From contig OZ241920.1 in the NCBI GenBank assembly GCA_965203885.1, positions 3,858,323 to 3,922,322 on the forward strand: 64,000 bases of DNA. Direction: 5' to 3'. Made by a program: the position numbers and the translations under genes. This DNA comes from a bacterium (GTDB taxonomy: Bacteria > JAAXHH01). This document shows, in pieces, positions 1 through 64,000 of this stretch (positions are counted from its first letter, which is position 1; every line of letters starts with the position of its first letter). The notes beneath the pieces are model-generated. The model was not told the DNA's origin, searched no databases, and was given only the letters and a program-made list of their open reading frames with translations.

Positions 1-402
1 CTCGACGAGCCAGACCAAGCGGGTCCCGGCTGCAAAGTACTCTGCAATCTTTGCGTGCATGTCGGTCAGACGGTCCGAGGGCGAAACGACTTCGACAGCA
101 AGATCCGGTGCGAACGGCCAGTAGGTCTTGGGGATTCCGGTCTCCGGGACACGTTCCTCGGCGACGAAGGCGACATCGGGCGCGCGAACGATGTCCGGAC
201 CGCGTTGCAGTATGAACCCGGTCTCGGCGCCGCAGCAGACGCCGGTCCGGTGTGAGATTGAATACTCTTGGATGAGATGGCCGATGAGTGCGGTGACGAC
301 GCCGTGTTCTGCGCCCGTTGGCACCATGTGAATGATCTCTCCTGCGACGAGTTCAGATCGGCCGCCGTTGTCCGGGAGTTCGAACAACTCTTCGGCCGTC
401 AT
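1..402 (-). CDS. Uma2-family (DUF820) PD-(D/E)xK endonuclease; C-terminus runs off the window
   Basis: My own minus-strand translation from the ATG at 402-400 reads MTAEELFELPDNGGRSELVAGEIIHMVPTGAEHG...RAPDVAFVAEERVPE...FAPDLAVEVVSPSD. The ELxxGxI, PDVAF and PDLAVEVxSPS pattern is typical of Uma2. It is absent from the ORF track because it has no stop inside the window. Confidence 0.6.
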   Translation of the reverse strand, partial: MTAEELFELPDNGGRSELVAGEIIHMVPTGAEHGVVTALIGHLIQEYSISHRTGVCCGAETGFILQRGPDIVRAPDVAFVAEERVPETGIPKTYWPFAPDLAVEVVSPSDRLTDMHAKIAEYFAAGTRLVWLVE

Positions 403-516
403 GCCTGAGCGTTGGGCCGGAACGGCCATCGATCCCTCCTCATTGCAATGCCGCGTGGGCCGCCCATTGTAAGCGATGGTGAATGGCGTTTCCCCAGTCT
501 GCCCAACGCCCGCCGG

Positions 517-954
517 TCAGCCCCGGGACTCGGTGTGGGACTCCAGCGTGACGGTCGTGTCGGGAGTCGCGGCGGCCACCGTGCCGTAGAGGGGACAGCG
601 GGATTTCCAAAGCGCCGTCAGCACCTCGGCATCGTCGTCGCTCACGCCCCACATCTCGATCCGGACGCGGACCGAATCGTAGAGGGTCAGGTCACCGTGG
701 TCCTTGTCGGGGTCGCGGTAGGCTTCCACCGAGACGTCCATCCATTCCAGCGGGGTCTTGTCGGCCGCGGCGATCCGCTCCACCATGTTGACGGCGCAGG
801 CGGCGACGCCGGAGAAGAAGAGCTCTCCGGCTCCCACCTCTTCCCCTCCCAGGTCGTCGGCCACGAAATGGTGGGTCCGGGCGCTGCAGATGGCCCGGCC
901 CAGGGTTCCGGTGCTGTAGCTTCTGGCCTTGTACGCGAGCTTCAACTCTCCCAT
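517..954 (-). CDS. OsmC/Ohr-family peroxiredoxin-like protein
   Basis: 145 aa. Two conserved-Cys contexts are present (SGVAACAVNM and KSRCPLYGT), and the size and pattern are typical of the OsmC family. Confidence 0.7.
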   Translation of the reverse strand: MGELKLAYKARSYSTGTLGRAICSARTHHFVADDLGGEEVGAGELFFSGVAACAVNMVERIAAADKTPLEWMDVSVEAYRDPDKDHGDLTLYDSVRVRIEMWGVSDDDAEVLTALWKSRCPLYGTVAAATPDTTVTLESHTESRG

Positions 955-993
955 GTTCGTTCCCCCCGATCGGATGCGCGACGTCTCTCGGAC

Positions 994-2445
994 TCAGGCG
1001 CTCAGCAACTTGTTCACCACGTTGCCGCCCACGTCGGTCAGACGGAAGTCGCGGCCCATGTGGTGGTAGGTGAGACGGGTGTGATCCAGCCCCAGGCAGT
1101 GCAGGAGCGTGGCCTGGAGATCGTGGACGTGCACCGGGTCCTCCACCGGATACAGTCCCAGCTCGTCGGAACGGCCCACCACCTGTCCGCCGCGGATGCC
1201 GCCGCCGGCGAGCCACATGCTGAAACAGGTGGGATGGTGGTCGCGCCCCGGTTCGCCTCCGTGGATCTCCGGCTCTCCCATGGGGGTGCGGCCGAACTCT
1301 CCGCCCCACAGCACCAGGGTCTCCTCCAGCAGCCCCCGTTGTTTCAGATCCTTCAGGAGCGCCGCCGTCGGCTGGTCCGTATCGTGGCTGTACTGCTTCA
1401 GCCTCTTCTCGAGCCCGTGGTGGAAATCCCAGTTGGCGTGGTTGAGCATGACGAAGCGGACGCCCCGCTCCACCAGGCGGCGGGCCAGGAGGCAATTGAC
1501 CGCGTAGGAATTGGCCCGCTTCCCTTCCCGGTTGACGCCGTACTCCTCCAACAACTGCGGCGACTCCTGGGAGAAGTCCAGCAGCTCCGGGGCCGCCATC
1601 TGCATTCGAAAGGCCAGTTCGTAGGAGGCGATGCGGGCGTTGATCTCGGCGTCGCCCGTCTCCCGGTACCGTTTCTCGTTCAGGAGCCGAAGCGCGTCCA
1701 GGTGCACCCGCTGGATCCGGGAATCGACGCCCGGGGGATCCGACAGGTAGAGGATCGGGTCCCCGGTGCTCATGAAGGGGGTCCCCTGGTAGATGGAGGG
1801 CAGGAATCCGTTGGACCAGTTGTTCTCGCCCGCGCTGGGCCGGCTGCCCGTGCTCAACACCACGTAGCCGGGCAGATCCTGCGACTCGCTTCCCAGGCCA
1901 TAGGTCACCCAGGAGCCCATGGTGGGATGTCCCAGGATGCTGGTTCCCGCGTTGAGGAGCAGTTCGCCCGGGTCGTGGTTCACGGCGTCGGTCTGCATGG
2001 TGCGGATCAGGCAGATGTCGTCGGCATGGGCGGCGGTGTAGGGCAGGTAGTCGGAGAACTCGGTGCCGGACTGCCCGTGGGGCTTGAACTCCCGGGGGCT
2101 GCCCATGAGGGTGGCGGTAGGCTTCAGGAAGGCCTGCTTGAGGTTCTTCCTCATGGAGACGGGCAACTGCTGGCCGTGCCACTTCCGCAAGGCCGGCTTG
2201 GGATCCAGGAGATCGATCTGGCTGGGTCCCCCCGACATGTAGAGGAAGATCACGCGCTTGGCCGTGGCCGGGAAATGGGGCCCCTTGGGCTCCAGGGGAT
2301 TCACCACGCTGTTGCCGTTGGGGATGGCGGCGGTCAGGCCTTCGCTGGCCATGAGATGGGCCAGGGCCAGGGAGCCGAACCCGGCGGCCGTCCTTCCCAG
2401 GAATGATCGTCGATTCGGCAGAGATCCAAAAAGATCAGGGTTCAT
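994..2445 (-). CDS. DUF1501 domain protein (sulfatase-like) with a TAT-type signal
   Basis: 483 aa. N-terminal NRRSFLGRTAAGFGSLALA, then FLYMSGGPSQIDL, NHDPG and WGGEFGRTP motifs. It lies 5 nt downstream of a PSD-type gene, which is the usual pairing. Confidence 0.85.
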   Translation of the reverse strand: MNPDLFGSLPNRRSFLGRTAAGFGSLALAHLMASEGLTAAIPNGNSVVNPLEPKGPHFPATAKRVIFLYMSGGPSQIDLLDPKPALRKWHGQQLPVSMRKNLKQAFLKPTATLMGSPREFKPHGQSGTEFSDYLPYTAAHADDICLIRTMQTDAVNHDPGELLLNAGTSILGHPTMGSWVTYGLGSESQDLPGYVVLSTGSRPSAGENNWSNGFLPSIYQGTPFMSTGDPILYLSDPPGVDSRIQRVHLDALRLLNEKRYRETGDAEINARIASYELAFRMQMAAPELLDFSQESPQLLEEYGVNREGKRANSYAVNCLLARRLVERGVRFVMLNHANWDFHHGLEKRLKQYSHDTDQPTAALLKDLKQRGLLEETLVLWGGEFGRTPMGEPEIHGGEPGRDHHPTCFSMWLAGGGIRGGQVVGRSDELGLYPVEDPVHVHDLQATLLHCLGLDHTRLTYHHMGRDFRLTDVGGNVVNKLLSA

Positions 2446-2449
2446 GGGA

Positions 2450-5051
2450 CTACTCCCGCGTGATGAACTCGTCCAGGTTCAAGAGGATGCGGCTGGCGCC
2501 GACCCAGGAGGCCGCTTCCGGCGGAGCGATTCCGGGAAACTCCACGGGAAGGGTCAACTGCGTCAATTCCTGCTCCTGCTCCAGAATCTCCGACTGGCGG
2601 CGCATGGCCGTTTCCAGCCACTCCAGTTCCTCGGGAGCCGGCGAGCGGGAGAGACAGAGGCGGAAGGCGTGCTCGAGGCGCTCCCGCGGATCCTCCGGCC
2701 CCTCCGTCAGGATCCGGACCGCCAGCGCCTGGGCGGCTTCGAAGAAGACCTCGTCGTTGAGCAGATTCAGGGCCTGCAGCGGAGAGTTGGACCGGCCCCG
2801 GCGGCAGACGGCCTCGTAACCGCCCGGCATGTCGAAGTTGGCCAGGAACGGATAGGGGAACATGCGCTGGTACTGGATATAGAGACCGCGGCGATAGCGG
2901 TCCTGTCCCTCGCTCGCCACCCACTTCCGCCGTTGCATCTTGCCCCCCGGCTGGGGAGGACGAACGCTCTTGCCTCCCACGGCGGGATTCAGCAGGCCGC
3001 TCACGGCCAGAGCCGAATCGCGGATCAACTCCGCCGGCAACCGCGTCCGCGTCTGGCGCGCCAGCAGGATGTTGTCCGGGTCCCGGGACTGCAGTTCCGG
3101 CCGGACTGCGGATGACTGCCGGTAGGCGGCGGACATGACGATGGTCTTGATGGAGCCCTTCAGACTCCAGCCGTTCTCGCGAAAATCGCTGGCGAGCCAG
3201 TCCAGGAGTTCGGGATGAGACGGTTCCTCCCCCTGCAACCCGAAATTCTCGGTGGTGAAGACGATTCCCCCGTCCGAACAGCTCCTGCCAGAGGCGGTTG
3301 ACCGTCACTCTGGCCGTTAGGGGATTCTCGGGACTGGTGATCCACTTGGACAGCCGGATCCTGGGAGGAGACGACTCGTCCCCCTCCGGGTGCAGGAAAC
3401 CGGGAACTCCCGGCTCAACCGGATCTCCCGTACGGTTGAACTCGCCGCGGACGTGGATATGGCTGGGACGGCCATCCGCCTCGGTGGCGATGGTCTGGGC
3501 CTGGCTCAAAGCCGGGAACCCGGCTTCCAACTCCTTGAGCTTCTTGAGCAGCTCCCCGAACTTGAGCTTCTCCTCGTAGACCTTCTTGGGCACCACCTGG
3601 CTGGAATACCGGACGAAGTGCTCGGTGAGGATCTTGGCTTCCTTCTCGCTCCGCTCCGACGGATCCTTCCGCAGGATCTTCTCCCCCATCCCGTACACCG
3701 GGTGCATGTCGCCGACGCGGACCGTCCCCACCGCCTTGTCCCAGTTCTGCCACCGGCCCGGATGGGCCATGGCCTCCAGCAGCTTGGCCTCCCAGGCCGG
3801 CTGCAGCTCGGGCACCCGGTATTCGGTCAACAACTCGGCTCGCTGCTTCCGATAGGAAGCCACTTCCCGCAGATAGGGCCCCATCTCCCCCGGCAACGGA
3901 GCGTCGATGTTCACTTCCTCCGCGTCATTGAAGAAGGAAAATAGCCGGTAATAGTCCTTCTGGCTCAAGGGGTCGTACTTGTGGTCGTGGCACTGGGCGC
4001 AGCCCACCGTGAGTCCCAGCCAGACCGTCCCCACGGTGTTGATCCGGTTGATCACCTGCTCGAAGCGGAACTGCACCATGTTGGTTCCGCCTTCCCGGTT
4101 GCTGGGCGTATTGCGGTGGAACCCGGTGGCCACCTTGGACTCGATTCCGCCGTCGGGAAGCAGGTCTCCGGCGATCTGCTCCAGAGTGAAACGATCGAAG
4201 GGCAGGTCGCGGTTCAGGGCTTGGATGACCCAGTGGCGATAGCGCCAGGCGTGGGCCCGGAAGTCGTCCTGGCGGTAGCCGTCGCTGTCGGAATACCGGG
4301 CCAGATCCAGCCAGTGGCGGGCCCACTTTTCGCCGAAGTGGGGAGATTCCAAGAGCCGGTCGACGGCATTCTCGTAGGCGGTATCGGTCTCCTCCTCCAG
4401 AAACGCGTCCAACTCGGCCAGCGTGGGTGGGAGCCCGGTGAGGTCCAGGCTGAGGCGCCTTATGAGCGTCGTCTTGTCCGCTTCGGGGGAAGGCCCGACG
4501 CCATCGGCCTCCAATTTGGCCAGGACGAAGCGATCCACCGGATTCCGGACCCAGGACGAATCCTTCACCGCCGGCGGAACGGGACGAGTCAGGGACCGGA
4601 ACGCCCAGTGCGAAGACTCGGCTTGCGGTTTCTCCCGACCCGTGTCCGCGTCGACCTCCGGCCAGCGGGCGCCCTGGTCGATCCACGCGCGCAGGAGCCC
4701 CACTTCGTCAGAGCTGAGCCCCTTCCCTCCGGGAGGCATGACCTTATCCGGAACCAGACCGGCGACGAGCTGGATGAGCCGGCTTCGCGCGCTGTCGCCG
4801 GGCCGGATCACGGCGCCCGACTCGCCTCCCCGCAACGCGTCCTCGGCCCGGTCCAGCCGCAGGCCCTTCATCTGCTGCTGCGGGCCATGGCAGAGGTAAC
4901 AGCGGCTCTCCAGCAACGGCTCCACGTCTTTGGAGAAATCGACGGTCTTCCCGGCTGGCGGCGGCAGCTCGGACGACTCTTCCGGCAGCGGCGCCGCCAG
5001 AGCGGCCGACAACAGGAAAATGGGCAGAACTGGGATAGTGAGGTGTTTCAA
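2450..5051 (-). pseudogene. PSCyt1/PSCyt2/PSD (DUF1549/DUF1553) protein gene interrupted by a 1-nt frameshift near 3266-3271
   Basis: ORF 2442..5051 reads as a good protein up to ...TVNRLWQELFGRG. This part has CYLCHG, HFGEKWARHWLDLARYSDSDG and GLTVGCAQCHDHKYDP. It then turns into Arg/Gly/Pro junk. ORF 2450..3238, in the +1 frame, continues ...[16 protein letters not shown]...NLDEFITRE. It is colinear with the intact paralog at 14530..17082. The gene is either decayed or carries a sequencing error. Confidence 0.8.
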
Positions 5052-5134
5052 GAGATTCTTCCCGAACTGAGTTAGTTCCTACATGGAACCCTGGCTTAAA
5101 GTCAACTGAGCCTAGTTTACTCTCCCTCAAATAG

Positions 5135-5315
5135 ACGTAGGGGCGACCCTTGTGGTCGCCCGCCCGGAAACGGCGGCCAAGTCGTCCCGGGGGGAGCTTG
5201 GTACTGGTGGCGTGGCTTGGACCGAAGAGGGCACCCACAAGGGGTGCCCCTACGGGGATTCAAAATCGAGGCTCGATCCGTTATGAACACCTGTATTTGC
5301 GGGACGGCACACTAA
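5135..5315. repeat. Bipartite REP/MITE-like intergenic element, copy 1 (about 180 bp)
   Basis: Contains hairpin GTAGGGGCGACCCTTGTGGTCGCCC (5137..5161) and hairpin GGGCACCCACAAGGGGTGCCCCTAC (5229..5253). Its reverse complement aligns by hand to 43717..43897 with about a dozen mismatches. Confidence 0.8.
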
Positions 5316-5327
5316 CCCACGCCACCG

Positions 5328-6830
5328 TCACTTGAACCGGATCGAATAGAGGTCGCCGTCCCGGACCAGAATGCGCAGCCGCACGGCCTGGCCGGCCAGA
5401 TGGGACAGGTCCGAGCCCCGGTCCCAGGTGACGGTCTGCTCGATACTGTTGCCGTAATGCTCCACCGCCTGCATCAGACCGTATCCCGGCAACGGATTGC
5501 CGTCTGCGTCCTGGATCTCCACCCGCACGCTCCCCGCCGCCGACGTGGCGTAGTTCACGACCAGATTCCTGCCCTGGAAGATCAGGGGCCGGGTCACCAG
5601 TTCCCCGCCCCCGTACGTGGCGTTGACCGAGACGAAACCGTCGGTACGCAAGACTCCGCGGCGCAGATTGATGCTGGGGAGCCGAAAGTGCCTCAGAACA
5701 TAAACCGACATCTCACCGGGTCCGGTCGGCACCAGGCCGGCAGCCACGTAGTTGCTCCGGTCGGTCCAGTCGAGGGGATCCGAACCGGGCCGGACGAAGG
5801 CCTCCAGGTAGCGCCGGTCCCAGTTCGCTCCGTCGCGGCTGAACATGAATACCGAGTCCGAGAGACCGACCCCTCGCAACGAATCGTATTTCTCGGGCAA
5901 TTCGGAGCGCCGGTACTTCATCAGCCTCTTGGGAAAGGCCACGTAGATGTGCGGAGCCCTGAAGTAGGGAGTCGCGGAGAAGGTGTAGAGCTGATCCGGC
6001 GGAGCTTCGCCCATGTCGATCCAGTCGGGGTAGGTCCAATTGACGAAGTCTTCGGAGGTGGTCACCCGGACGCTCCGGGTCCGCTCGCCGAGTCCCGGCG
6101 ACAGGTACATGTCCCGCAGATAGGCCTGGTAGCGCTCCCGTCCAGCGTCCCAGAAGATCACGTTGTGGCTGTCGAAGCCGTTGATCATGGGGACCGTGGA
6201 CATGTCGTGCTTCATGAAGAGCCCGCTGCCCTTGGCCTTCCAGTGGATTCCGTCGGCGGATACGAGCAGGTAGAGACCGCGGTTGATGCCCCCCACTCCC
6301 TTGTATTGTTCTTCGGGCGCCACCTGGGGATTGGTGTCCCGAAAGGCGAAGAAGTTGCTGGTGGGGCTCCCCCAGTCCCCCGGAGGCCCGGTCAGGATGA
6401 TGTTGTTCTCCTTGCTCCCCTCGAACTCGACCAGGCCCAGCTTGGGCCGGGTCCAATGGGTGCCGTCACGGCTCTCGGCGTAACAGGTGTTCATGGGCCA
6501 TCCCTTGCCGCTGGCCGGCATGTCTCCGGGCCGTACGCACCGGTAGTACATGCGGTAGAGGTCCCCGTCCTTGAAGACGGTGATGTAGTGATTGCCGAGC
6601 CCTTCCCAGGGGGCGTCGAACTTGAGCACCGGCTCGGTGAGCCGGGGCCGGTGCATGCGCAACGAGAGTCCGCCGCTCATGCGCTCGATCAGGAAATCGT
6701 CGACGAACGGCTCCACACGGGAGCCGATCTCGATGGGTTCGGTCGACGTCTTGTGGCTGCTGCCGGCCGGCAACGCCGTCGAAACCAACAACAGAGCAGC
6801 GGGAATGACGAATTTCGATGGTGATCTCAT
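5328..6830 (-). CDS. Secreted hypothetical protein; beta-propeller glycoside-hydrolase-like is a guess
   Basis: The ORF track gives 5328..6854. I prefer the ATG at 6830, which has a GGAGG 8 nt upstream and begins MRSPSKFVIPAALLLVSTALPAG (signal peptide). The Trp/Asp/Gly-rich repeats resemble a GH43/32-like fold, but no catalytic motif was verified. Confidence 0.6.
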   Translation of the reverse strand: MRSPSKFVIPAALLLVSTALPAGSSHKTSTEPIEIGSRVEPFVDDFLIERMSGGLSLRMHRPRLTEPVLKFDAPWEGLGNHYITVFKDGDLYRMYYRCVRPGDMPASGKGWPMNTCYAESRDGTHWTRPKLGLVEFEGSKENNIILTGPPGDWGSPTSNFFAFRDTNPQVAPEEQYKGVGGINRGLYLLVSADGIHWKAKGSGLFMKHDMSTVPMINGFDSHNVIFWDAGRERYQAYLRDMYLSPGLGERTRSVRVTTSEDFVNWTYPDWIDMGEAPPDQLYTFSATPYFRAPHIYVAFPKRLMKYRRSELPEKYDSLRGVGLSDSVFMFSRDGANWDRRYLEAFVRPGSDPLDWTDRSNYVAAGLVPTGPGEMSVYVLRHFRLPSINLRRGVLRTDGFVSVNATYGGGELVTRPLIFQGRNLVVNYATSAAGSVRVEIQDADGNPLPGYGLMQAVEHYGNSIEQTVTWDRGSDLSHLAGQAVRLRILVRDGDLYSIRFK

Positions 6831-7131
6831 GCACTTGCCTCCAGAGTCGAGCATTGTCGCAGATCCGGGTGTCCCCCGTCGGAAGGATCGAATTCTATTC
6901 GGCCGAATCGCCTCGAAACGTCAACCGGACAGCGACCCGATCCGATGGAGTTCGGCAAGCCGTGATTGGACGAGGAGAAAGGAGCGCTGGCGATGGCTGC
7001 TTCACGGTGTTTTCTGCCATAAGCCGAAGATGACGCCGGGTGGATGTCACCAGGGATGTTGCTGGATTGGTGATTTGGTGCTATTGTGTGAACGTGTTCA
7101 ATCACCAAGTCGTAAAGACGGAGACCCCAAT

Positions 7132-7371
7132 ATGCCCCGCCTGACCATCAGCTTGACCGACCGCACGCACCGCGCGTTGAAGGAAGCCGCCGCACGCCAG
7201 CGGCGTTCCATGGGTTCCATCATCGAAGAAAGCCTGGTGCTTCGAGGCCTTCAGACTTACGACACCGCGAGAGAAATCGTCGCCAGGGCACGGGCTCATT
7301 CCGGACTGAACGATGAGGATGCAACAGCCGTGGCCGTGAAGGAGACTCGGCTTCACCGCCAAGGACGATAA
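7132..7371 (+). CDS. Ribbon-helix-helix (CopG-like) antitoxin
   Basis: 79 aa: MPRLTISLTDRTHRALKEAAARQRRSMGSIIEESL. GACGGAGA lies upstream. It is the in-frame tail of track ORF 6592..7371 and sits immediately upstream of a PIN gene. Confidence 0.75.
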   Translation: MPRLTISLTDRTHRALKEAAARQRRSMGSIIEESLVLRGLQTYDTAREIVARARAHSGLNDEDATAVAVKETRLHRQGR

Positions 7372-7383
7372 CTCAATCGGTGT

Positions 7384-7839
7384 ATGTGGGCGGGGGCATG
7401 GGGCACAACGGAGCCGACGACACGGCAGGTCTTCGTCGTGGACACGAACGTCATTGTATCCGGCCTCATCGGCACCGACCCGAACAGCCCTCCCGTACGT
7501 ATCCTGGACGCCATGCTGAATGGCGATCTTCTATATCTGATGTCCAGCGCCCTGCTGGCGGAATATTCGGCCGTATTGCGCCGCCCGAGAATCGCCCGAT
7601 TGCACGGCCGAACAGGCGGCGAGCTGGATCGGCTGCTGACCGAATTGACGGCAAACGCCGTCTGGCGCCGGCCGTCCACCGACCCTCCGGCTCCGGACTC
7701 CGGTGACAATCATTTGTGGGCATTGCTTTCCAACTGGCCAAATTGCCGGCTCGTTACCGGTGACCGGCTTCTGCTTGAGAACCCTCCAGACACCGCCGTC
7801 GTCTTAACACCTCGCCAGTTGGTAGACACGTTGGTTTGA
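7384..7839 (+). CDS. PIN-domain toxin (TIGR00305-like)
   Basis: 151 aa with VFVVDTNVIVSGL near the N-terminus and TGD near the C-terminus. It follows the RHH gene by 12 nt. Confidence 0.75.
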   Translation: MWAGAWGTTEPTTRQVFVVDTNVIVSGLIGTDPNSPPVRILDAMLNGDLLYLMSSALLAEYSAVLRRPRIARLHGRTGGELDRLLTELTANAVWRRPSTDPPAPDSGDNHLWALLSNWPNCRLVTGDRLLLENPPDTAVVLTPRQLVDTLV

Positions 7840-7901
7840 CAGAATTTATTCGGGTAATTACTGTAATTACCTACTACCAAGATTCGCCGGAGGTCGCGAA
7901 A

Positions 7902-8156
7902 TTGAGCAGAGCAGCGGTCGCTAGAGAGGTGAAACTGATCGCCATCGGCAACTCCCAGGGCATCCGCCTTCCAAAGGTACTGTTGCGAAAATATGGCTGG
8001 AGCGGATCGCTCATCCTGGAGGAAAGGGAGGACCGCATCGTGCTGCACGGCAAGGAAGGGGACAAGCTGTCCTGGGAGGACACCTATCGCGCCATGGCCC
8101 GCGATAAAGAAGATTGGAGCGACCTGGACTCGACCGTCGCTGACGGTCTGGATTGA
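7902..8156 (+). CDS. mazE: AbrB/MazE/SpoVT-family antitoxin
   Basis: VKLIAIGNSQGIRLPKVLLRKYGW is the SpoVT/AbrB swapped-hairpin motif. The track start at 7836 (TTG) is probably too long. The TTG at 7902 has a GGAGG 8 nt upstream. The start codon is uncertain. Confidence 0.7.
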   Translation: MSRAAVAREVKLIAIGNSQGIRLPKVLLRKYGWSGSLILEEREDRIVLHGKEGDKLSWEDTYRAMARDKEDWSDLDSTVADGLD

Positions 8157-8488
8157 TGGCGAGCTTCCCCAGGCGATACGCTATCTTTTTCGCTGATCTC
8201 AATCCCACACTGGGGGGCGAGATCCGCAAGGTGCGGCCCGTCGTGGTGGTCAGTCAGAATCAAATGAACCAGTTTCTGGATACGATTGTCGTGTGTCCTC
8301 TGACTTCCACACTGCATCCCCGGTGGCGGAGCCGCCTGCAGATCCAATGTGCGGGAAAGAGGGCCGAGATTGCAGTCGATCAGATCCGCGCCATCAGCAA
8401 ACAGCGGCTGGGGAACAGGCTCGATCGGTTGTCCGCCGAGGAAGCGGCCCAACTGCGGCGAATTATCACGGAGATGTACGGAGAGTAG
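8156..8488 (+). CDS. mazF: MazF/PemK-family endoribonuclease toxin
   Basis: YAIFFADLNPTLGGEIRKVRPVVVVS...VCPLTS is the PemK/MazF signature. The ATG at 8156 overlaps the mazE stop codon (8154-8156). Confidence 0.85.
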   Translation: MASFPRRYAIFFADLNPTLGGEIRKVRPVVVVSQNQMNQFLDTIVVCPLTSTLHPRWRSRLQIQCAGKRAEIAVDQIRAISKQRLGNRLDRLSAEEAAQLRRIITEMYGE

Positions 8489-8497
8489 AGGTTCATC

Positions 8498-9679
8498 ATG
8501 ACTACGGACGTATCAGCGGCAGGAACGGCGCCGGTTGCCGGATCTCGCAGAAGTGCCTGGTTATTGAACTACATCGATAGACGGCTGCAAGACAGCGCCA
8601 TCGGTTTCGAGATGACCACGCATGACGGGAATACCCACCGTTTCGGCGCCGGTCCCGCCAGCTTCAGGGTGAATATCACGCACCGGTCCGCGCTGAAGGC
8701 GATCTCCTCGCTCGACGAGGGAGCCATTGCGCAGGCCTATGTGGACGGCTGGTTCGACGTCGAAGGCGATTTCATCAAGATCTTCGACCTCCGGGAACAA
8801 CTGCATGACCGGCACCCGTTCCACCGGCTCTGGCGGTTCGCCGCGCCCCTGTTGATGGGGCAGATCGCGGTCAACAAGTCGTCCATCAGGCGCCACTACG
8901 AACGGGACGCCGAGTTCTTCCTCACCTTCCTGGACGAGAGTTTCCATTGCTACACCCAGGGTGTCTTCCTGTCGCCGGACGAGGATCTGGAAGTGGCGTT
9001 TCGCCGAAAGATGGATCATGTCGTCGAAGAATGCCGGTTGGCTCCCGGCAGCCAGGTGCTGGAGGTCGGCCCCGGCTGGGGCGCGTTCGCGGCGCACGCG
9101 GCGCGCCAGGGGATCGAGGTGACGGGCGTCACGATTTCCACGAAGTCGCTCGAATTCATGGACCGTCTGACCGCCCGGGAGGATCTGCCCATCACCACCC
9201 TGCTGTGCGATTTCCTGGAGTACGATCCGGAGAAACAATTCGACGCCGTCGTGGTGCTGGGAATCATGGAGCACATGCCCGACTACCCGCGGGTGTTGGC
9301 GCGTCTCGACCGGGTGCTGAAGCCGGGCGGCCGGGTCTTCATCGACGCCGGCGCCTGTTCCCGGAAGTACGAGATGTCGTCGTTCATTTCGCAGCAGATC
9401 TACCCGGGCAATAATTCGTTCCTCATACTCCACGATTTCTTGAAGTCGATGACCTCTTTTCCGTTCGATCTGAAGGGCGTCTGGGACGACCGGATCAGCT
9501 ACTACCGGACTTGCGTCGGCTGGGCCAAGCGACTCGACTCCAACAGGGAGTTCATCGTCGAGAATTTTGGCGAGGCCGAATACCGGCGTTTTCGACTCTA
9601 CCTGTGGGGATCGGCGCACTGCTTCCTGCGCAACCGGCTGCAATGCTACCGGCTGGTGCTGGAAAAACACGCGTCCTGA
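8498..9679 (+). CDS. Cyclopropane-fatty-acyl-phospholipid-synthase-like class I SAM methyltransferase
   Basis: 393 aa. HYERDAEFFLTFLDESFHCYTQGVF and VLEVGPGWGAFAAHAA (SAM motif I) are typical of the CMAS family. Confidence 0.8.
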   Translation: MTTDVSAAGTAPVAGSRRSAWLLNYIDRRLQDSAIGFEMTTHDGNTHRFGAGPASFRVNITHRSALKAISSLDEGAIAQAYVDGWFDVEGDFIKIFDLREQLHDRHPFHRLWRFAAPLLMGQIAVNKSSIRRHYERDAEFFLTFLDESFHCYTQGVFLSPDEDLEVAFRRKMDHVVEECRLAPGSQVLEVGPGWGAFAAHAARQGIEVTGVTISTKSLEFMDRLTAREDLPITTLLCDFLEYDPEKQFDAVVVLGIMEHMPDYPRVLARLDRVLKPGGRVFIDAGACSRKYEMSSFISQQIYPGNNSFLILHDFLKSMTSFPFDLKGVWDDRISYYRTCVGWAKRLDSNREFIVENFGEAEYRRFRLYLWGSAHCFLRNRLQCYRLVLEKHAS

Positions 9680-9839
9680 CGGGGTCTTTCGGGATTCGGG
9701 TGGTCAGGCGGCCTCAAGAGACCGGCCTAGCCTTTACCCAGGTAAATGGGGGATACAACTGACAACCATTTTTTCAGAGCAGAAGACATGGCAAACTAGG
9801 CATTTATCAAATCAGTGGTGAGTTTTTGGCTTCTCTAAT

Positions 9840-10694
9840 CTAGTTTGCTTGCGGTCCTAGCCTCAAAATCTGAATGGCCCTGCGTTCTCCCTCAGTCGGT
9901 TTGATACGTCCATGATAGGGCTGTTCTGCGTGACACACTATGCAGAGAACAGCTAGGTTCTCCGATCGATTATCCCATGTAACACCATTCTTGTGATGTA
10001 CATGAAGCAAGTGCTGATGGTTAGGAGCTGAGAGTCCAACATGGCACTCGTCGCATCGCCAATTTCGTTTCTTTTTTACAGAGACTGATTTGCGAGACCA
10101 TTCAGAGACGTAGCCTCCTCGCGGCGACGTTTGATCCGAGTATTTGGGTAATGTCTGGAAAAACGTCTCGTATGTCTGGAAAAAATCGCGCAAGTTAAAT
10201 TGTACCCACAACTGATTCTGCTTCCGCGTATCCCAATTTGAGCTGTAGCCCTTCCAGTTGACAGCCCAAAGACAATTTTTGCAGACGCGCAGTCGGGCCT
10301 CGATTTCACTGCCTTCAATATCATTGACTGCGAACAATCCATCTTGTCGTGTCGTCACGACGTACCTTTCGAACCGACGACTCCTACGCATCTGCCGAAT
10401 AGTCGCACATTCATAGATATGAAATCGTCGTGCATCTTCAGGAAAGTTCTGGAGTATGTACGTGCTCTGTCTTGTTTCCTTAATGTATAGGACGATCTGC
10501 TCCCCTTTGAATTTAAGCAGTCTCCCAGGTCCGGGCCTTACCTCGGTAATCTGAGCGTCTATCCCAGTTGATAGTTTTCTCCTAAGTTCTCTTACGGGCG
10601 CTGGCACGTACGGTGCGAGACTCCAATTAGATGGCCTTGCACCCATCTGATGCACAAGGTTTTCGAGTGGCAAGAAGTTTACACCTGTCTTCAC
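9840..10694 (-). CDS. zorE: HNH endonuclease-domain protein (ZorE-like)
   Basis: 284 aa. The C-terminus reads CDECHVGLSAPNHQHLLHVHHKNGVTWDNRSENLAVLCIVCHAEQ, which is an HNH motif with Cys pairs. Its GTG start overlaps the upstream stop (GTGA at 10691-10694). Confidence 0.7.
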   Translation of the reverse strand: MKTGVNFLPLENLVHQMGARPSNWSLAPYVPAPVRELRRKLSTGIDAQITEVRPGPGRLLKFKGEQIVLYIKETRQSTYILQNFPEDARRFHIYECATIRQMRRSRRFERYVVTTRQDGLFAVNDIEGSEIEARLRVCKNCLWAVNWKGYSSNWDTRKQNQLWVQFNLRDFFQTYETFFQTLPKYSDQTSPRGGYVSEWSRKSVSVKKKRNWRCDECHVGLSAPNHQHLLHVHHKNGVTWDNRSENLAVLCIVCHAEQPYHGRIKPTEGERRAIQILRLGPQAN

Positions 10695-11395
10695 TGCACC
10701 GTTTCCAATATCTTGACAATCTGCTCCTTAGTGTTAGTAAGCACTCGAAATTCAACGCGCCGTGATGCCACTGTGTCCTCTCGTGAACCTCGAAAAACCA
10801 AACGACTGGAAGAAAGACCATTCGCTGTGATGAGTTTGCGTGCCCATTTTCTTGATGGTCGAACCGATCGCAACCCCAAACAGTATTCTAGTACCGCGCG
10901 GGTTCTAGCTTGGGAGAGTTCCATGTTGTGAAAGTACGCCTCGTCCTCAGTTTGCGCACCATCCCACTCTGATGACGTATGGCCCTCGAGGCGGACCTCT
11001 ACAATTGCATTTCTATACCGTTCCAATACAAGAAGGTAGCGTGGGAAGAATTCTTCTAGGATCCGCTTGAACTTCGGCCTGAGTTCCGCCGCCGCCGAGG
11101 CAAACAGAACATCTGGCGCCTTGAAACGTATCGAGAGAGTCTCCCGATCCAACTCCGCGGCCCATCGCGGCAGATCGTTCTCGAACTCTTCGTTGAGTGA
11201 TTTGTGGATCTCCACCTCAGAATCTTGCCATGTGACAACGATCTCTCGGATTTTACTCTGGACCTCGACTATGGGCCGGATATAGGTAATCGCAATAAAG
11301 AGAAAAATGATCATGAGACCAGCCATCATGTCCGCGACAGATACCCATTGCTCATCGTCGGACCTGCTGCCTCGCCCGAACAGCTTTTGCGTCAT
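10691..11395 (-). CDS. zorB: MotB/OmpA-like stator subunit (ZorB-like)
   Basis: 234 aa. It has a single N-terminal TM helix with the conserved Asp (VSVADMMAGLMIIFLFI). The C-terminal OmpA-like region reads LEGHTS...NMELSQARTRAV...SRRVEFRV. There is an ATGA overlap with the upstream gene at 11392-11395. Confidence 0.75.
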   Translation of the reverse strand: MTQKLFGRGSRSDDEQWVSVADMMAGLMIIFLFIAITYIRPIVEVQSKIREIVVTWQDSEVEIHKSLNEEFENDLPRWAAELDRETLSIRFKAPDVLFASAAAELRPKFKRILEEFFPRYLLVLERYRNAIVEVRLEGHTSSEWDGAQTEDEAYFHNMELSQARTRAVLEYCLGLRSVRPSRKWARKLITANGLSSSRLVFRGSREDTVASRRVEFRVLTNTKEQIVKILETVQ

Positions 11396-12810
11396 CGATT
11401 GACGTCCCTTGCGATTGCGATTATGCGTCTAAGCTCTTCGACTAACGGCCCATAGTCACGCACAAACTTTTCTGACAAGGCGGCCAGGTGCTGTCCCATA
11501 GCTTGTATGTTCTGACGAAGTGCTTCCTGCGTTCTCCTTTCAAAACTATCAAATGTACTTGTGATCTTTTTCTCGGTCTTCTGGAACGAGGCATTAAGGG
11601 CATTTGTAAATCGTTTCTGCGATTCATTGGAATTGTCCAAGAGCGCGATGTACCCGTGTTGGAGTTCTTGATGGGCCTCTTGTTGGCGGCCCAGCACCTG
11701 AGCCGACTGTTCGACTACGTTTTGGACCGATTGCTGAAACCTGCTTGTCAGCGTCTCAAGATTCTTTTCGATCATAGGAAACGCTTCAAGGGCTTGAGTC
11801 TTCAGCGAAGAGATTGCATCTAGGTGGCCGTTGAGATCCTTCGTCGCGCCTGACAGTCGCACTTGGATCTGCTCCATATTGTCGAGCGTTTCTGGAATGC
11901 TCCCTGCGTAGCCGACAATTTCGCGCAGGGATTTTTCGGATTCTTTGATCCCCTGTAGCGCCGTGTCAAAATTCCGTTCCAGCTGTTCGACGTGCTCCCG
12001 ATATCTCTCCTGCCATCTGAGCAGTGCACCAACAGCCTCGTTGAGCTGCTTGAAATTGTCGCCGAATTGCTCGTTCAACTGGGTGTTGAAGTCACGAATT
12101 ACCTCTTCAAGAGCCTCAATGAGTGCTTTCGAATTGCTCTCGGCCATTGTTTTTGCGAACTCACGAAATTCCTTGATCAGATCCTTCTGGCCATCCATGA
12201 AGTCCATGCGGAGCCTCTGTACCTGAGTAAGCAGACTGCTCTCGCTATCAGCAGAGATCGCCTTTCTCAGATTTTCCAAGGCCGTGCGCTGCTGTTCGGC
12301 TCCGTTGTCGATGGCCTCCTTGATCAACTCTAGAGTCCTGTGGATGGCAATGGCGGGATTTTCCTCCTCGACCGTGCCATCATGCCTTCTTGCATGTAGA
12401 AATCGAAGGCGAATCGCCATCAAGATGCCGAGAATACTGGTCAAAAATGCAAATTTCAGACCCTCCAACAATCGGGGCACACTCTCATCGATTTTCTCTA
12501 CATTGAAACCAATGAGGCCCCAGAAGATTCCGACGAAGGTACCGAGCACACCGATCGTGGTCAGCAAAGCGGGTCCACGAGCGTAAAGTGGACTATCCGG
12601 TGGCTGGCCCTTGAAATGGTAAAAGGCTATGAAAATCGCGGCAGTGGATATACCCAGAATCCCGACAGTGGATATATCAATCTCAAAGACAAAGATCCCC
12701 AGAATACCGACAGTGACAAGAACCAGAATTACGATAGCCGGCACAGTCTGGTCCTGAGATTTCGGCTGTGAATGACTACCCTTCACCTCTGCCATATTTC
12801 TGCCTTGCAC
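11392..12810 (-). CDS. zorA: MotA/ExbB-like proton-channel protein with a long coiled-coil tail (ZorA-like)
   Basis: 472 aa. N-terminal TM helices carry LLTTIGVLGTFVGIFWGL...LKFAFLTSILGILMAI, the MotA_ExbB signature. About 300 aa of heptad-like, Glu/Gln/Leu-rich helix follow. The real start may be the ATG at 12795 (MAEVKG). Confidence 0.75.
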   Translation of the reverse strand: MQGRNMAEVKGSHSQPKSQDQTVPAIVILVLVTVGILGIFVFEIDISTVGILGISTAAIFIAFYHFKGQPPDSPLYARGPALLTTIGVLGTFVGIFWGLIGFNVEKIDESVPRLLEGLKFAFLTSILGILMAIRLRFLHARRHDGTVEEENPAIAIHRTLELIKEAIDNGAEQQRTALENLRKAISADSESSLLTQVQRLRMDFMDGQKDLIKEFREFAKTMAESNSKALIEALEEVIRDFNTQLNEQFGDNFKQLNEAVGALLRWQERYREHVEQLERNFDTALQGIKESEKSLREIVGYAGSIPETLDNMEQIQVRLSGATKDLNGHLDAISSLKTQALEAFPMIEKNLETLTSRFQQSVQNVVEQSAQVLGRQQEAHQELQHGYIALLDNSNESQKRFTNALNASFQKTEKKITSTFDSFERRTQEALRQNIQAMGQHLAALSEKFVRDYGPLVEELRRIIAIARDVNR

Positions 12811-12865
12811 CTAACGAAAATCACTAGGGAACCGTCTAGACTGGGCCAAAATCTGGGTACTATAT

Positions 12866-13530
12866 CTATGTTGGTTCATAAAAACTTGGGTCGGAATAGT
12901 TGATATCGCGAAACATGTCGGCATTGCGGAAGAAGATGTGGAGAACCGCATTGCGTGACAGACCGAGCTCCCCTGCCGCAGTACGTATGGACCCGCCCTT
13001 CAGGATGGCGTTTACAATGGCCGCGTCTCGCCGACATCTGGCTTCCCTTCGCTTCTTCCCTGGCGGTCTCCGCTTGGCTCGTTGCCGATCGATCCACGCC
13101 GGTGTGAGCCAATTACCGCCTGTCCAGACCACACATTAGTTCTCGACCATTTTCGCTGTTGAGCAGACTTCGCCGGAAGGAAAACGGCCAAGTCCTTCCT
13201 GTTCGAATCTCGCATTGCACATTTCGGAGGCGACTATGACAGCAATGTGGTGGCTCTCCTTCCGCCCCATCCACCGCATGAGTTCCCAGAACAGATCGAC
13301 GTTCCGACCGACACACCAATACGAAATTTAATGGGGAATTGTCAACCTGAGGGAGTCGTCTTGCAAGTTCCTGTAGGAATTTCCCGCGCTTGTGAAGCCA
13401 CTGGGTAGTCGTGGATCTGTAGGCCAGGACATTGGGTTTCTAGTCATAGAGCCGCCGTAGCCGCGGTCGATCTTACTCTGCTCGTGGCAATACGAGTCGA
13501 CTCGCCGGAGGAGGCTAATCCCTTGCTGAT
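12866..13530 (-). pseudogene. Decayed serine recombinase (resolvase/invertase); only the C-terminal HTH is still in frame
   Basis: ORF 12866..13132 ends with RRPPGKKR...IVNAILKGGSIRTAAGELGLSRNAVLHIF, a resolvase-type HTH. Upstream, different frames read ...GRNVDLFWELMRWMGRKESHHIAVIV...FEQE... and ...STRIATSRV.... These resemble catalytic-domain segments broken by frameshifts and stops. This is a hand reading and is weak. Confidence 0.4.
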
Positions 13531-13614
13531 TGCGCGAGGCATTATTGTTGATACGTCTAGCTAGTTCCCACCCAGAAAGTCCGATTTTGGGGGAGTGGAG
13601 AGAGCGAGGGGAAC

Positions 13615-13789
13615 TTTAGCAATCGGCTGGAGCCCGAGGAGAATCTGCCGATAACCACCCTGAATGTCCGATTTCCTGGAGTTCGAGTCGGAGAAACAGT
13701 TCGACGCCGTCTTGGTACTGGGAATCACGGAGCATATGACCGACTACCCGTCGGCACTTGCGCATATTGACCGGTTGCTGATAACTGCG
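13615..13789 (+). pseudogene. Fragment of a paralog of the methyltransferase gene at 8498..9679
   Basis: 13637..13775 aligns by hand to 9178..9315, roughly three quarters identical. Example: ...CGATTTCCTGGAGT.CGA.CCGGAGAAACA.TTCGACGCCGTC..GGT.CTGGGAATCA.GGAGCA.ATG.CCGACTACCCG. It covers residues near EDLPITTLLCDFLEYDPEKQFDAVVVLGIMEHMPDYP. It has a 1-nt indel and lacks both gene ends. Confidence 0.7.
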
Positions 13790-14176
13790 TCAGGCCGCGT
13801 GAACGTCAGTCAGGGAAAAATCCCCGCCCTTGAAAAGAAGCGGCTCGCCGCTCAATTCAGCGAGCGCATAGGAGAAGCAATCTCCGAAATTCAATCCTGC
13901 GGGATGATTGCCCTTGCCGAAACGCCGCCAAGCCCGACGAGCGGCGTCGGCATGTTCGCGCGTTACCGGAACCAACTCGATTTCGGCTCTGGCCAGGAGT
14001 CGATCAAGTTCGTGTCCGGCCGCCATCCCGCCCCTGCTCTCTACAACAATTGCAGCCTCAAGCAATCCGGCCGCCGACATGCGACGGGGCCAAGCTGATG
14101 CGATCGCTTGTTCGAAGCGGCGAGCGTCGGCTTCACCGAACAAAACGGCCAGAATTGCGGAAGTATCGATGATCAT
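13790..14176 (-). CDS. vapC: VapC PIN-domain toxin
   Basis: 128 aa: MIIDTSAILAVLFGE...GLNFGDCFSYALA. There is an ATGA overlap with the upstream antitoxin at 14173-14176. Confidence 0.85.
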   Translation of the reverse strand: MIIDTSAILAVLFGEADARRFEQAIASAWPRRMSAAGLLEAAIVVESRGGMAAGHELDRLLARAEIELVPVTREHADAARRAWRRFGKGNHPAGLNFGDCFSYALAELSGEPLLFKGGDFSLTDVHAA

Positions 14177-14430
14177 TTGGGCAAACCTCGATCATCGTAG
14201 AGCAGGTCACCGTGATCCGTAGCCGAGGGTCCCGGCGCCATTAAACGAGAGCAGCGTTGTCCGATGGCGTGGAGTTCTCGAACCAAGGCATCGGAACTGC
14301 GGCGGTGGTTTTCTCGCTCAAGCCGTTCGCGCAGTGCAATAGTGATTGCCCCCGTCATGGTTTCGCCGGTCAGGCGGGCAAGTGTGCGAGCCAATCGGCA
14401 GGTTTCCTGGTTCTTGATGTTGAGGCCCAT
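14173..14430 (-). CDS. vapB: VapB-type antitoxin (Rv0623/PSK-operon-regulator-like)
   Basis: 85 aa: MGLNIKNQETCRLARTLARLTGETMTGAITIALRERLER. It is the in-frame tail of track ORF 14173..14982. Confidence 0.75.
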   Translation of the reverse strand: MGLNIKNQETCRLARTLARLTGETMTGAITIALRERLERENHRRSSDALVRELHAIGQRCSRLMAPGPSATDHGDLLYDDRGLPK

Positions 14431-14529
14431 GGTGTTCCCTTTTAGCGCAAATGGTAGAAGAACGCCATCTATTTCTACCCTAGTCGAGCCCGTGCCGTCA
14501 ACGGCACCCGTGTCGCTGAATCTTGCCAG

Positions 14530-17078
14530 ATGACACCGCCTTGGCTCAAAATGGCGGTGGCTCCCACGATGAAATACCGATCCGGAACCCTCCTCATTCT
14601 GATCCTGGCCGCCTGTCCTCTGCTGGGTCAGTTCCAGGATGACGCGACGCCCGACGGGGCGCTGCTTTTCCGGGAGACCGTCCGGCCAATAATCGAGAAC
14701 CGCTGTCTCGCCTGCCACAACCAGAAGGTTCGCAGCAGCGGCCTCTCGCTGGAGAGCCGCCCGGAGGTCCTCACGGGGGGAAACCGGGGTCCCGCCGTTC
14801 TGCCCGGAGACTCGGAGCAGAGCCGGCTGATCCTGGCGCTGGCCCATTCGTCCGATCTGAACATGCCCCCGGGCGGAAAGCTGCCCGACGCGGAGATCCA
14901 GGCGTTGCGTCAGTGGGTGGCGCTGGGGGCTCCCTGGGACGAGTCCGCAGATTCCGGCCAGGGGGGACACTGGTCCTTTCAACCCGTCCGGCGTCCCGCG
15001 CCGCCCCAGGTCTCCGATGCGCGGTGGGTCCGCTCACCCGTCGACAATTTCATCTTGCGGCAGTTGGAGGAGGAGGGGCTGGAACCGTCCCCCGAAGCCT
15101 CCCGGATCACGCTGCTGCGCCGCCTCAGCCTGGATCTTCTGGGCCTGCCGCCCTCGCCGGACGCCGTCGACCGATTCCTGGCGGACACCCGCCCCGGCGC
15201 CTACGAACGGCTCGTCGAGCGTTTGCTGGCTTCGCCCCACTACGGAGAGCGGTGGGGCCGGCATTGGCTGGACGTGGCCCGCTACGCCGACTCGGACGGG
15301 TTCTCCGACGGACCCCGCCAGATCTGGATGTACCGCGACTGGGTGGTCCGCTCCCTGAATCAGGACCTGCCGTTCGACCGGTTCGCCACCCAGCAGTTGG
15401 CGGGCGACCTGGTTCCGGATGCGCCCAAGGAACAGATCGTCGCCACCGGATTCCACCGCAACACCCTCCTGAACCTGGAGGGGGGCATTGACGTGGAGCA
15501 GTATCGGGTCGAGCGGGTCGTGGACCGGGTCGAGACCACCGGGGCCGCCTTTCTGGGCCTGACCGTCGGTTGCGCCCGCTGCCATGATCACAAGTACGAT
15601 CCCGTCTCCCAGAAGGAGTTCTTCCAGCTCTATTCCTTCTTCAACAACATCGAGGAGAGGAGCCCCGAACTGGAAGAGACGGACCGGCCGCGGCACTGGC
15701 CCTTTCTGGAGTTCGGGACCGACCGGGAATTCGCCCGGCGGGACATCATCCGGAGCCAGTTGGCGCTCCTGGAAAAAGAACTGAAGACCTACGAGAAAGA
15801 CCTTCTGGACCGCTTGCCGCAGTGGGAGCAGGAGCTGGACCCGGAACGGCGGCGCGAGTTCCCGCTCGAGATCCAGAGGATTCTGGCGTTGCCGGCCGAA
15901 GAGCGGAACGAGATCCAGCTCAAGACCCTGCATCTGCTCTACAAGGAGCAGGACCTGGGCTTCTCGACCCGGAAGGCCGGCATCGACTCCCTGAAGCAGG
16001 CTGAACCGAAGCTCCGCAGCACGCTGGTGATGAAGGAGTTGCCGGAGCCCCGGGAGGCCTATGTCCATCTGGGCGGCGAGTTCACCCGCCGGGGAGATCC
16101 GGTCCGGCCGGACGTGCCCGCGGTCCTGCCTCCGCTGGACGCCCGGTCCCGGCCCGACCGGCTGGACCTGGCCCGATGGCTGGTGGATCCGGAGCATCCC
16201 CTCACCGCCAGAGTCACCGTGAACCGGATTTGGCAACGTTACTTCGGCACCGGACTGGTGGAGACCGAGAACGACTTCGGGATCCAGGGCGCCCACCCGT
16301 CCCATCCGGCGCTTCTGGACTGGCTGGCCTCCGAACTGATACGCCGGCGCTGGAGCTTGAAGGCGATGCACCGCCTGATCGTCACCTCATCGACCTATCG
16401 TCAGTCGTCCCGCCATCGGGAGGACGCCTCCAAGGTGGACCCGGACAACCGGCTGCTGGCGCGGCAGCACCGCCTGCGCCTGGAGTCGGAGGTGGTGCGA
16501 GACGTCTGTCTGTCCGCCAGCGGACTCTGGAACCGGACCGTCGGAGGTCCACCCGTCTTTCCTCCCCAGCCCCAGGGCAGCAGCCGCCTGGGACATTCCA
16601 AGCGGGAGTGGGTCGCCAGCCAGGGTGAAGATCGATACCGGCGGGGCCTCTACACGCACTTCTGGCGCTCCACCCCCCACCCGGCCCTGATGGTCTTCGA
16701 CAGCCCCAACGGGATCACCACCTGCACCCGGCGAAGCCGCTCCACCTCGCCCCTGCAGGCATTGACCCTGCTCAACGACGAGGCCTTCTACGAGTTCGCC
16801 CAAGGTCTTGCCCGCCGGGTGCTCCGGGAGGGTCCGGACCAGGACTCGGAGCGTATCGGCTACACCTTCCGCGTCTGCCTGTCCAGAATGCCCAGCGCGG
16901 AGGAGACCACTCAGTTGAAGCGCTTTCTGGACCACCAGAGGAGCGATCTGGCGCGGCACCCGCAGGAAGCCCGATCATTGTTTTCCCTGGATTCCGAGGA
17001 CGAGGATCCGCAGGAACTCGCGGCCTGGACCCTCCTCTCCAGCGTGCTCCTGAACCTGGACGAGTTCATCACCCGGGA

Positions 17079-17082
<4 letters not shown>
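14530..17082 (+). CDS. PSCyt1/PSCyt2/PSD (DUF1549/DUF1553) protein, intact paralog
   Basis: 850 aa with CLACHN, HYGERWGRHWLDVARYADSDG, GLTVGCARCHDHKYDP and a C-terminal NLDEFITRE. The signal peptide fits better from the M at 14569 (MKYRSGTLLILILAAC). Confidence 0.85.
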
Positions 17083-18539
<1,457 letters not shown>

Positions 18540-18575
18540 TTTGGTTCCACCGGCTCCCGCCGCTCCACCGAGATC

Positions 18576-19604
18576 ATGAAAGCCGCCATCTATCGGGGTA
18601 TCGGGCGAATCGGTCTGCAGGAAGTGGAGCGGCGTCCGCCTCAGCCCGGATACGTCACCATCGATACCCGCCAGACCGGCATCTGCGGGAGTGACCTGCA
18701 CGTCTACTGGGGGCACTGGCCCCAATCCAGAACCCTGGCCCTGGGACACGAGACCTCCGGCGTCGTCGTGGAACTGGGCGAAGGGGTCACGGGAATCGAG
18801 CCGGGAGACCGGGTCGCCATCGAGTGCTTCTCCCACTGCGGCCGCTGCCGCTACTGCCGGTGCGGCCACTACAACCACTGCCGGGAGCGTCGCTGGGTGT
18901 CGCAGGATACGCATGGAGGTTTCGCCGAGTTCACGACCGCTCACGTCTCGGCCCTCTTCCGCCTCCCGGCGAGCCTGAGCTTCGAAGAAGGGGCCCTGGT
19001 CGAACCCCTGGCGGTCGGTTGCCGCGCGGTGGGCCAGACCGGCGCGACCTGGCGGGACCGGGTGGCGATCCTGGGAGGCGGAACCATTGGCCAGTTCTGC
19101 CTGGCGGCGGCGAAGGCGGCGAACGTGCGGGAGACCTGGATCACCGTCAAGTACCCGCAACAGGCCCGGATGGCCCGGGATCTGGGCGCCGACCACGTGT
19201 TCGTGCTGGGTGAGAGCGGCCTCGACGACTGGGTCAGCGGCCTGAGCCGGGGACCGCGGCCGGACGCGGTGATCGAGACGGTGGGCGGAGGAGGCAATTT
19301 CGACCTCGCCCTTCGGATTGTCCGGCCCCGCGGCACCGTGGTTCTGGTGGCCGGCTATCCGGAGCCCGTGGAGGTGGACCTGGGCCGGGTTATGGAATCC
19401 GAGGTTGTCGTGACCGGATCCCACTGCTACGCATCGACCGGTTTGGGAACCGACTTCGGCGCGGCCATCGACCTGATGGCGACCGGCCGGGTGGATGCGA
19501 CCCGCCTCGTTACCCACCGGTTCCGCCTGGAATCGGTCGAGGAAGCCTTCCGCGTCGCCGCCGACAAGTCTTCCGGGTCCATCAAGGTCCACCTCTGCCA
19601 ATGA
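18576..19604 (+). CDS. Zinc-dependent alcohol/polyol dehydrogenase (MDR family)
   Basis: 342 aa with GICGSDLH, GHETSG and the structural-zinc motif CGRCRYCRCGHYNHC. Confidence 0.8.
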   Translation: MKAAIYRGIGRIGLQEVERRPPQPGYVTIDTRQTGICGSDLHVYWGHWPQSRTLALGHETSGVVVELGEGVTGIEPGDRVAIECFSHCGRCRYCRCGHYNHCRERRWVSQDTHGGFAEFTTAHVSALFRLPASLSFEEGALVEPLAVGCRAVGQTGATWRDRVAILGGGTIGQFCLAAAKAANVRETWITVKYPQQARMARDLGADHVFVLGESGLDDWVSGLSRGPRPDAVIETVGGGGNFDLALRIVRPRGTVVLVAGYPEPVEVDLGRVMESEVVVTGSHCYASTGLGTDFGAAIDLMATGRVDATRLVTHRFRLESVEEAFRVAADKSSGSIKVHLCQ

Positions 19605-19642
19605 TCCGATCCCACCGCCGCCACCGGTTGCCGGCGCCGCGA

Positions 19643-19667
19643 GGGCGGCCACCAGGGTCGCCCCTGC
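19643..19667. repeat. Degenerate solo copy of the GGGCGACCACAAGGGTCGCCCCTAC hairpin
   Basis: Reads GGGCGGCCACCAGGGTCGCCCCTGC and lies in the intergenic region. Confidence 0.5.
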
Positions 19668-19746
19668 GAACCAGGAGAGAAAATTGGGAAAGTCCACCCA
19701 AAAGCCCAAATTAGGTATCCTTGACGAAATCGAAGGCGAAAGTCCC

Positions 19747-21072
19747 ATGCGGGCACGACGTACTCCGGCCATGACACGAAGACTGCTGTTGACTCGCGGA
19801 CTTGCGGGTCTGGCAGCGACGGTCCGGATGAGTCACCGGACTGCCGGAGCCGGCTCCACGTCTGCCGCGGCCGGTCAAGCAACTCGCGCAGACTCACTCT
19901 CCGCTTCGCAGGAGAACGAGATTGTCCTGGGCATGTCCGCCGCATTTTCCGGCCCCTCCCGAGGCTTGGGCAGCGAGCTCTACCGCGGCGCCATGGCCTA
20001 CTTCAACCACGTCAACGACAAGGGCGGGGTCAACGGCTGCAAGATCCTCCTGAAGCTCTACGACGACGGCTACCAGCCGGACCCCTGCGTCCGGAACACC
20101 ATGAAGCTCATGCTGGAGGACCAGGTATTCCTCCTGTTCGGTTACGTGGGGACGCCGACGGTGACACGGGTGCTGCCGCTGCTCAAGAAGTTCCAGGACG
20201 AAAAGGTCTATCTTTTCTTCCCCTTTACCGGAGCCCAGCCTCAGAGGGAACCGCCCTACGGCGATTTCGCCTTCAACCTGCGGGCGTCCTACCGGCAGGA
20301 GACCGCCGGCCTCGTCGACAATTTCCTTCGCGTCGGCAAGAAGCGCATCGCAGTTTTCTACCAGGCCGACGCCTACGGCAGGAGCGGCTGGGCGGGCGTC
20401 CGAGCGGCTCTGGCGGCCCACGGCGAGCAACTGGCCGGGGAGGCCACCTACCGCCGCGGGCAAAGGTTCACCGGCACCATGAGGGCACAGGTCGAAATCC
20501 TGCAGTCCGCTTCCCCCGACGCCGTGATCTGCATCGGCTCGTACGCCGCCTGCGCGGCGTTCGCGCGGGATGCGGTGGACCTGGGCCTCCGGGTTCCCAT
20601 CGCCAACCTCTCTTTCGTGGGAAGCGAAAACCTTCTTCAACTGCTCACGGAAGGGCGAGACGACGCCGAGCGATACACCCGGCACCTGGTCAACTCCCAG
20701 GTGGTTCCCAGCTATGAGAACACCTCCATTCCGGCCGTGCGCGAGTACCGGGAACTGATGGAACGCTACGACCCGGCCGTCCCCCGGGAATTGGTCAAGG
20801 AACCGTACAGTCCGTTCCCCCAGAGCTTCGTCAGCCTGGAGGGATTCCTCGACGCCAAGTTGATGACGGAGATCCTGCGGCGCATGGGGGGCGGGCACGA
20901 TCGAGCCAAATTGGAGAAGGCGGTCTTCTCGGTGCGGAACTATGACCTGGGAATCGGGGAACGGGTCTCGTTCGGCCCCGACCGCCGGCAGGGGCTTCAG
21001 AGGGTCTATTACACCGTCGTCGAGGGCGGCCGCTTCGTGACTCTCGACGACTGGCAGGGTTGGGTCTCTTGA
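19747..21072 (+). CDS. Periplasmic substrate-binding protein (LivJ / Peripla_BP_6-like)
   Basis: I prefer the ATG at 19747 (MRARRTPAMTRRLLLTRGLAGLAA) over the track start at 19495. Supporting motifs are LGMSAAFSGPSRGLGSELYRG and VNGCKILLKLYDDGYQP. Confidence 0.75.
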   Translation: MRARRTPAMTRRLLLTRGLAGLAATVRMSHRTAGAGSTSAAAGQATRADSLSASQENEIVLGMSAAFSGPSRGLGSELYRGAMAYFNHVNDKGGVNGCKILLKLYDDGYQPDPCVRNTMKLMLEDQVFLLFGYVGTPTVTRVLPLLKKFQDEKVYLFFPFTGAQPQREPPYGDFAFNLRASYRQETAGLVDNFLRVGKKRIAVFYQADAYGRSGWAGVRAALAAHGEQLAGEATYRRGQRFTGTMRAQVEILQSASPDAVICIGSYAACAAFARDAVDLGLRVPIANLSFVGSENLLQLLTEGRDDAERYTRHLVNSQVVPSYENTSIPAVREYRELMERYDPAVPRELVKEPYSPFPQSFVSLEGFLDAKLMTEILRRMGGGHDRAKLEKAVFSVRNYDLGIGERVSFGPDRRQGLQRVYYTVVEGGRFVTLDDWQGWVS

Positions 21073-21073
21073 A

Positions 21074-21817
21074 ATGAAGATTCAGAAGCTGTTCCAGAAA
21101 ACCCGGTTCGGTATCTTCGCCCTCTTCGGCCTGATCGTCCTGTCCACGTCGATCCTGTGCATCTATACCGTCGACACCCAGTTGTCGGCGGAATACGAGT
21201 CCAACACCCGAAACATCGCCAAGACCATCGCCGACGCCAGCGTGGACATCCTCCTGAACCGGAACCTGGCGACCCTGCAGTCGATGATCGACCAGTTCGT
21301 GGAGATTCAGGGCATCCGCTACATCTACATCACGAGTGAATCGGGCGAATACCTGGCTCACACCTTCGTACCCGGCATTCCCGAGCAGGTCCGCTCCAGC
21401 GATCCGTCCAGCACCGAGCCGGTCGAACGGAGCATTCCGGGGATGGGCGATTTCATAGAAGTGGGCAGCCCCATCCTGGCCGGCGTCGCCGGTACGGTCC
21501 ACGTGGGGATGGACCTGGACCTGGTCGCGCTCAAGATCCAGCGGGCCATCGGCCAGCAGGTCATCCTGATCTGCATCTTTCTGGTGGTCGGCGTTCTGGC
21601 TTCCATCTGGTTCGTCAACTTGGCGGCAAAACCGCTGGGAGGTCTCCTGGCGTACGCCGTCGACCTGGCGGGCAACCGGGACCCGCACCCGGCGAGGGAC
21701 GACGAACTGCTGGCCCGCGACGATGAAGTCGGAGACCTGGCCCGCCTCTTTCGTTACGTGTCCGAACGCAGGCCCGGTTCGATGGGGTCCGCCGCACCGC
21801 CGGGACAGGCCGGGTAG
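21074..21817 (+). CDS. Membrane sensor-like protein with a HAMP domain and no output domain
   Basis: 247 aa. It has two TM segments flanking a sensor region of about 130 aa, followed by PLGGLLAYAVDLAG...DEVGDLARLFRYV (HAMP). Confidence 0.6.
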   Translation: MKIQKLFQKTRFGIFALFGLIVLSTSILCIYTVDTQLSAEYESNTRNIAKTIADASVDILLNRNLATLQSMIDQFVEIQGIRYIYITSESGEYLAHTFVPGIPEQVRSSDPSSTEPVERSIPGMGDFIEVGSPILAGVAGTVHVGMDLDLVALKIQRAIGQQVILICIFLVVGVLASIWFVNLAAKPLGGLLAYAVDLAGNRDPHPARDDELLARDDEVGDLARLFRYVSERRPGSMGSAAPPGQAG

Positions 21818-21831
21818 GAGGAAGTCGAGCA

Positions 21832-23136
21832 GTGCGCTTACCGCGAAGCGTCATAGCTCTCATCTGCACGACTCTTCAAATCTGCTTCGGCACGGTCTAC
21901 GCGTGGAGCTTCTTCCAGACGATGTTGGTTCGGCAGATCGGCTGGACCCATACGCAGACCGCCTGGGCCTTCAGCATCGCCATCTTCTCGCTGGGCGTCT
22001 CCGCGGCCTGGGCGGGAAGCATGCTGCCCCGCCTGGGTCCCCGGTTGCTGGCCCTGGCCGGCAGCATCATGTTCTCCGGGGGATACCTGATCGCCGGCAC
22101 GGCGCTCCATTTCGGTCTGGTCCCGCTCTTCTACCTGGGGTATGGCGTGATCGGCGGCGCCGGGATCGGCTTCGGATACGTGACGCCCGTCGCCACGGTC
22201 GCCAAGTGGTTTCCGGACCGCAAGGGGCTGGCCACCGGCATCGTGGTGATGGGGTTCGGAGTCGGCGCCTTCCTTCTGAGCAAGGGACTGGCGCCGTTCC
22301 TGATCGTCCGGACGGCGGGAGCGCTGCCCCTGGTCTTCTTCTGGCTCGGAATCATTTTCGCCTGCATCCTGATTCCCTGCAGCCTCCTCCTGAGCAATCC
22401 CCCCGCGTCTGCTGCTCAGACTACGGGAAACCAAAGCATCCGGCAGGATGCCGCCGAACCCCGGTCCGCCCGGACGTATCTGGGCACCACCCAGTTCGTC
22501 ATCATGTGGATCGTCTTCTTCTTCAACATCGCCGCCGGGATTTCGGTGATCAGCTTCCAGTCGGAGCTCCTCCAAGAGATCTGGGGGCTCTCCGATTCCT
22601 CGATCGAGCCGACCACGCTTGCCGCATACGGCGCGACGCTCATCGCCGTCAGTTCGCTCTGCAACGGAGTGGGACGCCTGTTCTGGGGACTCCTCTCGGA
22701 CCGCCTGGGCCGGGCTGCCGTCTTCCGCATCCTGCTGGCCAGCCAGATGGTGGTCTTCGGGGTTCTCATGACGGAGACCAACCCCTGGATCTTCTCGGTT
22801 CTGGTCTGCTACGTGCTTCTCTGCTTCGGCGGCGGATTCGCCACCATGCCCCCCTTCGTGCTCGACGTCTTCGGCAGCAGGAAGATGTCCACCATCTACG
22901 GCGTGATTCTCACGGCGTGGGCCGCCGCCGGCATCTGCGGCCCCCTCTACATGGGGTATCTGAAGGACACCTACCCCGACCGGGCCGTCATGTACTGCTT
23001 TCTCATCGGCATCCTCATGCTGGGCGCCGGCTATCTGTTTTCCTACCTGCTCAATGACGGGAGGATTCGACTGGGGCGGCCGACCCTGGAGAGCACGTTG
23101 CACCGGTATGGGATCCCGGCGCCGGGCAAGAGCTGA
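21832..23136 (+). CDS. MFS transporter (oxalate/formate-antiporter-like family)
   Basis: 434 aa, about 12 TM helices, with ICFGTVYAWSFF near the N-terminus. Confidence 0.75.
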   Translation: MRLPRSVIALICTTLQICFGTVYAWSFFQTMLVRQIGWTHTQTAWAFSIAIFSLGVSAAWAGSMLPRLGPRLLALAGSIMFSGGYLIAGTALHFGLVPLFYLGYGVIGGAGIGFGYVTPVATVAKWFPDRKGLATGIVVMGFGVGAFLLSKGLAPFLIVRTAGALPLVFFWLGIIFACILIPCSLLLSNPPASAAQTTGNQSIRQDAAEPRSARTYLGTTQFVIMWIVFFFNIAAGISVISFQSELLQEIWGLSDSSIEPTTLAAYGATLIAVSSLCNGVGRLFWGLLSDRLGRAAVFRILLASQMVVFGVLMTETNPWIFSVLVCYVLLCFGGGFATMPPFVLDVFGSRKMSTIYGVILTAWAAAGICGPLYMGYLKDTYPDRAVMYCFLIGILMLGAGYLFSYLLNDGRIRLGRPTLESTLHRYGIPAPGKS

Positions 23137-23229
23137 AATCGGCCCGGATCGGAACGCTTCAAATCGTGATTGTTTCAGTCCGACTTCCGCCACCTGATTG
23201 CGGTATCCTTGTCCCCGCTGCCGGCTCGG

Positions 23230-23769
23230 ATGGATGACGCCGGCGATCCCGGCATCATGCGACGACGCGAGTGGTTTCGGAAATTGATGGGCGGCGTCAT
23301 GGGAATCGGCCTGTTGGCCGTTCCCCTGGGAGCGGGCCTTCTCTTCCTCCTCAATCCCCTACGCCGCCGTGCCGAGCAGCACGGCTTCAGTCGCGTTGCC
23401 TCCGTCGACAGCCTGCCGCTGGGCACCCCCCGTCACTTCATGGTGCGAGGCCGGCGCCGGGACGCTTGGGAGGTGGGCGCCCAGGTTCCGCTGGGAGCCG
23501 TTTACCTGGTGCGGCAGGAGACCGGTATCCGGGCCTTCCAGGTCATCTGTCCCCATGCCGGATGCTTCGTCGGATATGAAACGGCCAGGCAGCGGTTCCT
23601 CTGTCCCTGCCACGACAGCTCCTTCGGGCTGGACGGCTCCATCTCCGATCCGGAGAGCCCGTCTCCCCGGGGTCTGGATGAGCTGGAGGTCAAGATCGAG
23701 AAGGGCGAGATCCTGGTCCGCTACCAGGAGTTTCGACCCGGCGTCACCGAGAGGATCGCCATCTCGTGA
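23230..23769 (+). CDS. Rieske [2Fe-2S] subunit of a cytochrome bc-type complex
   Basis: Has CPHAGCFV and CPCHDSSF boxes and a TAT-like RRREWFRKL. The start is chosen at MDDAG (23230), while the track ORF starts at 23170. Confidence 0.8.
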   Translation: MDDAGDPGIMRRREWFRKLMGGVMGIGLLAVPLGAGLLFLLNPLRRRAEQHGFSRVASVDSLPLGTPRHFMVRGRRRDAWEVGAQVPLGAVYLVRQETGIRAFQVICPHAGCFVGYETARQRFLCPCHDSSFGLDGSISDPESPSPRGLDELEVKIEKGEILVRYQEFRPGVTERIAIS

Positions 23770-25589
23770 GCCGCGTGAGCGATTGGCTGGATCGCAGAAC
23801 GGGCTACCGGCGACTCCTGTCCTGGCTGCTCTACGAGTCGATCCCGGGCGGCGCCAGGTGGCGCTACGTCTGGGGCAGCACCCTGGTCTTCACCTTCCTG
23901 CTCCAACTCTTCACCGGCCTCCTCCTTTGGACCGCCTACAGCCCCTCGATCCGGTCGGCCTGGGAGAGCGTCTACTTCATCCAACACCAGATGGAGCTGG
24001 GCTGGTTCATCCGGGGGCTGCACCACTACGCCTCCCACGCCATGATCGTGCTGCTGGTCTGCCACCTCCTGCAGGTGGTCATCGCGGGCGCGTACCGCTC
24101 ACCCCGCGAGATCAACTGGTGGTTCGGCCTGCTCCTCATGGGGCTGGTGCTGGGAACGTCCCTCACCGGGTACCTGTTGCCGTGGGACGAGCGCGGATAC
24201 TGGGCCACCCAGGTGACCACCAAGATCCTGGGGATCGTCCCCCTGCTGGGGCCGACCCTGGAACGCCTCCTGCTGGGCGGACCCACCTACGGCCATCACA
24301 CGCTCACCCGCTTCTTCGCCCTCCACGCCGGGTTGTTGCCCGCCCTGCTGGTGCTGGTGACGGTGCTGCACGTCGTCCTGTTTCGGCGCCACGGGGTGAC
24401 CCATCCCGAGGACGCCAAGGGAGAGGCCACTTTCTGGCCCCGGCAGGCGTTTCTGGATGGCGTGGCCTGCCTGGCCGTGCTGGTGGTGCTGGTGGCGCTG
24501 ACGGGATGGAGCGGTTCGGAACGGGGCTTCGTCTTCGGACCCGAAGGCGGGGCTCCCCTGGATGCGCCGGCCGACCCTTCCCGGCCCTCTCCTTCGGCAC
24601 GCCCCGAGTGGTACCTGCTCTTCCTGTACCAGTTCCTGAAGTATTTCCCGGGCCGGAGCGAGGTGATCGGCGCCGTGGTGATTCCCTCGTTCGTGGTCGG
24701 AGTCATGTTGTGTTTCCCCTTTCTGGGCCGCGTCCGCCGGGGGCACGCGTTGTGCGTCGGGATCACCTTCGCCACGCTCACCGGCGCACTGCTGCTGACG
24801 GTGACGGCCGTCCGGGAGGACCAGACCCGGCCCATGTACCAGGCGGGACTGGCGGAGGCGCAACAGAAGGCCCGGCGCATCCTGGACTTGGCCAGGGAGA
24901 ACGGGATTCCTCCCGACGGCGCCCTGGCGATGCTGCACCGGGACCCGCAGACTCAGGGTCCGCCGTTGTTTCGGGACAACTGCTCGGCCTGCCACCGCTG
25001 GGACGGTCATGACGGAACCGGGGCCCGGGTGACGGAGGTCCGGGATGGAGAGTCCGTGGCGGTCGCCCCGAGCGCCAGCGACCTGGCGGGATTCGGCACT
25101 CCGCAATGGGTCGCCGGGTTTCTGAGGGATCCCTCGTCGGAGCGCTTCTTCGGGCGGACCCGTCACCGGGACGGGACCATGGTCCAGTGGGCCGGGAAGA
25201 ACATCCCCCTCATGACCGGGCGAGAGATCGAAGCCGTGTCGGCGTTCATCATCCACCAGCCGGACGACTCCAAGACAGCGGCTGACCCGGAGCTCATGGC
25301 GCTCGGAGCGCGCGTTTTCTCGGCAGGAACTTCGGACGGGGCCCAAAGCTGCGTCATGTGCCATCAACTCGACCATCCGCAGGTTTCCGGGTCGGGAATG
25401 GCTCTGGGACCGGACCTGACCGGCTACGGCTCACCGGAGTGGCTGAGCGGAATCATCAGGGATTCTTCCCAGCCCCGTTTCTACGGCAGCCAGAACTCCG
25501 GGATGCCCAAGTTCGCCCATCGGCTCCGCAGCCAGGAGCTCCAACTCCTGACCGACTGGATCCTGGAGGAGAGCCGAACCGGAAAGTAG
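23766..25589 (+). CDS. Cytochrome b fused to a C-terminal dihaem c-type cytochrome
   Basis: 607 aa. The N-terminal cytochrome b helices include FIRGLHHYASHAMIV. Two CxxCH motifs follow (CSACH, CVMCH). The start overlaps the Rieske stop. Confidence 0.8.
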   Translation: MSRVSDWLDRRTGYRRLLSWLLYESIPGGARWRYVWGSTLVFTFLLQLFTGLLLWTAYSPSIRSAWESVYFIQHQMELGWFIRGLHHYASHAMIVLLVCHLLQVVIAGAYRSPREINWWFGLLLMGLVLGTSLTGYLLPWDERGYWATQVTTKILGIVPLLGPTLERLLLGGPTYGHHTLTRFFALHAGLLPALLVLVTVLHVVLFRRHGVTHPEDAKGEATFWPRQAFLDGVACLAVLVVLVALTGWSGSERGFVFGPEGGAPLDAPADPSRPSPSARPEWYLLFLYQFLKYFPGRSEVIGAVVIPSFVVGVMLCFPFLGRVRRGHALCVGITFATLTGALLLTVTAVREDQTRPMYQAGLAEAQQKARRILDLARENGIPPDGALAMLHRDPQTQGPPLFRDNCSACHRWDGHDGTGARVTEVRDGESVAVAPSASDLAGFGTPQWVAGFLRDPSSERFFGRTRHRDGTMVQWAGKNIPLMTGREIEAVSAFIIHQPDDSKTAADPELMALGARVFSAGTSDGAQSCVMCHQLDHPQVSGSGMALGPDLTGYGSPEWLSGIIRDSSQPRFYGSQNSGMPKFAHRLRSQELQLLTDWILEESRTGK

Positions 25590-25595
25590 AGGACA

Positions 25596-27548
25596 GTGGC
25601 CATGAACCCGGAAATCACGCCCGGCCGGAAGCGTCCCGCCGCCGCTTCGGACGGCTCCGGAGCCGGATTTCGAGCCCTGTTCTTCATGGTCCTGACCGCT
25701 GCCGTTCTATTCCCGGGCTGTACTCAACCGGCTCCGGTCGAGACCCGGGAGGACGGCCGGCTCCCCATCTTCCACCGGACTGGAACTCCCATCTACTTCG
25801 CCGACCTGAGCCGGGCACAACCGGAATCGGCCCTGACCCGGCAGGAGAAACGCTTCGCCTGGAGGCTCATCGACTACGAGACCGCGCACTTCAAGGGAAC
25901 CCTGGTCTTTGCGGGGGAGGAGGCCCAAGCTCCCGACCTGACTCTGGGCCTGGACACGGCGGGCGTTCACGATGTGTACGTCGGCATGTTCAACACCGCC
26001 TGGAGGCCTTACCAGAACATGAACGTGCGGGCCAGGCTGAGCGGCGACCCTGCTTTTTCGACGCTGTTCCTGCCGGCGCCGAAGGGCTTGACCTCGGGGG
26101 TGCCCGAGGACGACACCGTCCGGGGCCCCCGGATTCAGGAAGTCTATTTCAAGACCGCCGACCTGAGCGGCCAGGACCTCATCCTCCGGCAACCGTGCCA
26201 GCGGGTCGTCCCTCCGGACCAGGAGTACGGGAACCCGTGCGAGAAGGCCTGGATCGCCTACGTCAAGCTGGTGCCGCTGAATCCGGAGGAGGTGGCCACC
26301 CTGGAGCAGGACCGCAAGCGGACCGACACCCGCCGGCTCTTCGGCTACAACGACTCCTGGGCCGTGGCCTGGGGGCGCGCGGAGCCGGCCTCGGCCGAGT
26401 TCGTCCGCTCCCACCTGGAGCCCTACCGCAACAGCGACTTCCGGCGGATCTACTGGGATGGGATCCACGGGGACGTCTGCAACTACTTCACCCGAATCGG
26501 AAGGATGTGGACGCGGGAACACTATCCCCTGGAGGATTTCGTCAGGACGGGCGACCGGCTGCTGGTCGAGTCCTGGACCGAGTACGTGGAAAAGGGGATC
26601 GACCCACTCCGGGTGGCGGCCGAGGCCGCCCGCGAGATGGGTCTCGAGATCCACGTCAACTACCGGCTGGGGTGGGGACCGTTCTATTGGCCGCCGCCCT
26701 GGGAGGCCTTCAACCGGGGAGGCTTCTGGGACCGGCATCCCGAGTGGCGGACCGTGCATCGCGACGGCACGCCAGGGACCGCCATGTCGTTGGCCTTTCC
26801 CGGTGTTCGGGACACCATGCTGAGCTTCGTCCGCGAGATGGCCGCGTATCCCGTCGACGGCATCGCCATCCTCTACAACCGCCAGCCCCCGTACGTCGAG
26901 TATGAAGCTCCCCTGGTGGAGGGGTTCCAGGGTGAGTCCGGCAAGGATCCCAGGGAGTTGGATGAGCAGGACCCCGAATGGCGCGACTGGCTGGCCTACC
27001 GCAGCCGGGCCGCCACCCGGTTCATGAAGGACCTGCGCCGGACGCTGGAAGAATCGGCCCGGGAGCAGGGCCGCGACGAGCCCTTCGAGATTACGGCCTG
27101 GGTCTTCGGCAGCCTGCAGGAGAACCTGGAATTCGGGTTGGATCCGGAGACCTGGGTGCGGGAGGGGCTGGTGGACACCCTGATCCCCTACTCCTCGGCC
27201 AAACACCTCTTCAGTTGGCAGCCGTCGTGGGAAGACCCGCGGGACGTGGCCGCGTGGGTGTCGCTGACCCGGGGGACGGGGACGAAACTCGCCCTGAACG
27301 TCATGCCCCGCAACCTGCCGGTGGCCGAATACAGGCGCAAGGCCCATGCCCTCTACGGCGCCGGAGTGGAGTACCTGGCCTTCTGGGACACGGTCATCCA
27401 CGGCAGCGCGTCGTCCCTGGCGTTGCGCCGCCTGGGGCACGCCGAAGAGATCGCCGCCTGGCTGAAAGCGGGACAGCCGGCGGAGGAACTGCCCTTCTCC
27501 CGCCTGCGAAAACTGGGAGACTGGGACCTGAGTTTCTTCCCCGAGTGA
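25596..27548 (+). CDS. Hypothetical lipoprotein
   Basis: 650 aa with a lipobox in VLFPGCTQ. The frame is GC3-rich. No domain was recognised with confidence. Confidence 0.6.
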   Translation: MAMNPEITPGRKRPAAASDGSGAGFRALFFMVLTAAVLFPGCTQPAPVETREDGRLPIFHRTGTPIYFADLSRAQPESALTRQEKRFAWRLIDYETAHFKGTLVFAGEEAQAPDLTLGLDTAGVHDVYVGMFNTAWRPYQNMNVRARLSGDPAFSTLFLPAPKGLTSGVPEDDTVRGPRIQEVYFKTADLSGQDLILRQPCQRVVPPDQEYGNPCEKAWIAYVKLVPLNPEEVATLEQDRKRTDTRRLFGYNDSWAVAWGRAEPASAEFVRSHLEPYRNSDFRRIYWDGIHGDVCNYFTRIGRMWTREHYPLEDFVRTGDRLLVESWTEYVEKGIDPLRVAAEAAREMGLEIHVNYRLGWGPFYWPPPWEAFNRGGFWDRHPEWRTVHRDGTPGTAMSLAFPGVRDTMLSFVREMAAYPVDGIAILYNRQPPYVEYEAPLVEGFQGESGKDPRELDEQDPEWRDWLAYRSRAATRFMKDLRRTLEESAREQGRDEPFEITAWVFGSLQENLEFGLDPETWVREGLVDTLIPYSSAKHLFSWQPSWEDPRDVAAWVSLTRGTGTKLALNVMPRNLPVAEYRRKAHALYGAGVEYLAFWDTVIHGSASSLALRRLGHAEEIAAWLKAGQPAEELPFSRLRKLGDWDLSFFPE

Positions 27549-27585
27549 CGCTGCACCGCTCTCCCGAACGGGGGAGACTGGACCC

Positions 27586-28356
27586 ATGGAAAATCGCATC
27601 GCCCTCGTGACCGGCGCCGGCCGCGGCATCGGTCGCGCCATCGCTCTCGGACTTGCCGCCGAAGGCGCGCGAGTCGCGGTCACCGCGCGCAGTATGGACG
27701 AGCTGGAGAGCCTGGCCCGCGAAGTGAAGGCCGCAGGAGGAGACGCGCTCGTGGTCCCCGGCGACCTGTCCGACCGATCAACGCCGGACCGCATCGTCCG
27801 GACCGTCACCGAGACCTGGGGTCCCGTCGAGATCCTGGTCAACAACGCCGGCGTGGGCAGCAGTATGAACCCCAAGCCCCTGGTCGATTTCGACGACGAC
27901 TTCTGGGACCTGACGCTCATGATCAACCTGACGGCGCCCTACCTTTTCACGCGGCTGGTCCTTCCCCCCATGATGGAGCGCGGTTGGGGGCGGATCATCA
28001 ACATCGCGTCCATTGCCGGGCGGATCGGGACCCTGCACGGCGCCGCCTACGGCGTCAGCAAGCAAGGCCTTCTGGGTCTGACCCGGACCACGGCGGTCGA
28101 GGCGGCCGCCCACGGCATCACCGCCAACGCCCTCTGCCCCGGCGTGACGCGCTCCCGCCTGAACGATCTGCGCCTGGAGTACGACTCGCGGCGGCTGGGG
28201 GTCAGCTTCGAACAACTGGAAAGGGAATCCACTCCGCTGGGGCGGCGTCTGGAACCGGAAGAGGTGGCGGTCCTGGCCGTTCAACTGGCTCGGGACGAAG
28301 CCCGGGGCATCAACGGACAGTCCATCAACGTCTGCGGCGGGCGGGTTTTCAGTTAA
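27586..28356 (+). CDS. SDR-family oxidoreductase (FabG-like)
   Basis: Has TGAGRGIGRAIA, NNAG and YGVSK motifs. Confidence 0.85.
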   Translation: MENRIALVTGAGRGIGRAIALGLAAEGARVAVTARSMDELESLAREVKAAGGDALVVPGDLSDRSTPDRIVRTVTETWGPVEILVNNAGVGSSMNPKPLVDFDDDFWDLTLMINLTAPYLFTRLVLPPMMERGWGRIINIASIAGRIGTLHGAAYGVSKQGLLGLTRTTAVEAAAHGITANALCPGVTRSRLNDLRLEYDSRRLGVSFEQLERESTPLGRRLEPEEVAVLAVQLARDEARGINGQSINVCGGRVFS

Positions 28357-28367
28357 GCCGCCCGGAG

Positions 28368-28530
28368 GGGCGATTTCCTAATCGCCCACCAGGAACGGCG
28401 ATTTCCAGTCGCCCAGTCTTCTTCCACGTTGCCCTGCGATTTGGCCGCGGGAAAGCGTACAAGGGGGACTGCCGTCCCCCCTAACCCCCTACGCGGTGGC
28501 TAGAAACCGCCGCTCCTGTCGGCGATTGGA
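28368..28530. repeat. Cluster of short REP-like hairpins
   Basis: GGGCGATT-TCCT-AATCGCCC (28368..28387), GGCGA-TTTCCAG-TCGCC (28397..28413) and GGGGGAC-TGCC-GTCCCCC (28463..28480). A GCGGTGG...CCGCCGC stem follows, then half of a GGCGATT hairpin at the intron junction. Confidence 0.7.
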
Positions 28531-29174
28531 GTCGCGGTAGGGACGCCGGTTGCCCAGCGCCCCCCGCGCAGATCCGTGCGTGCCCGTTAAGGCACACGGC
28601 TCCTACCTCAGGTAGTGACGGCAGGGTGCGACGCCTCCCGTATCCGACCCCCGCCTGTATCACGGTAGTCCGGCTCTGGGTCCGGGCCGTGCTTTGGTGG
28701 GCCGAAACTCCCCTTGGTTCCATCCCTTCGCTCCACGGACTCCGCAGAGAGTTGCCCCTCCTTGTTCGCCCGCTTCATCACTACTATGGATGAATCCGAT
28801 TGCTTCCTCTTTCTCCTCATGGGGTACGGCTTTCTCCTTTCCCATGAGGCCCCGGCTTTCACCGGGGTCAGAGCAAGCCCTCCCAGGTCCCGACACAAGA
28901 TGTACGTACGTGCATGGGTTCTTTGACACCGCGGAGCCCGGCCGTCCCTCACCTTGGCGGTCCAGCCGGTGTTGCCTTCGACCGCGATTACAGCCTCGGC
29001 ACTTCCGAACAAGGAGCTTTCGATGCTCAATAGCCTGCCCATACGCACCGCTACCGACGCTTCGCCGACACCCTCACGAGTGCCCACGCACGGCTCGCGG
29101 AGAAACGTGGATGGTTGGTCCTTTCGTTCCAGCGGACTTTCACCGCCTATCTTGTGCCAGTTAGCCTGGCGCAC
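28531..29174 (-). mobile_element. ORF-less group II intron (ribozyme core only, about 644 nt)
   Basis: On the minus strand the 5' end is GUGCGCC (29174..29168). Domain V-like GAGCCGUGUGCCUUAACGGGCACGCACGGAUC is at 28602..28571, with the AGC triad and a 2-nt bulge. A domain VI-like stem with a bulged A lies 7 nt before a ...GAC 3' end. Internal AAUCGC (rc of 28984..28989) is complementary to the last 6 nt of the 5' exon (GCGAUU), an EBS1/IBS1 pairing. There are no reverse-transcriptase motifs in any frame. One domain V position deviates: G.A where G.U is expected. Confidence 0.75.
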
Positions 29175-29231
29175 AATCGCCGCTCCCGCCGCTTCCCTTA
29201 TGTCGGCGGCCGGGACTATAGTGGTCGCGCT

Positions 29232-30500
29232 ATGCCATCCAACCAATCAGAGCTCAATCGACGAGGATTTTTCCGGAGATCCGGGCTGGCCGCCGCCGCT
29301 CTCTCGGCTCGAAGCTACGGGCGGGTCATGGGGGCCAATCACCGGCTTCGCATCGGGATCATCGGTTGCGGAAAGATCGCCGGGAGCCACCACCTGCCCA
29401 AGCTCCTGAAGATGTCCGGGAGCGCCAACGTCGAGGTCGTGGCCGTGTCGGACGTCTACCGGTCCCGGGCGAAAAAGTTTCAGAATCGGATCTCGAAGGC
29501 GGGCGGACGCGCCGTCGAGAAGGTCCACCACCAGGACCTGCTGGAGATGACGGACATCGACTATGTCGTCATCGCCACCCCGGAGCACTGGCATCACCGG
29601 CAGACTCTCGACGCGCTGGATGCCGGCAAGCACGTCTACTGCGAAAAGCCCATGACCCACACCATCCCCGAATCCCAGGAGGTGGTTCGAAAGGTCCGGG
29701 AGACGGGTCTCAAATTGCAGGTCGGCGTCCAGGGGATGAGCGACGACAGCTACTCCAGCGCCAATCGGGCGATCCGGGCCGGCAATCTGGGCACGGTGGT
29801 GGAAGCCCAGATGGAGTATGTCCGAAACCACCCCCTCCACAGGGGCCCCTGGCGCAGAGGCATCCGGTCCGACGCGCCCAAGCCTCGCGACCTGGACTGG
29901 GACCGCTGGCTGGGGCCGGCGCCCAAGCGTCCCTGGTCTCCCCACCGTTTCTTCGAGTGGCGCAACTACAGCGACTATTCGGGAGGGATCTCCACGGACC
30001 TGTTCATTCACCGCCTCACCCGCGTGCTGAAGGCCTGCGAACTGACCTATCCGAATTCGGTTGCCGGGTTGGGGGGCATCTACATCTGGGACGACGGGCG
30101 GGACATGCCCGACAACCTGGAGATGGTCGCCGAATACCCGGCTGTCCAGGGAATCACCAAAGGTATGACGCTTCACATGCTGGGCACCATGGCGAACAAG
30201 CATGGTGTCGAGCACTGTATCCGGGGGCACAAGGCCACACTGGTCTTCACCAGGAGAGGGTGGAAGATCCTGGATCAGGGATCCGGCAAGGTCGTGAAAA
30301 CCCACAGGAAGACGGGCGCCGAGGACATGGCGCTCCACCATCGCAACCTGCAGGCGGCGATTCGGGACGGCAAGGCTCTGGCGTGCCCCGCCGAGTTGGG
30401 ACTGCGCGGCGTGGTCGCGGTGGCCATGTGCAACGAGTCCTGGGCCCGAAGAAAGCTCATGGCATGGGATTCCCGGAAACAGGAGATGGTCGAAGCGTAG
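29232..30500 (+). CDS. Gfo/Idh/MocA-family oxidoreductase with a TAT signal
   Basis: The ATG at 29232 gives MPSNQSELNRRGFFRRSGLAAAALSA, then RIGIIGCGKIAGSHH and CEKPM. The TTG-extended track ORF (29115) would run through the intron 5' end. Confidence 0.85.
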   Translation: MPSNQSELNRRGFFRRSGLAAAALSARSYGRVMGANHRLRIGIIGCGKIAGSHHLPKLLKMSGSANVEVVAVSDVYRSRAKKFQNRISKAGGRAVEKVHHQDLLEMTDIDYVVIATPEHWHHRQTLDALDAGKHVYCEKPMTHTIPESQEVVRKVRETGLKLQVGVQGMSDDSYSSANRAIRAGNLGTVVEAQMEYVRNHPLHRGPWRRGIRSDAPKPRDLDWDRWLGPAPKRPWSPHRFFEWRNYSDYSGGISTDLFIHRLTRVLKACELTYPNSVAGLGGIYIWDDGRDMPDNLEMVAEYPAVQGITKGMTLHMLGTMANKHGVEHCIRGHKATLVFTRRGWKILDQGSGKVVKTHRKTGAEDMALHHRNLQAAIRDGKALACPAELGLRGVVAVAMCNESWARRKLMAWDSRKQEMVEA

Positions 30501-30518
30501 GGTGACGCCGCGGCGACC

Positions 30519-31619
30519 TCACAGCAGCCCGTAGAACAGTTCCTCGTACTGCTCCGTGATTCGCTCCCAGTCGAAACGGCGGCGAACCCGATCCTGGGCC
30601 GCCTGCCGCAGTTCCCGGTAATCCTCGGGCCTCCCGCAAACTCTGGTCATGAGCTGGGCGAGCCGCGCCTCCTGGTTGAAAGGGTAGAAGAGGCCGGCGT
30701 CGCCCACGGCCTCCCGGTTCTCCGGGATGTCGTTGACCAGCACCAGGCAACCGGCTCCCATGGCCTCCAACAGACCGGGATGGATTCCGCCGATCTCCCC
30801 CCCGTAGACGTAGCAGCGGCAATGGGAGAGCAGCTCCCGGTACCCCTGCCCGTAGATGGCTCCCGGCAGCACCACGTTGGTCCCGTCTGCCAGTCGCCGT
30901 AGATGCTCTATATAGGGGCGGTTGTAGGGCGCGTCGCCCACCACCACCAGCGGCAGTTCCACCCCCGATTCCCGGTAGGCGCGGATCACCCGATGGGCGT
31001 TGTTCTCCGGTTCCAGCCGGCTCACGAACAGCAGATACCCATTCTCCTCCAGACCCAGCTTCGCCAAGACCTCCCGGCTCTCCAGGCGCCCGACCGGCGC
31101 CCCGTAGGGAATGAACGGAGACTCACGGCCGTAACGGCCGAGATAGTACTCCTGAGTGGTCCTGGCGTCGGTGACGAAGCAATTCGGAAATCGGACAGCC
31201 AGGGATTCGCCCATTCGATGGAAAGTCCGGCCGGCCCAATTCCATTTCTTCCGCTTCCGCTCGATGCCGTCCACGTTGAGCACCACCTTCTGGCCGGCCA
31301 GCCGGGGAAGCCAACAGAGGAAGGCGTTGGCCGCGTTGCACACCAGGCAGACGTCGTAGCCACGAAAACAGGCGGAAAAGACGGAGAGGGCGGTGTGGGA
31401 GACCGTCTCCAGGTACTTGTGCCGGATCGCGGGCAGGACCCGAAGGCGGACTCCCTTGTAGGCCGTGAGCTTCGGATCCACGAAGTGGCTCCGCCCGTAG
31501 ACCGTGACCCGGTGCCCCCGGCGAACCAGACGGACCGCCAGCTCCTCGGCAAAGGTCTCGAACCCGCCGTAGTTGGCGGGAATCCCCCGGGTGCCCAGGA
31601 TGCCGACCTTGATCCCCAT
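30519..31619 (-). CDS. Glycosyltransferase (GT4-type with a DUF1972-like N-terminus)
   Basis: 366 aa: MGIKVGILGTRGIPANYGGFETFAEEL...GGEIGGIHPGLLEAMGAG. Confidence 0.8.
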   Translation of the reverse strand: MGIKVGILGTRGIPANYGGFETFAEELAVRLVRRGHRVTVYGRSHFVDPKLTAYKGVRLRVLPAIRHKYLETVSHTALSVFSACFRGYDVCLVCNAANAFLCWLPRLAGQKVVLNVDGIERKRKKWNWAGRTFHRMGESLAVRFPNCFVTDARTTQEYYLGRYGRESPFIPYGAPVGRLESREVLAKLGLEENGYLLFVSRLEPENNAHRVIRAYRESGVELPLVVVGDAPYNRPYIEHLRRLADGTNVVLPGAIYGQGYRELLSHCRCYVYGGEIGGIHPGLLEAMGAGCLVLVNDIPENREAVGDAGLFYPFNQEARLAQLMTRVCGRPEDYRELRQAAQDRVRRRFDWERITEQYEELFYGLL

Positions 31620-31794
31620 GGTCCGTTTTCCCTTCCGGACCAGAGACTATCACCACTATCGCATCGAACCAGAGTGATCCGGCCGCGTCCCCACCCGGCG
31701 TAATCGCTCCCGAACTCCCGCCCTGGCTCCTGTGGTCCGGCTTCCGCTCCGTCGGAACTCCGATTGCTAAAATAGACCGTCCAGGGAGCGAACG

Positions 31795-32220
31795 ATGGTG
31801 CACATCCGGGAAGGCGTCGACATCGAGGAGAACGAGCTCCGCTTCTCCTTCTCCCGCAGCAGCGGGCCGGGCGGGCAGAACGTCAACAAGGTGGACACCC
31901 GGGTCACGCTCGTCTTCGACTTGATGAACTCCGGAAGCCTGGCCGCCGGGCAGAAGGCCGTATTGCAACGTCGACTCGCCAGCCACCTCAACCGCCGAGG
32001 CGAACTGCGGGTGGTTTCTCAACGGCACCGGAGTCAATGGAGGAACCGGCAGGAGACTCTGGAACGCTTCCGGCAGTTGCTGGCATCGGCTCTGGAGAAG
32101 CGGAAAAAACGCTACGGAACCCGTATTCCGACCCGCTCCAGAGTGCGGCGTCTCGAAGACAAGGCCCGTCGCAGCCGGACCAAGCAGATGCGCCGGAAAC
32201 CGGCGCGCTCCGAGTACTGA
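31795..32220 (+). CDS. arfB: Alternative ribosome-rescue factor ArfB (peptidyl-tRNA hydrolase)
   Basis: 141 aa with a SSGPGGQNVNKV GGQ motif and a basic C-terminal tail. Confidence 0.85.
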   Translation: MVHIREGVDIEENELRFSFSRSSGPGGQNVNKVDTRVTLVFDLMNSGSLAAGQKAVLQRRLASHLNRRGELRVVSQRHRSQWRNRQETLERFRQLLASALEKRKKRYGTRIPTRSRVRRLEDKARRSRTKQMRRKPARSEY

Positions 32221-32382
32221 GCCCTCCCGGGTCGTGTCTTCGAATGAGGAAGTGGACTTACTACCCCCGCCGCGCGGTCCTTGACGTGTCACCCCACCGA
32301 GACGATACTGAGGCGCTCCTCCGGCGCTGTTTTCATAATGCCTGTTTCGACAGGATCAGACCGAATGGAGAAGTGATTCTTC

Positions 32383-33498
32383 GTGCTGAAGCGATTCTAC
32401 GCGGACAATTTCCGCTGTCTGAAAAACTTTGAAGTCGAGCTCGACCAAGCTTGTGTCCTCTTGGGGCACAACGGCACGGGCAAGACCTCGATCCTGGACG
32501 TTCTGAGGAGCATTCAGAACCTGGTGGTCCGAGGTTCGAAGGTCGAAGCGGCGTTTCCGGCACGAGACGTGTCACTTCAGGAGGACGCTCGCCGCGACCG
32601 CCGGAAACAGCGCTTCGAGGTAGAAACCAGCACCGACGGTGACTCCTATCGGTACGCACTGACCGTGGAGCACACTCCCGACCACCGCAAAATGCGGATC
32701 ATCGAGGAGACCCTGCAACACAGGGAGAAACTGATCTTCGAATTCAGGAACGGCGAGGCGCAACTCTATCACGACGATTACAAAAAGGGCCCTTCGTACC
32801 CGTTCGACTGGTCGCAGTCGGGAATCGGCGTCCTGAATGCCCGACCGGACAATCGGAAGCTCACTCGGTTCAAGCAGGAGGTGGCGAGCTACATCGTAGT
32901 CGGCTCCTGCCCTCCGCTGGTGGAGCCGGAAACCCGATCGGAAGACGTTTTCCTCGAGCCTCTGATGCAGAACTTCGTGGCTTGGTACCGGCACACCGCC
33001 CAAGAAAACATGGGAGAGATACCAAATTTCTTCGAGGTCCTGCGCCAAGCCCTTCCTGCCTTCGATTCCATCATCCTGACGGAATCCGGAGAGAATTCAC
33101 GCGCCCTCAAAGCCGTGTTTCGGAGTCCTTCCGGAAAGGCGATCCGTTATGGATTCGACCAGATCTCTGATGGCCAAAGAGCCCTGATCACGTTGTACAG
33201 CCTGATTCTCCTGCCCGGCGAGAGCCGAACCTCGTTGTTCATCGACGAACCCGACAACTTTCTCGCCCTGAGGGAGATTCAGCCCTGGCTTGCTCACGCC
33301 GTCCAGTGCTGCGGAAAGTCGCTGGAGCAAGTGGTCGTGGCCTCGCATCATCCGGTAACCATCGACTACATGGCCGGCGCCGGCGGCCGTTGGTTCTACC
33401 GGGAAGAAGACGGTCCCGTTCGGGTGAACCCGGAGCCGAAGGTCCCCGTAGACGGCCTTTCACTCTCGGAAACCATCGCCCGGGGCTGGGAACGGTGA
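32383..33498 (+). CDS. ABC-type (AAA_21-like) ATPase, AbiLi/RloA/OLD-N-terminal-like
   Basis: 371 aa. Walker A GHNGTGKTS, signature-like ISDGQRALITL, Walker B LFIDEPDNFL and H-loop ASHHP. Confidence 0.75.
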   Translation: MLKRFYADNFRCLKNFEVELDQACVLLGHNGTGKTSILDVLRSIQNLVVRGSKVEAAFPARDVSLQEDARRDRRKQRFEVETSTDGDSYRYALTVEHTPDHRKMRIIEETLQHREKLIFEFRNGEAQLYHDDYKKGPSYPFDWSQSGIGVLNARPDNRKLTRFKQEVASYIVVGSCPPLVEPETRSEDVFLEPLMQNFVAWYRHTAQENMGEIPNFFEVLRQALPAFDSIILTESGENSRALKAVFRSPSGKAIRYGFDQISDGQRALITLYSLILLPGESRTSLFIDEPDNFLALREIQPWLAHAVQCCGKSLEQVVVASHHPVTIDYMAGAGGRWFYREEDGPVRVNPEPKVPVDGLSLSETIARGWER

Positions 33499-34025
33499 GC
33501 GCGAGGATCGTGCTGCTGTGCGAGGACCAGCAGACGGACAGTTTCGTGCGCCGTTTCCTGGCCAGAAGGAATTTCAGAAATCACGACATCCACACTCTAC
33601 CGCTACCCTTGGGCAGGCTATCGGGCGAACAGTGGGTGCGAACCAGATTTCCCAAGGAATTGAAGGCTGTTCGGCGCCGGGAAAGAGCGTTTCTGATCGT
33701 GATCATCGATGCGGATGCGTTCACGACCGATGAGAGACGAGATCAATTGAATCGCAGTTGCCGGGAACAGGAAATTCTGGAACGGAGACCGGGAGATCCT
33801 GTGATCATCGCCGTTCCCCGACGGAACATCGAAACTTGGTTCGCCTATCTGGATGGAAACGCTGTGGATGAAACAACGCAGTATCCGTCCCTGAGCCGCC
33901 CGAGCGATTGTCGCCGCCACGCTCGTGAACTGTACCGGATGTGCCATGAGGACCAGCAACTCCGGAAGCCCATTCCCCCGTCATTGACCGAAGCCTGCGG
34001 AGAATATCGAAGGCTGACCCGCTGA
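33495..34025 (+). CDS. RloB/Toprim-like protein (AbiLii-like)
   Basis: The GTG at 33495 overlaps the upstream TGA (GTGA). The 176-aa protein starts VSARIVLLCEDQQTDSFVRRF. Compare the RloB pattern ilivCEGekTE. LIVIIDADA provides a DxD and VIIAVPRRNIETWFAYL matches the SNPxFExW-like pattern. It is the in-frame tail of track ORF 33306..34025. Confidence 0.6.
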   Translation: MSARIVLLCEDQQTDSFVRRFLARRNFRNHDIHTLPLPLGRLSGEQWVRTRFPKELKAVRRRERAFLIVIIDADAFTTDERRDQLNRSCREQEILERRPGDPVIIAVPRRNIETWFAYLDGNAVDETTQYPSLSRPSDCRRHARELYRMCHEDQQLRKPIPPSLTEACGEYRRLTR

Positions 34026-34340
34026 CCATGCCTCCGCGCCTCAAGCTGAAACGCAGATGGTTCGATCCGGATAGCCGTTGCCGGACCGGAACCTGCAGCA
34101 ACCGACGTGTCTTTCGCCCGAACTCGGAACGACTTCGGCTCCGCCGGTTCTCTTCCGGAATACGCCCACTTGGGCACGACATAGAGTTCCGTCAGGAAAA
34201 ACAGCAACAGGATCAAGAATGGCGGACGAGAATGTTCCGTGAAAGTCGCCATCCAGTTTCGTACCTTGCTTTGCCGGGTGGCAACCGGTGGGGGAATTTC
34301 TTTTTCGAGACCGGCAACTCCAGGTTGCGGCCAGTGGGAT

Positions 34341-34742
34341 TCAGTGGAGATATATCACCGGCTTCAGACCCAGATATTTGACCATGGGCAGGAAGGCCCT
34401 GTCGGAGAACAGCAACGGGATCCCCTCGTCGACGCAGAAGGAGGCGATGACGACATCGACGGCCTTTCGAATTGTGACTCCGTTCCTGCGCAGTCTTCGA
34501 TAGCGCATGGCAACCCGGTGCGCCCGTTCGCGTCCCAGCAGGTCGAAAGACGGAAACTCCGACAGTGCTCGCTTTACCGCTCTGAAATCCGAGTCGTTTC
34601 GAATTCCCTGGAGGACTTCCACCAGAATCAAGTCGCCGGTTGCCACGACATCCTGTCCCAACAGGGCGTCGAGACGATCCGTTTCCGGTGTTGGAACGCC
34701 GTTGAAATAATCGATCCAGACGCTGGAATCGACCAGAACCAT
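34341..34742 (-). CDS. vapC: VapC PIN-domain toxin
   Basis: The start at MVLVDSSVWIDYF (34742) overlaps the vapB stop as ATGA. Confidence 0.85.
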   Translation of the reverse strand: MVLVDSSVWIDYFNGVPTPETDRLDALLGQDVVATGDLILVEVLQGIRNDSDFRAVKRALSEFPSFDLLGRERAHRVAMRYRRLRRNGVTIRKAVDVVIASFCVDEGIPLLFSDRAFLPMVKYLGLKPVIYLH

Positions 34743-34933
34743 CAGTCTCGCCTCATCTTGTCCAGATCGCCCGTCCAACGAATCTTGCCGCGCAATGCGC
34801 GGATTCCTTCCTGTCCCTTCAATCGAATCAACGACGCCAAGCCCAACTCTACGACCTCGCGCTTGGTCTTGGCCCCGGTGACACGCATGGCGCGTTCCAA
34901 GAGATCGTCGTCAATGACAATGTTCGTACGCAT
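34742..34933 (-). CDS. vapB: VapB antitoxin
   Basis: 63 aa: MRTNIVIDDDLLERAMRVTGAKTKREVVELGL. GGAGGG lies upstream. It is the tail of track ORF 34742..35800. Confidence 0.8.
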   Translation of the reverse strand: MRTNIVIDDDLLERAMRVTGAKTKREVVELGLASLIRLKGQEGIRALRGKIRWTGDLDKMRRD

Positions 34934-34953
34934 TTGGAGGCCCTCCAATCGAT

Positions 34954-34979
34954 GTGTATATGATAGGGAAATTATACAC
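34954..34979 (-). promoter_or_regulatory. Candidate vapBC operator/promoter
   Basis: A perfect inverted repeat GTGTATA-N12-TATACAC sits 20 nt upstream of the vapB ATG. It contains TATAAT (minus strand, 34976..34971). Confidence 0.45.
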
Positions 34980-35134
34980 ATCTGACAGCCGAGATCTAAT
35001 CCTGTGCGCTGAACCTTCAACTGAAACAGAGTGGCGAACTGATCGATTCCGTCGGTTCCGGAATTGACGAAGCAGGACTCTATTTCGCCTTTCCGATCCA
35101 GCAAAGCTCCCGCATCAGAACCGGATTCACCTGG

Positions 35135-35449
35135 GTGGCCTCCGCCCACATCGTCCCCCTGAAACCTGAAGAAATCCGCGTCGGGGTCTTTGATGCGGAC
35201 GGCGCCGTCTTCGAAATAAAAACCCTGCCGTACGAGGGGCACCAAGCCCGGTTCGTCGACGAATTGTTCCCGGATCTCCCGGAGGATTTTCAGGGGACCA
35301 TGATGGTCAATTCCGAAAAATTCATCCATCTCACGGTGCTCCGGCAGGACACGTTGTCGTCGGGTGCGGTTCAGTTCACCAGCACGCCGGCGAACAGGTC
35401 GTGTTTCAAGGGTAAGTGCGACTTGGACGAAGTTGATCCGGAGGAATAG
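35135..35449 (+). CDS. Hypothetical protein or 5'-truncated gene remnant
   Basis: This frame has consistently G/C-rich third positions. It stays open back to a TAA at about 34990 with no ATG, and the track start is a GTG. No domain was recognised. Confidence 0.3.
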   Translation: MASAHIVPLKPEEIRVGVFDADGAVFEIKTLPYEGHQARFVDELFPDLPEDFQGTMMVNSEKFIHLTVLRQDTLSSGAVQFTSTPANRSCFKGKCDLDEVDPEE

Positions 35450-35559
35450 GCTTTCCCCTGAATCGGACAACCTCGGTGGCGGATGAAGGATCGTGCCGGT
35501 TTTCCGCCGGCGGGTACCGCTATCCTCCTTCAGGGGACTTCTTACAATCCCTGATGATC

Positions 35560-35813
35560 GTAGGGGCACCCCTTGTGGGTGCCCTGCGGGGTCGCATGGT
35601 TCCCCGGCTGAGTCGCCGCTCCACGTCGCCATTCCCGGCGCCCGGAAGGACGCCGATCCCAGTCGGCGCCGAGGACGACGCCGCTCCAGACGCCGCTCCC
35701 GGTCGGCGACTAGAAAGTCGCCGCTCCACCCCCCCCGGTTCGGTAGTGCCCAGGCAATGGCCGGCGGACGGTGGCGCCGTTCGGGGGAGGGCGACCACAA
35801 GGGTCGCCCCTAC
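35560..35813. repeat. Bipartite REP-like element, copy 2 (long spacer with extra hairpins)
   Basis: GTAGGGGCACCCCTTGTGGGTGCCC (35560..35584) and GGGCGACCACAAGGGTCGCCCCTAC (35789..35813). The spacer holds GGCGACT-AGAA-AGTCGCC and two AGTCGCCGCTCCAC motifs. Confidence 0.75.
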
Positions 35814-35881
35814 GAGTCGTTCGACAGCGGCGACGCGGTGGGTGCCGCCAACGGACAATCCCCGCCCAGTTTCTCGCGGGA

Positions 35882-37141
35882 TCATGCCGGAGGCGCGGCG
35901 GTGGGGGACTTCTGAGCCAATTCCCGCCGCTGGACCGCGTAAGGGGCCGTCAGGAAGAAAAGCAGCAGGATCAGCACCTCCGAATCGCCGAAGTTGTACT
36001 CCAGGCAACCCGCCACGTGAAACGCCGCCGAGATACAGAGGCCGTTCAGGCTCAGGAAGCGGACCCATTCCGATTCGGACCGGAGCCACATCCGGATCAG
36101 GTCCCGGATCAGGACGATCCAGAGCGCCAGCCAGAACGCCAGCCCCACGAGGCCGGTTTCGGCGGCAACCTGGAGGAAGTTGTTGTGCAGGTGCTGGTAG
36201 GCCCAGTCGGGGTACTCCTGGTGCGACCGATACTTGAGAACCTCCCGGTAGACCATGCCGGGTCCGACCCCCGTCCAGGGATGGTCGCGAATGAGACGGG
36301 ATCCGGCCTGGACCATCTCCAGACGGACCTGGGTGGTCGTGTCGCTCAGATCCACTCCGGACAGGAGACGATCCCGAAACGGCGTCGGCACCACAATCAA
36401 CAGAGCCATCAGCGCCAGCAGCAACAGCAGCACCCGGGTCTTCTTCGTCAAGACGACCAACAGGAGACCGCCGGCGGCCGTTCCCAGCCAGGCGTTGCGG
36501 GTGAAGGTCACCAGCAGGCTCCAGCTCAAGAGGAGCAACAGGAGCAATCCGAGGACCGGCAGGCGGCGCCATCCCGTCTCCTCCCGGTTTGCGGTCGAGG
36601 AGTTGGCCGCCGTGAAACGCTCCCTGCACAGAAAGACTCCCAGCGAGACGGCCCCCATCATGAGTTGGCCGGAAAAGGTCATCCAATGGCCCATGAACCC
36701 GGTGATCCGATGCTGCAGATCCGGCTCCATCAGCCAGTAGTACTGCGCCAGGGCGTAAACGGCGCTGGCGCCGACAACCCAATAAATGCGCCTCACGGTC
36801 CACTTCACGTGAACCGTCCCGAACCAGGTGAACATCAAGGGGACGAAGAGGAAGCGCACCAGTTTCTTGAGCGAGCCCGAACTGGTCGCGGGGTCTTCCG
36901 AGAAGAGGACGGCGATCCCCATTGAAATCACAAAGAGAAGGAGCGGCAGCGCGAAAGGTGGCCAACGGAGGCGCAGGCGCCTGCGCCGCAGGGTATCGAT
37001 GACCCAGAGGAGCAGGGCGACCCCGGCCAAAATGTACGCCGCCGCGATGGAGATGAGAGAGGCGACAATCGACGCCGCGGCGCACCACGGAATCCAGCGT
37101 GACTGGAAGAGACTGGAAATGCGCTGCTTTAACGATGTCAT
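35882..37141 (-). CDS. O-antigen ligase/polymerase-family (Wzy_C-like) membrane protein
   Basis: 419 aa with about 10-12 TM helices and a central loop, typical of the family. This is a motif-level call only. Confidence 0.65.
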   Translation of the reverse strand: MTSLKQRISSLFQSRWIPWCAAASIVASLISIAAAYILAGVALLLWVIDTLRRRRLRLRWPPFALPLLLFVISMGIAVLFSEDPATSSGSLKKLVRFLFVPLMFTWFGTVHVKWTVRRIYWVVGASAVYALAQYYWLMEPDLQHRITGFMGHWMTFSGQLMMGAVSLGVFLCRERFTAANSSTANREETGWRRLPVLGLLLLLLLSWSLLVTFTRNAWLGTAAGGLLLVVLTKKTRVLLLLLALMALLIVVPTPFRDRLLSGVDLSDTTTQVRLEMVQAGSRLIRDHPWTGVGPGMVYREVLKYRSHQEYPDWAYQHLHNNFLQVAAETGLVGLAFWLALWIVLIRDLIRMWLRSESEWVRFLSLNGLCISAAFHVAGCLEYNFGDSEVLILLLFFLTAPYAVQRRELAQKSPTAAPPA

Positions 37142-37235
37142 TTCTACCGCGCAGACTCCTGGCGTTTCCCACCGCCGGCTTCCGCTACCTGCGGGAGAGA
37201 TTACGACTCCGCCTCCCCGTCCGCAACATCCGCCG

Positions 37236-40005
37236 CTACCGGAACCTGACCTCGACCCGGGTCAGAACGGGGCTGGGTCCGCCATTTGGAGTTGCGAGCC
37301 GGGCGCGGTACTGAAGCCAGGAATCGGACGACTCGCCGCCTGAAACGGGACCCGGCTCCAGGATCCAGCTTCCGGAACCCGGGGAACCTCTCCATGCCGC
37401 CTCCCGGAGGGAATCCTTGCTCTCGGCAGTCCGAATCTGGAGCGCGATTCCCGGTTCCCAAGGGAATCTCCGCATCCCATCCGATGGATACGGGACGGAC
37501 GCCCGGTCCGAACCGGTGCGGCGGAGAGACGTAGGTCTCGGCCAACTCCCGCGTGTAGATGTTCCCCGGGTCGCGGAGCATCTGGCCGTGCGGACCCACG
37601 GTGGGAAGCCAGGTCCTGTCCTGGAGGGAAAAGCCGTCCGGTCCGTTCCAATAGAGGACCGACGGGGTCGTGTGCTGGATGGGTTCCCCGGGGCGATCGA
37701 CGCTTCCGTCCCGCTTGTGGTTGAGCAGGAAGATGTCGGTCCAGCCGTCGCCGTCGAAATCGGCGGCCAGGGAGGCGGTCCCCGAGTCCCCCGGCAGGTC
37801 CAGGCGGCGGTCCGGGTCGAAACCGGAGGCGCTTCCCCAGTAGAGGAAGCAGGGGATGCTCCGGGCGGTGTTGCTGGAGTAGTTGGGCACGAACAGGTCC
37901 AGGAAACCGTCCCGGTCGAAGTCGGCCACGCTGGGGTCCAGGGCCGACATGTGCGGCAGCGGCCGACCCTCTCTCAAACGGAACCCGTCCGCGGAGCCGT
38001 AGTAGATCCGGATCTCCCCTTCCTTGTTCCGGGGATAGTCGTTGACCGGCGCCACCAGGTCCAGCCAACCGTCCGAATTGAAGTCGGCGGTCTCCAGGTA
38101 GGGGACCCTTCCCTTCTCGATCAAGCGGTGATGATTCTTCCGAAACCCTTCCTCCGAACCATAGACCAGGTGCAGGCCGTGCTTGGCGGAGCCACCGGCC
38201 AGGTCCAGGTATCCATCGCGGTTCCAGTCGGCCACCACCGGGGGAAATCCCAGGCCACCGATGGGAATCACCTCGCGCCGCGCAGGGGAGAAACCGGATT
38301 CCCCGCCGTAGAGGATCACGTAGCCGCGGCGGCCGCGGGCGTCGCCTTCGGCGGCGCCGATCACCAGGTCCAGGTAGCCGTCCCGGTTCAGGTCGGCGGT
38401 GACCGCCCCCAATTCCGGGTCCTCAACCGAGAGGACGGCCCGGCGCCGGGGCTCGTAGCCGCCGGCTCCCCCATACCAGACATAGACCCCGTTGAGGGTC
38501 ACCGGCCGGTCCAGCGCGTAGCGGGCCTCGGCCGAGACCAGGTCCACCCAGCCGTCGTCGTCCAGATCGGCCTGGGCGGTGCCCACCGTATAGCCGGCCC
38601 AGAGTTGGCCGCGCCGCCGCGTCGTATAGTTGCGCGTCCCGTCGCCCCAGTAGATGAAGTTGGGGTTGTAGCCGGTCCGGAGCCCCCCTTCCAGGTTGAA
38701 GAAGATCACGTCGGGGCGCCCGTCGTTGTCCACGTCGCCGATGCCGTTGCCATGGGCGCTCCGGGTGTCCAGCATGGATTTGTGGGCCGGGAGGAATTTC
38801 CCTTCCCGGTTCCAGAAGACGAAGGACTGGACGTTCAGGTCGTTGAACGAGTGGTGGTTGCTCACCACCAGCTCGGGCCAGCCGTCCCCGTCCAGATCAC
38901 CGGCGCTGACGCCCCTGGCGTGGACGGTGGCCAGAGGGGTCGGATCGGTCTCGGACAAACGCCCGTCACGGTTCCAGAAGACCAGGGAGTCGGTGTACCC
39001 GTTCCCGCTTCGGTCGGCAGAGGTCACGGCCAGATCCGGTAGCCCGTCCCGATTGAGATCCTGCACCGCCAACTGCCAAGGGTTCTCCACCTGAAGCCGC
39101 TGCCGGACCTTGAACCGGCTCGAAGCCGCCGCCAAGACATGGACCCCCGATTCGACGGCCGCAACCAGCTCGATCCGTCCGTCCCGATCCAGATCGCCCG
39201 CGCCCAGATGCCGTGCCTCCAGATCCAGGACGTGGGGCTTCTCCAGGTCCAACCCATCCTCCCCGGCTGCGTAGACGAAGACGCCGTTTCCGGTGGCCAG
39301 AACCAGATCAAGCGCATCGTCTCCGGCCAGGTCGGCGGCCAGGACCGCCGTTCCGGGCCCGGGGAGTGGGGACCGGCGTTCAGGATCGAACCCATGAGCC
39401 GAATTCCAGTAGACGACCGAGTGGCTCGACTCCTCGTCCCGACCCGGATTGGCGCAAGCGATGGCCAGATCCGGCCATCCATCCCGGTTCCAGTCCCCGA
39501 CGGCGGCTTCCCTCCCGGACCACGATCTCAGTTGCCGGCGCTCGGACACGGGGAACCGTCCCTCGGCCCCGTAGTAGATGAAGCTGTCGGACTTGTTGGT
39601 GGTGCCGCCCGTTCCGTTGACCACCACCACGTCGCTGACGCCGTCCCGGTCCAGGTCGGCCACCAACCCCTCGACCGCCCCGTCCGTCGGGAACGCGATC
39701 CTCCGGAGCGGATCGATGGTCTCGCCGTTGTTCAGGTAGACGTAGGCGTCTTCGTCTTCGCTGTGTCCGTGGCCGTTGGCCACGAACAGATCGATATGAC
39801 CGTCCCGGTTCAGGTCCAAACGGTTGATCAGTTGGATCCGGCCGCGCCGGGAAACGTAGATGTTGGAGCCGGAGTCCCCGAACGTCCCCTGGGAAAAGGC
39901 TTGAAAACCCTCGTGACGCCACACCCGGGCCCAAAGCCGGCCAGCCGCGCCCTCCCCGGCGAGAAAAAAGGCCGCCATCATTGCCACCACAACCTTCAGT
40001 TTCAT
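37236..40005 (-). pseudogene. FG-GAP/VCBS-repeat (ASPIC/UnbV-like) secreted protein with a 1-nt frameshift near 37446-37452
   Basis: It has many DLNRDGxxDL-type repeats and a signal peptide. Frame A reads ...IGWDAEIPLGTG and then junk. Frame B (ORF 37236..37475) continues IALQIRTAESKDSLREAAW...WLQYRARLATPNGGPSPVLTRVEVRFR. Removing one base in GGGAATCG restores ...PLGTGIALQIRT. Confidence 0.75.
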
Positions 40006-40096
40006 TCCCGTTTCCCCTCCCGTGTCTCAAGTCTCTCCCTATCTTCTCTTTTCTCGTTCCTCATTTCCTCTCCCTGCTTTCTGCTACCATCCCGCC

Positions 40097-41341
40097 GTGA
40101 CCGGTTTCGACGCCTTTCTCCACGACGGCGGGGAGCTCACCTGCGAAGGGACTCCCCTGTCACGAATCGCCCGGCAGGCGGGGACTCCGAGCTACGTCTA
40201 CAGCCGCCGGGCGATTCGTGACAGCTACCACCGGCTGAAAGACGCCTTCGCCACGGTGGATCCGTTGATCTGCTACTCCTTGAAGGCCAACGACAACCTC
40301 TCCCTGTTGAGGGTTCTGCAGGAGGAGGGCAGCGGCTTCGACGTGGTTTCGGGAGGAGAGCTCTTTCGGCTGCAGCGGATCGGCGCCGATCCCCGGCGCA
40401 TCGTCTTCAGCGGCGTCGGCAAGACCGTCCAGGAGATGGAGATGGCCCTGGAGTGGGGGCTCTTCAGCATCAACGTCGAGTCCCGGCAGGAATTGGAGAC
40501 CCTGGCCCGGGTCAGCCGGAGGATGGGCCGCGAAGCCCGCGTGGCCGTCAGAATCAATCCGGACGTGGACGCCGGGACCCATCCCTACATCGCCACCGGA
40601 CTGCACCAGCACAAGTTCGGCGTCGAGACGGACCAGATCGACGACCTGTTGGAGATCATCGAAAACTCCCCCGAAATCCGGCTCGTGGGTCTCGGATATC
40701 ACATCGGTTCCCAGATCCTGGACGTCCAGCCGTTTCTGGACGCGTTCGAAAGGCTCAGGGAAGGGGCCGACCGGATCCGGGACCGGGGGTTTCCCCTGGA
40801 ACATCTGGATCTGGGCGGCGGCCTGGGAATCTCCTACCAGGGAGAAACGGGCCCGGATCTTCAACGCTACGCCGGGGCACTGGCTCAAACGGGGGAAGGC
40901 TACCGCATCGTCATGGAGCCGGGACGCTACCTGGTGGGAAACGCCGGCGTCCTGCTGACGCGCGTCCTCTATCGGAAGACCAATCGCGGCAAGGTTTTCC
41001 TGGTGGTGGACGCCGCCATGACCGACCTGCTTCGTCCCAGCCTCTACGGCGCCCGACACCAGATTCTTCCGGTGCGTCCGGATCGATCCTGGATCACGGC
41101 CGACGTGGTGGGGCCGGTCTGCGAGAGCGGCGATTTCCTGGCCCGCGGCCAGCGCGTTCCCGACGCACACCCGGGAGACCTTTTGGCGGTGATGAGCGCC
41201 GGCGCCTACGGTTTTGTCCTATCCTCCAACTATAATTCCAGGCGGCGGGCTGCCGAAGTCCTGGTGGATGGAGATGAGTGGAGAGAGATCCGGGTCAGAG
41301 AATCGTTCGAGGATCTGGTCCGCGGCGAACCGCTTCCCTGA
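40097..41341 (+). CDS. lysA: Diaminopimelate decarboxylase
   Basis: GTPSYVYS, CYSLKAN and GGGLGI motifs are present. The start is placed at the GTG at 40097 (VTGFDAFLHDGGELTCEG). The track start at 40022 would translate a polypyrimidine tract. Confidence 0.85.
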   Translation: MTGFDAFLHDGGELTCEGTPLSRIARQAGTPSYVYSRRAIRDSYHRLKDAFATVDPLICYSLKANDNLSLLRVLQEEGSGFDVVSGGELFRLQRIGADPRRIVFSGVGKTVQEMEMALEWGLFSINVESRQELETLARVSRRMGREARVAVRINPDVDAGTHPYIATGLHQHKFGVETDQIDDLLEIIENSPEIRLVGLGYHIGSQILDVQPFLDAFERLREGADRIRDRGFPLEHLDLGGGLGISYQGETGPDLQRYAGALAQTGEGYRIVMEPGRYLVGNAGVLLTRVLYRKTNRGKVFLVVDAAMTDLLRPSLYGARHQILPVRPDRSWITADVVGPVCESGDFLARGQRVPDAHPGDLLAVMSAGAYGFVLSSNYNSRRRAAEVLVDGDEWREIRVRESFEDLVRGEPLP

Positions 41342-41466
41342 CGGCCTTCGCCGAAATTCGTGCCGTCGCTTTTCCGGCGGTCGTTCCAGAAGACATCGCA
41401 GGGTTGACGGGGGCCGGGCCGGATCTCGGAATGGTCCTCCAGATGCTTTGTTTGCCTGGGATTGGT

Positions 41467-41496
41467 TTGACCGGAACGTGGCCGGTTCAATATCAT
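41467..41496 (+). promoter_or_regulatory. Candidate sigma70-type promoter
   Basis: TTGACC-N18-TATCAT lies about 50 nt upstream of the 41546 start, which itself has a GAGGAG 9 nt upstream. Confidence 0.35.
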
Positions 41497-41545
41497 GCCG
41501 AGTCAAATGGCGTTCCCGCTACGATAATTCGCGAGGAGCCGGGCC

Positions 41546-42619
41546 TTGTCCCTGGAAACTGACGTAACGCTGGAGATCGAACCCGAATCCCGCGTGGACG
41601 TGATCAACGTCCGGGAACGGATTCCGGATCGGATCCGCTCCCGGTTTTCCAGGTATTCCAAGGCGGTCTACTACTCCTACCACACCACGGCCGGCTACTT
41701 CGGTGAGAAGCTCTCGGCCCAGTTGAATCATAGCGGCGAGGCCCTGCGCGACTTCGTGCAGATGTTCCAGACCCTCTTCCCTTCCCGGCGGGGATACCGC
41801 CACGACCAGATGGAACTGCGCACCGAGTTGAGCCGGGAGCAGAAGGTCACGGAGCCGCATAACGCCGACTCCCACCTCACCTTCATCAGTTCCGGCCTCA
41901 CCAATTGCGCGACCTATGAGAATCGCGACGATACTCCCGTCTACTTCGTGGACCTGGACGGCATCTGGAACGATGTCCGGCGCCGGCGCCGGACCACGGT
42001 GCTGGCTTTCAACGAGGAACAGGTGGTGGCTCGCGTGGGCCTCCCGGTCCCCGTGTCCCGTCACCCCATCGATTCCATCAACCTGATGGATCCCAACCTC
42101 GGTTTCTTCTCCCGGCTTCAGGATCTGATCCGCGAGCATCAGGTCGACCGGGGGCGCATCGACATCTCCCTGGCCCCGGAAGAACGGAATGCGGGCCTCA
42201 CCGTGAACGAGTACGAGACCCTGCTGATGAAACACGATCTGGCCAGGGTCCTGAGAAATCCCCTGCATTTCATGGCGAAGAGCGGCCGGCAGATGCTGGG
42301 AAACCCCAGGGCCATTCCGGGGAGGGCCAGGGATTACGCCAAGTACGATCTGGTTCAGGTGATCAATCAGGCCGTGGACGCCCTGGGATTGAGCGAATCG
42401 GTCTTCGAACGCCTGCTGCAGAGGTTCGTCAGGGCGCCCGCCGATCACTTCCTGGGCATGGACCGCTCATTGATCCTGCTGGTCTCCAATGCCCATGCCA
42501 ACGGGAGCGGACGCGGCTCCATCGTCAATGGAATCTACCAGAGTCCCATCCTGGTGCAATGGGACCGGCCCGAATCCGAAACGCGGCGCCTGGAGATCTC
42601 CCTGGTCCGATTCGACTGA
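41546..42619 (+). CDS. Hypothetical protein with an N-terminal YjbQ/UPF0047-like domain
   Basis: 357 aa with YHTTAGYFGE, YRHDQ and NADSHLTFISSGLT, which resemble the UPF0047 signature. The C-terminal 200 aa are unassigned. Confidence 0.5.
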   Translation: MSLETDVTLEIEPESRVDVINVRERIPDRIRSRFSRYSKAVYYSYHTTAGYFGEKLSAQLNHSGEALRDFVQMFQTLFPSRRGYRHDQMELRTELSREQKVTEPHNADSHLTFISSGLTNCATYENRDDTPVYFVDLDGIWNDVRRRRRTTVLAFNEEQVVARVGLPVPVSRHPIDSINLMDPNLGFFSRLQDLIREHQVDRGRIDISLAPEERNAGLTVNEYETLLMKHDLARVLRNPLHFMAKSGRQMLGNPRAIPGRARDYAKYDLVQVINQAVDALGLSESVFERLLQRFVRAPADHFLGMDRSLILLVSNAHANGSGRGSIVNGIYQSPILVQWDRPESETRRLEISLVRFD

Positions 42620-42620
42620 T

Positions 42621-43538
42621 TCAATAGCCGCCCGTGCGGACCCACTCCAGAATCGTCCGGTAGGACGAGGACTCGCCGCTCCATCGAACGCCTCCGCCGT
42701 GTTGGCCGGAGCCCGACGCCTGAGTGCCCTTGGGAGGCTTCTCCCGCGTCGGCTTCAGCAACAGCAGGCTCCGCTCCGGCCGCTTCAGATCAACGACCCG
42801 CAACGCCGAACGATAGTAACTCCGCACCTCTTCCGGCCCGGCCCGTTCCTGCGCCGGCTCCAGGCGGAAGATGACGTGCGACTTGTGGCAGTCGAAGCAG
42901 GCCTTGTCATCGGCTCCGGACTTCTCCAGCAGCGGCAGCACGCGGTCCCGAAAGAACTCGAGGGAAGGGAGTGTCAGATCCGTCGCCAGGCCCTCTTCCG
43001 GGAGGTGGGTCAGGCTTTCCGCGACCGCCGGGAGGCCGCGCAGTTCAGACCGGCTTCGAACCAATGCGAGCGCCGACTCCGCCAGTGCGGGATCCGGGGC
43101 CCTCAACGCCTCGCTCAGGAGACTCACGAAACGGAGATCCTGCAATCGTACCGGTTTTTCCCGAGCCAACTGCAGTATCGCCTTGCGCTTCCACGCGTCC
43201 TGGCTGCGAAAGGCCAGACTCAACCGCCTCCGGATCATGGCGAAGGATTCCAGTCGCGGCGCCTCGAGACAGAGGCCGACGGCCGCCCGGAAGATTTCGG
43301 GATCCTTGGAGGCCAGGGACCGGAAGACCTTGATCTGAACCGGGCGGCGATCCAGCAATTCGGGAAACGCAGCCACCGCCCGGAACTCCCCCGCCCCGGC
43401 CTCGTCTGCCAGAAACAACCGCTCCACGGCGGCCGGATCCTCTTGGCCGGCCGCCGTCAACAGGAGAGGCCCCGCCCCCAACCCGGAAATCGCCAGCGCT
43501 GCAAGCGGCAAAAGAACCAGAAGACCCATCGTGACCAC
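42621..43538 (-). CDS. Secreted hypothetical protein with one CxxCH haem-binding motif
   Basis: 305 aa with a signal peptide (LLVLLPLAALAISG) and CFDCHKSH near the C-terminus. Confidence 0.55.
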   Translation of the reverse strand: MVTMGLLVLLPLAALAISGLGAGPLLLTAAGQEDPAAVERLFLADEAGAGEFRAVAAFPELLDRRPVQIKVFRSLASKDPEIFRAAVGLCLEAPRLESFAMIRRRLSLAFRSQDAWKRKAILQLAREKPVRLQDLRFVSLLSEALRAPDPALAESALALVRSRSELRGLPAVAESLTHLPEEGLATDLTLPSLEFFRDRVLPLLEKSGADDKACFDCHKSHVIFRLEPAQERAGPEEVRSYYRSALRVVDLKRPERSLLLLKPTREKPPKGTQASGSGQHGGGVRWSGESSSYRTILEWVRTGGY

Positions 43539-43716
43539 CGCGTCGAAAGCACTCTAGCAGCCCGTGGCAAAAGTCGTCACGGCATTCGACCGTCCCTGCA
43601 TCCCGGCGGACTGCGTTGCCATCGGCCCACATACTCCTGGTATGCTCCCGAATCGCGCCTTGTCCGGCGGGCGCAGGAACGGACCCGGTGCTCGTGAGAC
43701 TTTCACCACGGGCTGC

Positions 43717-43897
43717 TAGTGTGCCGTCCCGCAAATACATGTATTCGTAGCGGATCGAGCCTCGATTTCGAATCCCCGTAGGGGCACCCCTTGTGGGTGC
43801 CCTCTTCGGTCCAAGTCACGCCATCAGTACCAAGCTCCCCCCGGGACGACTCGGCCGCCGTTGTCGGACGGGCGACCACAAGGGTCGCCCCTACGTC
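43717..43897. repeat. Bipartite REP/MITE-like element, copy 3 (inverted relative to copy 1)
   Basis: GTAGGGGCACCCCTTGTGGGTGCCC (43778..43802) and GGGCGACCACAAGGGTCGCCCCTAC (43870..43894). The whole 181 bp matches the reverse complement of 5135..5315. Confidence 0.8.
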
Positions 43898-44096
43898 TTT
43901 TTGAGGGACATCACTCTAGCAGGAAATCTCGCTGACAGATTCCCCATGGCCGGAATCCTCTTCTTTTCTCCTCCCCGCCCCGGCAGGTCAGAGCCGTTTG
44001 TTATTTTGCAGGCCGTAGGTTGGTGAATTGCCGGTTGGACCATCGGGGAAACCAGTCCGGTCCCGAACCGTGACTGACACTCTGGAGGAAAGAGCC

Positions 44097-45524
44097 ATGT
44101 CCCTCAACCGAACCCTGACCATTGTGCTGATTGCAGCTTCGCTGCTCCTGGGCTTGCCTGGCCTGCGCGGGCAAGAGGAGCAACGGGATGTCGATGGACT
44201 CATCTTCGACCTGAGACACCCGGAGTTGGACCGAAGAAAGACGGCCGTCGTGGGGCTGGGAAAGCATCGGATCCGGCGGGCTGTTCCGGAACTGTCGCGG
44301 CTGGTCAAGGATCCGGACGATCTCCTCCGAGCGGCGCTGGCGCGGGCTCTGATCAAGATCGCTGACGTCAGCACTCTACCGGCTCTGATGACCCTCTGCC
44401 ACGATTCCAGGGAGCAGACGCAACTCCTGGCGATTCAAGGACTGATCAGGCTCTATGTGAACCTTCCCGACGGCTTTTTTCACGGCATGAAACGCGTCGT
44501 CGATTTCATGAACCCCGTGGACGATGACTACAACCCCTTGGTCGTGGAACCTTACGTTTCCGTCAGCCCGGAAGCGATCGACACGCTGGGAACTCTGCTG
44601 AGTGACTCGGACGCGGACATCCGCAGGAACGCCGCGCTCGCGCTGGGAATCCTTCGCGGCCACCCAGCCCTGCCTGCCCTCCAGGACGCCCTGGAGGTGG
44701 AACCGGAGAACGGCGTGAAGCTGGAGATGATCCGCGCCTTTTACAAGATCGGCGTTCCGGAAGGGGGCGTCACGCTGACTCCCCTGATCTGGGACCGGGA
44801 CAAGAAGGTCCATGACGAAGCCATCTTCACGCTGGGACGCCTGAAGGTGGAATCCGCAGTTCCGGCGTTGACGGAGCTCTACAACAGCGGCGTCACCGAG
44901 CGGAAGAAAATTCTCGGCGGACTGGTCCCGGTGAGTCGAAACGACGACCTGACGCGAAAGACCCTGGAGGCGCTCGCCCATATCGGCGATCCTCGCTCCC
45001 AGTCAATATTCATGGAGGCGATCGAGGACGAGAGAGCGGCCTTCCGCCGGTACGGCGCCGAGGGCCTGGGCCGAATCGGAGACTCGAGCCACATCCCCAC
45101 GTTGACGGGCATGTTTCGCGGTGATGAAGAGCCGGAGGTGCTCCTGGCGATCAGCTTCGCCCTTTTCCGCCTGGGTGGGGACGCGCATCTCCCCGAACTG
45201 GTGGACCGGATCAATACCGATCAGGCCTACTTCTACCTGCTGGAACTGGCACCTGAGGAGGTCCCCAAGCTCCATCCCCTGCTTCCGATCCACACCAGGG
45301 AACCCGCGATCCAAGTCCGCCTCCTGAACGTGATCGGTCAGCGCGGCGACGCTTCTTCCCTGGAGGTGGTGGAGCCCCTGACCCGGAGCGACAACGCCGA
45401 CGTGATCTCCTCGGCTAACGTTGCTCTGAGGCGGCTGCAGGGCCGGCATCCGGGCGCGTCCTTGAGTTCCATGGTGGTCGCCCCCGACGCCACCGGCGAC
45501 GGTGACGGCGTTCCGGTGAACTGA
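44097..45524 (+). CDS. HEAT-repeat protein
   Basis: The ATG at 44097 has GGAGGAAAGAGCC upstream. A signal-like N-terminus is followed by repeated ...AALALG.L....ALPAL... units. Confidence 0.7.
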   Translation: MSLNRTLTIVLIAASLLLGLPGLRGQEEQRDVDGLIFDLRHPELDRRKTAVVGLGKHRIRRAVPELSRLVKDPDDLLRAALARALIKIADVSTLPALMTLCHDSREQTQLLAIQGLIRLYVNLPDGFFHGMKRVVDFMNPVDDDYNPLVVEPYVSVSPEAIDTLGTLLSDSDADIRRNAALALGILRGHPALPALQDALEVEPENGVKLEMIRAFYKIGVPEGGVTLTPLIWDRDKKVHDEAIFTLGRLKVESAVPALTELYNSGVTERKKILGGLVPVSRNDDLTRKTLEALAHIGDPRSQSIFMEAIEDERAAFRRYGAEGLGRIGDSSHIPTLTGMFRGDEEPEVLLAISFALFRLGGDAHLPELVDRINTDQAYFYLLELAPEEVPKLHPLLPIHTREPAIQVRLLNVIGQRGDASSLEVVEPLTRSDNADVISSANVALRRLQGRHPGASLSSMVVAPDATGDGDGVPVN

Positions 45525-45542
45525 CCGAGACAGCGGCGAGAT

Positions 45543-47012
45543 TCAGTCCAGTCCCAACTGGGGCCAGAGCCGGTCCACCTGTTCCCGGATCTCCTGATCC
45601 ATGACGATCTCGTCGGGCCAGTCCCTCTGGAACCCTTCTTCCGGCCACTTCCGAGTGGCGTCGATCCCCATCTTGGAACCGAAGTTGGGCATGCGGGCGG
45701 CGTGGTCCAGGGAGTCGACGGGGCCCAGCGTGAACTGGATGTCCCGCTCGGGATCGATGTGGTTGAGGGCCCTCCAGACGACCTCCGGGTAGTTGCTGAG
45801 ATCGACCTCCTCGTCCAGCACCAGGATGCACTTGGAAAACATGGCCTGCCCCATGCCCCAGATCGCGCTCATGATCTTGCGGGCGTGTCCCGGGTAGCGT
45901 TTCCGGATCCGGACCAGGACCAGGTTGTGGAAGATGCCCTCGAAGGGCATGTGCATGTCCAGGATCTCCGGGAGCTGCTTTCGGATCAGGGGCAGGAAGA
46001 TCCGTTCCACGGCATAACCCATGTAACAGTCCTCCTGGGGAGGCTTGCCCACGATGATGGTCTGGTAGATGGGGTTCCGGCGGTGCGTGACGCAGGTCAC
46101 GTGAAAGACCGGATACTCGTCGGCCAGGGAATAGTAGCCGGTGTGATCGCCGAAGGGCCCTTCGGTCCGGAGCTCGTCCAGGTTCACGTACCCTTCCAGG
46201 ACGATCTCCGCGTTGGCCGGGACCTCCAGGTCGACGGTCTTGCAGGCGGTCATCTCCACCGGGGAACGCCGCAGGAACCCGGCGAACATCATCTCGTCCA
46301 GGTCGTCGGGCAGGGGCGCGATGGCGGAGAAGACGGTGGCCGGATCCGCGCCAATGGCGGCAGCCACTTCCATGCGCCTGCCATCCTCCTCCGCGCCGCC
46401 GAGCCGGACGGCCTCCCGAAAATGTTGGGCGCCGTGCTTGTGGGTCTGCCAGTGCATGGCCGTGGTCCGTTCGTCGAAGATCTGCATTCGGTACATGCCG
46501 CAGTTGCGCTTTCCCGTCTGCGGGTTCTTGCTGAAGACCAGGGGCATGGTGATGAAGCGGCCGCCGTCCCCGGGCCAGCACTGGAGAATGGGGAAATCGA
46601 GCAGCGAGAAGTCTTCCGTCCTGACCACCTCCTGGCAGACGCCGCGGCGTACCATCTTGGGTGTCAGGGATGCCAATTCGGTCAGCTTGGGAAGCAGCTT
46701 CAGCTTGTCCATCGCACCCGACGGGGCCTTCAGGTCCAGCAGGGCCTCGATCCGATCCGCAATCCGGTCCATGGAATCGACGCCCAGGGCCAGATTCATC
46801 CGGTTGTAGGAACCGAGGGCATTGATGAGCAGCGGATGCTTCGACCCTCTGGGATTCTCGAAGAGCAAGGCGGGCCCCATGCGCTTGGAGACCCGATCCG
46901 TGATCTCGGCGATCTCCAGCACCGGATCCACCGGGGTGCCGATGCGTCTCAGTTCTCCCTGCTTTTCCAGGACTTGGACAAACGCTCTCAGATCCCGGTG
47001 CGGGTACTTCAT
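45543..47012 (-). CDS. UbiD-family decarboxylase (menaquinone/ubiquinone biosynthesis type)
   Basis: 489 aa, colinear with the UbiD family (MKYPHRDLRAFVQVLEKQGELRRI...). Confidence 0.8.
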   Translation of the reverse strand: MKYPHRDLRAFVQVLEKQGELRRIGTPVDPVLEIAEITDRVSKRMGPALLFENPRGSKHPLLINALGSYNRMNLALGVDSMDRIADRIEALLDLKAPSGAMDKLKLLPKLTELASLTPKMVRRGVCQEVVRTEDFSLLDFPILQCWPGDGGRFITMPLVFSKNPQTGKRNCGMYRMQIFDERTTAMHWQTHKHGAQHFREAVRLGGAEEDGRRMEVAAAIGADPATVFSAIAPLPDDLDEMMFAGFLRRSPVEMTACKTVDLEVPANAEIVLEGYVNLDELRTEGPFGDHTGYYSLADEYPVFHVTCVTHRRNPIYQTIIVGKPPQEDCYMGYAVERIFLPLIRKQLPEILDMHMPFEGIFHNLVLVRIRKRYPGHARKIMSAIWGMGQAMFSKCILVLDEEVDLSNYPEVVWRALNHIDPERDIQFTLGPVDSLDHAARMPNFGSKMGIDATRKWPEEGFQRDWPDEIVMDQEIREQVDRLWPQLGLD

Positions 47013-47404
47013 TTCAGCCCCACCTTCCGCAGGAGATCCTCCAGTTCCTGCTGGAATGCCTCGCGGTTCAGTTCGCGCCTCTCTTCGGGTCCGTCCACCC
47101 GAAACAATTCCGCCTGCCGGATCACCCGCGCAGGTGAGGGCAAGCCTCTCAACTCACTCAAGGCGAGGAACCGGCCATAGTTGTTGGAGCGTTCCAAGCC
47201 CCCCGAACTCACCAGGATGAAACCGGTATCGGAGCTCCCCAGCCGAACCTGGCAATCCCGCAACCGGCAATAGTCGGAAATCTCTTCAAGGGTCATGGCC
47301 AACAGCCGGTTATTCTCCAACGCGGCCCATTCCAGGTCAAACGACGAGGAGCAAGCGGCGACATGGAGCGGCGTCATTCTTGGCGCCGTCTTGCGACCTC
47401 GCAT
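47009..47404 (-). CDS. Hypothetical protein
   Basis: 131 aa. Its stop overlaps the UbiD start by 4 nt. No domain was recognised. The start may be the M at 47377. Confidence 0.45.
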   Translation of the reverse strand: MRGRKTAPRMTPLHVAACSSSFDLEWAALENNRLLAMTLEEISDYCRLRDCQVRLGSSDTGFILVSSGGLERSNNYGRFLALSELRGLPSPARVIRQAELFRVDGPEERRELNREAFQQELEDLLRKVGLK

Positions 47405-47706
47405 TCAAGAAAAACCGGGCGGGCGCATCGTCTCTCCCTTCCCCGGTTCGTTCTCTTCCCGCAGCGCGAAAAAGAGCGAAAGGACCGACCTTCCTCCGAA
47501 GCAAAGCATCAAGACGCCCAACCGCCGAGCTTCGAAGCCACCCAACGCTCGAAAGAGGGCGCCAAGACTGACGCCCCTCCAAACGACAAGCGACGGTTTT
47601 CCAGCCTCCGAACTCCAGCGTACCAATGGCGCCGGGCGGGAACGGACGAGTGGAAAACGATTCTCCTGTCTTTTCTGAGGTTCTCAACCCGGCTACCCTG
47701 TGAACC

Positions 47707-57102: not shown

Positions 57103-57552
57103 CTCCCGTTCACTCGCGGAAATCGGCTTCCACTTGCCCGTAGTCCAGCGGCGCCACAAGAGCGAGACCGCCGCCCCCGCTCCCAGAGCGATGTAGACTC
57201 CCGCGACGCCCAGACGGTATCCAATGGAGTGGTCGTACCACGTGACCAGGAGCATGGTCGACAAAATGAAGAACATGTCTTCTTTGTCCGACTGGTCGAG
57301 TTCCCCTCTCCAAAGCTTCGTCAGGACGGGTACGTCAGTGTTCTTGCGCCGGCGCCAGGTGAACTCCATCGCGAGAGCTCCGGAAACCAAGAATCCAAAG
57401 AACGTGATGGGGATCACCGCGTAGGGAGGGACAACCTCCGGGATTTCCTCCAAGGCTCCATGCAACCAGGAAGCGGCGAGGACAGCGATGATGAAGACCC
57501 CAACTCGGAGAATTCGGGATCTTGACAGGAAATCGTCATCTCCCATTGGCAA
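57085..57552 (-). CDS. Hypothetical four-TM membrane protein
   Basis: 155 aa with hydrophobic segments VGVFIIAVLAASWL, VIPITFFGFLVSGALAM, MFFILSTMLLVTW and GVAGVYIALGAGAAVSLL. Confidence 0.5.
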   Translation of the reverse strand: MPMGDDDFLSRSRILRVGVFIIAVLAASWLHGALEEIPEVVPPYAVIPITFFGFLVSGALAMEFTWRRRKNTDVPVLTKLWRGELDQSDKEDMFFILSTMLLVTWYDHSIGYRLGVAGVYIALGAGAAVSLLWRRWTTGKWKPISASEREGSAGK

Positions 57553-57623
57553 GCCTGTTGGTAATTGAATTGTACATGGAGATCAGATCGTGTCGAAGGC
57601 GTGCCTGAAACCGTTCAGAAATT

Positions 57624-57656
57624 TGCAGAAGGGGACAGTCACTTTCTTGCGCTGTC
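57624..57656. repeat. 33-nt REP-like repeat, copy b (direct orientation)
   Basis: TGCAGAAGGGGACAGTCACTTTCTTGCGCTGTC. It differs from copy a at three positions. Confidence 0.65.
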
Positions 57657-57854
57657 AGGACCACCGTGCACCGGGGACCGGAGAACTGTGAGAAAAGAGG
57701 GTGGCGGGGAGTGCGGCAGTTTTCTTGTCGCCGATTCCGGGCGGTAGTGCGGGCGACAAGGATGACCCCCGTCCCATTGGGGGTTTTCCTACCCCCGCCT
57801 CCGGCAGCTCGTTCTTGGAAACGACATCCGACCGTTGCTGGAGGGCCAGAAGGA

Positions 57855-58451
57855 TCACTTGTCCGACTGGCGCGCCGATTGAACAGATCTACTTTGTCGA
57901 GGCGAACCCCAGTACCAGGCCGCGAACGCGAGCGTACGCACTCGTCGGGCCACGCTGCGAACAGAGGCGGGGAACCAGGCCAACTCGCGATCAGAAGATT
58001 GCCGGGATTGCGCCGATCGAGCATGAACGCCGCGCAGACGCGCCGCTCTGACCCGCACTCCGATGGGCTGACAGCGAGCGTGCGGCACCAGAGTTCCGTC
58101 CGCTTCGAGCGGATAGGTCTCGGGCAGTCCGAGAGCCCGAACACCAGCCTGGGAATGTGCGTCACAGACGACCTGCCGGCGCGGCAAGACGCATCCCAGC
58201 AGAATCGGACCCGTGTCATCGCGAAGATCTTCCGGTTCGTAGGGCCACTTGGCGATGAAAGCCCGAAGATTCAATTGCGCCGTCACCATGTCTTCGTTCA
58301 GGTAGAGCACAGGAAAACTGTCCGGCGGATTCCAGCGGCCACCCAGCTTCCGCGCATAACTCGGATCAAGCGGATTGGTCCATGCCGGATCGGCGATACG
58401 CCACCAGACGTGCGCATCCGAAACCGTTTCGCGCCGCAGTTCCAGGGTCAC
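57855..58451 (-). CDS. RES-domain toxin (NAD-targeting family)
   Basis: GGRWNPPDSFPVLYL, then downstream R...E...S context. I prefer the GTG at 58451, which overlaps the Xre stop (GTGA). The track start is 58487. Confidence 0.75.
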   Translation of the reverse strand: MTLELRRETVSDAHVWWRIADPAWTNPLDPSYARKLGGRWNPPDSFPVLYLNEDMVTAQLNLRAFIAKWPYEPEDLRDDTGPILLGCVLPRRQVVCDAHSQAGVRALGLPETYPLEADGTLVPHARCQPIGVRVRAARLRGVHARSAQSRQSSDRELAWFPASVRSVARRVRTLAFAAWYWGSPRQSRSVQSARQSDK

Positions 58452-58921
58452 GCGTGCACTCGGTCGAATCGGAACATGTCGCGGCATGCCGCCACGACCG
58501 CTCGCGTATCACCCTGTGCCAACAGGTTCACGAGGGACACGCCGCCAAGCGATTGGATAGGTCTGCGCACGACGGCCGGGATTCGGTCGCGTTTGAGATA
58601 GTTTACGAGGAGGTCGGTGGCGCCCGCCAGATCCGACACTGCGCCAGCGCGTTCCGCGGGCACACCCTGCTGCAGCCATTTACCGACTGCTTGGCGGCTC
58701 ACACCGAAGAGACGGGCCGTTTCGGCTTGGCTCAGATCCCAGACCCTTAGGGTTCGCGCCAAGGACCCGCCTGCCCGTCGGCGATCAAGGCTACTGGTAA
58801 ACGCGTCCAGCCAAGCGCTTTCGTTCTCGTGCGCTCTGAATATCTGCTCGGCCGCCTCTTCCGGGCCGAGTCCGCTGATCGTCGCGACCGTTTTCACCCT
58901 TCGCTCTCCGATGGCCCGCAA
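58448..58921 (-). CDS. Xre-type antitoxin with a DUF2384/ParS-like toxin-binding domain
   Basis: It has an HTH (LSQAETARLFGVSRQAVGKWLQ) and a C-terminal PIQSLGGVSLVNLLAQGD. The start codon is uncertain (TTG at 58921). Confidence 0.7.
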   Translation of the reverse strand: MRAIGERRVKTVATISGLGPEEAAEQIFRAHENESAWLDAFTSSLDRRRAGGSLARTLRVWDLSQAETARLFGVSRQAVGKWLQQGVPAERAGAVSDLAGATDLLVNYLKRDRIPAVVRRPIQSLGGVSLVNLLAQGDTRAVVAACRDMFRFDRVHA

Positions 58922-59061
58922 CCATAAGTCAACCGCTACCGAAAGTCAACTTGTGATCCCGTTAAGCCAGCCTTCCGAGCGCGGCGCCGATGACGATACC
59001 TGATGTGATTGAACTGCCTCTCTCACTCCGTCGCCGTCTACCGGCAGCCGGTCTAGGGAGT

Positions 59062-59493
59062 CTATTCGTCACAGCCGTCGCAGGCATAGTGATCGGGGGC
59101 GTCTATCACGTAATCCGTGAAATAAATTCGTTCATTGTCGTCTGTACGGTCACAATCCGCCCCTGTACTCACTTCCTGCGATTCCCCCTTCCGCAGGTCC
59201 CACACTGTGAATTGTTCGAGGCCGGTCCACGTGCCGTTACACTTGATTCTCGCGTTCAGTGATACACGCTCAAGGTGTGTTTTCCCGCCTTCGACCTCAA
59301 CATATAAATACCCATATCGGGACCACCCGGAAACGACTTTGAAATCGAACTCCACGTCAGGGGCCACCGTGCAACGGAACTCTCTCTCTTCGTTATCCGT
59401 CGGACCCAAGTCCCGACACAAATACCAGTCCGTCCCGAACGAAACACTGGAGATGAGCAGAGTCAGCAATAACATACAAACCGACTTGATCAT
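59062..59493 (-). CDS. Small secreted Cys-rich hypothetical protein
   Basis: The start MIKSVCMLLLTLLISSVSFG (ATG at 59493) overlaps the upstream stop as ATGA. GAAGGTGGG lies upstream. The region is lower in GC. Confidence 0.5.
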   Translation of the reverse strand: MIKSVCMLLLTLLISSVSFGTDWYLCRDLGPTDNEEREFRCTVAPDVEFDFKVVSGWSRYGYLYVEVEGGKTHLERVSLNARIKCNGTWTGLEQFTVWDLRKGESQEVSTGADCDRTDDNERIYFTDYVIDAPDHYACDGCDE

Positions 59494-59924
59494 TTTCCCA
59501 CCTTCGGTTTTCTCCACCATTCCTTAGAAATCCCTTTTGGGTTGTTTTTCAATTCCTGAACTACACCTCGAATGTAGTTGCAAGTGTCCTTCACGATATT
59601 CGAGGATGACATAACACCCCCACGGTAAGCCATTAAATCCCCCTGGGAATTCCACAGGAGTAAATAGTGGCCGTGTTCGTACTCATACTCTACGACAAAG
59701 TCTGCCGCTTCCTGTTTGATTGTGGGGATAATTCCGGCACATTCCTTCCGCTGCAACAAATGGATTGTATACTCGTACCGCGTGGGACCTTCAGTTCCAA
59801 GAGGAATATCGGTGACAGATCCGATATAGAGCCGCACCAAGGAAGAATCGCCCGTCTCTGCCCCAAACACAACCCCGACGGCCAAGGCGGCTAGTGCCAG
59901 TGTGAGAATCAGTTTGCGTTTCAT
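59490..59924 (-). CDS. Small secreted hypothetical protein
   Basis: 144 aa with signal peptide MKRKLILTLALAALAVGVVFG and AAAGGAAAT upstream. Confidence 0.5.
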   Translation of the reverse strand: MKRKLILTLALAALAVGVVFGAETGDSSLVRLYIGSVTDIPLGTEGPTRYEYTIHLLQRKECAGIIPTIKQEAADFVVEYEYEHGHYLLLWNSQGDLMAYRGGVMSSSNIVKDTCNYIRGVVQELKNNPKGISKEWWRKPKVGK

Positions 59925-60021
59925 TGGTTTATTTCCTTTGTATTAGCCAAGAAGCCTGTCCGCGTCTTCCGTGTTTCCATCATGGCTAGCATTATACCGG
60001 AAATCTATGACACTTCTTTGG

Positions 60022-60285
60022 CTAGTTTGTTATATAATTCCCCTTATCAAACCAATCAATGAACTCCGAGACCCCTCCTCTGATTTCCTTTCCCCAACAT
60101 ACATTCTCCTTCCAGAGCACGATTGCATCCGAACTGACATCTACACCGGACCGCTTTTCTCTGAACTCCCGACGAACTGCCGGAGCCGCCGGACATCTAT
60201 CAACACTCCTTCTATTCCCCTGCTGAATATCAGATTTCGTCACCGAGATCCGTCTGATGATCTGACGTTGCACTTCTCCATCCAT
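60022..60285 (-). CDS. Possible small hypothetical protein
   Basis: 87 aa from the ATG at 60285, with GAAGG 9 nt upstream. It lies immediately after the nucleotidyltransferase stop. The opposite-strand ORF 59971..60339 looks non-protein-like. Confidence 0.3.
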   Translation of the reverse strand: MDGEVQRQIIRRISVTKSDIQQGNRRSVDRCPAAPAVRREFREKRSGVDVSSDAIVLWKENVCWGKEIRGGVSEFIDWFDKGNYITN

Positions 60286-60290
60286 TCCCA

Positions 60291-61211
60291 CTACCTTCGA
60301 TACCGGGAGATCAACGTCTCCAGATCATTTAGGATCTGATTCCCCATTTCCGGCAACACGATCACCTTTCGGAGTGAACCAAAGTGGATCTCCAGGCACT
60401 CCATGAGAACCCGACCAATGGCCTTCTCGCTCACCGAATTCCGGACCATGCTTTTCGTCACAAGCTCCTCCATCGCCTGCTCTTTCGCCTCGAACCAGCC
60501 CATCAACCGATCCAAACTCCACTCTCCGGCACGGATGGAGTTGTATACCTTGGAATCCCGATCCAGTACCAGATGACCCGAACTCAATATCTGCTCACAC
60601 TCCAGCATGAGCCGGATCAGGTTGTATCCGTACTTCACATCGTACCCGTACTTTTCGATCGACTCCGCCCGTTTCGGATTCCTCTTGGCCGTTTTCTTCT
60701 TGATCTTGGCCAGCTGCGCACAGGCGTACCCGCGGAACGTGTGATAGGACCGTTTCGACAGGAACAGTCGACGGTTACTCCTCAGATGCTCAAATACGGA
60801 TGAGGACTTCGTCACACACCGCCTCGGGGCAAACAGGGAGTCGAGCATATTCGGCTTGTTCTGCATGGTCAGGTGGAAGTACTTCACGATACCGTAGATC
60901 ACGAAGTCATACGTCAGACCATGCTCCTTGTACTCGACATGATGGCGCTGTAGCTGCTCGAACGACTCCGGCTTTCGACCGAATCCAGGGATGTATCCCG
61001 TGAGATGAGGGAACACCATCTCCTTACGTGGGATCGTGAATCCAACGATGTCCCGGTCCGAGCTATTCCGATCCCGGCACCCGTACGCCTCGCTTCCCAT
61101 GATGCACTCGTACATCAGATTGTCCGAGACATACCTCAGTGCCGGAGGGAGTTCAATCAACCCCTTCCGGACAAATTTGACAAAGTGAGAACTATTCGCC
61201 CCTTTGCTCAT
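60291..61211 (-). CDS. Pol-beta-superfamily nucleotidyltransferase (RlaP/pfam10127-like)
   Basis: 306 aa with IMGSEAYGCRDRNSSDRDIVGF (the GS...SDxD NTase motif) and YGYDVKYGYNLIRLMLECEQILSSGHL. Confidence 0.65.
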   Translation of the reverse strand: MSKGANSSHFVKFVRKGLIELPPALRYVSDNLMYECIMGSEAYGCRDRNSSDRDIVGFTIPRKEMVFPHLTGYIPGFGRKPESFEQLQRHHVEYKEHGLTYDFVIYGIVKYFHLTMQNKPNMLDSLFAPRRCVTKSSSVFEHLRSNRRLFLSKRSYHTFRGYACAQLAKIKKKTAKRNPKRAESIEKYGYDVKYGYNLIRLMLECEQILSSGHLVLDRDSKVYNSIRAGEWSLDRLMGWFEAKEQAMEELVTKSMVRNSVSEKAIGRVLMECLEIHFGSLRKVIVLPEMGNQILNDLETLISRYRR

Positions 61212-61615
61212 TGATCCTCCTGATCCTTCTGGACCCGATACTCCAGACCATAGAACTGGAACCCGAAGATCGATATCAGATCCCGAGCCTTACGCGTGAA
61301 CCTGACTGTCTCGACTTCCCCTTTCTCATACTCCATCCACTTCCGGGCAGCCGTGAGATAGTCCGAATCCGACTTCAGAAACGTGTTCGGATCACCCTGT
61401 TTCCGATAGAGCCTCGCGGTAGACAACAGACCCTCCTCAAAGTTCCTTTTTGCCTGGTACACAGTGTTTCCCTGGGCAAAGCAGTCCACTTCGACCGCCT
61501 CGGCAAACCAGCCATCTCCGTGACCTTGCCGCACATGTACTGGCGCATCCATCGAAGGAAGACGATCAAGCCCCCGACAATGGCCGCGCCGAGGCTGCCT
61601 TCCGGCATCGCTCAA
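61208..61615 (-). CDS. HicB-like (UPF0150 fold) small protein
   Basis: VHVRQGHGDGWFAEAVEVDCFAQGNTVYQAKRNFEEGL matches the HicB N-domain pattern. The start is either the TTG at 61615, overlapping the helicase stop, or the ATG at 61552. Its stop overlaps the NTase ATG (ATGA). Confidence 0.55.
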   Translation of the reverse strand: MSDAGRQPRRGHCRGLDRLPSMDAPVHVRQGHGDGWFAEAVEVDCFAQGNTVYQAKRNFEEGLLSTARLYRKQGDPNTFLKSDSDYLTAARKWMEYEKGEVETVRFTRKARDLISIFGFQFYGLEYRVQKDQEDQ

Positions 61616-64000
61616 CGGCGCCGATTTCTCTGGGCGAGAGCGCGGAGGATCTCGTCGAGCACCGTCTCCAATTCGGCGCCGACGTCTTCGGCCAGGAACC
61701 TGAGCACGAAGTAGCCGTGTCGCTGCAGCAGGGCGTCCTTGCTGCGGTCCCGCCGATAGGCCTCACGGTCCGCCAGATGGTGGGCGCCGTCCAGTTCCAC
61801 GACCAGCCGGGCCGAAGGGTCGAGGAAATCGACTTCCATGTGGTTCTGCCCGCAAAACGGAATGGGCAACCGTTCGTTCAACCGGAATCGACCGCGGGTT
61901 TCGGGCAGACTTTGCAGCCGACGAAAGAAGAACGCTTCGCTGGAGCTGCGGGCTTGCGAGGCATCGGGACTGCCGTCCGGCGATGCGGTCGTCAGACGAC
62001 GGAACAGGTCGCCGAGCGGAGCATCTACGCCATCCCGTGACAGACGCCTCACACTCCCGGCGTACCGCTGTTTCCAGGCTCCGTCGGCGGGGAGGGGGAC
62101 GGACGGGGGCCAACCGGGAACCGCGCTGGCCGGCGACGAAATCGTGTATCCAAGGGACTCATAGCTGCGGCGCCGCCTGTCGAACATGCGGGACAACATC
62201 GGTACGTCCAAGTCCGCATAGTCGTACACGCGGACCTGGCGCTTGGAGCGGCGCCTGCGATGCAACCGGCCGACGTACTGCGTGATGGTCCCACGCCAGG
62301 ACACCGGCATGGTGAGAAACAACGTATCGAGCCGCGGGTTGTCGAACCCTTCTCCGACGAACCGGCCCGTCGCCAACAACACCCGTCCGGCGGCGTTCTC
62401 GGCGGCGCGCGCCAGGGCGGAGGCGAGTGCCTTCCGTCCCATGCCTCCCTGGAGCGACACGACGTCGAGACCGTCGGCCCGGAGCTTTTCGGCGAGAACC
62501 TCGAGATGACCGACGCGTTCGGTCAGCACCAGCGGCGCCTGCCCGCCGCGGACGCTCTCCGCCACGTCCGCGCAGATGAGAGAGTTCCGAAGCTCGTCGG
62601 CAGCCAATTGACGCAGGATCCGCTGGAACTCGACGCGCTGATCGGCGTCCGGTTCTCCCTGGACGCGGAAGCCCGTCGGCCGGACGAGCACGTCGCGGGT
62701 GAACGGCGTCGTCAGTGCCTGCAGCCCGGCATCCACCCGGCGACGGACGGGCCCGCACTGCATGAACACGATGGGGTGATGACCGTCCTTCCTCGTCACC
62801 GTCGCCGACAGTCCCGCGACGTACTTCGCCTTGGCGCGACCGACGGCCAGTTCGAAACCGCGGGCGGGAACATGGTGACACTCGTCCACGATCACGAAGC
62901 CGTAGTCCGCGACGCAGTCGTCCACCTCGCCCCGGCGCACCAGGCTCTGCATCATGGCGACGTCGACCCTTCCGGTGAGCTTCCTCCGTCCCCCTCCCAG
63001 GCGACCGATCTCCCCCTCCGCGATGCCCAGAAACTGGGACAACCGGGCGACCCACTGATCCAGCAACTGTTGGCGATGGACCATGACCAGGGCGTTGACG
63101 CCGCGCTCCGCAATCAACCATGCAGCCACGACGGTCTTCCCGAACGCGGGGCCCGCCGCCAGAACGCCGGTATCGTGCGCCAGCAGGGCTCTCGCCGCCG
63201 CTTCCTGTTCCGGACGCAGAGATCCGCGGAATCGAAGCGAAAGAGGGACTCCCGAGTTGCGCTCGTCCCTGATCTTGGACCTGATCTTGTACCGGGCGAG
63301 CAGTCCTTCGACCGGTTCCAGGCAACCCCTTGGAAATCCAATGAATTTCGATCCATGCTCCACGCAGTCGATGATCCGCGGCTTGCCGAACGTCGACAGG
63401 CGCATCGCCTGCGCCCGGTAGAACTCGGGATTCTGAAATGCGGCCAACCGCATGAGCGCCGCGACGATGCCCGGCGGCAAGGCGTCCTTGGCGACGTAGA
63501 TCCGATCGCCGAGAACGATCTCCAAGAGATCGGGAACGGGACCGCCGATGGGCGGAAGCGGAAGTCGACGGGACGGCGGTGCAGACCACGGCGCGTCGGC
63601 GAAGGCGTCTTCGTGCTCCACCACCGCCGCGACTCCCATGACGGGTCCTCGCTTCTCCGCATGGGACACGATGGACTCCGCCTGCGCCGCAGGGATCCGG
63701 CGAAGCTCCGAGAGGAACGCCCACTGGTCCGGATACGGCTTCAGCTCGGAATCGACGAAGACACTGTTGCCGTTTCGACGCGGCCCGTGCTGCAGCGGAA
63801 GGGCGATGAGATTGCCGAATCCGCCCCGGGGCAAGGTATCCTGATTCGGAAAGAACCGGTCGTAGGAACGAAAACCCAGGTCCGGTCGCTCCTCCATCGC
63901 CTCGGTGAGAATCAGGGAGCCCAATCGGCGAGCCAGACCGGCCGGCAACGCCTCGTCGAAAAACATCCACGCGTGGCCACCGTTCCCGGATCGGGACCGT
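61612..64000 (-). CDS. AEP primase-polymerase-like / SF2 DExH helicase / DUF559 endonuclease fusion protein; N-terminus outside the window
   Basis: The frame stays open upstream of the track start. My own translation of 64000..63964 gives RSRSGNGGHAW before MFFDEALP, an AEP sGxGxH motif. GGFGNLIALPLQ follows. Helicase motifs are AGPAFGKTV (I), VIVDECHH (II), GLSAT (III) and QYVGRLHR (VI). The C-terminal EVDFLDPSARLVVELDGAHH...GYFVLRF matches DUF559/Vsr-like. Confidence 0.75.
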   Translation of the reverse strand, partial: RSRSGNGGHAWMFFDEALPAGLARRLGSLILTEAMEERPDLGFRSYDRFFPNQDTLPRGGFGNLIALPLQHGPRRNGNSVFVDSELKPYPDQWAFLSELRRIPAAQAESIVSHAEKRGPVMGVAAVVEHEDAFADAPWSAPPSRRLPLPPIGGPVPDLLEIVLGDRIYVAKDALPPGIVAALMRLAAFQNPEFYRAQAMRLSTFGKPRIIDCVEHGSKFIGFPRGCLEPVEGLLARYKIRSKIRDERNSGVPLSLRFRGSLRPEQEAAARALLAHDTGVLAAGPAFGKTVVAAWLIAERGVNALVMVHRQQLLDQWVARLSQFLGIAEGEIGRLGGGRRKLTGRVDVAMMQSLVRRGEVDDCVADYGFVIVDECHHVPARGFELAVGRAKAKYVAGLSATVTRKDGHHPIVFMQCGPVRRRVDAGLQALTTPFTRDVLVRPTGFRVQGEPDADQRVEFQRILRQLAADELRNSLICADVAESVRGGQAPLVLTERVGHLEVLAEKLRADGLDVVSLQGGMGRKALASALARAAENAAGRVLLATGRFVGEGFDNPRLDTLFLTMPVSWRGTITQYVGRLHRRRRSKRQVRVYDYADLDVPMLSRMFDRRRRSYESLGYTISSPASAVPGWPPSVPLPADGAWKQRYAGSVRRLSRDGVDAPLGDLFRRLTTASPDGSPDASQARSSSEAFFFRRLQSLPETRGRFRLNERLPIPFCGQNHMEVDFLDPSARLVVELDGAHHLADREAYRRDRSKDALLQRHGYFVLRFLAEDVGAELETVLDEILRALAQRNRRR

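Follow-up and report, generated by a model that had tools for sequence, protein, structure and literature searches.

An ORF-less group II intron splits a REP-type hairpin

What places a group II intron exactly between the 5′ arm and the loop of a short palindrome? The question is raised by the window, the whole stretch of 64,000 nt analysed here, which is part of a 3.93-Mb contig (assembly G000). The window contains an ORF-less group II intron of 644 nt, which runs from 29174 down to 28531 on the minus strand and retains domains I–VI while its IEP is deleted. It sits in antisense orientation in the gap separating an SDR gene from an oxidoreductase gene and is 52 nt upstream of where the latter is inferred to start. 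The minus-strand 5′ exon ends with ...GGAGCGGCGATT at 29175 and the 3′ exon starts with TCCAATCGCCG at 28530. A preliminary description of the locus claimed that joining these exons recreates a hairpin, and its sequences and coordinates are correct. The product is CGGCGATT-TCC-AATCGCCG, a perfect 8-bp stem. The start of the 3′ exon (28520–28530, minus strand) supplies the TCC loop (28530–28528), whose first base is IBS3, and the 3′ arm AATCGCCG (28527–28520).

The intron starts with GTGCG at 29174 and ends with ...CCGCGAC at 28531. These ends (GUGCG, ...GAC) follow the 5′ GUGYG and 3′ AY boundary rule of group II introns. The Rfam model RF02005 (group-II-D1D4-6) matches 29140–28917 over its full length (1–225 of 225) and reaches 163.8 bits, where the gathering score is 49. 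RF00029, which covers domains V–VI, matches over model positions 1–77 of 77 at 36.9 bits (E 2e-5), slightly under its gathering score of 40, and this match terminates exactly at 28531, the predicted 3′ base. Domains V and VI are assigned to 28531–28604 (minus strand), with a candidate AGC triad in GAGCCGUGUGCC... and a candidate bulged A in CCCUACCGCGAC. The domain V sequence GAGCCGUG... and the domain VI sequence CCCUACCGCGAC are the same or nearly the same in protein-coding relatives. The preliminary description had allowed that covariance models might place the boundaries elsewhere; they give the same ones. The boundaries at 28531 and 29174 are proven, as the Rfam models, EBS/IBS covariation and an intron-free orthologous locus (see below) agree.

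Intron positions 1–537 and 554–644 align to full-length introns of 1912–1917 nt, so that ~1.28 kb has been deleted. What is left of the IEP reading frame is a domain IV remnant of ~56 N-terminal codons (MKRANKEGQLSAESVERR...; 28608–28778, minus strand), recognised by alignment to the full-length introns. A Pfam search of this remnant found no domain left.

Two unoccupied hairpins of the same type lie beside the intron, on the plus strand and hence inverted relative to the occupied one. The first, hairpin C (28364–28387), reads GGAGG-G-GCGATT↓TCCT-AATCGCCC, where the arrow here and below marks the junction. Its stem-loop at 28368–28387 is GGGCGATT-TCCT-AATCGCCC, and its IBS2, IBS1 and IBS3 are identical to those of an occupied site, L107, in the related genome G044. 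The second, hairpin B (28392–28413), reads GGAAC-G-GCGATT↓TCC-AGTCGCC, with one IBS2 mismatch and one stem mismatch; its core at 28397–28413 is GGCGATTTCCAGTCGCC. The hairpins form part of a composite REP cluster (28357–28530) in which a pair of GCGATT hairpins is followed by ...AAAGCGTACAAGGGGGAC-N-GTCCCCCC..., an arrangement with 55 matches in G044.

The window copy lies on a foreign contig end

The preliminary description saw in the hairpin arm a dispersed repeat that would offer many homing sites. For G000 itself, this does not hold. The exact motif GGCGATT-N3-4-AATCGCC has one further copy in 3.93 Mb, the neighbour 150 nt off, and the assembly has three clustered hairpins of the occupied type and one intron copy. 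The sequence GGCGATTTCC occurs 76 times in G000; except for two local hairpins, these are in unrelated contexts without common flanks. The linker motif CGCTCCTGTC is at chance level in G000, and no class of TTCC-loop hairpins is enriched there. Searches of the 3.93-Mb contig with GIIM and TIGR04416 found no group II RT/maturase; TIGR04416 was added because GIIM scores under its cut-off even on a true protein. No RAYT was found in G000. The window copy in G000 is an orphan and immobile, with no second copy, protein or dispersed target found, and present intron activity in G000 is unsupported.

G000 does contain a second REP family, headed by GTAG, of the form GTAGGGGC[AG][CA]CC-CTTGT-GG[GT][TC]GCCC. 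Its 11 copies (five inverted doublets and one more) all lie within the last 66 kb of the contig. This family is present in 2 of 28 genomes of the genus, G018 and G000 only, and the congeneric G018 has a full-length intron copy behind GTAGGGGCACCC↓C. The window locus was sought in 27 congeneric genomes for an empty site and was absent from all.

A different relationship emerged with G044, an Acidobacteriota MAG chromosome (record OZ241897.1). The last ~87 kb of G000 (3,844,535 to the contig end) are syntenic with G044:286,715–386,667 at 91–98% identity. Of 400 kb sampled elsewhere in G044, only ~10% aligns to G000, at 65–75%. By tetranucleotide deviation, the last three 20-kb windows of G000 reach or approach the 95th percentile. 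The contig end must stem from a large and very recent transfer or from a chimeric assembly, and either way the terminal segment is foreign to the rest. With both origins, the intron is properly viewed in the context of a G044-like genome. For annotation, this means that statistics from the window's 'own genome' mislead, since the segment is derived from another organism.

G044 holds an empty orthologous site and abundant REPs

Locus L111 of G044 aligns to the window at 27000–28530 (93.6% identity) and 29175–30674 (98.4%), both matches being contiguous. The hairpin at L111, ...GGCGATTGGA↓AATCGCC..., is intact and intron-free. The hairpin is therefore older than the intron, which is a clean insertion of 644 nt. 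Insertion into the window hairpin was a discrete event.

In G044, both parts of the earlier claim stand: the repeat is dispersed and many homing sites are on offer, as they are in G044-like genomes. The window's hairpin type (GGAG head) has 42 copies, 13 of them exact. Sister families are larger, with 158 copies of GGGGGGAC-TTTCCT-GTCCCCCC, 278 of GGAGTGGGGGT-TTTCCT-ACCCCCACTCC and 312 of the GTAG-headed REP (GTAGGGGC..CTTGT..). Reversed patterns, used as a control for this census, gave 0–2 matches.

We took a REP/REPIN to be a short, GC-rich, imperfect palindrome with a GT[AG]G head, dispersed and often in inverted doublets. G044 has headed palindromes in many dispersed copies, and these are associated with RAYTs. 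Two RAYT-like genes (IS200-like Y1 transposase with a REP-associated signature) are flanked by these hairpins. One, the ORF at L119, scores 34 bits with Y1_Tnp, above the cut-off, and 73 bits with NF047646, for which the cut-off is 80; six copies of GGGGGGACTTTTAGTCCCCCC lie within 3 kb of it. Just upstream of the other, at L120, is GGCGATTTCCAATCGCC, which is the window's reconstructed hairpin, and the architecture of the composite cluster recurs directly upstream of this gene (L120 positions 850–990). The hairpin counts together with the RAYT-like genes justify the label 'REP-like'.

Guide sequences covary with the REP targets

The 5′ exon ends in the layout GGAGC-G-GCGATT. IBS2 (GGAGC, 29182–29186, minus strand) is the conserved 'head' of the REP-like unit and pairs with EBS2 (GCUCC, 29013–29017, minus strand), a single-stranded stretch of domain I. 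The preliminary description had proposed comparing EBS2 with the flanks, and GCUCC not only pairs with the flanking GGAGC but covaries with it. A 1-nt spacer (G at 29181) separates IBS2 from IBS1. As had been suggested, IBS1 (GCGAUU, 29175–29180, minus strand) is part of the 5′ arm, namely its inner 6 nt. It pairs with EBS1 (AAUCGC, 28984–28989, minus strand) in GUAAUCGC, the loop that caps a hairpin of domain I. Both EBS1 and EBS2 were located from the Rfam structure line and from covariation. A blind column scan of 16 copies identified EBS3 as the A at 28924 (minus strand, intron position 251), the sole D1 column complementary to the first 3′-exon base, in 15 of 16 copies. Its partner is the first loop base (28530, IBS3), and the pair covaries as A-U, G-C and U-A.

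EBS2/IBS2 and EBS1/IBS1 vary jointly across more than 30 related copies, with six EBS1 variants, each complementary to its own 5′ exon. Whereas the window pairs GCUCC/GGAGC (EBS2/IBS2) and AAUCGC/GCGAUU (EBS1/IBS1), relatives show CCUAC/GUAGG and CAUGC/GCAUG for EBS2/IBS2. For EBS1/IBS1, L012 has AACCCC/GGGGUU, L100–105 have AGUCCC/GGGACU, copies in G049 and G051 have AGUCGC/GCGACU, and L007 and L158 have GGGUGC/GCACCC. L110 combines CCUAC/GUAGG with GGUCGC/GCGACC. In related copies, CCUAC/GUAGG also goes with GGGUGC/GCACCC, and CAUGC/GCAUG with GGAUGC/GCAUCU. This covariation shows that the target is chosen by base pairing, in which EBS2 reads the REP head, EBS1 the inner part of the 5′ arm and EBS3 the loop base that comes first.

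The reading that we favor, with considerable confidence, is that a non-autonomous IIB-like intron (EBS1, EBS2, EBS3) retrohomed into a REP unit by RNA–DNA pairing, and that its EBS1 subfamilies follow the REP stems. An ORF-less intron of an En-minus RT/maturase lineage would retrohome into one REP-type palindrome unit. EBS2 would read the conserved head of the repeat (GGAGN, or GUAGG in a sister family), EBS1 six bases on the inner side of the 5′ arm and EBS3 the first loop base. The register of these three pairings would put the insertion at the edge between 5′ arm and loop, and splicing would rebuild the hairpin.

Insertion at the arm–loop edge recurs across genomes

To see how general the position is, we compared all 20 clade sites with both exons available, from six genomes and at least five hairpin families. 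At 13 of 20, at least 8 Watson-Crick pairs form with the 5′ arm ending 0–2 nt from the junction (background 0.3–0.4%), and at 17 of 20 at least 6 pairs form (background 3%); many of these sites share a repeat family with others, and the counts are therefore statistically dependent. Eleven outgroup sites (alphaproteobacterial copies, G042 and integrase-gene copies) reach a maximum of 4 pairs.

The preliminary description had made its proposal depend on finding other intron copies in this repeat. The window's hairpin family is also occupied at L107 (G044) and L170 (G049), and sister REP families are occupied too. Sites in G044 read GGAGTGGGGGTT↓TTCCTACCCCCACTCC, GGAGGGGGGACT↓TTCCTGTCCCCCC (three times), ...ACT↓TTTAGTCCCCCC, ...ACT↓TTCCAGTCCCCCC, GGAGGGGCGATT↓TCTAGTCGCCCC and GTAGGGGCGACC↓CTTGTGGTCGCCC; two further G044 sites have no good hairpin. 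Elsewhere we found GGAGGGGCGACT↓TCCAGTCGCCC in G049, GTAGGGGCACCC↓CTTGTGGGTGCCC in G050 and, for two full-length copies in G047, GGAGGGGGGACT↓TTTAGTCCCCC. Five degenerate hairpins are among further sites in related species. Relatives also occupy sites that have no hairpin, namely L106, L108 and, at the start of an integrase gene, L008–L011.

Could the hairpin at the junction be accidental, and the nearby look-alikes unrelated? Short matches alone mean little, as the 76 mostly unrelated occurrences of GGCGATTTCC in the genome illustrate. Against this, a stem of at least 8 bp at a random junction has P ~0.0004 if perfect, or ~0.003 if one mismatch is allowed. The pattern recurs at 13–17 of 20 sites in six genomes, and the hairpin is intact at the orthologous empty site. 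An accidental hairpin at the window junction is excluded, and coincidence, with unrelated look-alikes nearby, has a negligible probability.

The constancy of the position could instead be attributed to structure-specific targeting, in which the folded DNA hairpin itself is recognized, much as class C introns recognize terminators and attC sites, and its fold sets the arm–loop position. Across at least five families, insertion is within 0–1 nt of where the 5′ arm ends, although their stems differ and their loops are TCC, TTTCCT, TTT, CTTGT and TTCTT, and the T-rich version of the loop is always on the occupied strand. The protein also lacks an endonuclease domain, and such introns use single-stranded DNA at forks, where hairpins can fold. 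However, the stem contains IBS2 and IBS1, and hairpin folding and EBS pairing are hence mutually exclusive. Copies with well-paired EBS/IBS occupy hairpin-less sites (L106, L108 and, in the integrase gene, L008–L011). In addition, the hairpin families have a common head motif, G[GT]AGNGG, and a homologous position would explain the constancy without any reading of structure. Since the stem must open, hairpin-less sites are used and the head is common, homologous position is the simpler account. Recognition of the fold, which would be compatible with homing by base pairing, is thus the less likely source of the rule.

A single deletion lineage occupies several REP families

The intron family extends to at least five further related genomes. 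G044 contains 12 copies: one full-length with an intact protein, nine complete and ORF-less, one IS-broken and one truncated. Complete ORF-less copies measure 640–648 nt and align end to end in G044, G049, G050 and G051. All ORF-less copies have the same ~1.28-kb deletion, and the window copy is 98.6% identical to L108 and 98.3% to L107, both ORF-less copies of G044. Clades of the ORF-less copies coincide with EBS1 type. One clade is 99–100% identical at different sites (L100 and L102 are 100% identical at distinct sites), which indicates recent movement. These data fit a single ancestor with the ~1.28-kb deletion, from which subfamilies arose with EBS1 following different REP stems.

Full-length copies are known in G044 (one), G047 and G051. 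The single intact IEP of G044 scores 357 bits with TIGR04416, and L003 and L012 encode an RT/maturase (TIGR04416 358 bits, RVT_1 123 bits). The protein of this lineage has an RT and a weak maturase match, and an endonuclease domain is absent. G045 has three full-length copies, all in integrase genes, and a search of G045 for REP-homing copies found none.

An alternative to repeated homing is that the intron entered a hairpin once and that the hairpin-plus-intron unit was then spread by RAYT. G044 has RAYT-like genes and hundreds of REPs, and mobility has been described for REP doublets themselves (Bertels and Rainey 2011, PMC3116915). Nevertheless, the occupied sites are spread over different hairpin families, and EBS1 fits in each. 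The identical introns at L100 and L102 sit in hairpins that differ in loop and 3′ arm. Unoccupied units outnumber occupied ones ~40–300:1, and the window differs from the orthologous empty site by exactly 644 nt. Spread by hitch-hiking is accordingly very improbable.

By analogy with Thermosynechococcus elongatus (PMC2882425), ORF-less copies would be spliced and moved in trans by the protein of a full-length copy, and we infer such mobilization in trans here. En-minus introns insert by way of single-stranded DNA and nascent strands at forks (Zimmerly and Semper 2015, PMC4424553). As this lineage has no endonuclease domain, its insertion should use the same route, and by this analogy reverse splicing would take place into single-stranded DNA at replication forks. 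Copies in G044 lie on the minus strand at 1.87–2.58 Mb and on the plus strand at 3.08–4.81 Mb, with one exception. Copy strand roughly tracks the sign of the sampled GC skew (20 samples of 20 kb, too noisy for origin placement). This coarsely matched strand bias is compatible with fork-linked insertion but only suggestive.

A further possibility combines these elements. The En-minus IIB-like lineage might be a specialized parasite of RAYT-mobilized REP hairpins. The hairpin would be read on the single-stranded lagging-strand template, the same substrate as that of the REP transposase, and would set the insertion point, while EBS1 would co-diversify with the REP stems. We regard this extended scenario as tentative and rather unlikely. 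If true, REP hairpins would join homing sites, terminators and attC sites as a fourth target specificity found in nature.

Relation to known group II introns

In population biology, the closest analog is the ORF-less TeI3 and ORF-containing TeI4 of T. elongatus (Mohr, Ghanem and Lambowitz 2010, PMC2882425). Both systems have one ORF deletion, ORF-less copies that outnumber coding ones, EBS1/2/3 families with matching targets and a presumed drive in trans. The same breakpoints and a coding relative within the genome, as for TeI3, are found in the related genomes and not within G000. The systems differ in that here the targets are REP palindromes, EBS1 tracks REP stem variants and the protein has no endonuclease domain. 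The hosts also differ, being sponge- and coral-associated Acidobacteriota MAGs.

In living on another repeat, the closest case is RmInt1, a class D, En-minus intron that reportedly homes into the multi-copy ISRm2011-2 of Sinorhizobium meliloti. Both introns appear to land safely in a different mobile element that is repeated in many copies; both are En-minus, and fork-linked insertion would be common to them. Unlike in RmInt1, the target here is a 20–30 nt REP hairpin and not an IS gene, there are several retargeted subfamilies and ORF-less copies predominate.

In hairpin association, class C introns are closest. Class C (IIC) introns, found at intrinsic terminators and attC sites (Robart et al. 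2007; Leon and Roy 2009; both cited in PMC4424553), have no EBS2, have an IBS1 of 3–4 nt and insert after a stem-loop. The likeness lies in DNA stem-loops in non-coding DNA, an En-minus protein and many potential sites per genome. In the intron studied here, by contrast, EBS2 covaries, a 6-nt EBS1 pairs with the stem itself and insertion takes place within the hairpin. Class C membership is rejected by the covarying EBS2, the 6-nt IBS1 and insertion between 5′ arm and loop. The resemblance to introns at terminators or attC sites that the preliminary description drew is therefore superficial, the more so as hairpin-less sites are used as well.

Groups IIE and IIF are small IIB-like ribozymes of 450–700 nt without the ORF, with EBS1 and EBS2 and an En-minus protein (Nagy et al. 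2013, PMC3753933). Their EBS2 is thought to be important for homing and not for splicing, and their diagnostics are an α′ motif at the D1d3 terminal loop and a 5-nt domain V loop (PMC3753933). The likeness of our intron to IIE/IIF is one of size, presence of EBS2 and En-minus protein alone.

A review of 2015 lists three target specificities for bacterial group II introns (homing sites, terminators and attC) and confines hairpin-type targets to class C, with ordinary homing sites for every other lineage (PMC4424553). An association with REPs has been tabulated in Pseudomonas putida KT2440, where 2 of 9 copies (22%) of a group II intron are REP-associated (Tobes and Pareja 2006, PMC1525189). As here, group II intron copies lie in or beside REPs; that table is a co-occurrence count alone, without EBS/IBS analysis, a fixed hairpin position or retargeted subfamilies. 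It was all that our search of the literature on group II introns with REP or RAYT found, and a paper may still exist.

Here a non-class-C lineage lives systematically on REP palindromes, which are harmless targets, available in hundreds and common to several genomes, with its guide loop retuned for each REP stem variant. It is a case of one mobile element living on another, and a natural example, resolved at sequence level, of the way in which a protein-less retroelement can proliferate (at least nine complete copies per genome) without gene damage. The EBS1 variants and their matching targets form a ready test panel for retargeting.

The intron interval in metagenomes and metatranscriptomes

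The natural hosts appear to be G044-like, sponge-associated Acidobacteriota, whose genomes have the repeats by the hundred and each contain one or more full-length copies that supply the protein. A metagenome scan with a conserved 21-mer gave only three loci, one of them a chance match in a gene (L042), and a scan of viral contigs gave 0 matches. The window stretch is present in sponge and coral metagenome contigs from 11 studies, where matches are contigs at ≥90% likeness, indicate presence only and may stem from any family member. DNA contigs also carry the uninterrupted hairpin. As a hint of expression, contigs from two metatranscriptome runs span the intron interval alone, with word depths of up to 1,524 and 9,157 and flanks at 0, although uncovered stretches are uninformative in such contig matches. 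One contig from an RNA run joins the 3′ end of the intron to its 5′ end, with one base changed.

Metatranscriptome contigs and relatives of the intron

Sponge metatranscriptome contigs (RNA runs X15 and X17) cover window 28530-29179 at high depth, and this coverage is confined to the interval of the ORF-less group II intron (28531-29174, minus strand). One metatranscriptome contig of 108 nt connects positions 29174 and 28532, which are separated in it by a single other letter. Such a head-to-tail junction is what an excised intron circle, or a tandem copy, would give.

Full-length relatives of the intron also occupy a protein-coding site. At four loci (L008-L011), in genome G045 and in a MAG labelled Gemmatimonadaceae, they split codon 4 of an integrase-like gene that occurs in multiple copies, inserted between ATGGGCATCT and ACAAGGTGAAG. 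At L008 the 5' exon is instead the REP-type GTAGGGGCACCC, while the 3' exon is of the integrase type and mismatches the intron's own EBS3. This mixture suggests recombination between intron copies residing at different sites.

A REP/REPIN family with a CTTGT loop, arranged as inverted doublets, has the consensus GTAGGGGC[AG][CA]CC-CTTGT-GG[GT][TC]GCCC. Copies are found in the window at 5137-5266, 35560-35826, 43778-43907 and 49464-49623, and elsewhere in the genome at 3923356-3923448 and 3929239. Five units, none of which carries an intron, read GTAGGGGCACCC up to the insertion point and CTTGT beyond it, a perfect target match to the sister intron subfamily of G018 (a congeneric genome) and G050, in which EBS2 is CCUAC and EBS1 is GGGUGC.

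At L043 (MKWU01051097.1) domain V sequence from a different group II intron is followed directly by the start of a related intron, an arrangement that looks like a twintron. At L013, 57 nt separate the intron start from the 3' end of a second intron upstream of it. Among the copies in the Acidobacteriota MAG G044 are L103 and L109: one, ORF-less, has a transposase-carrying insertion inside domain V, and the other is truncated, ending after about 390 nt, and is followed by two short ORFs that, judged by eye, look like a putative toxin-antitoxin pair.

Comparison of the window with G044

The contig's final ~87 kb (3,844,535-3,930,987), which includes the whole window, is syntenic with G044 positions 286,715-386,667 at 91-98% identity; the remainder of the assembly aligns with G044 in conserved genes only, at 65-75%. 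This terminal segment was not found in 27 congeners, and its tetranucleotide usage is deviant. It may be a chimeric end of the contig, or it may have been transferred very recently.

Within otherwise conserved synteny, window stretches 9709-13786, 32359-34340 and 50632-55767 are precisely absent from the G044 segment and look like recent insertions. The copy number of the REP cluster beside the intron also differs between the two lineages: the 52-nt unit of hairpin C plus hairpin B is present once in the window (28361-28416) but as two tandem copies at the orthologous intron-free site in G044 (L111, 1760-1870).

Follow-up and report, generated by a model that had tools for sequence, protein, structure and literature searches.

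Genomic context of the element

In the window, as the whole 64-kb stretch of DNA analysed here is called, two plus-strand genes enclose an 875-bp spacer. The first codes for a short-chain dehydrogenase (SDR; 27586-28356; Pfam adh_short, E = 1e-55; GC3 0.84) and the second for a Tat-signal Gfo/Idh/MocA oxidoreductase (29232-30500; Pfam GFO_IDH_MocA, E = 2e-25; GC3 0.82 for the frame 29115-30500). Exact-protein look-ups of both flanking genes gave no match. The spacer contains, on the minus strand, an element with its 5' end at 29174 and its 3' end at 28531, the 5' end being 58 nt from the ATG of the oxidoreductase gene on the opposite strand. Because the SDR and oxidoreductase genes are both in the plus strand, the element runs in antisense orientation to them. 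A sequence-only reading of this DNA had spoken of an upstream exon paired to the element; the pairing stands (see below), whereas the exon is not a gene, given the antisense position of the element.

Several open reading frames of the region were considered and rejected as genes. The 212-aa ORF (28608-29246, minus strand), which had been described before as translated structured RNA, indeed has no Pfam match and a GC3 of only 0.67, compared to 0.82-0.87 for the real neighbours. The minus-strand ORF at 29247-30341 is a shadow frame, also with no Pfam match and with a GC3 of 0.62 against the same 0.82-0.87. A 156-aa ORF within the element had no Pfam match, and no YADD-type motif was seen near the element, in agreement with the earlier statement that no frame carries reverse transcriptase (RT) or maturase motifs. 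A combined Pfam and motif search found no RT gene in the 64-kb window. A promoter scan of both strands near the element returned no promoter-like site, and no terminator was found on the minus strand.

Identity and extent of the intron

The element is a structurally intact ORF-less group II intron, which confirms the intergenic intron proposed by the sequence-only reading; it belongs to a known sort of element and is not a new type. RF02005, the D5-D6 models and the fold of domain I agree on this point. The complete intron (28531-29174, minus strand) comprises all six domains, each with covariation, and its limits were set by Rfam, by the family-built R1 model and by the empty allele. The intron-less allele, found in DNA contigs, omits exactly 28531-29174, so that the length, previously put at about 644 nt, is exactly 644 nt, with GT..AC ends.

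The Rfam covariance models for D1-D4 and D5-D6, suggested earlier as a check, both matched. RF02005 (group-II-D1D4-6) aligned in full (model positions 1-225) to 28917-29140 with 163.8 bits, for a gathering score of 49. RF00029 (D5-D6) reached 36.9 bits, about 3 bits below its gathering score of 40 (local E = 2e-5), and its alignment ended exactly at 28531; the D5-D6 model built from the family itself (R1) gave 97.9 bits on the window copy. The minimum free energy of the intron had a z-score of -6.9, and taken together these features exceed chance expectation by far. A six-domain consensus derived from nine ORF-less members by RNAalifold and pair counts contains 163 pairs, of which 94.4% are paired across the members and 96 show double changes. 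Slid alignments used as controls were at most 41% paired, and none of 500 shuffles reached as high a value. The window copy retains 157 of the 163 consensus pairs, the best score among the nine ORF-less members.

Structure of the domains

The intron begins at 29174 with the 5' splice-site consensus GUGCG (29170-29174), read directly and supported by the 5' ends of the family, and the GUGCGCC noted in the sequence-only reading starts at this very position. Of the approximately 40 family copies in which the 5' end was located, most start with GUGCG, the variants being GAGCG, AAGCG and GUGAG. Domain I (28883-29169), to which the RF02005 match at 28917-29140 belongs, is built from consensus helices 1 to 12, which are paired at 82-100% and mostly show double changes. 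A 5-bp α-α' candidate (CCUUG/CAAGG) was picked out by eye only. Domain II (28798-28882) consists of helices 13 to 15, where 9 of the 15 pairs show double changes, and is followed by J2/3 (GGA, 28795-28797), in which G28797 is γ and has the last intron base, C28531, as its partner γ'. Domain III (28719-28794; helices 16 to 19, double changes in 13 of 19 pairs) carries the conserved motifs CGAACAA and GGAGCGAAGG. In relatives that have an intron-encoded protein (IEP), the frame of this protein stays open across the domain III RNA.

Domain IV is reduced to an ORF-free remnant (28605-28718; helices 20 to 23), made of the basal helix and a conserved hairpin, ACGGCCCGG..CCGG..CCGU (28690-28662), which is retained by every independent ORF-less member. 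Domain V (28571-28602) is a 32-nt hairpin, GAGCCGUGUGCCUUAACGGGCACGCACGGAUC, with the AGC triad, a 2-nt AC bulge, a UAAC loop closed by U·G and a G·A opposition at the triad G. Its sequence occurs only once in the window and in none of the shuffles, and the domain V with AGC triad and 2-nt bulge that had been suggested before is thus located at 28602-28571. Throughout the family 98.7% of the domain V cells are paired, with double changes in five pairs. Domain VI (28534-28567) is a long helix with a GCAA tetraloop, 7 pairs with double changes and a bulged branch-site A, A28538, located 7 nt from the 3' end of the intron, which terminates ...GAC at 28531. The helix with a bulged A previously recognised near the 3' end corresponds to this domain. 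GNRA loops and the CCCUA·CCGCGAY segment are conserved in domain VI across the family, and the D5-D6 structure as a whole is 98.5% paired, with 12 double-change pairs.

The A opposite the triad G had led the sequence-only reading to consider the copy as perhaps inactive. This view finds no support in the family, as 23 of 25 domain V sequences have an A at this position, among them those of L003, L033, L046 and L067, which are full-length, almost identical to one another, carry an intact RT ORF and occupy separate sites in a single genome; nor does the recent insertion of the window copy (see below) support it. The G·A opposition is a lineage-wide trait and not a lesion.

Splice sites and target recognition

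Domain I could be folded with EBS1, EBS2 and EBS3, each covarying with the exons across relatives. EBS1, AAUCGC (28984-28989), is in the hairpin loop of domain Id and forms a perfect 6-bp complement to IBS1; as proposed before, it pairs with the final exon bases, being the exact complement of GCGAUU (29180-29175). The same loop position complements the final six exon bases in about 30 relatives of widely differing sequence. EBS2, GCUCC (29013-29017), directly follows a conserved CGAAA and covaries with exon positions around -12 to -8, as exemplified in relatives by CCTACAT/ATGTAGG, CATGCA/TGCATG and GCCGA/TCGGC. EBS3 is the A at 28924, within GGUGUC-A-AAGAACC; its column forms a Watson-Crick pair with the first base of the 3' exon in 47 of 53 distinct copies, compared to 29 of 53 for the runner-up column. 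The γ-γ' bases are complementary in 32 of 36 copies (17 G-C, 14 A-U and one U-A), and are G/C or A/U in the nine ORF-less members.

The 5' exon recognition sequence (29175-29186) comprises IBS2, GGAGC (29186-29182), a spacer G and IBS1, GCGAUU (29180-29175), complementary to EBS2 and EBS1, respectively. This 12-nt sequence also borders other copies in the DNA runs, where loose ends were found at 29186. The 3' exon (28521-28530) starts with IBS3, U28530, and continues with the arm AAUCGCC (28527-28521) of the target palindrome GGCGAUU↓UCC-AAUCGCC, in which the arrow marks the insertion point; the empty site was recovered from DNA contigs. The window copy thus pairs at 6 of 6 positions for EBS1/IBS1, at 5 of 5 for EBS2/IBS2, by A-U for EBS3/IBS3, and through γ-γ'. 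Since these four interactions covary and the window copy satisfies all of them, the splice sites are fixed.

With an EBS2 of 5 bp, an EBS1 of 6 bp and an EBS3 of 1 bp, these covariations show an exon recognition that can be described as IIB-type and not IIC-type. The IIC/HYER class, suggested by the size and by the hairpin at the site, was ruled out, as EBS2 and a 6-nt EBS1 covary with the exon. None of the IIC features, i.e. lack of EBS2, an IBS1 of 3-4 nt and insertion just past a terminator or attC stem-loop, is seen in the element. A REP-like palindrome (GGAGC-G-GCGAUU↓U-CC-AAUCGCC) accommodates the intron in its loop, and recognition of this palindrome as a structure is less likely than its use as a repeated target. 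The target can be written as GGAGCGGCGATT↓T, or as GGAGCGGCGATT↓TCCAATCGCC with the 3' flank. Two unoccupied look-alikes are present in the window, GGAGGGGCGATT↓TCCTAATCGCC at 28364-28386 on the other strand (plus), 145 nt from the intron, and GGAGCGGCGACT↓TTCTAGTCGCC at 35705-35727 on the minus strand, which equals the target of those relatives whose EBS1 is AGUCGC.

Origin by deletion of the ORF

The window intron is collinear with relatives of 1912-1917 nt at nucleotides 1-543 and from ~553 to 644, with a single gap. Its 5' ~540 nt are 84-87% identical to those of these relatives and its 3'-terminal ~90 nt 80-88% identical, and the D1-to-D5 spacing is 366 nt, compared to ~1634 nt in the ORF-bearing relatives. 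In these relatives the insert encodes a group II RT/maturase (TIGR04416, 353 bits for a cutoff of 300, residues 83-455), in an IEP frame of ~490-520 aa that matches Pfam RVT_1 only and has no HNH domain. The alignment places the deletion scar, from which ~1.27 kb of RT/maturase coding sequence is gone, at 28623-28632. It shows that the element arose from a ~1.9-kb RT/maturase intron by one deletion of ~1.27 kb in domain IV, which spared domains I-III, V and VI as well as the base of domain IV. The segment 28700-28800 was considered as an N-terminal IEP remnant of ~37 codons and rejected, as it corresponds in the consensus fold to RNA of domains II-III, across which the frame of the relatives is merely open.

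ORF-less forms of ~645-690 nt, or minis, arose repeatedly in the D1D4-6 family. They account for approximately one seventh of the complete family members in the sample of loci examined and have independent origins in several phyla. In at least one other ORF-less member, L051, the 3' end is visibly missing.

Mobility and insertion polymorphism

A copy 94.4% identical to the window intron (L019), contained in the MAG OZ253580.1, has the identical deletion junction at another site in another genome, and a third near-identical copy, truncated, is found at yet another site. Since the same scar occurs at other genomic sites, the element moved after the loss of its ORF. The empty allele of the locus was detected in four sponge metagenome DNA runs, with no target duplication. 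Its joint was 28530→29175 in X2 and X6, and in X3 and X4 the 17 nt of 28514-28530 abutted 29175. Copies 99.7% identical to the window intron are located elsewhere in the DNA runs; X3 contains a 385-nt ORF-less contig with one mismatch, at a depth of 33.8 compared to 13.4 for the flank. The EBS1 of the window copy, AAUCGC, differs from the AGUCGC of the relatives and matches its own exon perfectly. Scans of metagenome contigs for the deletion-junction pattern and for the domain V pattern of the clade gave no matches.

The absence of the intron from otherwise near-identical strains marks the insertion at this locus as recent, even though the presence/absence polymorphism could in principle reflect a precise loss instead of a gain.

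RNA of the intron lineage

In eight sponge metatranscriptome runs the depth of RNA contigs was restricted to ~28524-29205 and near zero outside. Inside the intron it was ~4-43 in the smallest run (X25) and ranged from tens to thousands in the other seven. As these contigs are 90-99% alike and libraries can contain DNA, they reflect the intron lineage and not provably the window copy; RNA with the EBS1 allele of the window copy was present in X32, X33 and X34. The RNA depth of the flanks was zero, and ligated exons were therefore not observable in these metatranscriptomes.

A head-to-tail, circle-like junction, 28532 (+1 nt)→29174, was found in three samples at a depth of ~17-18. It is not among the joints listed for the DNA runs and is absent from all 120 loci. 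Read-through of a lariat was rejected as its source, as the joint falls on the 3' terminus (28532 + 1 nt) and not on the branch site A28538. Tandem DNA copies were likewise rejected: the junction occurs in none of the 120 loci, and the arrays found in L089 and L107 have spacers of 25-68 nt.

Comparison with known group II introns

In bacteria, an ORF-less intron is almost always accompanied by related introns that encode an IEP (PMC4424553), and the ORF-less introns of Thermosynechococcus are mobilised by the IEPs of relatives (PMC2882425). The window element resembles TeI3 of T. elongatus, the helpers of which are the TeI4 IEPs, in that one domain IV deletion removed the ORF and the break-point is common to copies at different sites (PMC2882425). 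Other shared features are good EBS/IBS pairing, EBS sequences that diverged towards new targets, a mostly intergenic location and a compact RNA dependent on a helper IEP, this dependence being inferred for the window element (PMC2882425). In contrast, the Thermosynechococcus introns are of CL/IIB-type, cyanobacterial and from one sequenced genome, and their helper activity was shown experimentally (PMC2882425), whereas the window element belongs to Rfam D1D4-6, has relatives with an endonuclease-less IEP, is inserted in a REP-like palindrome and has a helper that can only be presumed. Its host is a sponge-associated bacterium with Acidobacteriota MAGs as closest relatives.

Judged by its features, the D1D4-6 lineage, with the endonuclease-less IEP of the relatives, most resembles the bacterial E and F types. 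Like IIE and IIF introns (PMC3753933; PMC3552965), it has a compact ribozyme of IIB-like type, which measures 450-700 nt when the ORF is left out, EBS1 and EBS2 that both covary with the exon, relatives whose IEP has RT and X but no endonuclease domain, and a long domain VI. The domain V loop of IIE/IIF introns is non-GNRA or longer, and 5-nt loops (UAAUU, UAGGA) occur in relatives of the window intron; the circles formed by a IIF intron in vitro match the head-to-tail RNA junction reported here (PMC3753933; PMC3552965). A location of α' at the tip of a DId3 stem-loop is a further mark of the E/F lineages. Solibacter (Acidobacteria) and Kuenenia (Planctomycetes) harbour known members of class F, and the D1D4-6 family is common in these phyla (PMC3753933; PMC3552965). 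Unlike these introns, the window copy has a UAAC domain V loop closed by U·G in place of a 5-nt loop, and the characterised E and F introns retain their ORF. No literature mapping of Rfam D1D4-6 to a named intron class was found.

HYERs, as far as they are described in a paper citing Liu et al. 2024 (PMC11754743), are likewise naturally ORF-less, multi-copy bacterial group II ribozymes of ~600 nt. According to the same account, they are IIC elements with no EBS2 and a recognition of ~7 bp, unlike the IIB-like window element, which uses EBS1, EBS2 and EBS3 over 12-13 nt. An inverted repeat at an intergenic insertion site is shared with those IIC introns whose homing targets are terminator or attC stem-loops; however, these insert just after the hairpin, using a 3-4-nt IBS1 and the stem-loop (PMC1702495; PMC7923331), whereas the window intron interrupts the hairpin loop and has the 5' arm of the hairpin as its IBS1. 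Finally, C.te.I1 of Clostridium tetani, another bacterial group II intron without an ORF, also has an intact ribozyme, but it is independent and single-copy, with no related IEP in the genome (PMC4424553). The window element, in contrast, is multi-copy and recently mobile, and its ORF-bearing relatives occur frequently, both in sister genomes and within the same metagenomes.

Proposed mode of propagation and alternatives

In our opinion the element is very probably a non-autonomous, mobile IIB-type group II intron, derived by deletion in domain IV and mobilised by a helper, and most likely a selfish passenger without host function. According to this model, the minus strand would be transcribed and the RNA would fold and excise itself, via the branch point A28538 or by a circle pathway. 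The excised RNA would then be bound by the RT/maturase of a full-length relative, and the resulting RNP would reverse-splice into other 12-13-nt sites and be copied into DNA, probably at replication forks, given that an endonuclease domain is missing from the IEP. That the element relies on an IEP acting in trans is an inference. Contigs of the RT region of L003-type introns were present in four DNA runs; in X1 their depth was below that of the host flanks, and in the other three runs it was similar. This co-occurrence in the same metagenomes places the ORF-bearing relatives in the same community and not provably in the same genome.

The lack of an IEP in the window, the antisense orientation with no recognisable promoter and the non-canonical G·A in domain V could also fit an immobile relic, which lost its ORF, neither moves nor splices and is eroding in the spacer, as the lost 3' end of L051 illustrates for another ORF-less member. 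However, the conservation of 157 of 163 consensus pairs and of all four exon and end pairings is difficult to reconcile with decay, the G·A is shared by multi-copy ORF-bearing introns, four related populations have an empty locus and 99.7%-identical copies lie elsewhere, and RNA with the EBS1 allele of the window copy was found in X32, X33 and X34. We therefore regard a relic as highly improbable. Nor does the antisense position need to reflect a use by the host, in which the stable excised RNA or an antisense transcript would regulate the adjacent oxidoreductase gene or have another cellular role. A distance of 58 nt separates the 5' splice site from the oxidoreductase ATG, which lies downstream in the opposite strand, and the intron RNA greatly exceeds the neighbouring mRNAs in the metatranscriptomes. 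High RNA levels are nevertheless expected of a multi-copy, compact and possibly circular RNA; moreover, the insertion is missing from close strains, and is thus not a conserved feature of the locus, and copies are found in unrelated contexts, so that we give such a takeover only a minimal probability.

The abundance of the RNA and the repeated birth of ~645-690-nt minis in the family might also be explained by a HYER-like or self-integrating ribozyme that cleaves DNA or reverse-splices into it unaided, in which case the loss of the ORF would not entail dependence on a helper. Ribozymes of groups IIE and IIF show a high reactivity at low salt concentrations (PMC3753933), HYERs, as ORF-less IIC elements, are described as hydrolysing DNA without protein, and a IIB1 intron is described in the same source as fully reverse-splicing into DNA in vitro in a protein-free reaction (PMC11754743). 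A reverse transcriptase is still required, however, to fix the reverse-spliced RNA in DNA; ORF-bearing relatives were present in every DNA run checked, consistent with an ordinary helper model, and the exon recognition is IIB-type, unlike that of the known IIC HYERs. This explanation is therefore very unlikely. From the independent mini births, the very high RNA levels and the circle-like junctions one might go further and propose that the ~650-nt minis are protein-independent, sequence-programmable DNA-targeting ribozymes, i.e. HYER-like but with a 12-13-nt IIB recognition, or stable circular RNAs that fulfil a separate function in sponge symbionts, a conjecture that we hold to be quite improbable.

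Significance

For annotation, the intron accounts for the 'empty' 875-bp spacer and eliminates two spurious ORFs. The D1D4-6 intron family, with its endonuclease-less IEP, has no experimental model. Compact RNA-guided DNA-targeting tools are now being developed from ORF-less introns, and a naturally minimised ribozyme of 644 nt, with a 12-13-nt target code mapped by covariation, is a candidate for such tools. The presumably helper-dependent intron described here provides a clear case of an intact, multi-copy ORF-less derivative caught moving by presence/absence polymorphism in an uncultured sponge symbiont lineage, and the recurrence of minis suggests that miniaturisation is a regular strategy of the D1D4-6 intron family.

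Identity and structure of the intron

The element at window positions 29174 (5') to 28531 (3') on the minus strand is a mini group II intron of IIB type that moved recently and probably depends on a helper; it lies antisense within a REP-like palindrome. The features listed by the sequence-only reading were all found there by a direct sequence check: a GUGCGCC 5' end from 29174, a 32-nt domain V (28602-28571) that has the AGC triad and an AC bulge, with A facing the triad G, a domain VI (28567-28534) whose loop is GCAA and whose bulged A, 28538, lies 7 nt upstream of the intron end at 28531, and an EBS1, AAUCGC (28989-28984), fully complementary to the six bases preceding 29174. The Rfam covariance model group-II-D1D4-6 matched 28917-29140 over its entire length with 163.8 bits (gathering score 49) and was the sole gathering-level Rfam hit within the 64-kb window. 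The RF00029 (D5-D6) match scored 36.9 bits, 3 bits below gathering (local E = 2e-5), and ended exactly at 28531. The window contains a single occurrence of the D5 sequence, and the 644-nt intron has a folding z-score of -6.9. These features are well beyond chance, and the main interpretation of that reading was right. The intron resembles the E/F lineages, a likeness that falls short of a class assignment.

A D5-D6 alignment with explicit structure had 98.5% of its cells paired and compensatory double changes in 12 of 27 pairs, whereas slid controls reached at most 47% and none of 500 shuffles was as high. RNAalifold of nine ORF-less members gave the canonical six domains, with 165 pairs, 96 of them showing double changes. 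In this consensus, which was derived from the same alignment on which the pairs were counted, 94.4% of cells are paired, compared to at most 41% when slid and with 0/500 shuffles as high. The window copy keeps 157 of the 163 consensus pairs, the most of the nine members. One conserved stretch was considered as retained codons of the intron-encoded protein (IEP), a reading that was rejected, as the consensus fold assigns it to domains II-III and the relatives' frame is merely open there. In DNA and RNA contigs of several runs, about 68 nt of domain II (window 28806-28875; the joint skips 68, with 70 letters between) are swapped for other sequence, making domain II a module that varies between co-occurring copies.

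Splice sites and exon recognition

Four pairings set the splice sites, each covarying across relatives. In about 30 copies with diverse exons, six bases of the same D1 hairpin loop (EBS1) complement the last six exon bases (AATCGC/GCGATT, AGTCGC/GCGACT, AGTCCC/GGGACT, GGGTGC/GCACCC, CACAGA/TCTGTG and GTTAAA/TTTAAC). EBS2 consists of the bases directly 3' of a conserved CGAAA and pairs with exon positions about -12 to -8 (GCUCC/GGAGC in the window; CCTACAT/ATGTAGG, CATGCA/TGCATG and GCCGA/TCGGC in relatives). The D1 column of A28924 (EBS3) is complementary to the first base of the 3' exon in 47 of 53 distinct copies, compared to 29/53 for the runner-up column. Finally, in the γ-γ' pairing, G28797 of J2/3 is matched to C28531, the terminal base of the intron; the family shows G-C in 17, A-U in 14 and U-A in 1 of 36 copies. 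Exon recognition is thus of IIB type, not of IIC type.

The A opposite the D5 triad G had been taken as a possible sign of inactivity. This did not hold, as the A is present in 23 of 25 family D5s, including those of four ORF-bearing copies (L003, L033, L046 and L067), nearly identical to one another, that occupy separate sites in a single genome; it is a lineage trait.

Genomic context and target site

The intron lies in an 875-bp spacer between a short-chain dehydrogenase gene (27586-28356, plus strand) and a Tat-signal Gfo/Idh/MocA oxidoreductase gene (plus strand, ATG at 29232, to 30500), whose ATG is 58 nt from the intron 5' end. Both genes are supported by GC3 and Pfam, and the intron is therefore antisense to both neighbours. 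The minus-strand ORFs 29247-30341 and 28608-29246 were rejected as genes, as both lack Pfam hits and have low GC3, and are shadow frames; the 212-aa ORF 28608-29246 had likewise been doubted as a real protein from sequence alone. Pfam and motif searches found no RT-like motif near the intron and no RT within the 64-kb window, and neither a sigma-70-like promoter around the intron nor a minus-strand terminator was found. Sequencing-run look-ups placed the locus in sponge and coral metagenomes.

Elsewhere in the window, three consecutive minus-strand ORFs (9840-12810) have a GC3 of 0.49-0.57, against at least 0.8 for most window genes, and may be a horizontally acquired island. A plus-strand gene at 32383-33498 carries AAA_21 (AbiEii-type) and AAA_15 ATPase domains, a type frequent in defence or toxin-antitoxin contexts. 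The 1301-aa ORF at 51830-55735 (plus strand; GC3 0.65, lower) has a chance YADD motif and, judged by its local context, seems not to be an RT.

The joined exons, GGAGC-G-GCGATT/T-CC-AATCGCC (slash, intron position), form a perfect 7-bp palindrome, and the intron occupies its loop. The same type of site, with compensating arms (GGCGAC..GTCGCC, GGCGGC..GCCGCC, GGGGAC..GTCCCC), is used by most relatives in the clade. The intron RNA recognises no more of the site than IBS2, IBS1 and IBS3, and the best explanation of the 3' arm is therefore a target that is a repeated palindromic element. Vacant look-alikes of the target lie at 28364(+), 28516(-), 35727(-) and 49069(+), along with other REP-like palindrome pairs. 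An association of group II introns with REP elements has been noted merely in passing, for 2/9 copies in P. putida KT2440 (PMC1525189).

Paired REP/MITE-like palindromes, cgtagGGGCGACCcttgtGGTCGCCC and GGGGCACCccttgtgGGTGCCCctacg, occur at 5143-5255, 35565-35815, 43783-43895 and 49469-49612, recurring in intergenic spacers as inverted pairs 90-230 nt apart. The intergenic stretch 35540-35840 is packed with GGAGCGGCG units and includes the vacant site GGAGCGGCGACT/TTCTAGTCGCC (35727-35705, minus strand), which exactly matches the sites of relatives whose EBS1 is AGUCGC.

Relatives and loss of the ORF

A D1-signature scan of one genome per species gave at least 120 loci, those listed including Acidobacteriota, Planctomycetota, Actinomycetota, Proteobacteria, Rhodothermales and others. 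Among the loci listed, a close ORF-less copy, L019 from an Acidobacteriota MAG, is 94.4% identical to the window intron across the full 644 nt. Longer relatives of 1917 nt (L003, L033, L046, L067, L087) or 1912 nt (L028, L081, L096) match it at 84-87% over nt 1-537 and 80-88% over nt 553-644, with about 1.27 kb of extra sequence between the two blocks. This insert is an open frame with YADD, Pfam RVT_1 (E = 2e-35) and NCBIfam TIGR04416, the group II intron RT/maturase (353 bits, cutoff 300); Pfam found no HNH domain in it. The deletion junction is identical in the window intron and L019, and the flanks differ; a single loss of the ORF therefore came first, and movement of the mini-intron followed.

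With a D5-D6 covariance model trained on 25 members of the family, 3' ends were located in all loci listed (at least 120). Among the matches listed, 68 D1 motifs had a D5-D6 match downstream: 57 were long introns (most about 1.9 kb, one 1.2 kb, five 2.9-3.9 kb), 10 were ORF-less (643-692 nt) and one 293-nt span (L010) looks spurious. The ORF-less copies among these matches come from Acidobacteriota, Pirellulaceae, Rhodothermales and Alphaproteobacteria. Three ORF-less lineages (the window clade, Pirellulaceae and Acidobacteriaceae) have the D5 sequence of an ORF-bearing relative, which indicates that the ORF was lost repeatedly and independently in this family.

The five loci spanning 2.9-3.9 kb from D1 to D6 instead of the usual 1.9 kb (L069, L111, L005, L077, L114) may be twintrons or represent copies that are nested or interrupted. 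The ORF-less member at L051:3801-4448 lacks the D6 3' strand and 3' terminus (…GTCCCT--TGAGAA) and is a decayed mini-intron, in contrast to the intact window copy. In a Mariniblastus MAG (CBDFNH010000008.1; L089, L107), full-length 1928-nt introns of this family form head-to-tail tandem arrays, three in 8 kb; the spacers between them, just 25-68 nt long, regenerate the target (…CCGCGAT/AAYTCCC…GCGACAATTAG/GAAAGCGCC…).

Recent mobility and a probable helper protein

DNA contigs from four sponge metagenomes were aligned to the locus at 96% identity or more. In X2 and X6, 28530 is joined to 29175, with exactly 644 bp with GT..AC ends missing; in X3 and X4, oxidoreductase-gene contigs run leftwards from 29175 into TCCTGTCGGCGATTGGA, which is window bases 28514-28530. 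The site is therefore empty in those populations, without duplication or scar. ORF-less copies nearly identical to the window's are present in the same DNA runs. In X3, a 385-nt contig spans the deletion scar with 1 mismatch at a depth of 33.8 (flank 13.4). Intron 5' ends in these data carry the same 12-nt IBS, beyond which they continue into other flanks (loose ends at 29186). The window EBS1, AAUCGC, is one base from the AGUCGC of relatives and pairs with its own exon without wobble.

Contigs over the RT region of the L003-type, ORF-bearing intron (about 92-95% identity) were detected in all four DNA runs, at a depth close to that of host flanks in three runs and lower in X1. The community thus offers a helper, which may or may not reside in the same genome. 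ORF-less bacterial introns nearly always co-reside with related IEP-encoding introns (PMC4424553), and those of Thermosynechococcus, with one common DIV deletion, are mobilised by IEPs of relatives (PMC2882425); likewise, the window intron and L019 share one deletion junction. This pattern in the literature supports a model in which the window intron would depend on a helper.

RNA evidence

Across eight metatranscriptome runs, contigs have near-zero depth beyond about 28524-29205; within it, depth ranges from about 4 to 43 in X25, the smallest run, and from tens to thousands in the other seven. The RNA contigs are 90-99% alike and are therefore evidence for the intron lineage; X32, X33 and X34 contain RNA with the EBS1 allele of the window copy. 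In X27, X29 and X30, a contig (depth about 17-18) links 28532 plus one base to 29174, a head-to-tail joint at the 3' terminus rather than at the branch A. Neither the joints listed for the DNA runs nor any of the loci listed (at least 120) show this joint. This junction fits full-length intron circles, as made in vitro by a IIF intron (PMC3753933). The extra base could be a copy variant or a misreading by RT at a 2'-5' link.

The window intron belongs to a known kind of element and is not a new type of system; what makes it interesting is that it is a clear-cut natural example, and a compact ribozyme whose 12-13-nt target code has been mapped.

What the first reader, a model, noticed from the sequence alone, without database searches (positions are those of the whole stretch)
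60022..61615. Lower-GC HicB-like / RlaP-like nucleotidyltransferase / small-ORF cassette joined onto the 3' end of the high-GC helicase gene
At the helicase stop (61612-61614) base composition drops abruptly. A hand-counted line at 60601 gives 52% G+C, against a sampled core line of 67% and a helicase that reads as clearly GC-richer.

The following genes are chained by 4-nt overlaps: a possible TTGA at 61612-61615 and ATGA at 61208-61211. A further small ORF starts right after the NTase stop.

The first protein has a HicB-type fold signature but no HicA partner. The second is a pol-beta NTase (GS...SDxD) of the RlaP type.

A HicB-like adaptor next to an NTase and behind a helicase-nuclease is not a module I can name. 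It could be a separate antitoxin/NTase pair captured by the operon, or accessory subunits of the helicase system.
Basis: partly seen in the sequence, partly recalled or inferred. Interest (0 to 1): 0.65.

Follow-up and report, generated by a model that had tools for sequence, protein, structure and literature searches.

The report
Phage-type RNA nucleotidyltransferase beside orphan HicB-like gene
Behind a stand-alone primase-helicase-nuclease gene lies a patch of lower-GC foreign DNA that carries an intact phage-type RNA-end nucleotidyltransferase (RlaP) and two decaying small genes; it is a lineage-specific mosaic in a defence island, not a new helicase accessory module.

Summary
G+C falls from 0.66 in the helicase to 0.54 in the small gene and the NTase, then to 0.49 further on. 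The ATGA overlap exists, and the 306-aa protein is a full-length RlaP (PF10127) NTase with all family-invariant residues. The small upstream protein has no Pfam hit, but it belongs to a real family of about 50-110 members, and its predicted structure best matches HicB N-terminal domains.

- 0 of 80 helicase-homologue loci carry an RlaP or the HicB-like gene, and the helicase has no conserved neighbour at all.
- 0 of 24 RlaP-homologue loci, mostly phage, carry the HicB-like gene or the helicase.
- 63 of 72 HicB-like loci carry a conserved partner of about 80 aa instead of an NTase. That partner is absent from the window.

In sister strains at 96-99% identity, the HicB-like gene is split by two repeat-element insertions or frameshifted. 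The 89-aa ORF carries premature stops there, while the NTase stays intact.

Best reading: a mosaic of horizontally acquired DNA whose only maintained cargo is a phage-type RNA 3'-end nucleotidyltransferase. The HicB-like gene is an orphan in decay, and the 89-aa ORF is a relic of a phage gene (phrog_19191). Interest is low to moderate.

The parts
61612..63966 (-). The 3' 784 codons of a 940-aa AEP(PrimPol)-SF2 helicase-DUF559 nuclease gene. The gene start lies beyond the window end. This is high-GC resident context, not part of the cassette.
   Evidence: Pfam hits: AEP-TOTE 2.5e-36, ResIII 8e-15, DUF559 3.6e-13. The full 940-aa form is seen in L001, L002 and L004. G+C is 0.661 and GC3 0.795. 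Substitutions against L001 are 37 synonymous to 20 non-synonymous. The C-terminus is native, because homologues align to residues 935-940.
61553..61611 (-). Spacer between the helicase stop and the ATG of the small gene. It is the 'TTG-start extension' of the 135-aa ORF reading and is probably untranslated.
   Evidence: G+C is 0.65, with GC3 lower than GC1 and GC2. AlphaFold2 pLDDT is below 50 for residues 5-20. The sequence is replaced or interrupted in the L004-type allele. No terminator or sigma-70 promoter was predicted.
61208..61552 (-). Orphan HicB-fold small protein gene (114 aa from ATG 61552). Its stop overlaps the NTase start (ATGA).
   Evidence: A remote family was found by exhaustive HMMER and a profile search. 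The family HMM gives E 4.7e-13. AlphaFold2 and Foldseek point to HicB N-terminal domains. The gene is disrupted in L004, L005, L182 and P0180.
60291..61211 (-). RlaP-family (PF10127) Pol-beta nucleotidyltransferase, 306 aa, full length and catalytically intact. This is the maintained cargo.
   Evidence: Pfam 3e-15 and phrog_388 2.5e-38. All 35 invariant columns are kept. The protein is 306 aa in 15 of 16 close cluster members. The closest non-self homologue (63%) sits in a T4-like phage contig, and 217 GenBank phage records hold a homologue.
60022..60291 (-). 89-aa ORF: a decaying relic of a phage gene (phrog_19191, function unknown), effectively intergenic in this population.
   Evidence: phrog_19191 matches at E 7e-5 and 4.7e-7, while scrambled controls (five shuffles, one reversal) are negative. 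Premature stops occur in L001 and L004, and L002/L003 have a different C-terminus. Substitutions are 2 synonymous to 8 non-synonymous at 96% identity. GC3 is 0.50. Gene callers never called it as a complete gene.
59062..59924 (-). Two overlapping small genes for signal-peptide proteins (144 aa at 59490-59924; 152 aa at 59062-59520). They form the distal part of the low-GC patch and are a presence/absence polymorphism.
   Evidence: G+C is 0.487 and 0.519. They are absent from L002 and L003, where a 167-bp MITE-like element lies instead. No Pfam or PHROG hits.

Best explanation
Window 59007-61550 is a patch of about 2.5 kb of horizontally acquired, lower-GC DNA. It sits just downstream of a stand-alone AEP-helicase-DUF559 gene, inside a defence and toxin-antitoxin island of a sponge-associated bacterium.

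It is a mosaic, not a functional module of the helicase.
- The one component that selection keeps intact is a phage-type RlaP nucleotidyltransferase. By homology to characterised RlaP enzymes, it most likely adds one or two nucleotides to the 3'-OH of damaged RNAs or tRNAs. That would be RNA-end repair or protection (inferred).
- The upstream HicB-fold gene is an orphan. Its family normally precedes a partner gene of about 80 aa, and here the NTase occupies exactly the partner's slot with an ATGA overlap. The gene is dispensable and decaying in the population.
- The 89-aa ORF downstream is a relic of a phage gene.
- The two secreted-protein genes are a further indel.

Expression is probably by read-through from the helicase gene or from an unrecognised internal promoter (inferred, not shown).
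For: Shown:
- The GC and GC3 break.
- RlaP membership and intact catalytic residues.
- The NTase's nearest relatives are in phage or mobile contexts. The 63% homologue is in a T4-like contig, the 56% homologue is next to an RNA ligase, 19 viral contigs hold relatives, and 217 phage records hold a homologue.
- No RlaP or HicB-like gene in any of 80 helicase-homologue loci, and no conserved helicase neighbour.
- No HicB-like gene or helicase in any of 24 NTase loci, and no conserved NTase neighbour.
- 63 of 72 HicB-like loci have the partner of about 80 aa and none has an NTase. The partner is absent from the window.
- The HicB-like gene is split by two repeat-element insertions in L004, L005 and L182, and frameshifted in P0180. 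The NTase there is 306 aa with consensus residues.
- In the disrupted allele the HicB-like remnant shows 1 synonymous to 5-6 non-synonymous changes.
- The 89-aa ORF has premature stops in two relatives but keeps its homology to phrog_19191.

From the literature: RlaP adds 1-2 NMP to RNA 3'-OH ends, prefers damaged RNA, and was over-expressed and purified from E. coli (PMC12776372).
Against: - The ATGA overlap, and the fact that both the HicB-like C-terminus and the NTase N-terminus are family-native, make a 'clean' junction. This could reflect selected translational coupling rather than accident.
- The HicB-like gene and the NTase have identical G+C (0.54), so they may have arrived as a pre-formed pair.
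- In the window itself all three ORFs are intact.
- No RNA ligase, RtcB or kinase-phosphatase partner lies within about 10 kb (gene tables), so a repair role lacks its usual neighbours.
- The window's NTase carries K119 where at least 90% of the family has N.
- No transcript data could be obtained.
Confidence: 0.62

Rival explanations
1. The HicB-fold protein and the RlaP NTase form a new toxin-antitoxin or abortive-infection pair. The NTase would be a MenT/AbiEii-like toxin that blocks tRNAs by adding nucleotides to their 3' ends, and the HicB-fold protein would neutralise it.
For: - Antitoxin-first gene order with a 4-nt ATGA overlap.
- The HicB-like fold.
- The NTase sits exactly where the family's usual small partner sits.
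- The locus lies in an island rich in toxin-antitoxin and defence genes: RES/Xre, MazE-like, PDC-S01.
- RlaP chemistry, NMP addition to RNA 3' ends (PMC12776372), is the same reaction that NTase toxins use. That last comparison rests on my own knowledge of MenT.
Against: - The HicB-like gene is disrupted in many sister strains while the NTase stays full length with all invariant residues. A toxin that needs its antitoxin would not tolerate this.
- The pairing is found nowhere else.
- Characterised RlaP enzymes were over-expressed in E. coli.
- The small protein has no recognisable DNA-binding domain.
Confidence: 0.13
2. The HicB-fold protein is a non-toxic adaptor or RNA-binding specificity factor for the NTase, and the two act together as a two-subunit RNA-end-modifying enzyme.
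For: - ATGA coupling and equal G+C.
- The HicB N-domain fold is related to dsRBD and RNase H-like RNA-binding folds; a Dicer-2/R2D2 hit appears.
Against: - The gene is dispensable in sister strains.
- No co-occurrence elsewhere.
- RlaP homologues in phages have no conserved neighbour.
Confidence: 0.1
3. The HicB-like protein and the NTase are accessory subunits of the AEP-helicase-nuclease (TOTE-type) system, for example with the small protein acting as the system's TBP-like component.
For: - Same strand, no predicted terminator, and a possible TTGA overlap with the helicase stop.
- The linkage is conserved in all close relatives.
- The helicase's AEP domain belongs to the Pfam 'TOTE conflict system' family.
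Against: - 0 of 80 helicase-homologue loci carry either gene, and the helicase has no conserved neighbour.
- The GC/GC3 discontinuity.
- The fold search gives HicB, not TBP.
- The linkage is seen only among relatives that are 96-99% identical, so it reflects shared descent.
- The L004 allele has about 460 bp of repeats inserted between the helicase and the NTase.
Confidence: 0.04

Closest known systems
RlaP family nucleotidyltransferases (Pfam PF10127; P. fluorescens/P. aeruginosa RlaP, T4 NrdC.11)
   Same: The Pfam hit is well above the gathering score. The Pol-beta motif GS...DxD and all invariant residues are present. The protein is full length and collinear with its homologues. Its relatives are abundant in phages (PMC12776372).
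   Different: It is not next to an RNA ligase, RtcB or RtcA, the association that gave the family its name. Instead it sits in a defence island behind a helicase-nuclease and is preceded by a HicB-fold ORF. It has K119 in the otherwise conserved NNPNM motif.
HicB antitoxins of HicAB type II toxin-antitoxin systems (e.g. PDB 6g1c, 6hpb, 4p78)
   Same: The predicted b1-b2-b3-a1...b4 core matches, as does the sequence pattern 'GWFA..vEvD..AQG.T..eAk.nfEeGL', in the register of HicB's 'GGY.v.vpdlp...tqGeT.eEA...a.eAL'.
   Different: There is no Pfam HicB hit, no HicA neighbour, and no C-terminal RHH or HTH DNA-binding domain. The family's usual partner is an uncharacterised protein of about 80 aa that is not detectably HicA.
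NTase toxins of toxin-antitoxin and Abi systems (MenT/AbiEii, DUF1814)
   Same: A Pol-beta-fold NTase encoded directly after a small antitoxin-like gene, and nucleotide addition to RNA 3' ends as the chemistry. The comparison rests on my own knowledge, not on a test.
   Different: It belongs to a different NTase family (RlaP, not AbiEii/DUF1814). The upstream gene is dispensable in sister strains. No toxicity is known for RlaP.
TOTE conflict systems (TPR, OB, TBP, Effector; Aravind et al. 2022, as cited in PMC12458937)
   Same: The neighbouring helicase carries the AEP-TOTE domain.
   Different: No TPR, OB or TBP genes lie nearby, in this lineage or in 80 homologue loci. The small protein does not have a TBP fold.

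Membership tests
RlaP (PF10127) | Match to the family HMM above the curated threshold | tested here: met
   57.0 bits against a cut-off of 23, E 3e-15. phrog_388 'nucleotidyltransferase' matches at 2.5e-38.
RlaP (PF10127) | Pol-beta NTase catalytic motif hG[GS] ... [DE]x[DE] plus a downstream carboxylate | tested here: met
   G39-S40, D52-R-D54 and Y101-D102 are all invariant columns in a 20-sequence alignment.
RlaP (PF10127) | Genomic association with an RNA ligase or RNA-repair operon (RtcB/RtcA, Rnl, Pnkp) | tested here: not met
   No such gene appears in the Pfam-annotated tables of the orthologous loci within about 6-10 kb. A 56% homologue (L007) does sit next to PF09414 RNA_ligase.
RlaP (PF10127) | Adds 1-2 NMP to RNA 3'-OH ends | not testable with these tools
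   The biochemistry is known only for the Pseudomonas enzymes (PMC12776372).
HicB antitoxin (HicAB) | HicB N-terminal domain fold (b-b-b-a-b, partial RNase H/dsRBD-like) | tested here: met
   The AlphaFold2 core has pLDDT 82-93. Foldseek gives 6g1c_B at probability 0.99 and TM 0.60, 6hpb_B at probability 0.99 and rmsd 1.8 over 53 columns, plus 3k6q and 4p78. E-values are weak, 0.02-0.16.
HicB antitoxin (HicAB) | Sequence match to HicB family models | tested here: not met
   No Pfam hit at E<=10 for the window protein. None for 9 homologues at E<=1. hhalign against E. coli HicB gives probability 0.6%.
HicB antitoxin (HicAB) | Adjacent HicA toxin gene | tested here: not met
   The neighbours are the helicase and the RlaP gene. 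The family's own partner of about 80 aa is absent from the window, and that partner is not HicA by Pfam, PDB profile or hhalign.
HicB antitoxin (HicAB) | C-terminal RHH or HTH DNA-binding domain | tested here: not met
   No Pfam domain. The model shows two helices and a final strand that completes the sheet.
TOTE conflict system | TPR, OB-fold and TBP-domain genes together with an effector | tested here: not met
   Only the AEP-TOTE domain of the helicase is present. No conserved neighbours exist in 80 homologue loci. The small protein folds like HicB, not TBP.
NTase-toxin TA systems (MenT/AbiEii) | Toxin depends on a cognate upstream antitoxin; AbiEii/DUF1814 family | tested here: not met
   The family is RlaP, not AbiEii. 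The upstream gene is disrupted in L004, L005, L182 and P0180 while the NTase is intact. Toxicity itself is not testable here.

The most novel reading that the evidence does not exclude
A HicB-fold protein has swapped its usual small partner for an RlaP nucleotidyltransferase. This would create a new toxin-antitoxin or abortive-infection module in which an 'RNA-repair' NTase is used as a MenT-like tRNA 3'-end-modifying toxin or effector. The intact window allele would be the functional form, and the disrupted alleles would carry attenuated NTases.
Probability: 0.12. Interest if true: 0.6.

Novelty: new member of a known kind. Interest (0 to 1): 0.3.

Why it matters
Mainly as a caution. Tight gene chaining (4-nt overlaps, same strand) behind a defence gene does not by itself define a module. 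Here comparative context shows a lineage-specific mosaic that repeat elements are actively remodelling.

It does add a bacterial, defence-island context for phage-type RlaP enzymes, away from RNA ligases. That bears on whether RlaP works only in ligase-coupled RNA repair.

Two by-products may be worth more than the finding itself:
- an unannotated two-gene family, a HicB-fold protein plus a conserved partner of about 80 aa;
- evidence that the 940-aa AEP-helicase-DUF559 protein is a widely transferred stand-alone gene with no conserved partners.

Tried and rejected
- Exact-sequence look-up of the window NTase found nothing.
- Rfam on 55000-64000 at E<=1 found nothing, so there is no known ncRNA in the 89-aa ORF region.
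- A viral-contig scan for the HicB-like family gave no true relatives.
- PDB sequence searches gave nothing meaningful for the HicB-like profile, its partner profile or the NTase.
- The idea that the partner of about 80 aa is HicA-like was rejected at sequence level. Pfam's best E is 0.16 in 1 of 30 members, and hhalign probability is 4.5%.
- The idea that the 89-aa ORF is a degenerate copy of that partner was rejected (HMM E 1.9 on the wrong strand).
- The 89-aa ORF gave no tblastn match in GenBank phages and only a spurious 14-aa match in viral contigs. No homologue lies next to NTase homologues.
- The search for flanking direct or inverted repeats, tRNA genes, promoters or terminators that would delimit the insert found nothing above chance.
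- RNA evidence for co-transcription was not obtainable. The runs holding the sequence are sponge (meta)genome-like contig sets of unknown library type. They only confirmed the allele polymorphisms.
- The original TOTE description is not in the paper library.
Full report
Anatomy. All the genes discussed here lie on the minus strand, in this order.
- The helicase ORF at 61612-63966. It is the 3' 784 codons of a 940-aa protein whose start lies beyond the window end. Its domains are AEP-TOTE/PrimPol, an SF2 helicase (ResIII/DEAD/Helicase_C) and DUF559.
- A 135-aa ORF from TTG 61615, or 114 aa from ATG 61552, ending at 61208.
- A 306-aa ORF at 60291-61211.
- An 89-aa ORF at 60022-60291.
- Two overlapping signal-peptide genes of 144 and 152 aa at 59062-59924.
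- An Xre-like/RES toxin-antitoxin pair at 57855-58921.

Checking the observation: composition.
- Per-gene G+C is 0.661 for the helicase (GC3 0.795), 0.539 for the 114-aa gene, 0.535 for the NTase, 0.485 for the 89-aa ORF, 0.487 and 0.519 for the two secreted-protein genes, and 0.641 again for the Xre-like gene.
- The break is at about 61500-61550. The 63 nt between the TTG and the ATG still have helicase-like composition.
- The low-GC patch is longer than the finding and ends at about 59007-59060.

Checking the observation: overlaps and starts.
- ATGA at 61208-61211 and TTGA at 61612-61615 are both in the sequence.
- The NTase ATG is preceded by AGGAGG.
- The TTG start is not supported. The 21 extra residues are predicted disordered. 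They show no coding codon-position pattern. Gene callers used ATG 61552 or a later GTG in every related contig. Remote homologues conserve sequence from about residue 10 of the 114-aa form, which rules out the later GTG starts.

The NTase.
- It is a bona fide RlaP: PF10127 at 57 bits against a threshold of 23, and phrog_388 at 2.5e-38.
- It is collinear from residue 1 to the end with 19 homologues and keeps all 35 invariant columns, including G39-S40 and D52-x-D54.
- Its closest non-self relative (63%) lies in a T4-like phage contig, directly after a DnaB-like helicase and among DNA polymerase B, a RecA/UvsX-like protein, RegA, sheath and terminase genes.
- A 56% relative sits beside an RNA ligase. 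A 55% relative is an isolated gene in a Nitrospinae MAG.
- Nineteen IMG/VR contigs and 217 GenBank phage records hold homologues.
- RlaP enzymes add one or two NMPs to RNA 3'-OH ends, prefer damaged RNA and help restore aminoacylation of repaired tRNA. They are common in phages, including T4 NrdC.11 (PMC12776372).

The small upstream protein.
- It has no Pfam hit even at E<=10. The word-indexed search found only near-identical proteins.
- The exhaustive HMMER search found nine remote homologues. A profile search raised this to 49, and a metagenome scan added 65 loci.
- The family motif is lRVll..dGWFAQGLEIDYaAQG.T.eEvKrnFE.GL.
- An AlphaFold2 model built on 54 sequences has mean pLDDT 74 and a core of 82-93. 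Its elements are b(24-30), b(36-40), b(46-49), a(52-73), a(83-96), a(108-117) and b(124-128).
- The high-probability Foldseek matches are HicB N-terminal domains: 6g1c_B at probability 0.99 and TM 0.60, 6hpb_B at 0.99, plus 3k6q and 4p78. E-values are only 0.02-0.16.
- hhalign against E. coli HicB aligns in the right register but is not significant.
No TBP-like match appeared, so the protein is not the TBP component of a TOTE system.

What normally accompanies each gene.
- HicB-like family: in 63 of 72 loci the gene is followed within a few nucleotides by a conserved protein of about 80 aa (motif ..LP..v.R.ml..l.r.y.iPIHhFYnPem). Most exceptions are contig ends. None has an NTase or the helicase. 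The partner is not detectably HicA and is absent from the whole window in six frames.
- Helicase: at least 593 relatives at 56-70% identity occur in species representatives of many phyla. In the best 80 loci with 6-kb flanks there is no RlaP, no HicB-like gene and no partner. No flanking protein family recurs in more than 3 loci. The helicase is a stand-alone gene.
- NTase: none of 24 homologue loci contains the HicB-like gene or the helicase, and its immediate neighbours are not conserved.
- The three genes are therefore linked only in this lineage.

Population evidence. Contigs 96-99% identical to the window come from sponge metagenomes.
- L001 has the window's arrangement.
- L002 and L003 lack window 59007-60041, the two secreted-protein genes. 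They carry a 167-bp MITE-like element there instead.
- L004, L005 and L182 share an allele in which about 300 bp of palindrome-rich repeat replaces the ATG region of the HicB-like gene. The same 167-bp element, with terminal inverted repeats and a duplicated CCCAGG, is inserted after codon 27. Gene callers then report 177-aa plus 84-aa or 72-aa fragments.
- Both inserted elements are genome repeats; for example, a copy lies at window 49426-49623.
- Another allele, P0180, is frameshifted. Among the 11 close cluster members most are 72-84-aa fragments.
- By contrast the NTase is 306 aa in 15 of 16 close cluster members. In the disrupted-allele strains it carries the family-consensus N119 and H197, whereas the window has the derived K119 and N197.
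- Substitution counts fit this picture. The helicase shows 37 synonymous to 20 non-synonymous changes. The NTase shows 5 to 4 at 99% identity. The HicB-like remnant in L004 shows 1 to 5-6.
- An NTase that tolerates loss of its upstream gene is unlikely to be a toxin held in check by it.

The 89-aa ORF.
- It is the most divergent segment (96%), with 2 synonymous to 8 non-synonymous changes and no third-position bias. Its GC3 is 0.50.
- It stops at codon 16 in L001 and at codon 66 in L004. Its C-terminus differs in L002 and L003, because the indel breakpoint at 60042 lies inside it.
- It was never called as a complete gene.
- It nevertheless matches phrog_19191 (function unknown) over nearly its whole length, at E 7e-5. 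The L002 allele gives 4.7e-7, and five shuffles plus the reversed sequence give nothing below 0.04.
- I read it as a decaying relic of a phage gene. This also supports a phage or mobile-element origin for the patch.

Mechanism, with what is shown and what is inferred.
- Shown: a foreign-composition mosaic; an intact RlaP; an orphan, dispensable HicB-fold gene; a relic ORF; no linkage outside the lineage.
- Inferred: the NTase extends damaged RNA or tRNA 3' ends, as characterised RlaPs do. In a host packed with RNA- and NAD-targeting toxin systems, or under phage attack, this could restore tRNA function together with an RNA ligase encoded elsewhere.
- Inferred: expression by read-through from the helicase gene. 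No terminator or sigma-70-like promoter was predicted, but such scans are weak evidence in this organism.
- Rivals are given in the Rival explanations section, with probabilities of 0.13 (toxin-antitoxin or Abi pair), 0.10 (adaptor plus enzyme) and 0.04 (helicase accessory).

Comparison and novelty. The NTase is a new member of the known RlaP family in an unusual but apparently incidental context. The small protein is a member of an unannotated HicB-fold family that has lost its usual partner. Nothing here requires a new kind of system. The junction is clean: a native C-terminus, a native N-terminus, an ATGA overlap and equal G+C. This keeps a partner-swap toxin-antitoxin reading alive at low probability.

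Limits.
- Only 24 of more than 249 NTase-homologue contexts were inspected.
- The HicB fold rests on a predicted model with modest Foldseek E-values.
- No transcript data were available.
- The organism is known only as a sponge-associated bacterium.

Noticed in passing
L011:6001-6638; L012:6001-6664; L016:3356-4014; L018-L082 (metagenome loci): An unannotated two-gene module. A HicB-fold protein of 103-180 aa (motif GWFAQGLEIDYaAQG.T) is followed within a few nucleotides by a conserved protein of about 80 aa (motif iPIHhFYnPem). It occurs in 63 of 72 loci, in unrelated housekeeping neighbourhoods. Neither protein has a Pfam family, and the partner is not detectably HicA. It may be a new toxin-antitoxin-like pair.
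   Followed up: partly
window 61612-63966 (gene continues beyond 64000); L083-L162: The 940-aa AEP(PrimPol)-SF2 helicase-DUF559 protein has at least 593 relatives at 56-70% identity. They span Verrucomicrobiota, Planctomycetota, Acidobacteriota, Proteobacteria and other phyla. It has no conserved neighbouring gene in 80 loci. It looks like a stand-alone, horizontally spread, single-gene conflict system, although its AEP domain is named for multi-gene TOTE systems. PADLOC matches only its PrimPol part.
   Followed up: partly
L004:6229-6768, L182:6412-6951, L002:11480-11646; window 49426-49623, 5136-5255, 35559-35814, 43776-43895: Two repeat families remodel this island. One is a palindrome-rich element of about 200 bp with copies scattered through the window. 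The other is a 167-bp MITE-like element with terminal inverted repeats and an apparent CCCAGG target duplication. They split the HicB-like gene in some strains. One fills the site of the two secreted-protein genes in another strain.
   Followed up: partly
window 59062-59924 (-): Two overlapping genes for small signal-peptide proteins (144 and 152 aa). They have no Pfam or PHROG hits and G+C of 0.49-0.52. They are found only in this lineage and are absent from strains L002 and L003.
   Followed up: partly
window 9840-12810 (-): A second low-GC island (about 0.50 G+C, the lowest in the window). It holds a three-gene operon chained by 4-nt overlaps: a 472-aa coiled-coil protein, a 234-aa OmpA/MotB-like protein and a 284-aa protein with a weak HNH_3 hit. 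It may be a Zorya-like or other membrane-anchored defence module.
   Followed up: no
window 50556-55735 (+): A 425-aa AAA_14+DUF4143 ATPase matches the PADLOC candidate system PDC-S01 (E 3.7e-165). It overlaps by 4 nt a 1301-aa ORF that has no Pfam or PADLOC hit at all.
   Followed up: no
window 56637-56957 (+), 57855-58921 (-): A MazE/AbrB-like antitoxin gene and an Xre-like/RES-domain toxin-antitoxin pair lie directly downstream of the cassette. In sister strains a HepT/MNT pair or an HTH-peptidase M78 gene lies upstream of the helicase. The region is a hotspot for toxin-antitoxin and defence genes.
   Followed up: partly
window 60855-60857 and 60621-60623 (NTase codons 119 and 197): The window's NTase has K119 in the otherwise conserved NNPNM motif and N197 where the family has H. 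All six sister-strain loci examined carry the consensus N119 and H197. The functional consequence is unknown.
   Followed up: no

Follow-up and report, generated by a model that had tools for sequence, protein, structure and literature searches.

What does a single bacterial polypeptide do with a primase-polymerase, a helicase and a nuclease joined end to end? The question is raised by a minus-strand reading frame at the edge of the window, by which we mean the whole 64,000-nucleotide stretch analysed (contig OZ241920.1, positions 3,858,323 to 3,922,322). A first-pass annotation made from the letters of the DNA described the product as a fusion of an archaeo-eukaryotic primase (AEP), an SF2 helicase and a DUF559 nuclease, and read it as a nucleic-acid-targeting defence or mobile-element protein rather than a replication gene.

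Domain organisation of the fusion protein

The window holds 795 of about 940 codons. The frame is intact, with no stop before that at 61612-61614, and it is, as previously noted, still open at the window edge. A full-length homolog of 940 residues, 97% identical to the window protein (P0001, from locus L001 on a 98%-identical contig), provides the ~145 N-terminal residues absent from the window, among which are AEP motif I and a cluster of four cysteines that never varies. All the motifs quoted in the first-pass annotation are present in the minus-strand translation of 61612-63999, and profile searches returned significant Pfam matches for each of the three domains: PF22548 for the N-terminal AEP region (E = 5.7e-44, 150.9 bits), ResIII (8.6e-15), DEAD (1.7e-07) and Helicase_C (2.3e-04) for the helicase core, and PF04480 for DUF559 (3.7e-13, 49.7 bits against a cut-off of 20.6). 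These matches establish the domain identities, and the organisation is as follows.

61612..63999, minus strand: AEP-TOTE PrimPol / XPB-like SF2 helicase / DUF559 gene, 3' 84% (translation; Pfam, NCBIfam and PADLOC matches)
63673..63999, minus strand: AEP (PrimPol) catalytic domain, C-terminal half (PF22548; alignment to CAPP 7nqd; invariant residues)
63223..63672, minus strand: region between AEP and helicase, P0001 residues ~255-404 (conservation, AF2 model)
62185..63222, minus strand: SF2 helicase core of XPB/Rad25 type (ResIII, DEAD, Helicase_C, 6p4f, Foldseek)
61837..62184, minus strand: mostly helical conserved linker between helicase and nuclease, P0001 residues ~751-866 (conservation; AF2 helices 785-842)
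61636..61836, minus strand: DUF559 endonuclease domain, Vsr-like and PD-(D/E)xK-related (PF04480, PDB 3hrl)

The catalytic motifs of all three enzymes are invariant among 72 family members, and to judge from these residues all three look active.

The PrimPol domain

The window fragment aligns with just the C-terminal half of the PF22548 profile (positions 121-229 of 230), the first half of the domain being encoded beyond the window. P0001 covers positions 2-229 (E = 4.1e-92, 308.4 bits), and thus about 145 residues, with motif I (D118-x-D120), lie upstream of position 64000; for this reason motif I was seen only in P0001. Both the fragment and P0001 exceed the gathering cut-off of 27 bits. Motif II and the candidates for motif III fall inside the window.

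63973-63990, minus strand: AEP motif II, SGNGGH (translation)
63838-63864, minus strand: YDRFFPNQD with invariant Asp residues, the candidates for motif III (translation, conservation)
63790-63825, minus strand: AEP-domain motif GGFGNLIALPLQ (translation)

Across the 72 sequences D118, D120, S149-H154 (S149, G150 and H154 among them), D192 and D199 are invariant. So are C53, C62, C69 and C72, which belong to a module inserted in the AEP domain that is probably zinc-binding.

The closest solved AEP is CAPP_A (PDB 7nqd/7nqe; Zabrady et al. 2021, PMC8211822), with E = 1.2e-09 against 7nqd and a Foldseek TM-score of 0.74 for 7nqe. Common to CAPP and the window family are an N-terminal helix with 'F..LF.GREDV', the motifs DxD, sGN.G.H and FP.Q...GG.GNLI..PL, and the order of PrimPol followed by helicase is that of the CAPP-Helicase type (PMC8211822). 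The PADLOC model PDLC01465, 'PrimPol, CAS associated', matches at 1.7e-85, and the score for the NCBIfam PrimPol_Msp model NF040561 is 43.3 bits, below its cut-off of 200. Unlike CAPP, the window family has an insertion of ~55 residues that carries the four invariant cysteines, as well as an added C-terminal Vsr-like nuclease, and it shows no Cas or CRISPR linkage.

The XPB-like helicase and its connecting regions

The region that precedes the helicase has no Pfam match in profile searches. It begins as a low-confidence linker and continues as a folded alpha/beta module (AF2 pLDDT 78-89 for residues ~300-400). Conservation in this region is high along AAFQNPEFYRAQAMR, where nearly all positions are invariant or at least 90% conserved. 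The helicase core itself is complete, as had been reported from its motifs.

63133-63147, minus strand: Walker A, AFGKT (translation)
62872-62886, minus strand: DECHH (translation)
62800-62808, minus strand: SAT (translation)
62782-62808, minus strand: SAT followed by R-K-D at the RED position of XPB (alignment to XPB structures)
62257-62280, minus strand: motif VI, QYVGRLHR (translation)

GKT, DECH, SAT and QxxGRxxR are invariant in the 72 sequences. XPB/Rad25 proteins (6p4f, 6p4o, 2fwr) provide the best match to this motor in both sequence and fold: the E-value against XPBII (PDB 6p4f) is 9.7e-16, and the top 18 Foldseek matches in a whole-chain comparison are all XPB. The helicase combines the SF2 motifs with a counterpart of the RED motif after motif III, the two features of the XPB/Rad25 type; RKD aligns residue by residue to RDD/RED, 'SATVTRKDG' standing opposite 'TATPERDDG' and 'TATFEREDG' of the XPB structures, with K rather than E or D as the middle residue. 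Orthology to XPB was rejected on the scores of 58.8 bits for NF045503 against a cut-off of 610 and of 26.6 for TIGR00603 against 328.7.

The Vsr-like nuclease domain

The DUF559 assignment made earlier for the C-terminus holds, with its diagnostic stretches in place.

61825-61839, minus strand: MEVDF (translation)
61777-61803, minus strand: VVELDGAHH (translation)
61735-61758, minus strand: YRRDRSKD (translation)
61696-61707, minus strand: VLRF (translation)

Besides its above-cut-off profile score, the domain matches the DUF559 structure PDB 3hrl at E = 2.6e-05. E867, E880, D882, G883, H886, R894, R897, K899 and D900 are invariant in the 72 sequences, at least 90% of which also retain D869; we take the conserved acidic and His residues to correspond to the catalytic residues of Vsr.

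Distribution of the family and its variants

The first-pass annotation had referred to database families of AEP-helicase fusions labelled as components of biological conflict. Profile matching identified this family as Pfam PF22548, 'TOTE conflict system, Archaeo-Eukaryotic Primase domain', for which the RefSeq name is 'TOTE conflict system archaeo-eukaryotic primase domain-containing protein'. The family to which the window gene belongs is thus already catalogued, and it is very large. Close homologs number more than 8000, at least 593 species genomes, mostly of PVC bacteria and Acidobacteriota, carry the gene, and the AEP domain alone matched 1450 clusters (50% identity) at E ≤ 1e-30. Nor is the three-domain fusion out of the ordinary: thousands of database proteins have it as their standard architecture, and AEP-TOTE, ResIII/DEAD and DUF559 occur together in each of the best 120 database matches save the truncated P0005, which is without DUF559. 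Pairwise identity across phyla is at least 53% in a set biased by its composition from the 80 best matches. Several nearest relatives cross phyla: Patescibacteria and Verrucomicrobiota share sequences at 76% identity, and Myxococcota and Burkholderiales each share them with Acidobacteriota at 80%.

A branch of the family found in E. coli, on plasmids and in transposons differs from this architecture in the absence of both DUF559 and the helical linker. Of 5426 complete E. coli genomes, 684 to 1730 have a relative and at least 684 the DUF559-less variant, which in this species fills a variable cargo position in an integrase-AlpA-YfjI-YfjJ island. An AEP-TOTE and helicase protein of 44-55% identity is present in about 48 plasmid records, its alignment ending near query residue 765; of the 98 strong-match plasmids, 41 are typed as conjugative. 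The plasmid copies sit in accessory regions, several of them adjoining ParB-like, DUF932, ArdC-like zincin, PAPS reductase, DUF736 or RadC/JAB genes. The variant also lies beside toxin-antitoxin (TA) modules on plasmids and in Tn3- and Tn7-like contexts. On Sphingobium pTB1 the variant stands fifth in an operon that also encodes an rve/Mu-type transposase, TniB and TniQ and whose genes overlap by 4 bp, a transposon association that is unique among the plasmids. Among 50,697 phage records the fusion is present in none, just the helicase part matching at under 29% identity.

Genomic setting

The fusion gene lies at the conserved edge of a variable defence/TA island. Encoded at 50.5-61.6 kb of the window are a PDC-S01 ATPase (3.7e-165), a NACHT antiphage protein that is EruA-like (1.9e-274), an N-terminal fragment resembling DrmD, an antitoxin of AbrB/MazE type and RES-Xre, together with two genes immediately downstream of the fusion gene.

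61208-61552, minus strand: 114-residue orphan gene, immediately downstream and not part of the unit (island cargo)
60291-61211, minus strand: RlaP-family Pol-beta nucleotidyltransferase gene, downstream and not part of the unit (PF10127, E = 3e-15)

These two genes had been described as joined to the fusion gene and counted towards a defence or mobile-element role. Between the two there is indeed an overlap of 4 nt (61208-61211), but the join to the fusion gene was not borne out: an overlap of 4 nt there requires a TTG start (61615), and the gene call at L001 starts the 114-residue gene at the ATG equivalent to 61552, leaving a gap of 60 nt. The pair has a GC content of 53.5-53.9%, against 66.2% for the AEP gene. 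The syntenic locus L174 has neither gene, and no homolog of the 114-residue protein or of the fusion protein occurs at any of the 80 RlaP-homolog loci. As low-GC cargo of a variable island they were rejected as partners and lend no support to a defence role.

At L174 the fusion gene is 90% identical and occupies the same position between the same flanks, and just Phd-PIN is found where the window has its island. This copy is broken by an IS insertion and by an in-frame deletion of 40 codons that removes motif II. At another locus, L173, DNA homology stops inside the fusion gene and the flanks are unrelated. Upstream of the gene, L001 and L174 have HepT/MNT. We conclude that the window gene can be dispensed with, that it stands alone at the margin of a hypervariable defence island, and that the fusion gene is accessory, horizontally transferred and losable.

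Elsewhere most neighbours are ordinary metabolic genes, as at L002 and L003, where the fusion gene is packed between lptFG and an AdoHcy hydrolase gene, and TA or defence-type neighbours occur in a minority of loci. The 137 nearest neighbours include 6 AbiEii, 4 PIN and 3 PDC-S01, counts that stand without a matched control. No neighbour family is common to more than 6 of 82 loci. TPR, OB, TBP and Cas families are absent from the 25 most frequent Pfam/PADLOC families of the 137 nearest neighbours; therefore none of them recurs, although single occurrences could be hidden at this depth. The fusion gene thus stands alone, without a conserved partner. Nor do replication-initiator, partition or phage replication genes recur at the 82 loci; together with the phage result, this places the homologs outside plasmid and phage replication modules, and the accessory or conflict-like contexts bear out the earlier preference for a defence or mobile-element protein over a replication gene.

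Relationship to known systems

Several characterised systems resemble the fusion protein in part. Archaeal XPB-Bax1 likewise pairs a motor with a nuclease, but Bax1 is a separate subunit, whereas the window nuclease is fused and Vsr-like. In type IV restriction enzymes of the SauUSI type (PDB 7clg; PADLOC mREase_IV) an NTP-driven motor and a nuclease also share one stand-alone polypeptide; the helicase-level match is weak, the nuclease is of the PLD type, the helicase belongs to a different clade and there is no PrimPol. Hhe, which Gao et al. reportedly described in 2020, is said to combine a helicase with Vsr. It shares the logic of a motor-nuclease fusion but differs in helicase clade and has no PrimPol; searches with the PADLOC HheA model gave no match to the window fragment at E ≤ 1 and none to full-length P0001 at E ≤ 0.001. 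The ARMADA/Druantia YprA defence helicases, which carry C-terminal Vsr nucleases (PMC12458937), are also of another helicase clade and without PrimPol. A related PrimPol domain is present in DRT7/UG10, there in a defence protein, and in E. coli PPRT; in both its partner is a reverse transcriptase rather than an SF2 helicase and nuclease, and PADLOC RT_UG10_large matches the AEP region of the E. coli relative (WP_000233452.1) weakly (3.7e-05). None of the defence systems in PADLOC 2.0 has the fusion protein as its basis; the matches are to the PrimPol model labelled as Cas-associated and to helicase regions of a generic kind.

Functional interpretation

This abundant family unites three apparently active DNA enzymes in one chain. 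The window contributes context rather than novelty: an island-edge gene from which the canonical TOTE partners are missing. The family's 'conflict system' label rests only on comparative genomics, and the defence role is an inference. On balance the fusion protein is probably a self-contained nucleic-acid-targeting conflict enzyme, directed against phages or plasmids. The ATP-driven XPB-like motor would load on target DNA and open it or track along it; the tethered Vsr-like nuclease would nick or cleave that DNA, like Bax1 with archaeal XPB; and the PrimPol domain would start and extend DNA on the exposed single strand, by which aberrant or competing synthesis might be imposed on invader DNA or single-stranded intermediates converted to duplex. 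We identified no partner or domain for self/non-self discrimination, and literature searches returned no published experiment on any family member.

The same three activities would serve DNA repair or damage tolerance, with the nuclease nicking a lesion or mismatch, the motor opening the duplex and the PrimPol filling in or re-priming, in effect a bacterial analogue of XPB-Bax1 combined with PrimPol. Vsr is itself a repair nickase, the motor is specifically XPB-like down to the motif at the RED position, archaeal XPB works with a nuclease, and 6p4o, the XPB-Bax1 complex, is among the top structural matches. Sequence conservation in the family is very high, and some loci lie among housekeeping genes. 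PrimPols related to enzymes of mobile genetic elements perform translesion synthesis and end joining (AgaPP, PMC11724360), and an E. coli PrimPol-RT has a part in the response to oxidative damage (PMC12439943). We nevertheless consider a repair role unlikely: the family is distributed sporadically across phyla, the gene is decaying in the close relative at L174, the window copy sits at an island edge, the DUF559-less version is cargo of mobile elements, and the NCBIfam XPB score falls far short of the equivalog cut-off. Quite unlikely, in our view, is a role in the service of a mobile element, with the protein acting as a primase-helicase to prime replication or complementary-strand synthesis of an element that is entering the cell or transposing; the chromosomal DUF559-bearing copies would then be relics or domesticated versions. 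The plasmid homologs, the many conjugative plasmids among them, the plasmid/ICE accessory neighbours and the transposase-TniB-TniQ operon of pTB1 point in this direction, but no integrase, relaxase, T4SS, replication-initiator or transposase gene adjoins the gene in the window, no mobile-element genes recur at the 82 loci of the DUF559-bearing form, the pTB1 association is unique, phages lack the fusion, and a nuclease domain is of no obvious use for priming.

Two further proposals place the protein in a multi-gene system. Pfam and RefSeq name its AEP domain after TOTE, which PMC12458937, citing Aravind, Iyer & Burroughs 2022, expands as TPR, OB, TBP, Effector; the window protein could then be the effector, with TPR-OB and TBP partners encoded either past the edge of the window or at another place in the genome. 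Such partners were found near none of the copies examined: there is no TPR, S1/CSD or TBP gene within 13 kb downstream in the window, none within 6.6 kb upstream at L174, none that recurs among the 137 nearest neighbours and none in the E. coli or plasmid contexts, which makes this proposal improbable. An accessory role in CRISPR adaptation, of the CAPP-Helicase type, is suggested by the relationship to CAPP and by the PDLC01465 match. It is effectively refuted for this locus, where the window contains no CRISPR array, no Cas family recurs among the neighbours, PrimPol_Msp scores below its cut-off, and L001 and L174 have MNT/HepT beyond the equivalent of position 64000.

For the conflict enzyme that we favour, the Pfam and RefSeq labels and the precedent of PrimPol domains in CAPP and DRT7/UG10 are supporting observations, alongside the invariant active sites, the lone and mobile gene, its defence-type surroundings and the cargo setting of the DUF559-less variant. 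Counting against it are conservation unusually high for a defence protein, as seen in the 80 best matches, the mostly metabolic neighbours in other genomes, and the lack of such a system in PADLOC 2.0. Were its function to be shown, a role could be assigned to thousands of proteins annotated as 'DEAD/DEAH box helicase', and a use of primases in immunity could be revealed. More tentatively, and with considerable doubt, one may picture the protein as a complete immune system in one gene, whose restriction mechanism depends on primers made de novo by the AEP domain; the searchable literature shows no experimentally validated defence system with an AEP-XPB-like fusion. In such a system the motor would, for example, open invader DNA, primers or DNA made by the PrimPol would stall or mark replication intermediates, and the nuclease would then cut. 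The nuclease-less relatives in about a third of complete E. coli genomes and on conjugative plasmids might then use the PrimPol-motor core in conflicts between elements.

A three-enzyme protein with intact active sites

Translation of 61612-63999 (-) yields 795 stop-free codons ending in TGA at 61612-61614 and still open at the window edge, as the first-pass annotation had described, and each of the motifs quoted there is found in its place. The proposed union of an AEP (PrimPol), an SF2 helicase and a DUF559 (Vsr-like) nuclease in one polypeptide is statistically secure in profile searches: the ORF matches AEP-TOTE (PF22548) with E = 5.7e-44 over profile positions 121-229 of 230, ResIII at 8.6e-15, DEAD at 1.7e-07 and DUF559 at 3.7e-13. 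The complete gene of a 940-residue homologue, P0001, which is 97% identical to the window protein, is found on L001, a metagenomic contig of 5.9 kb that matches 59026-64000 of the window with 98% identity. P0001 covers the entire AEP-TOTE profile (4.1e-92), from which we infer that some 145 codons, including AEP motif I, lie beyond position 64000. The layout of the protein, in P0001 numbering (window residue = P0001 number minus 145), is as follows.

Residues 17-27: N-terminal helix, F..LF.GREDVY
About 55 residues: cysteine insertion with invariant C53, C62, C69 and C72
AEP core: D118-x-D120, S149-G150...H154, D192, D199 and GGFGNLIALPLQ
Connector: low-confidence linker 265-291, then a folded module (~300-400) without family match, with the conserved stretch AAFQNPEFYRAQAMR
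SF2 motor: GKT 432-434, DECH 517-520, SAT 543-545, QYVGRLHR 719-726
Residues ~785-842: helical linker
DUF559 domain: E867-V-D869, E880-L-D882-G883..H886, R894/R897/K899/D900

Aligning 72 family members that are 62-80% identical to P0001 shows each listed motif residue to be invariant or conserved in 90% or more of the sequences, and a second alignment of 76 genome-derived sequences gives the same pattern. The active sites are intact, and since the catalytic residues are conserved across the family, all three catalytic activities appear, from sequence, to be under selection. The Cys4 insertion is probably a zinc module, which by analogy with the zinc modules of other primases may aid primer initiation. 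The AlphaFold2 model of the fusion protein (mean pLDDT 74.9, pTM 0.47) is confident for the domains and unreliable for their mutual arrangement.

The motor is XPB/Rad25-like. It matches XPBII of S. tokodaii with E = 9.7e-16 (phmmer), and its top 18 Foldseek matches are XPB chains throughout, XPB-Bax1 complexes among them. The segment SATVTRKDGHH pairs residue by residue with TATPERDDGKH and TATFEREDGRH of XPB, an alignment that places R-K-D at the site of the signature RED motif. As an XPB ortholog the motor was rejected, scoring 58.8 bits against a cut-off of 610 bits. The closest relative of the AEP is the CRISPR-associated PrimPol, CAPP (7nqd; E = 1.2e-09, TM-score 0.74); the N-terminal helix is common to both, whereas the Cys4 insertion is present in the fusion only. 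The PADLOC model 'PrimPol, CAS associated' scores 1.7e-85 for the AEP and 2.5e-147, over the full length, for a relative from E. coli. The nuclease domain matches the DUF559 structure 3hrl.

A large family with a nuclease-free branch

Proteins matching the fusion at E <= 1e-10 number more than 8000, a lower bound. The best 120 matches are 63-97% identical and mostly 920-990 residues long, a few being shorter and apparently truncated, and all but the truncated P0005 have the same Pfam domain combination. The window protein is a routine member of this large family, which already has a name and is widely annotated, and the three-domain fusion is the standard architecture of the family and nothing peculiar to the window locus. 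Searched alone and counted in clusters at 50% identity, the AEP domain gives 7718 clusters at E <= 1e-3 and 1450 at E <= 1e-30, whose lengths, metagenomic fragments aside, group at about 780-830 and 930-990 residues.

Relatives are encoded in at least 593 genomes, with one genome per species. The best 80 are chiefly from Verrucomicrobiota, Planctomycetota and Acidobacteriota, and include Gammaproteobacteria, Lentisphaerota, Myxococcota, Riflebacteria, Spirochaetes and Patescibacteria. The nearest relative within these 80 is often from the same phylum and in several cases from another; median identity is 66.6% within phyla and 64.6% between them, in a sample biased by consisting of the 80 best matches.

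The shorter form is found on plasmids, about 48 records of which hold a 44-55%-identical protein of some 790-815 residues. The alignment ends near residue 765, leaving AEP-TOTE and helicase without linker or DUF559. In the settings listed here it lies in the accessory part of a mobile element.

Salipiger plasmid: adjoins RES-Xre and T4SS genes
Alloyangia plasmid: adjoins HipA and BrnTA
Pantoea plasmid: between a resolvase and a Tn3-type DUF4158 fragment
L087 9337-12796 and L088 9306-12204 (alphaproteobacterial plasmids; Rhizobium, Paracoccus): three tandem tyrosine-recombinase genes, convergent
L085 1002-9271 (Sphingobium yanoikuyae pTB1): 226-aa protein, rve/Mu-type transposase, TniB, TniQ and, fifth and last, the AEP-helicase

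The recombinase genes of L087 and L088, in a 'recombinase in trio' arrangement, follow the AEP-helicase gene within about 40-60 bp. The pTB1 operon, with its tightly overlapping genes, has a Tn7/Tn5053-like layout; its transposase-TniB-TniQ association recurs in no other plasmid record, and a general Tn7-like association was rejected, the Sphingobium TniQ having no other plasmid match that adjoins the fusion.

In E. coli, the variant has matches in 1730 of 5426 complete genomes; in 684 of these the match spans 80% or more of the variant's length. The E. coli relative (WP_000233452.1, 786 aa), named in RefSeq as a TOTE conflict system AEP protein, occupies a slot after integrase-AlpA-YfjI(DUF3987)-YfjJ in an island adjoining ycdU (loci L171 and L172). 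In strain OHT76-1 the slot contains only a truncated copy, with a 1652-aa AAA protein and a 478-aa hypothetical protein encoded behind it, which suggests that it is a hotspot of cargo exchange. None of 50,697 phage records contains the fusion, only the helicase part finding matches there, at less than 29% identity.

The fusion gene at the edge of a hypervariable island

The closest informative relative (L174), whose fusion gene is 90-91% identical, has both flanks in common with the window. Its upstream flank is a HepT/MNT toxin-antitoxin pair, the MNT gene of which is also present in L001, and its downstream flank comprises MIP, two more genes, UbiD and a HEAT-repeat gene, the counterpart of 50457-44785 in the window. 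The interval between the fusion gene and MIP is 0.85 kb in L174, where it holds a Phd-PIN pair, but 11.1 kb in the window (50457-61597), where the following genes are found.

50556-55735 (+): DUF4143/AAA_14 ATPase, PADLOC candidate PDC-S01 (3.7e-165), and, with a 4-nt overlap, an EruA-like NACHT antiphage protein of 1301 aa (NCBIfam 'antiphage EruA', 1.9e-274; 914 bits, slightly below the 1000-bit cut-off)
55769-56014 (-): Phd-like antitoxin ORF, DNA 69% identical to the L174 Phd gene
56089-56640 (+): 183-aa ORF resembling only the N-terminus of DISARM DrmA/DrmD, possibly a gene fragment
56637-56957 (+): AbrB/MazE-type antitoxin
57855-58487 and 58448-58921 (-): RES toxin and Xre antitoxin
59062-61552 (-): low-GC block (49-54%) of four genes, encoding a 114-aa orphan, an RlaP-family nucleotidyltransferase (PF10127, 3e-15) and two small proteins

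We conclude from the two intervals that a hypervariable defence/TA island lies here, with the fusion gene on its conserved edge; within the island, 55741-58921 is a stretch of TA-like and relic genes. By eye, the NACHT protein has a PD-(D/E)xK nuclease-like motif at its C-terminus, and the two small proteins of the low-GC block (144 and 152 aa), which are without family match, have signal-peptide-like N-termini.

The genes joined downstream, the 114-aa and RlaP genes, to which the first-pass annotation had given weight, proved to be island cargo. The GC content is 49-54% in their block and 66% in the fusion gene; they are missing from the syntenic L174 and they show no linkage elsewhere, and they were rejected as functional partners. 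Near the RlaP homologues of 80 loci there is neither a homologue of the 114-aa protein nor a fusion gene. A co-directional ORF abuts the start in 49 of the 55 RlaP homologues with enough upstream sequence, these ORFs being mutually unrelated. A scan of 60100-61800 for promoters and terminators found none, which says nothing on co-transcription.

All-against-all clustering of every ORF from 82 loci revealed no true neighbour common to more than six of them, the only widely common clusters being alternative-frame ORFs within the fusion gene. The families most frequent in the 137 nearest flanking proteins are AbiEii (6), PIN (4), DUF4143/AAA_14 (3) and MarR (3) in Pfam, and PDC-S01 (3), AbiE (2) and DrmD/BrxH-like helicases (2) in PADLOC; the remainder are varied metabolic genes. 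TPR, S1/CSD, TBP and Cas are not among the 25 most frequent Pfam or PADLOC families of these proteins. No replication, CRISPR or TOTE partner recurs in these neighbourhoods, and the gene stands alone, 22 bp from its neighbour in L001 and 15-45 bp from unrelated neighbours in another locus (L002). TOTE denotes 'TPR, OB, TBP, Effector' (PMC12458937), so that the fusion belongs to Pfam's TOTE-named family, yet the locus in the window lacks the make-up of a canonical TOTE operon.

Decay and relocation

The L174 copy (6688-11497) is interrupted by a DDE_Tnp_1 IS element (9254-11044), which cuts the DUF559 segment off the fusion gene; the homology segments flanking the element have about 11 bp in common, as would be expected of a target-site duplication. 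The same copy has suffered a 120-bp in-frame deletion, with loss of residues ~121-160 including AEP motif II. It is decaying, a pseudogene in the making. In a further relative (L173, 82% DNA identity), homology begins and ends within the ORF, and the flanks, with PhoX, glycosyltransferases and a BNR protein, are unrelated. We conclude from these two copies that the fusion gene is dispensable and relocates as a single gene; it is accessory, found at an island edge in the window and as cargo in other settings.

Function

The overall reading in the first-pass annotation is essentially right and the finding real: on balance, the fusion protein is probably a self-contained nucleic-acid-targeting conflict enzyme. 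Its three parts would share the work: opening or tracking of DNA by the XPB-like motor, cutting of that DNA by the tethered Vsr-like nuclease, and synthesis by the PrimPol on the strand left exposed. The analogy to XPB-nuclease pairs, the very high sequence conservation and some housekeeping neighbourhoods would also suit an enzyme of repair or damage tolerance, a role that we regard as unlikely for this accessory gene. A function in priming or establishment of a mobile element, for which the plasmid branch speaks more strongly than the chromosomal, nuclease-bearing copy of the window, seems to us rather improbable. The family name evokes a canonical TOTE effector, which is very improbable at a locus of this organisation, and we give next to no credence to a CRISPR accessory, setting the kinship of the AEP to CAPP beside the lack of Cas among the frequent flanking families.

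For the preferred conflict enzyme, a literature search on the AEP-TOTE fusion family and the E. coli accession found no experimental work.

Other genes of the window

A complete Zorya type II system, its genes overlapping by 4 nt, lies in a low-GC (49-51%) patch at 9840-12810 (-), and an ATPase gene that may be another defence gene lies further along.

11392-12810 (-): ZorA2 (PDLC00637, 1.6e-92)
10691-11395 (-): ZorB2 (PDLC00641, 6.7e-90)
9840-10694 (-): ZorE2 HNH nuclease (PDLC00645, 6.9e-79)
32383-33498 (+): AAA_21 ATPase with PADLOC matches to HEC-01A, AbiLi, PDC-M25A and AriA (best 1.3e-22)

The ORFs adjoining this ATPase, 33306-34025 and 34239-34985, gave no matches. The 934-aa ORF at 37201-40005 (-), suspected from its size to be a paralog, turned out to encode an FG-GAP repeat protein that shows no similarity to the fusion. 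Proteins of the PSCyt1/PSCyt2/PSD1 (DUF1549/DUF1553) type are encoded at 2442-5051 and within 14530-18539, where a DUF1501 protein (17079-18539) directly follows 14530-17082; such pairs and the FG-GAP protein give the window's genome the look of a PVC bacterium, being hallmarks of Planctomycetota/Verrucomicrobiota.
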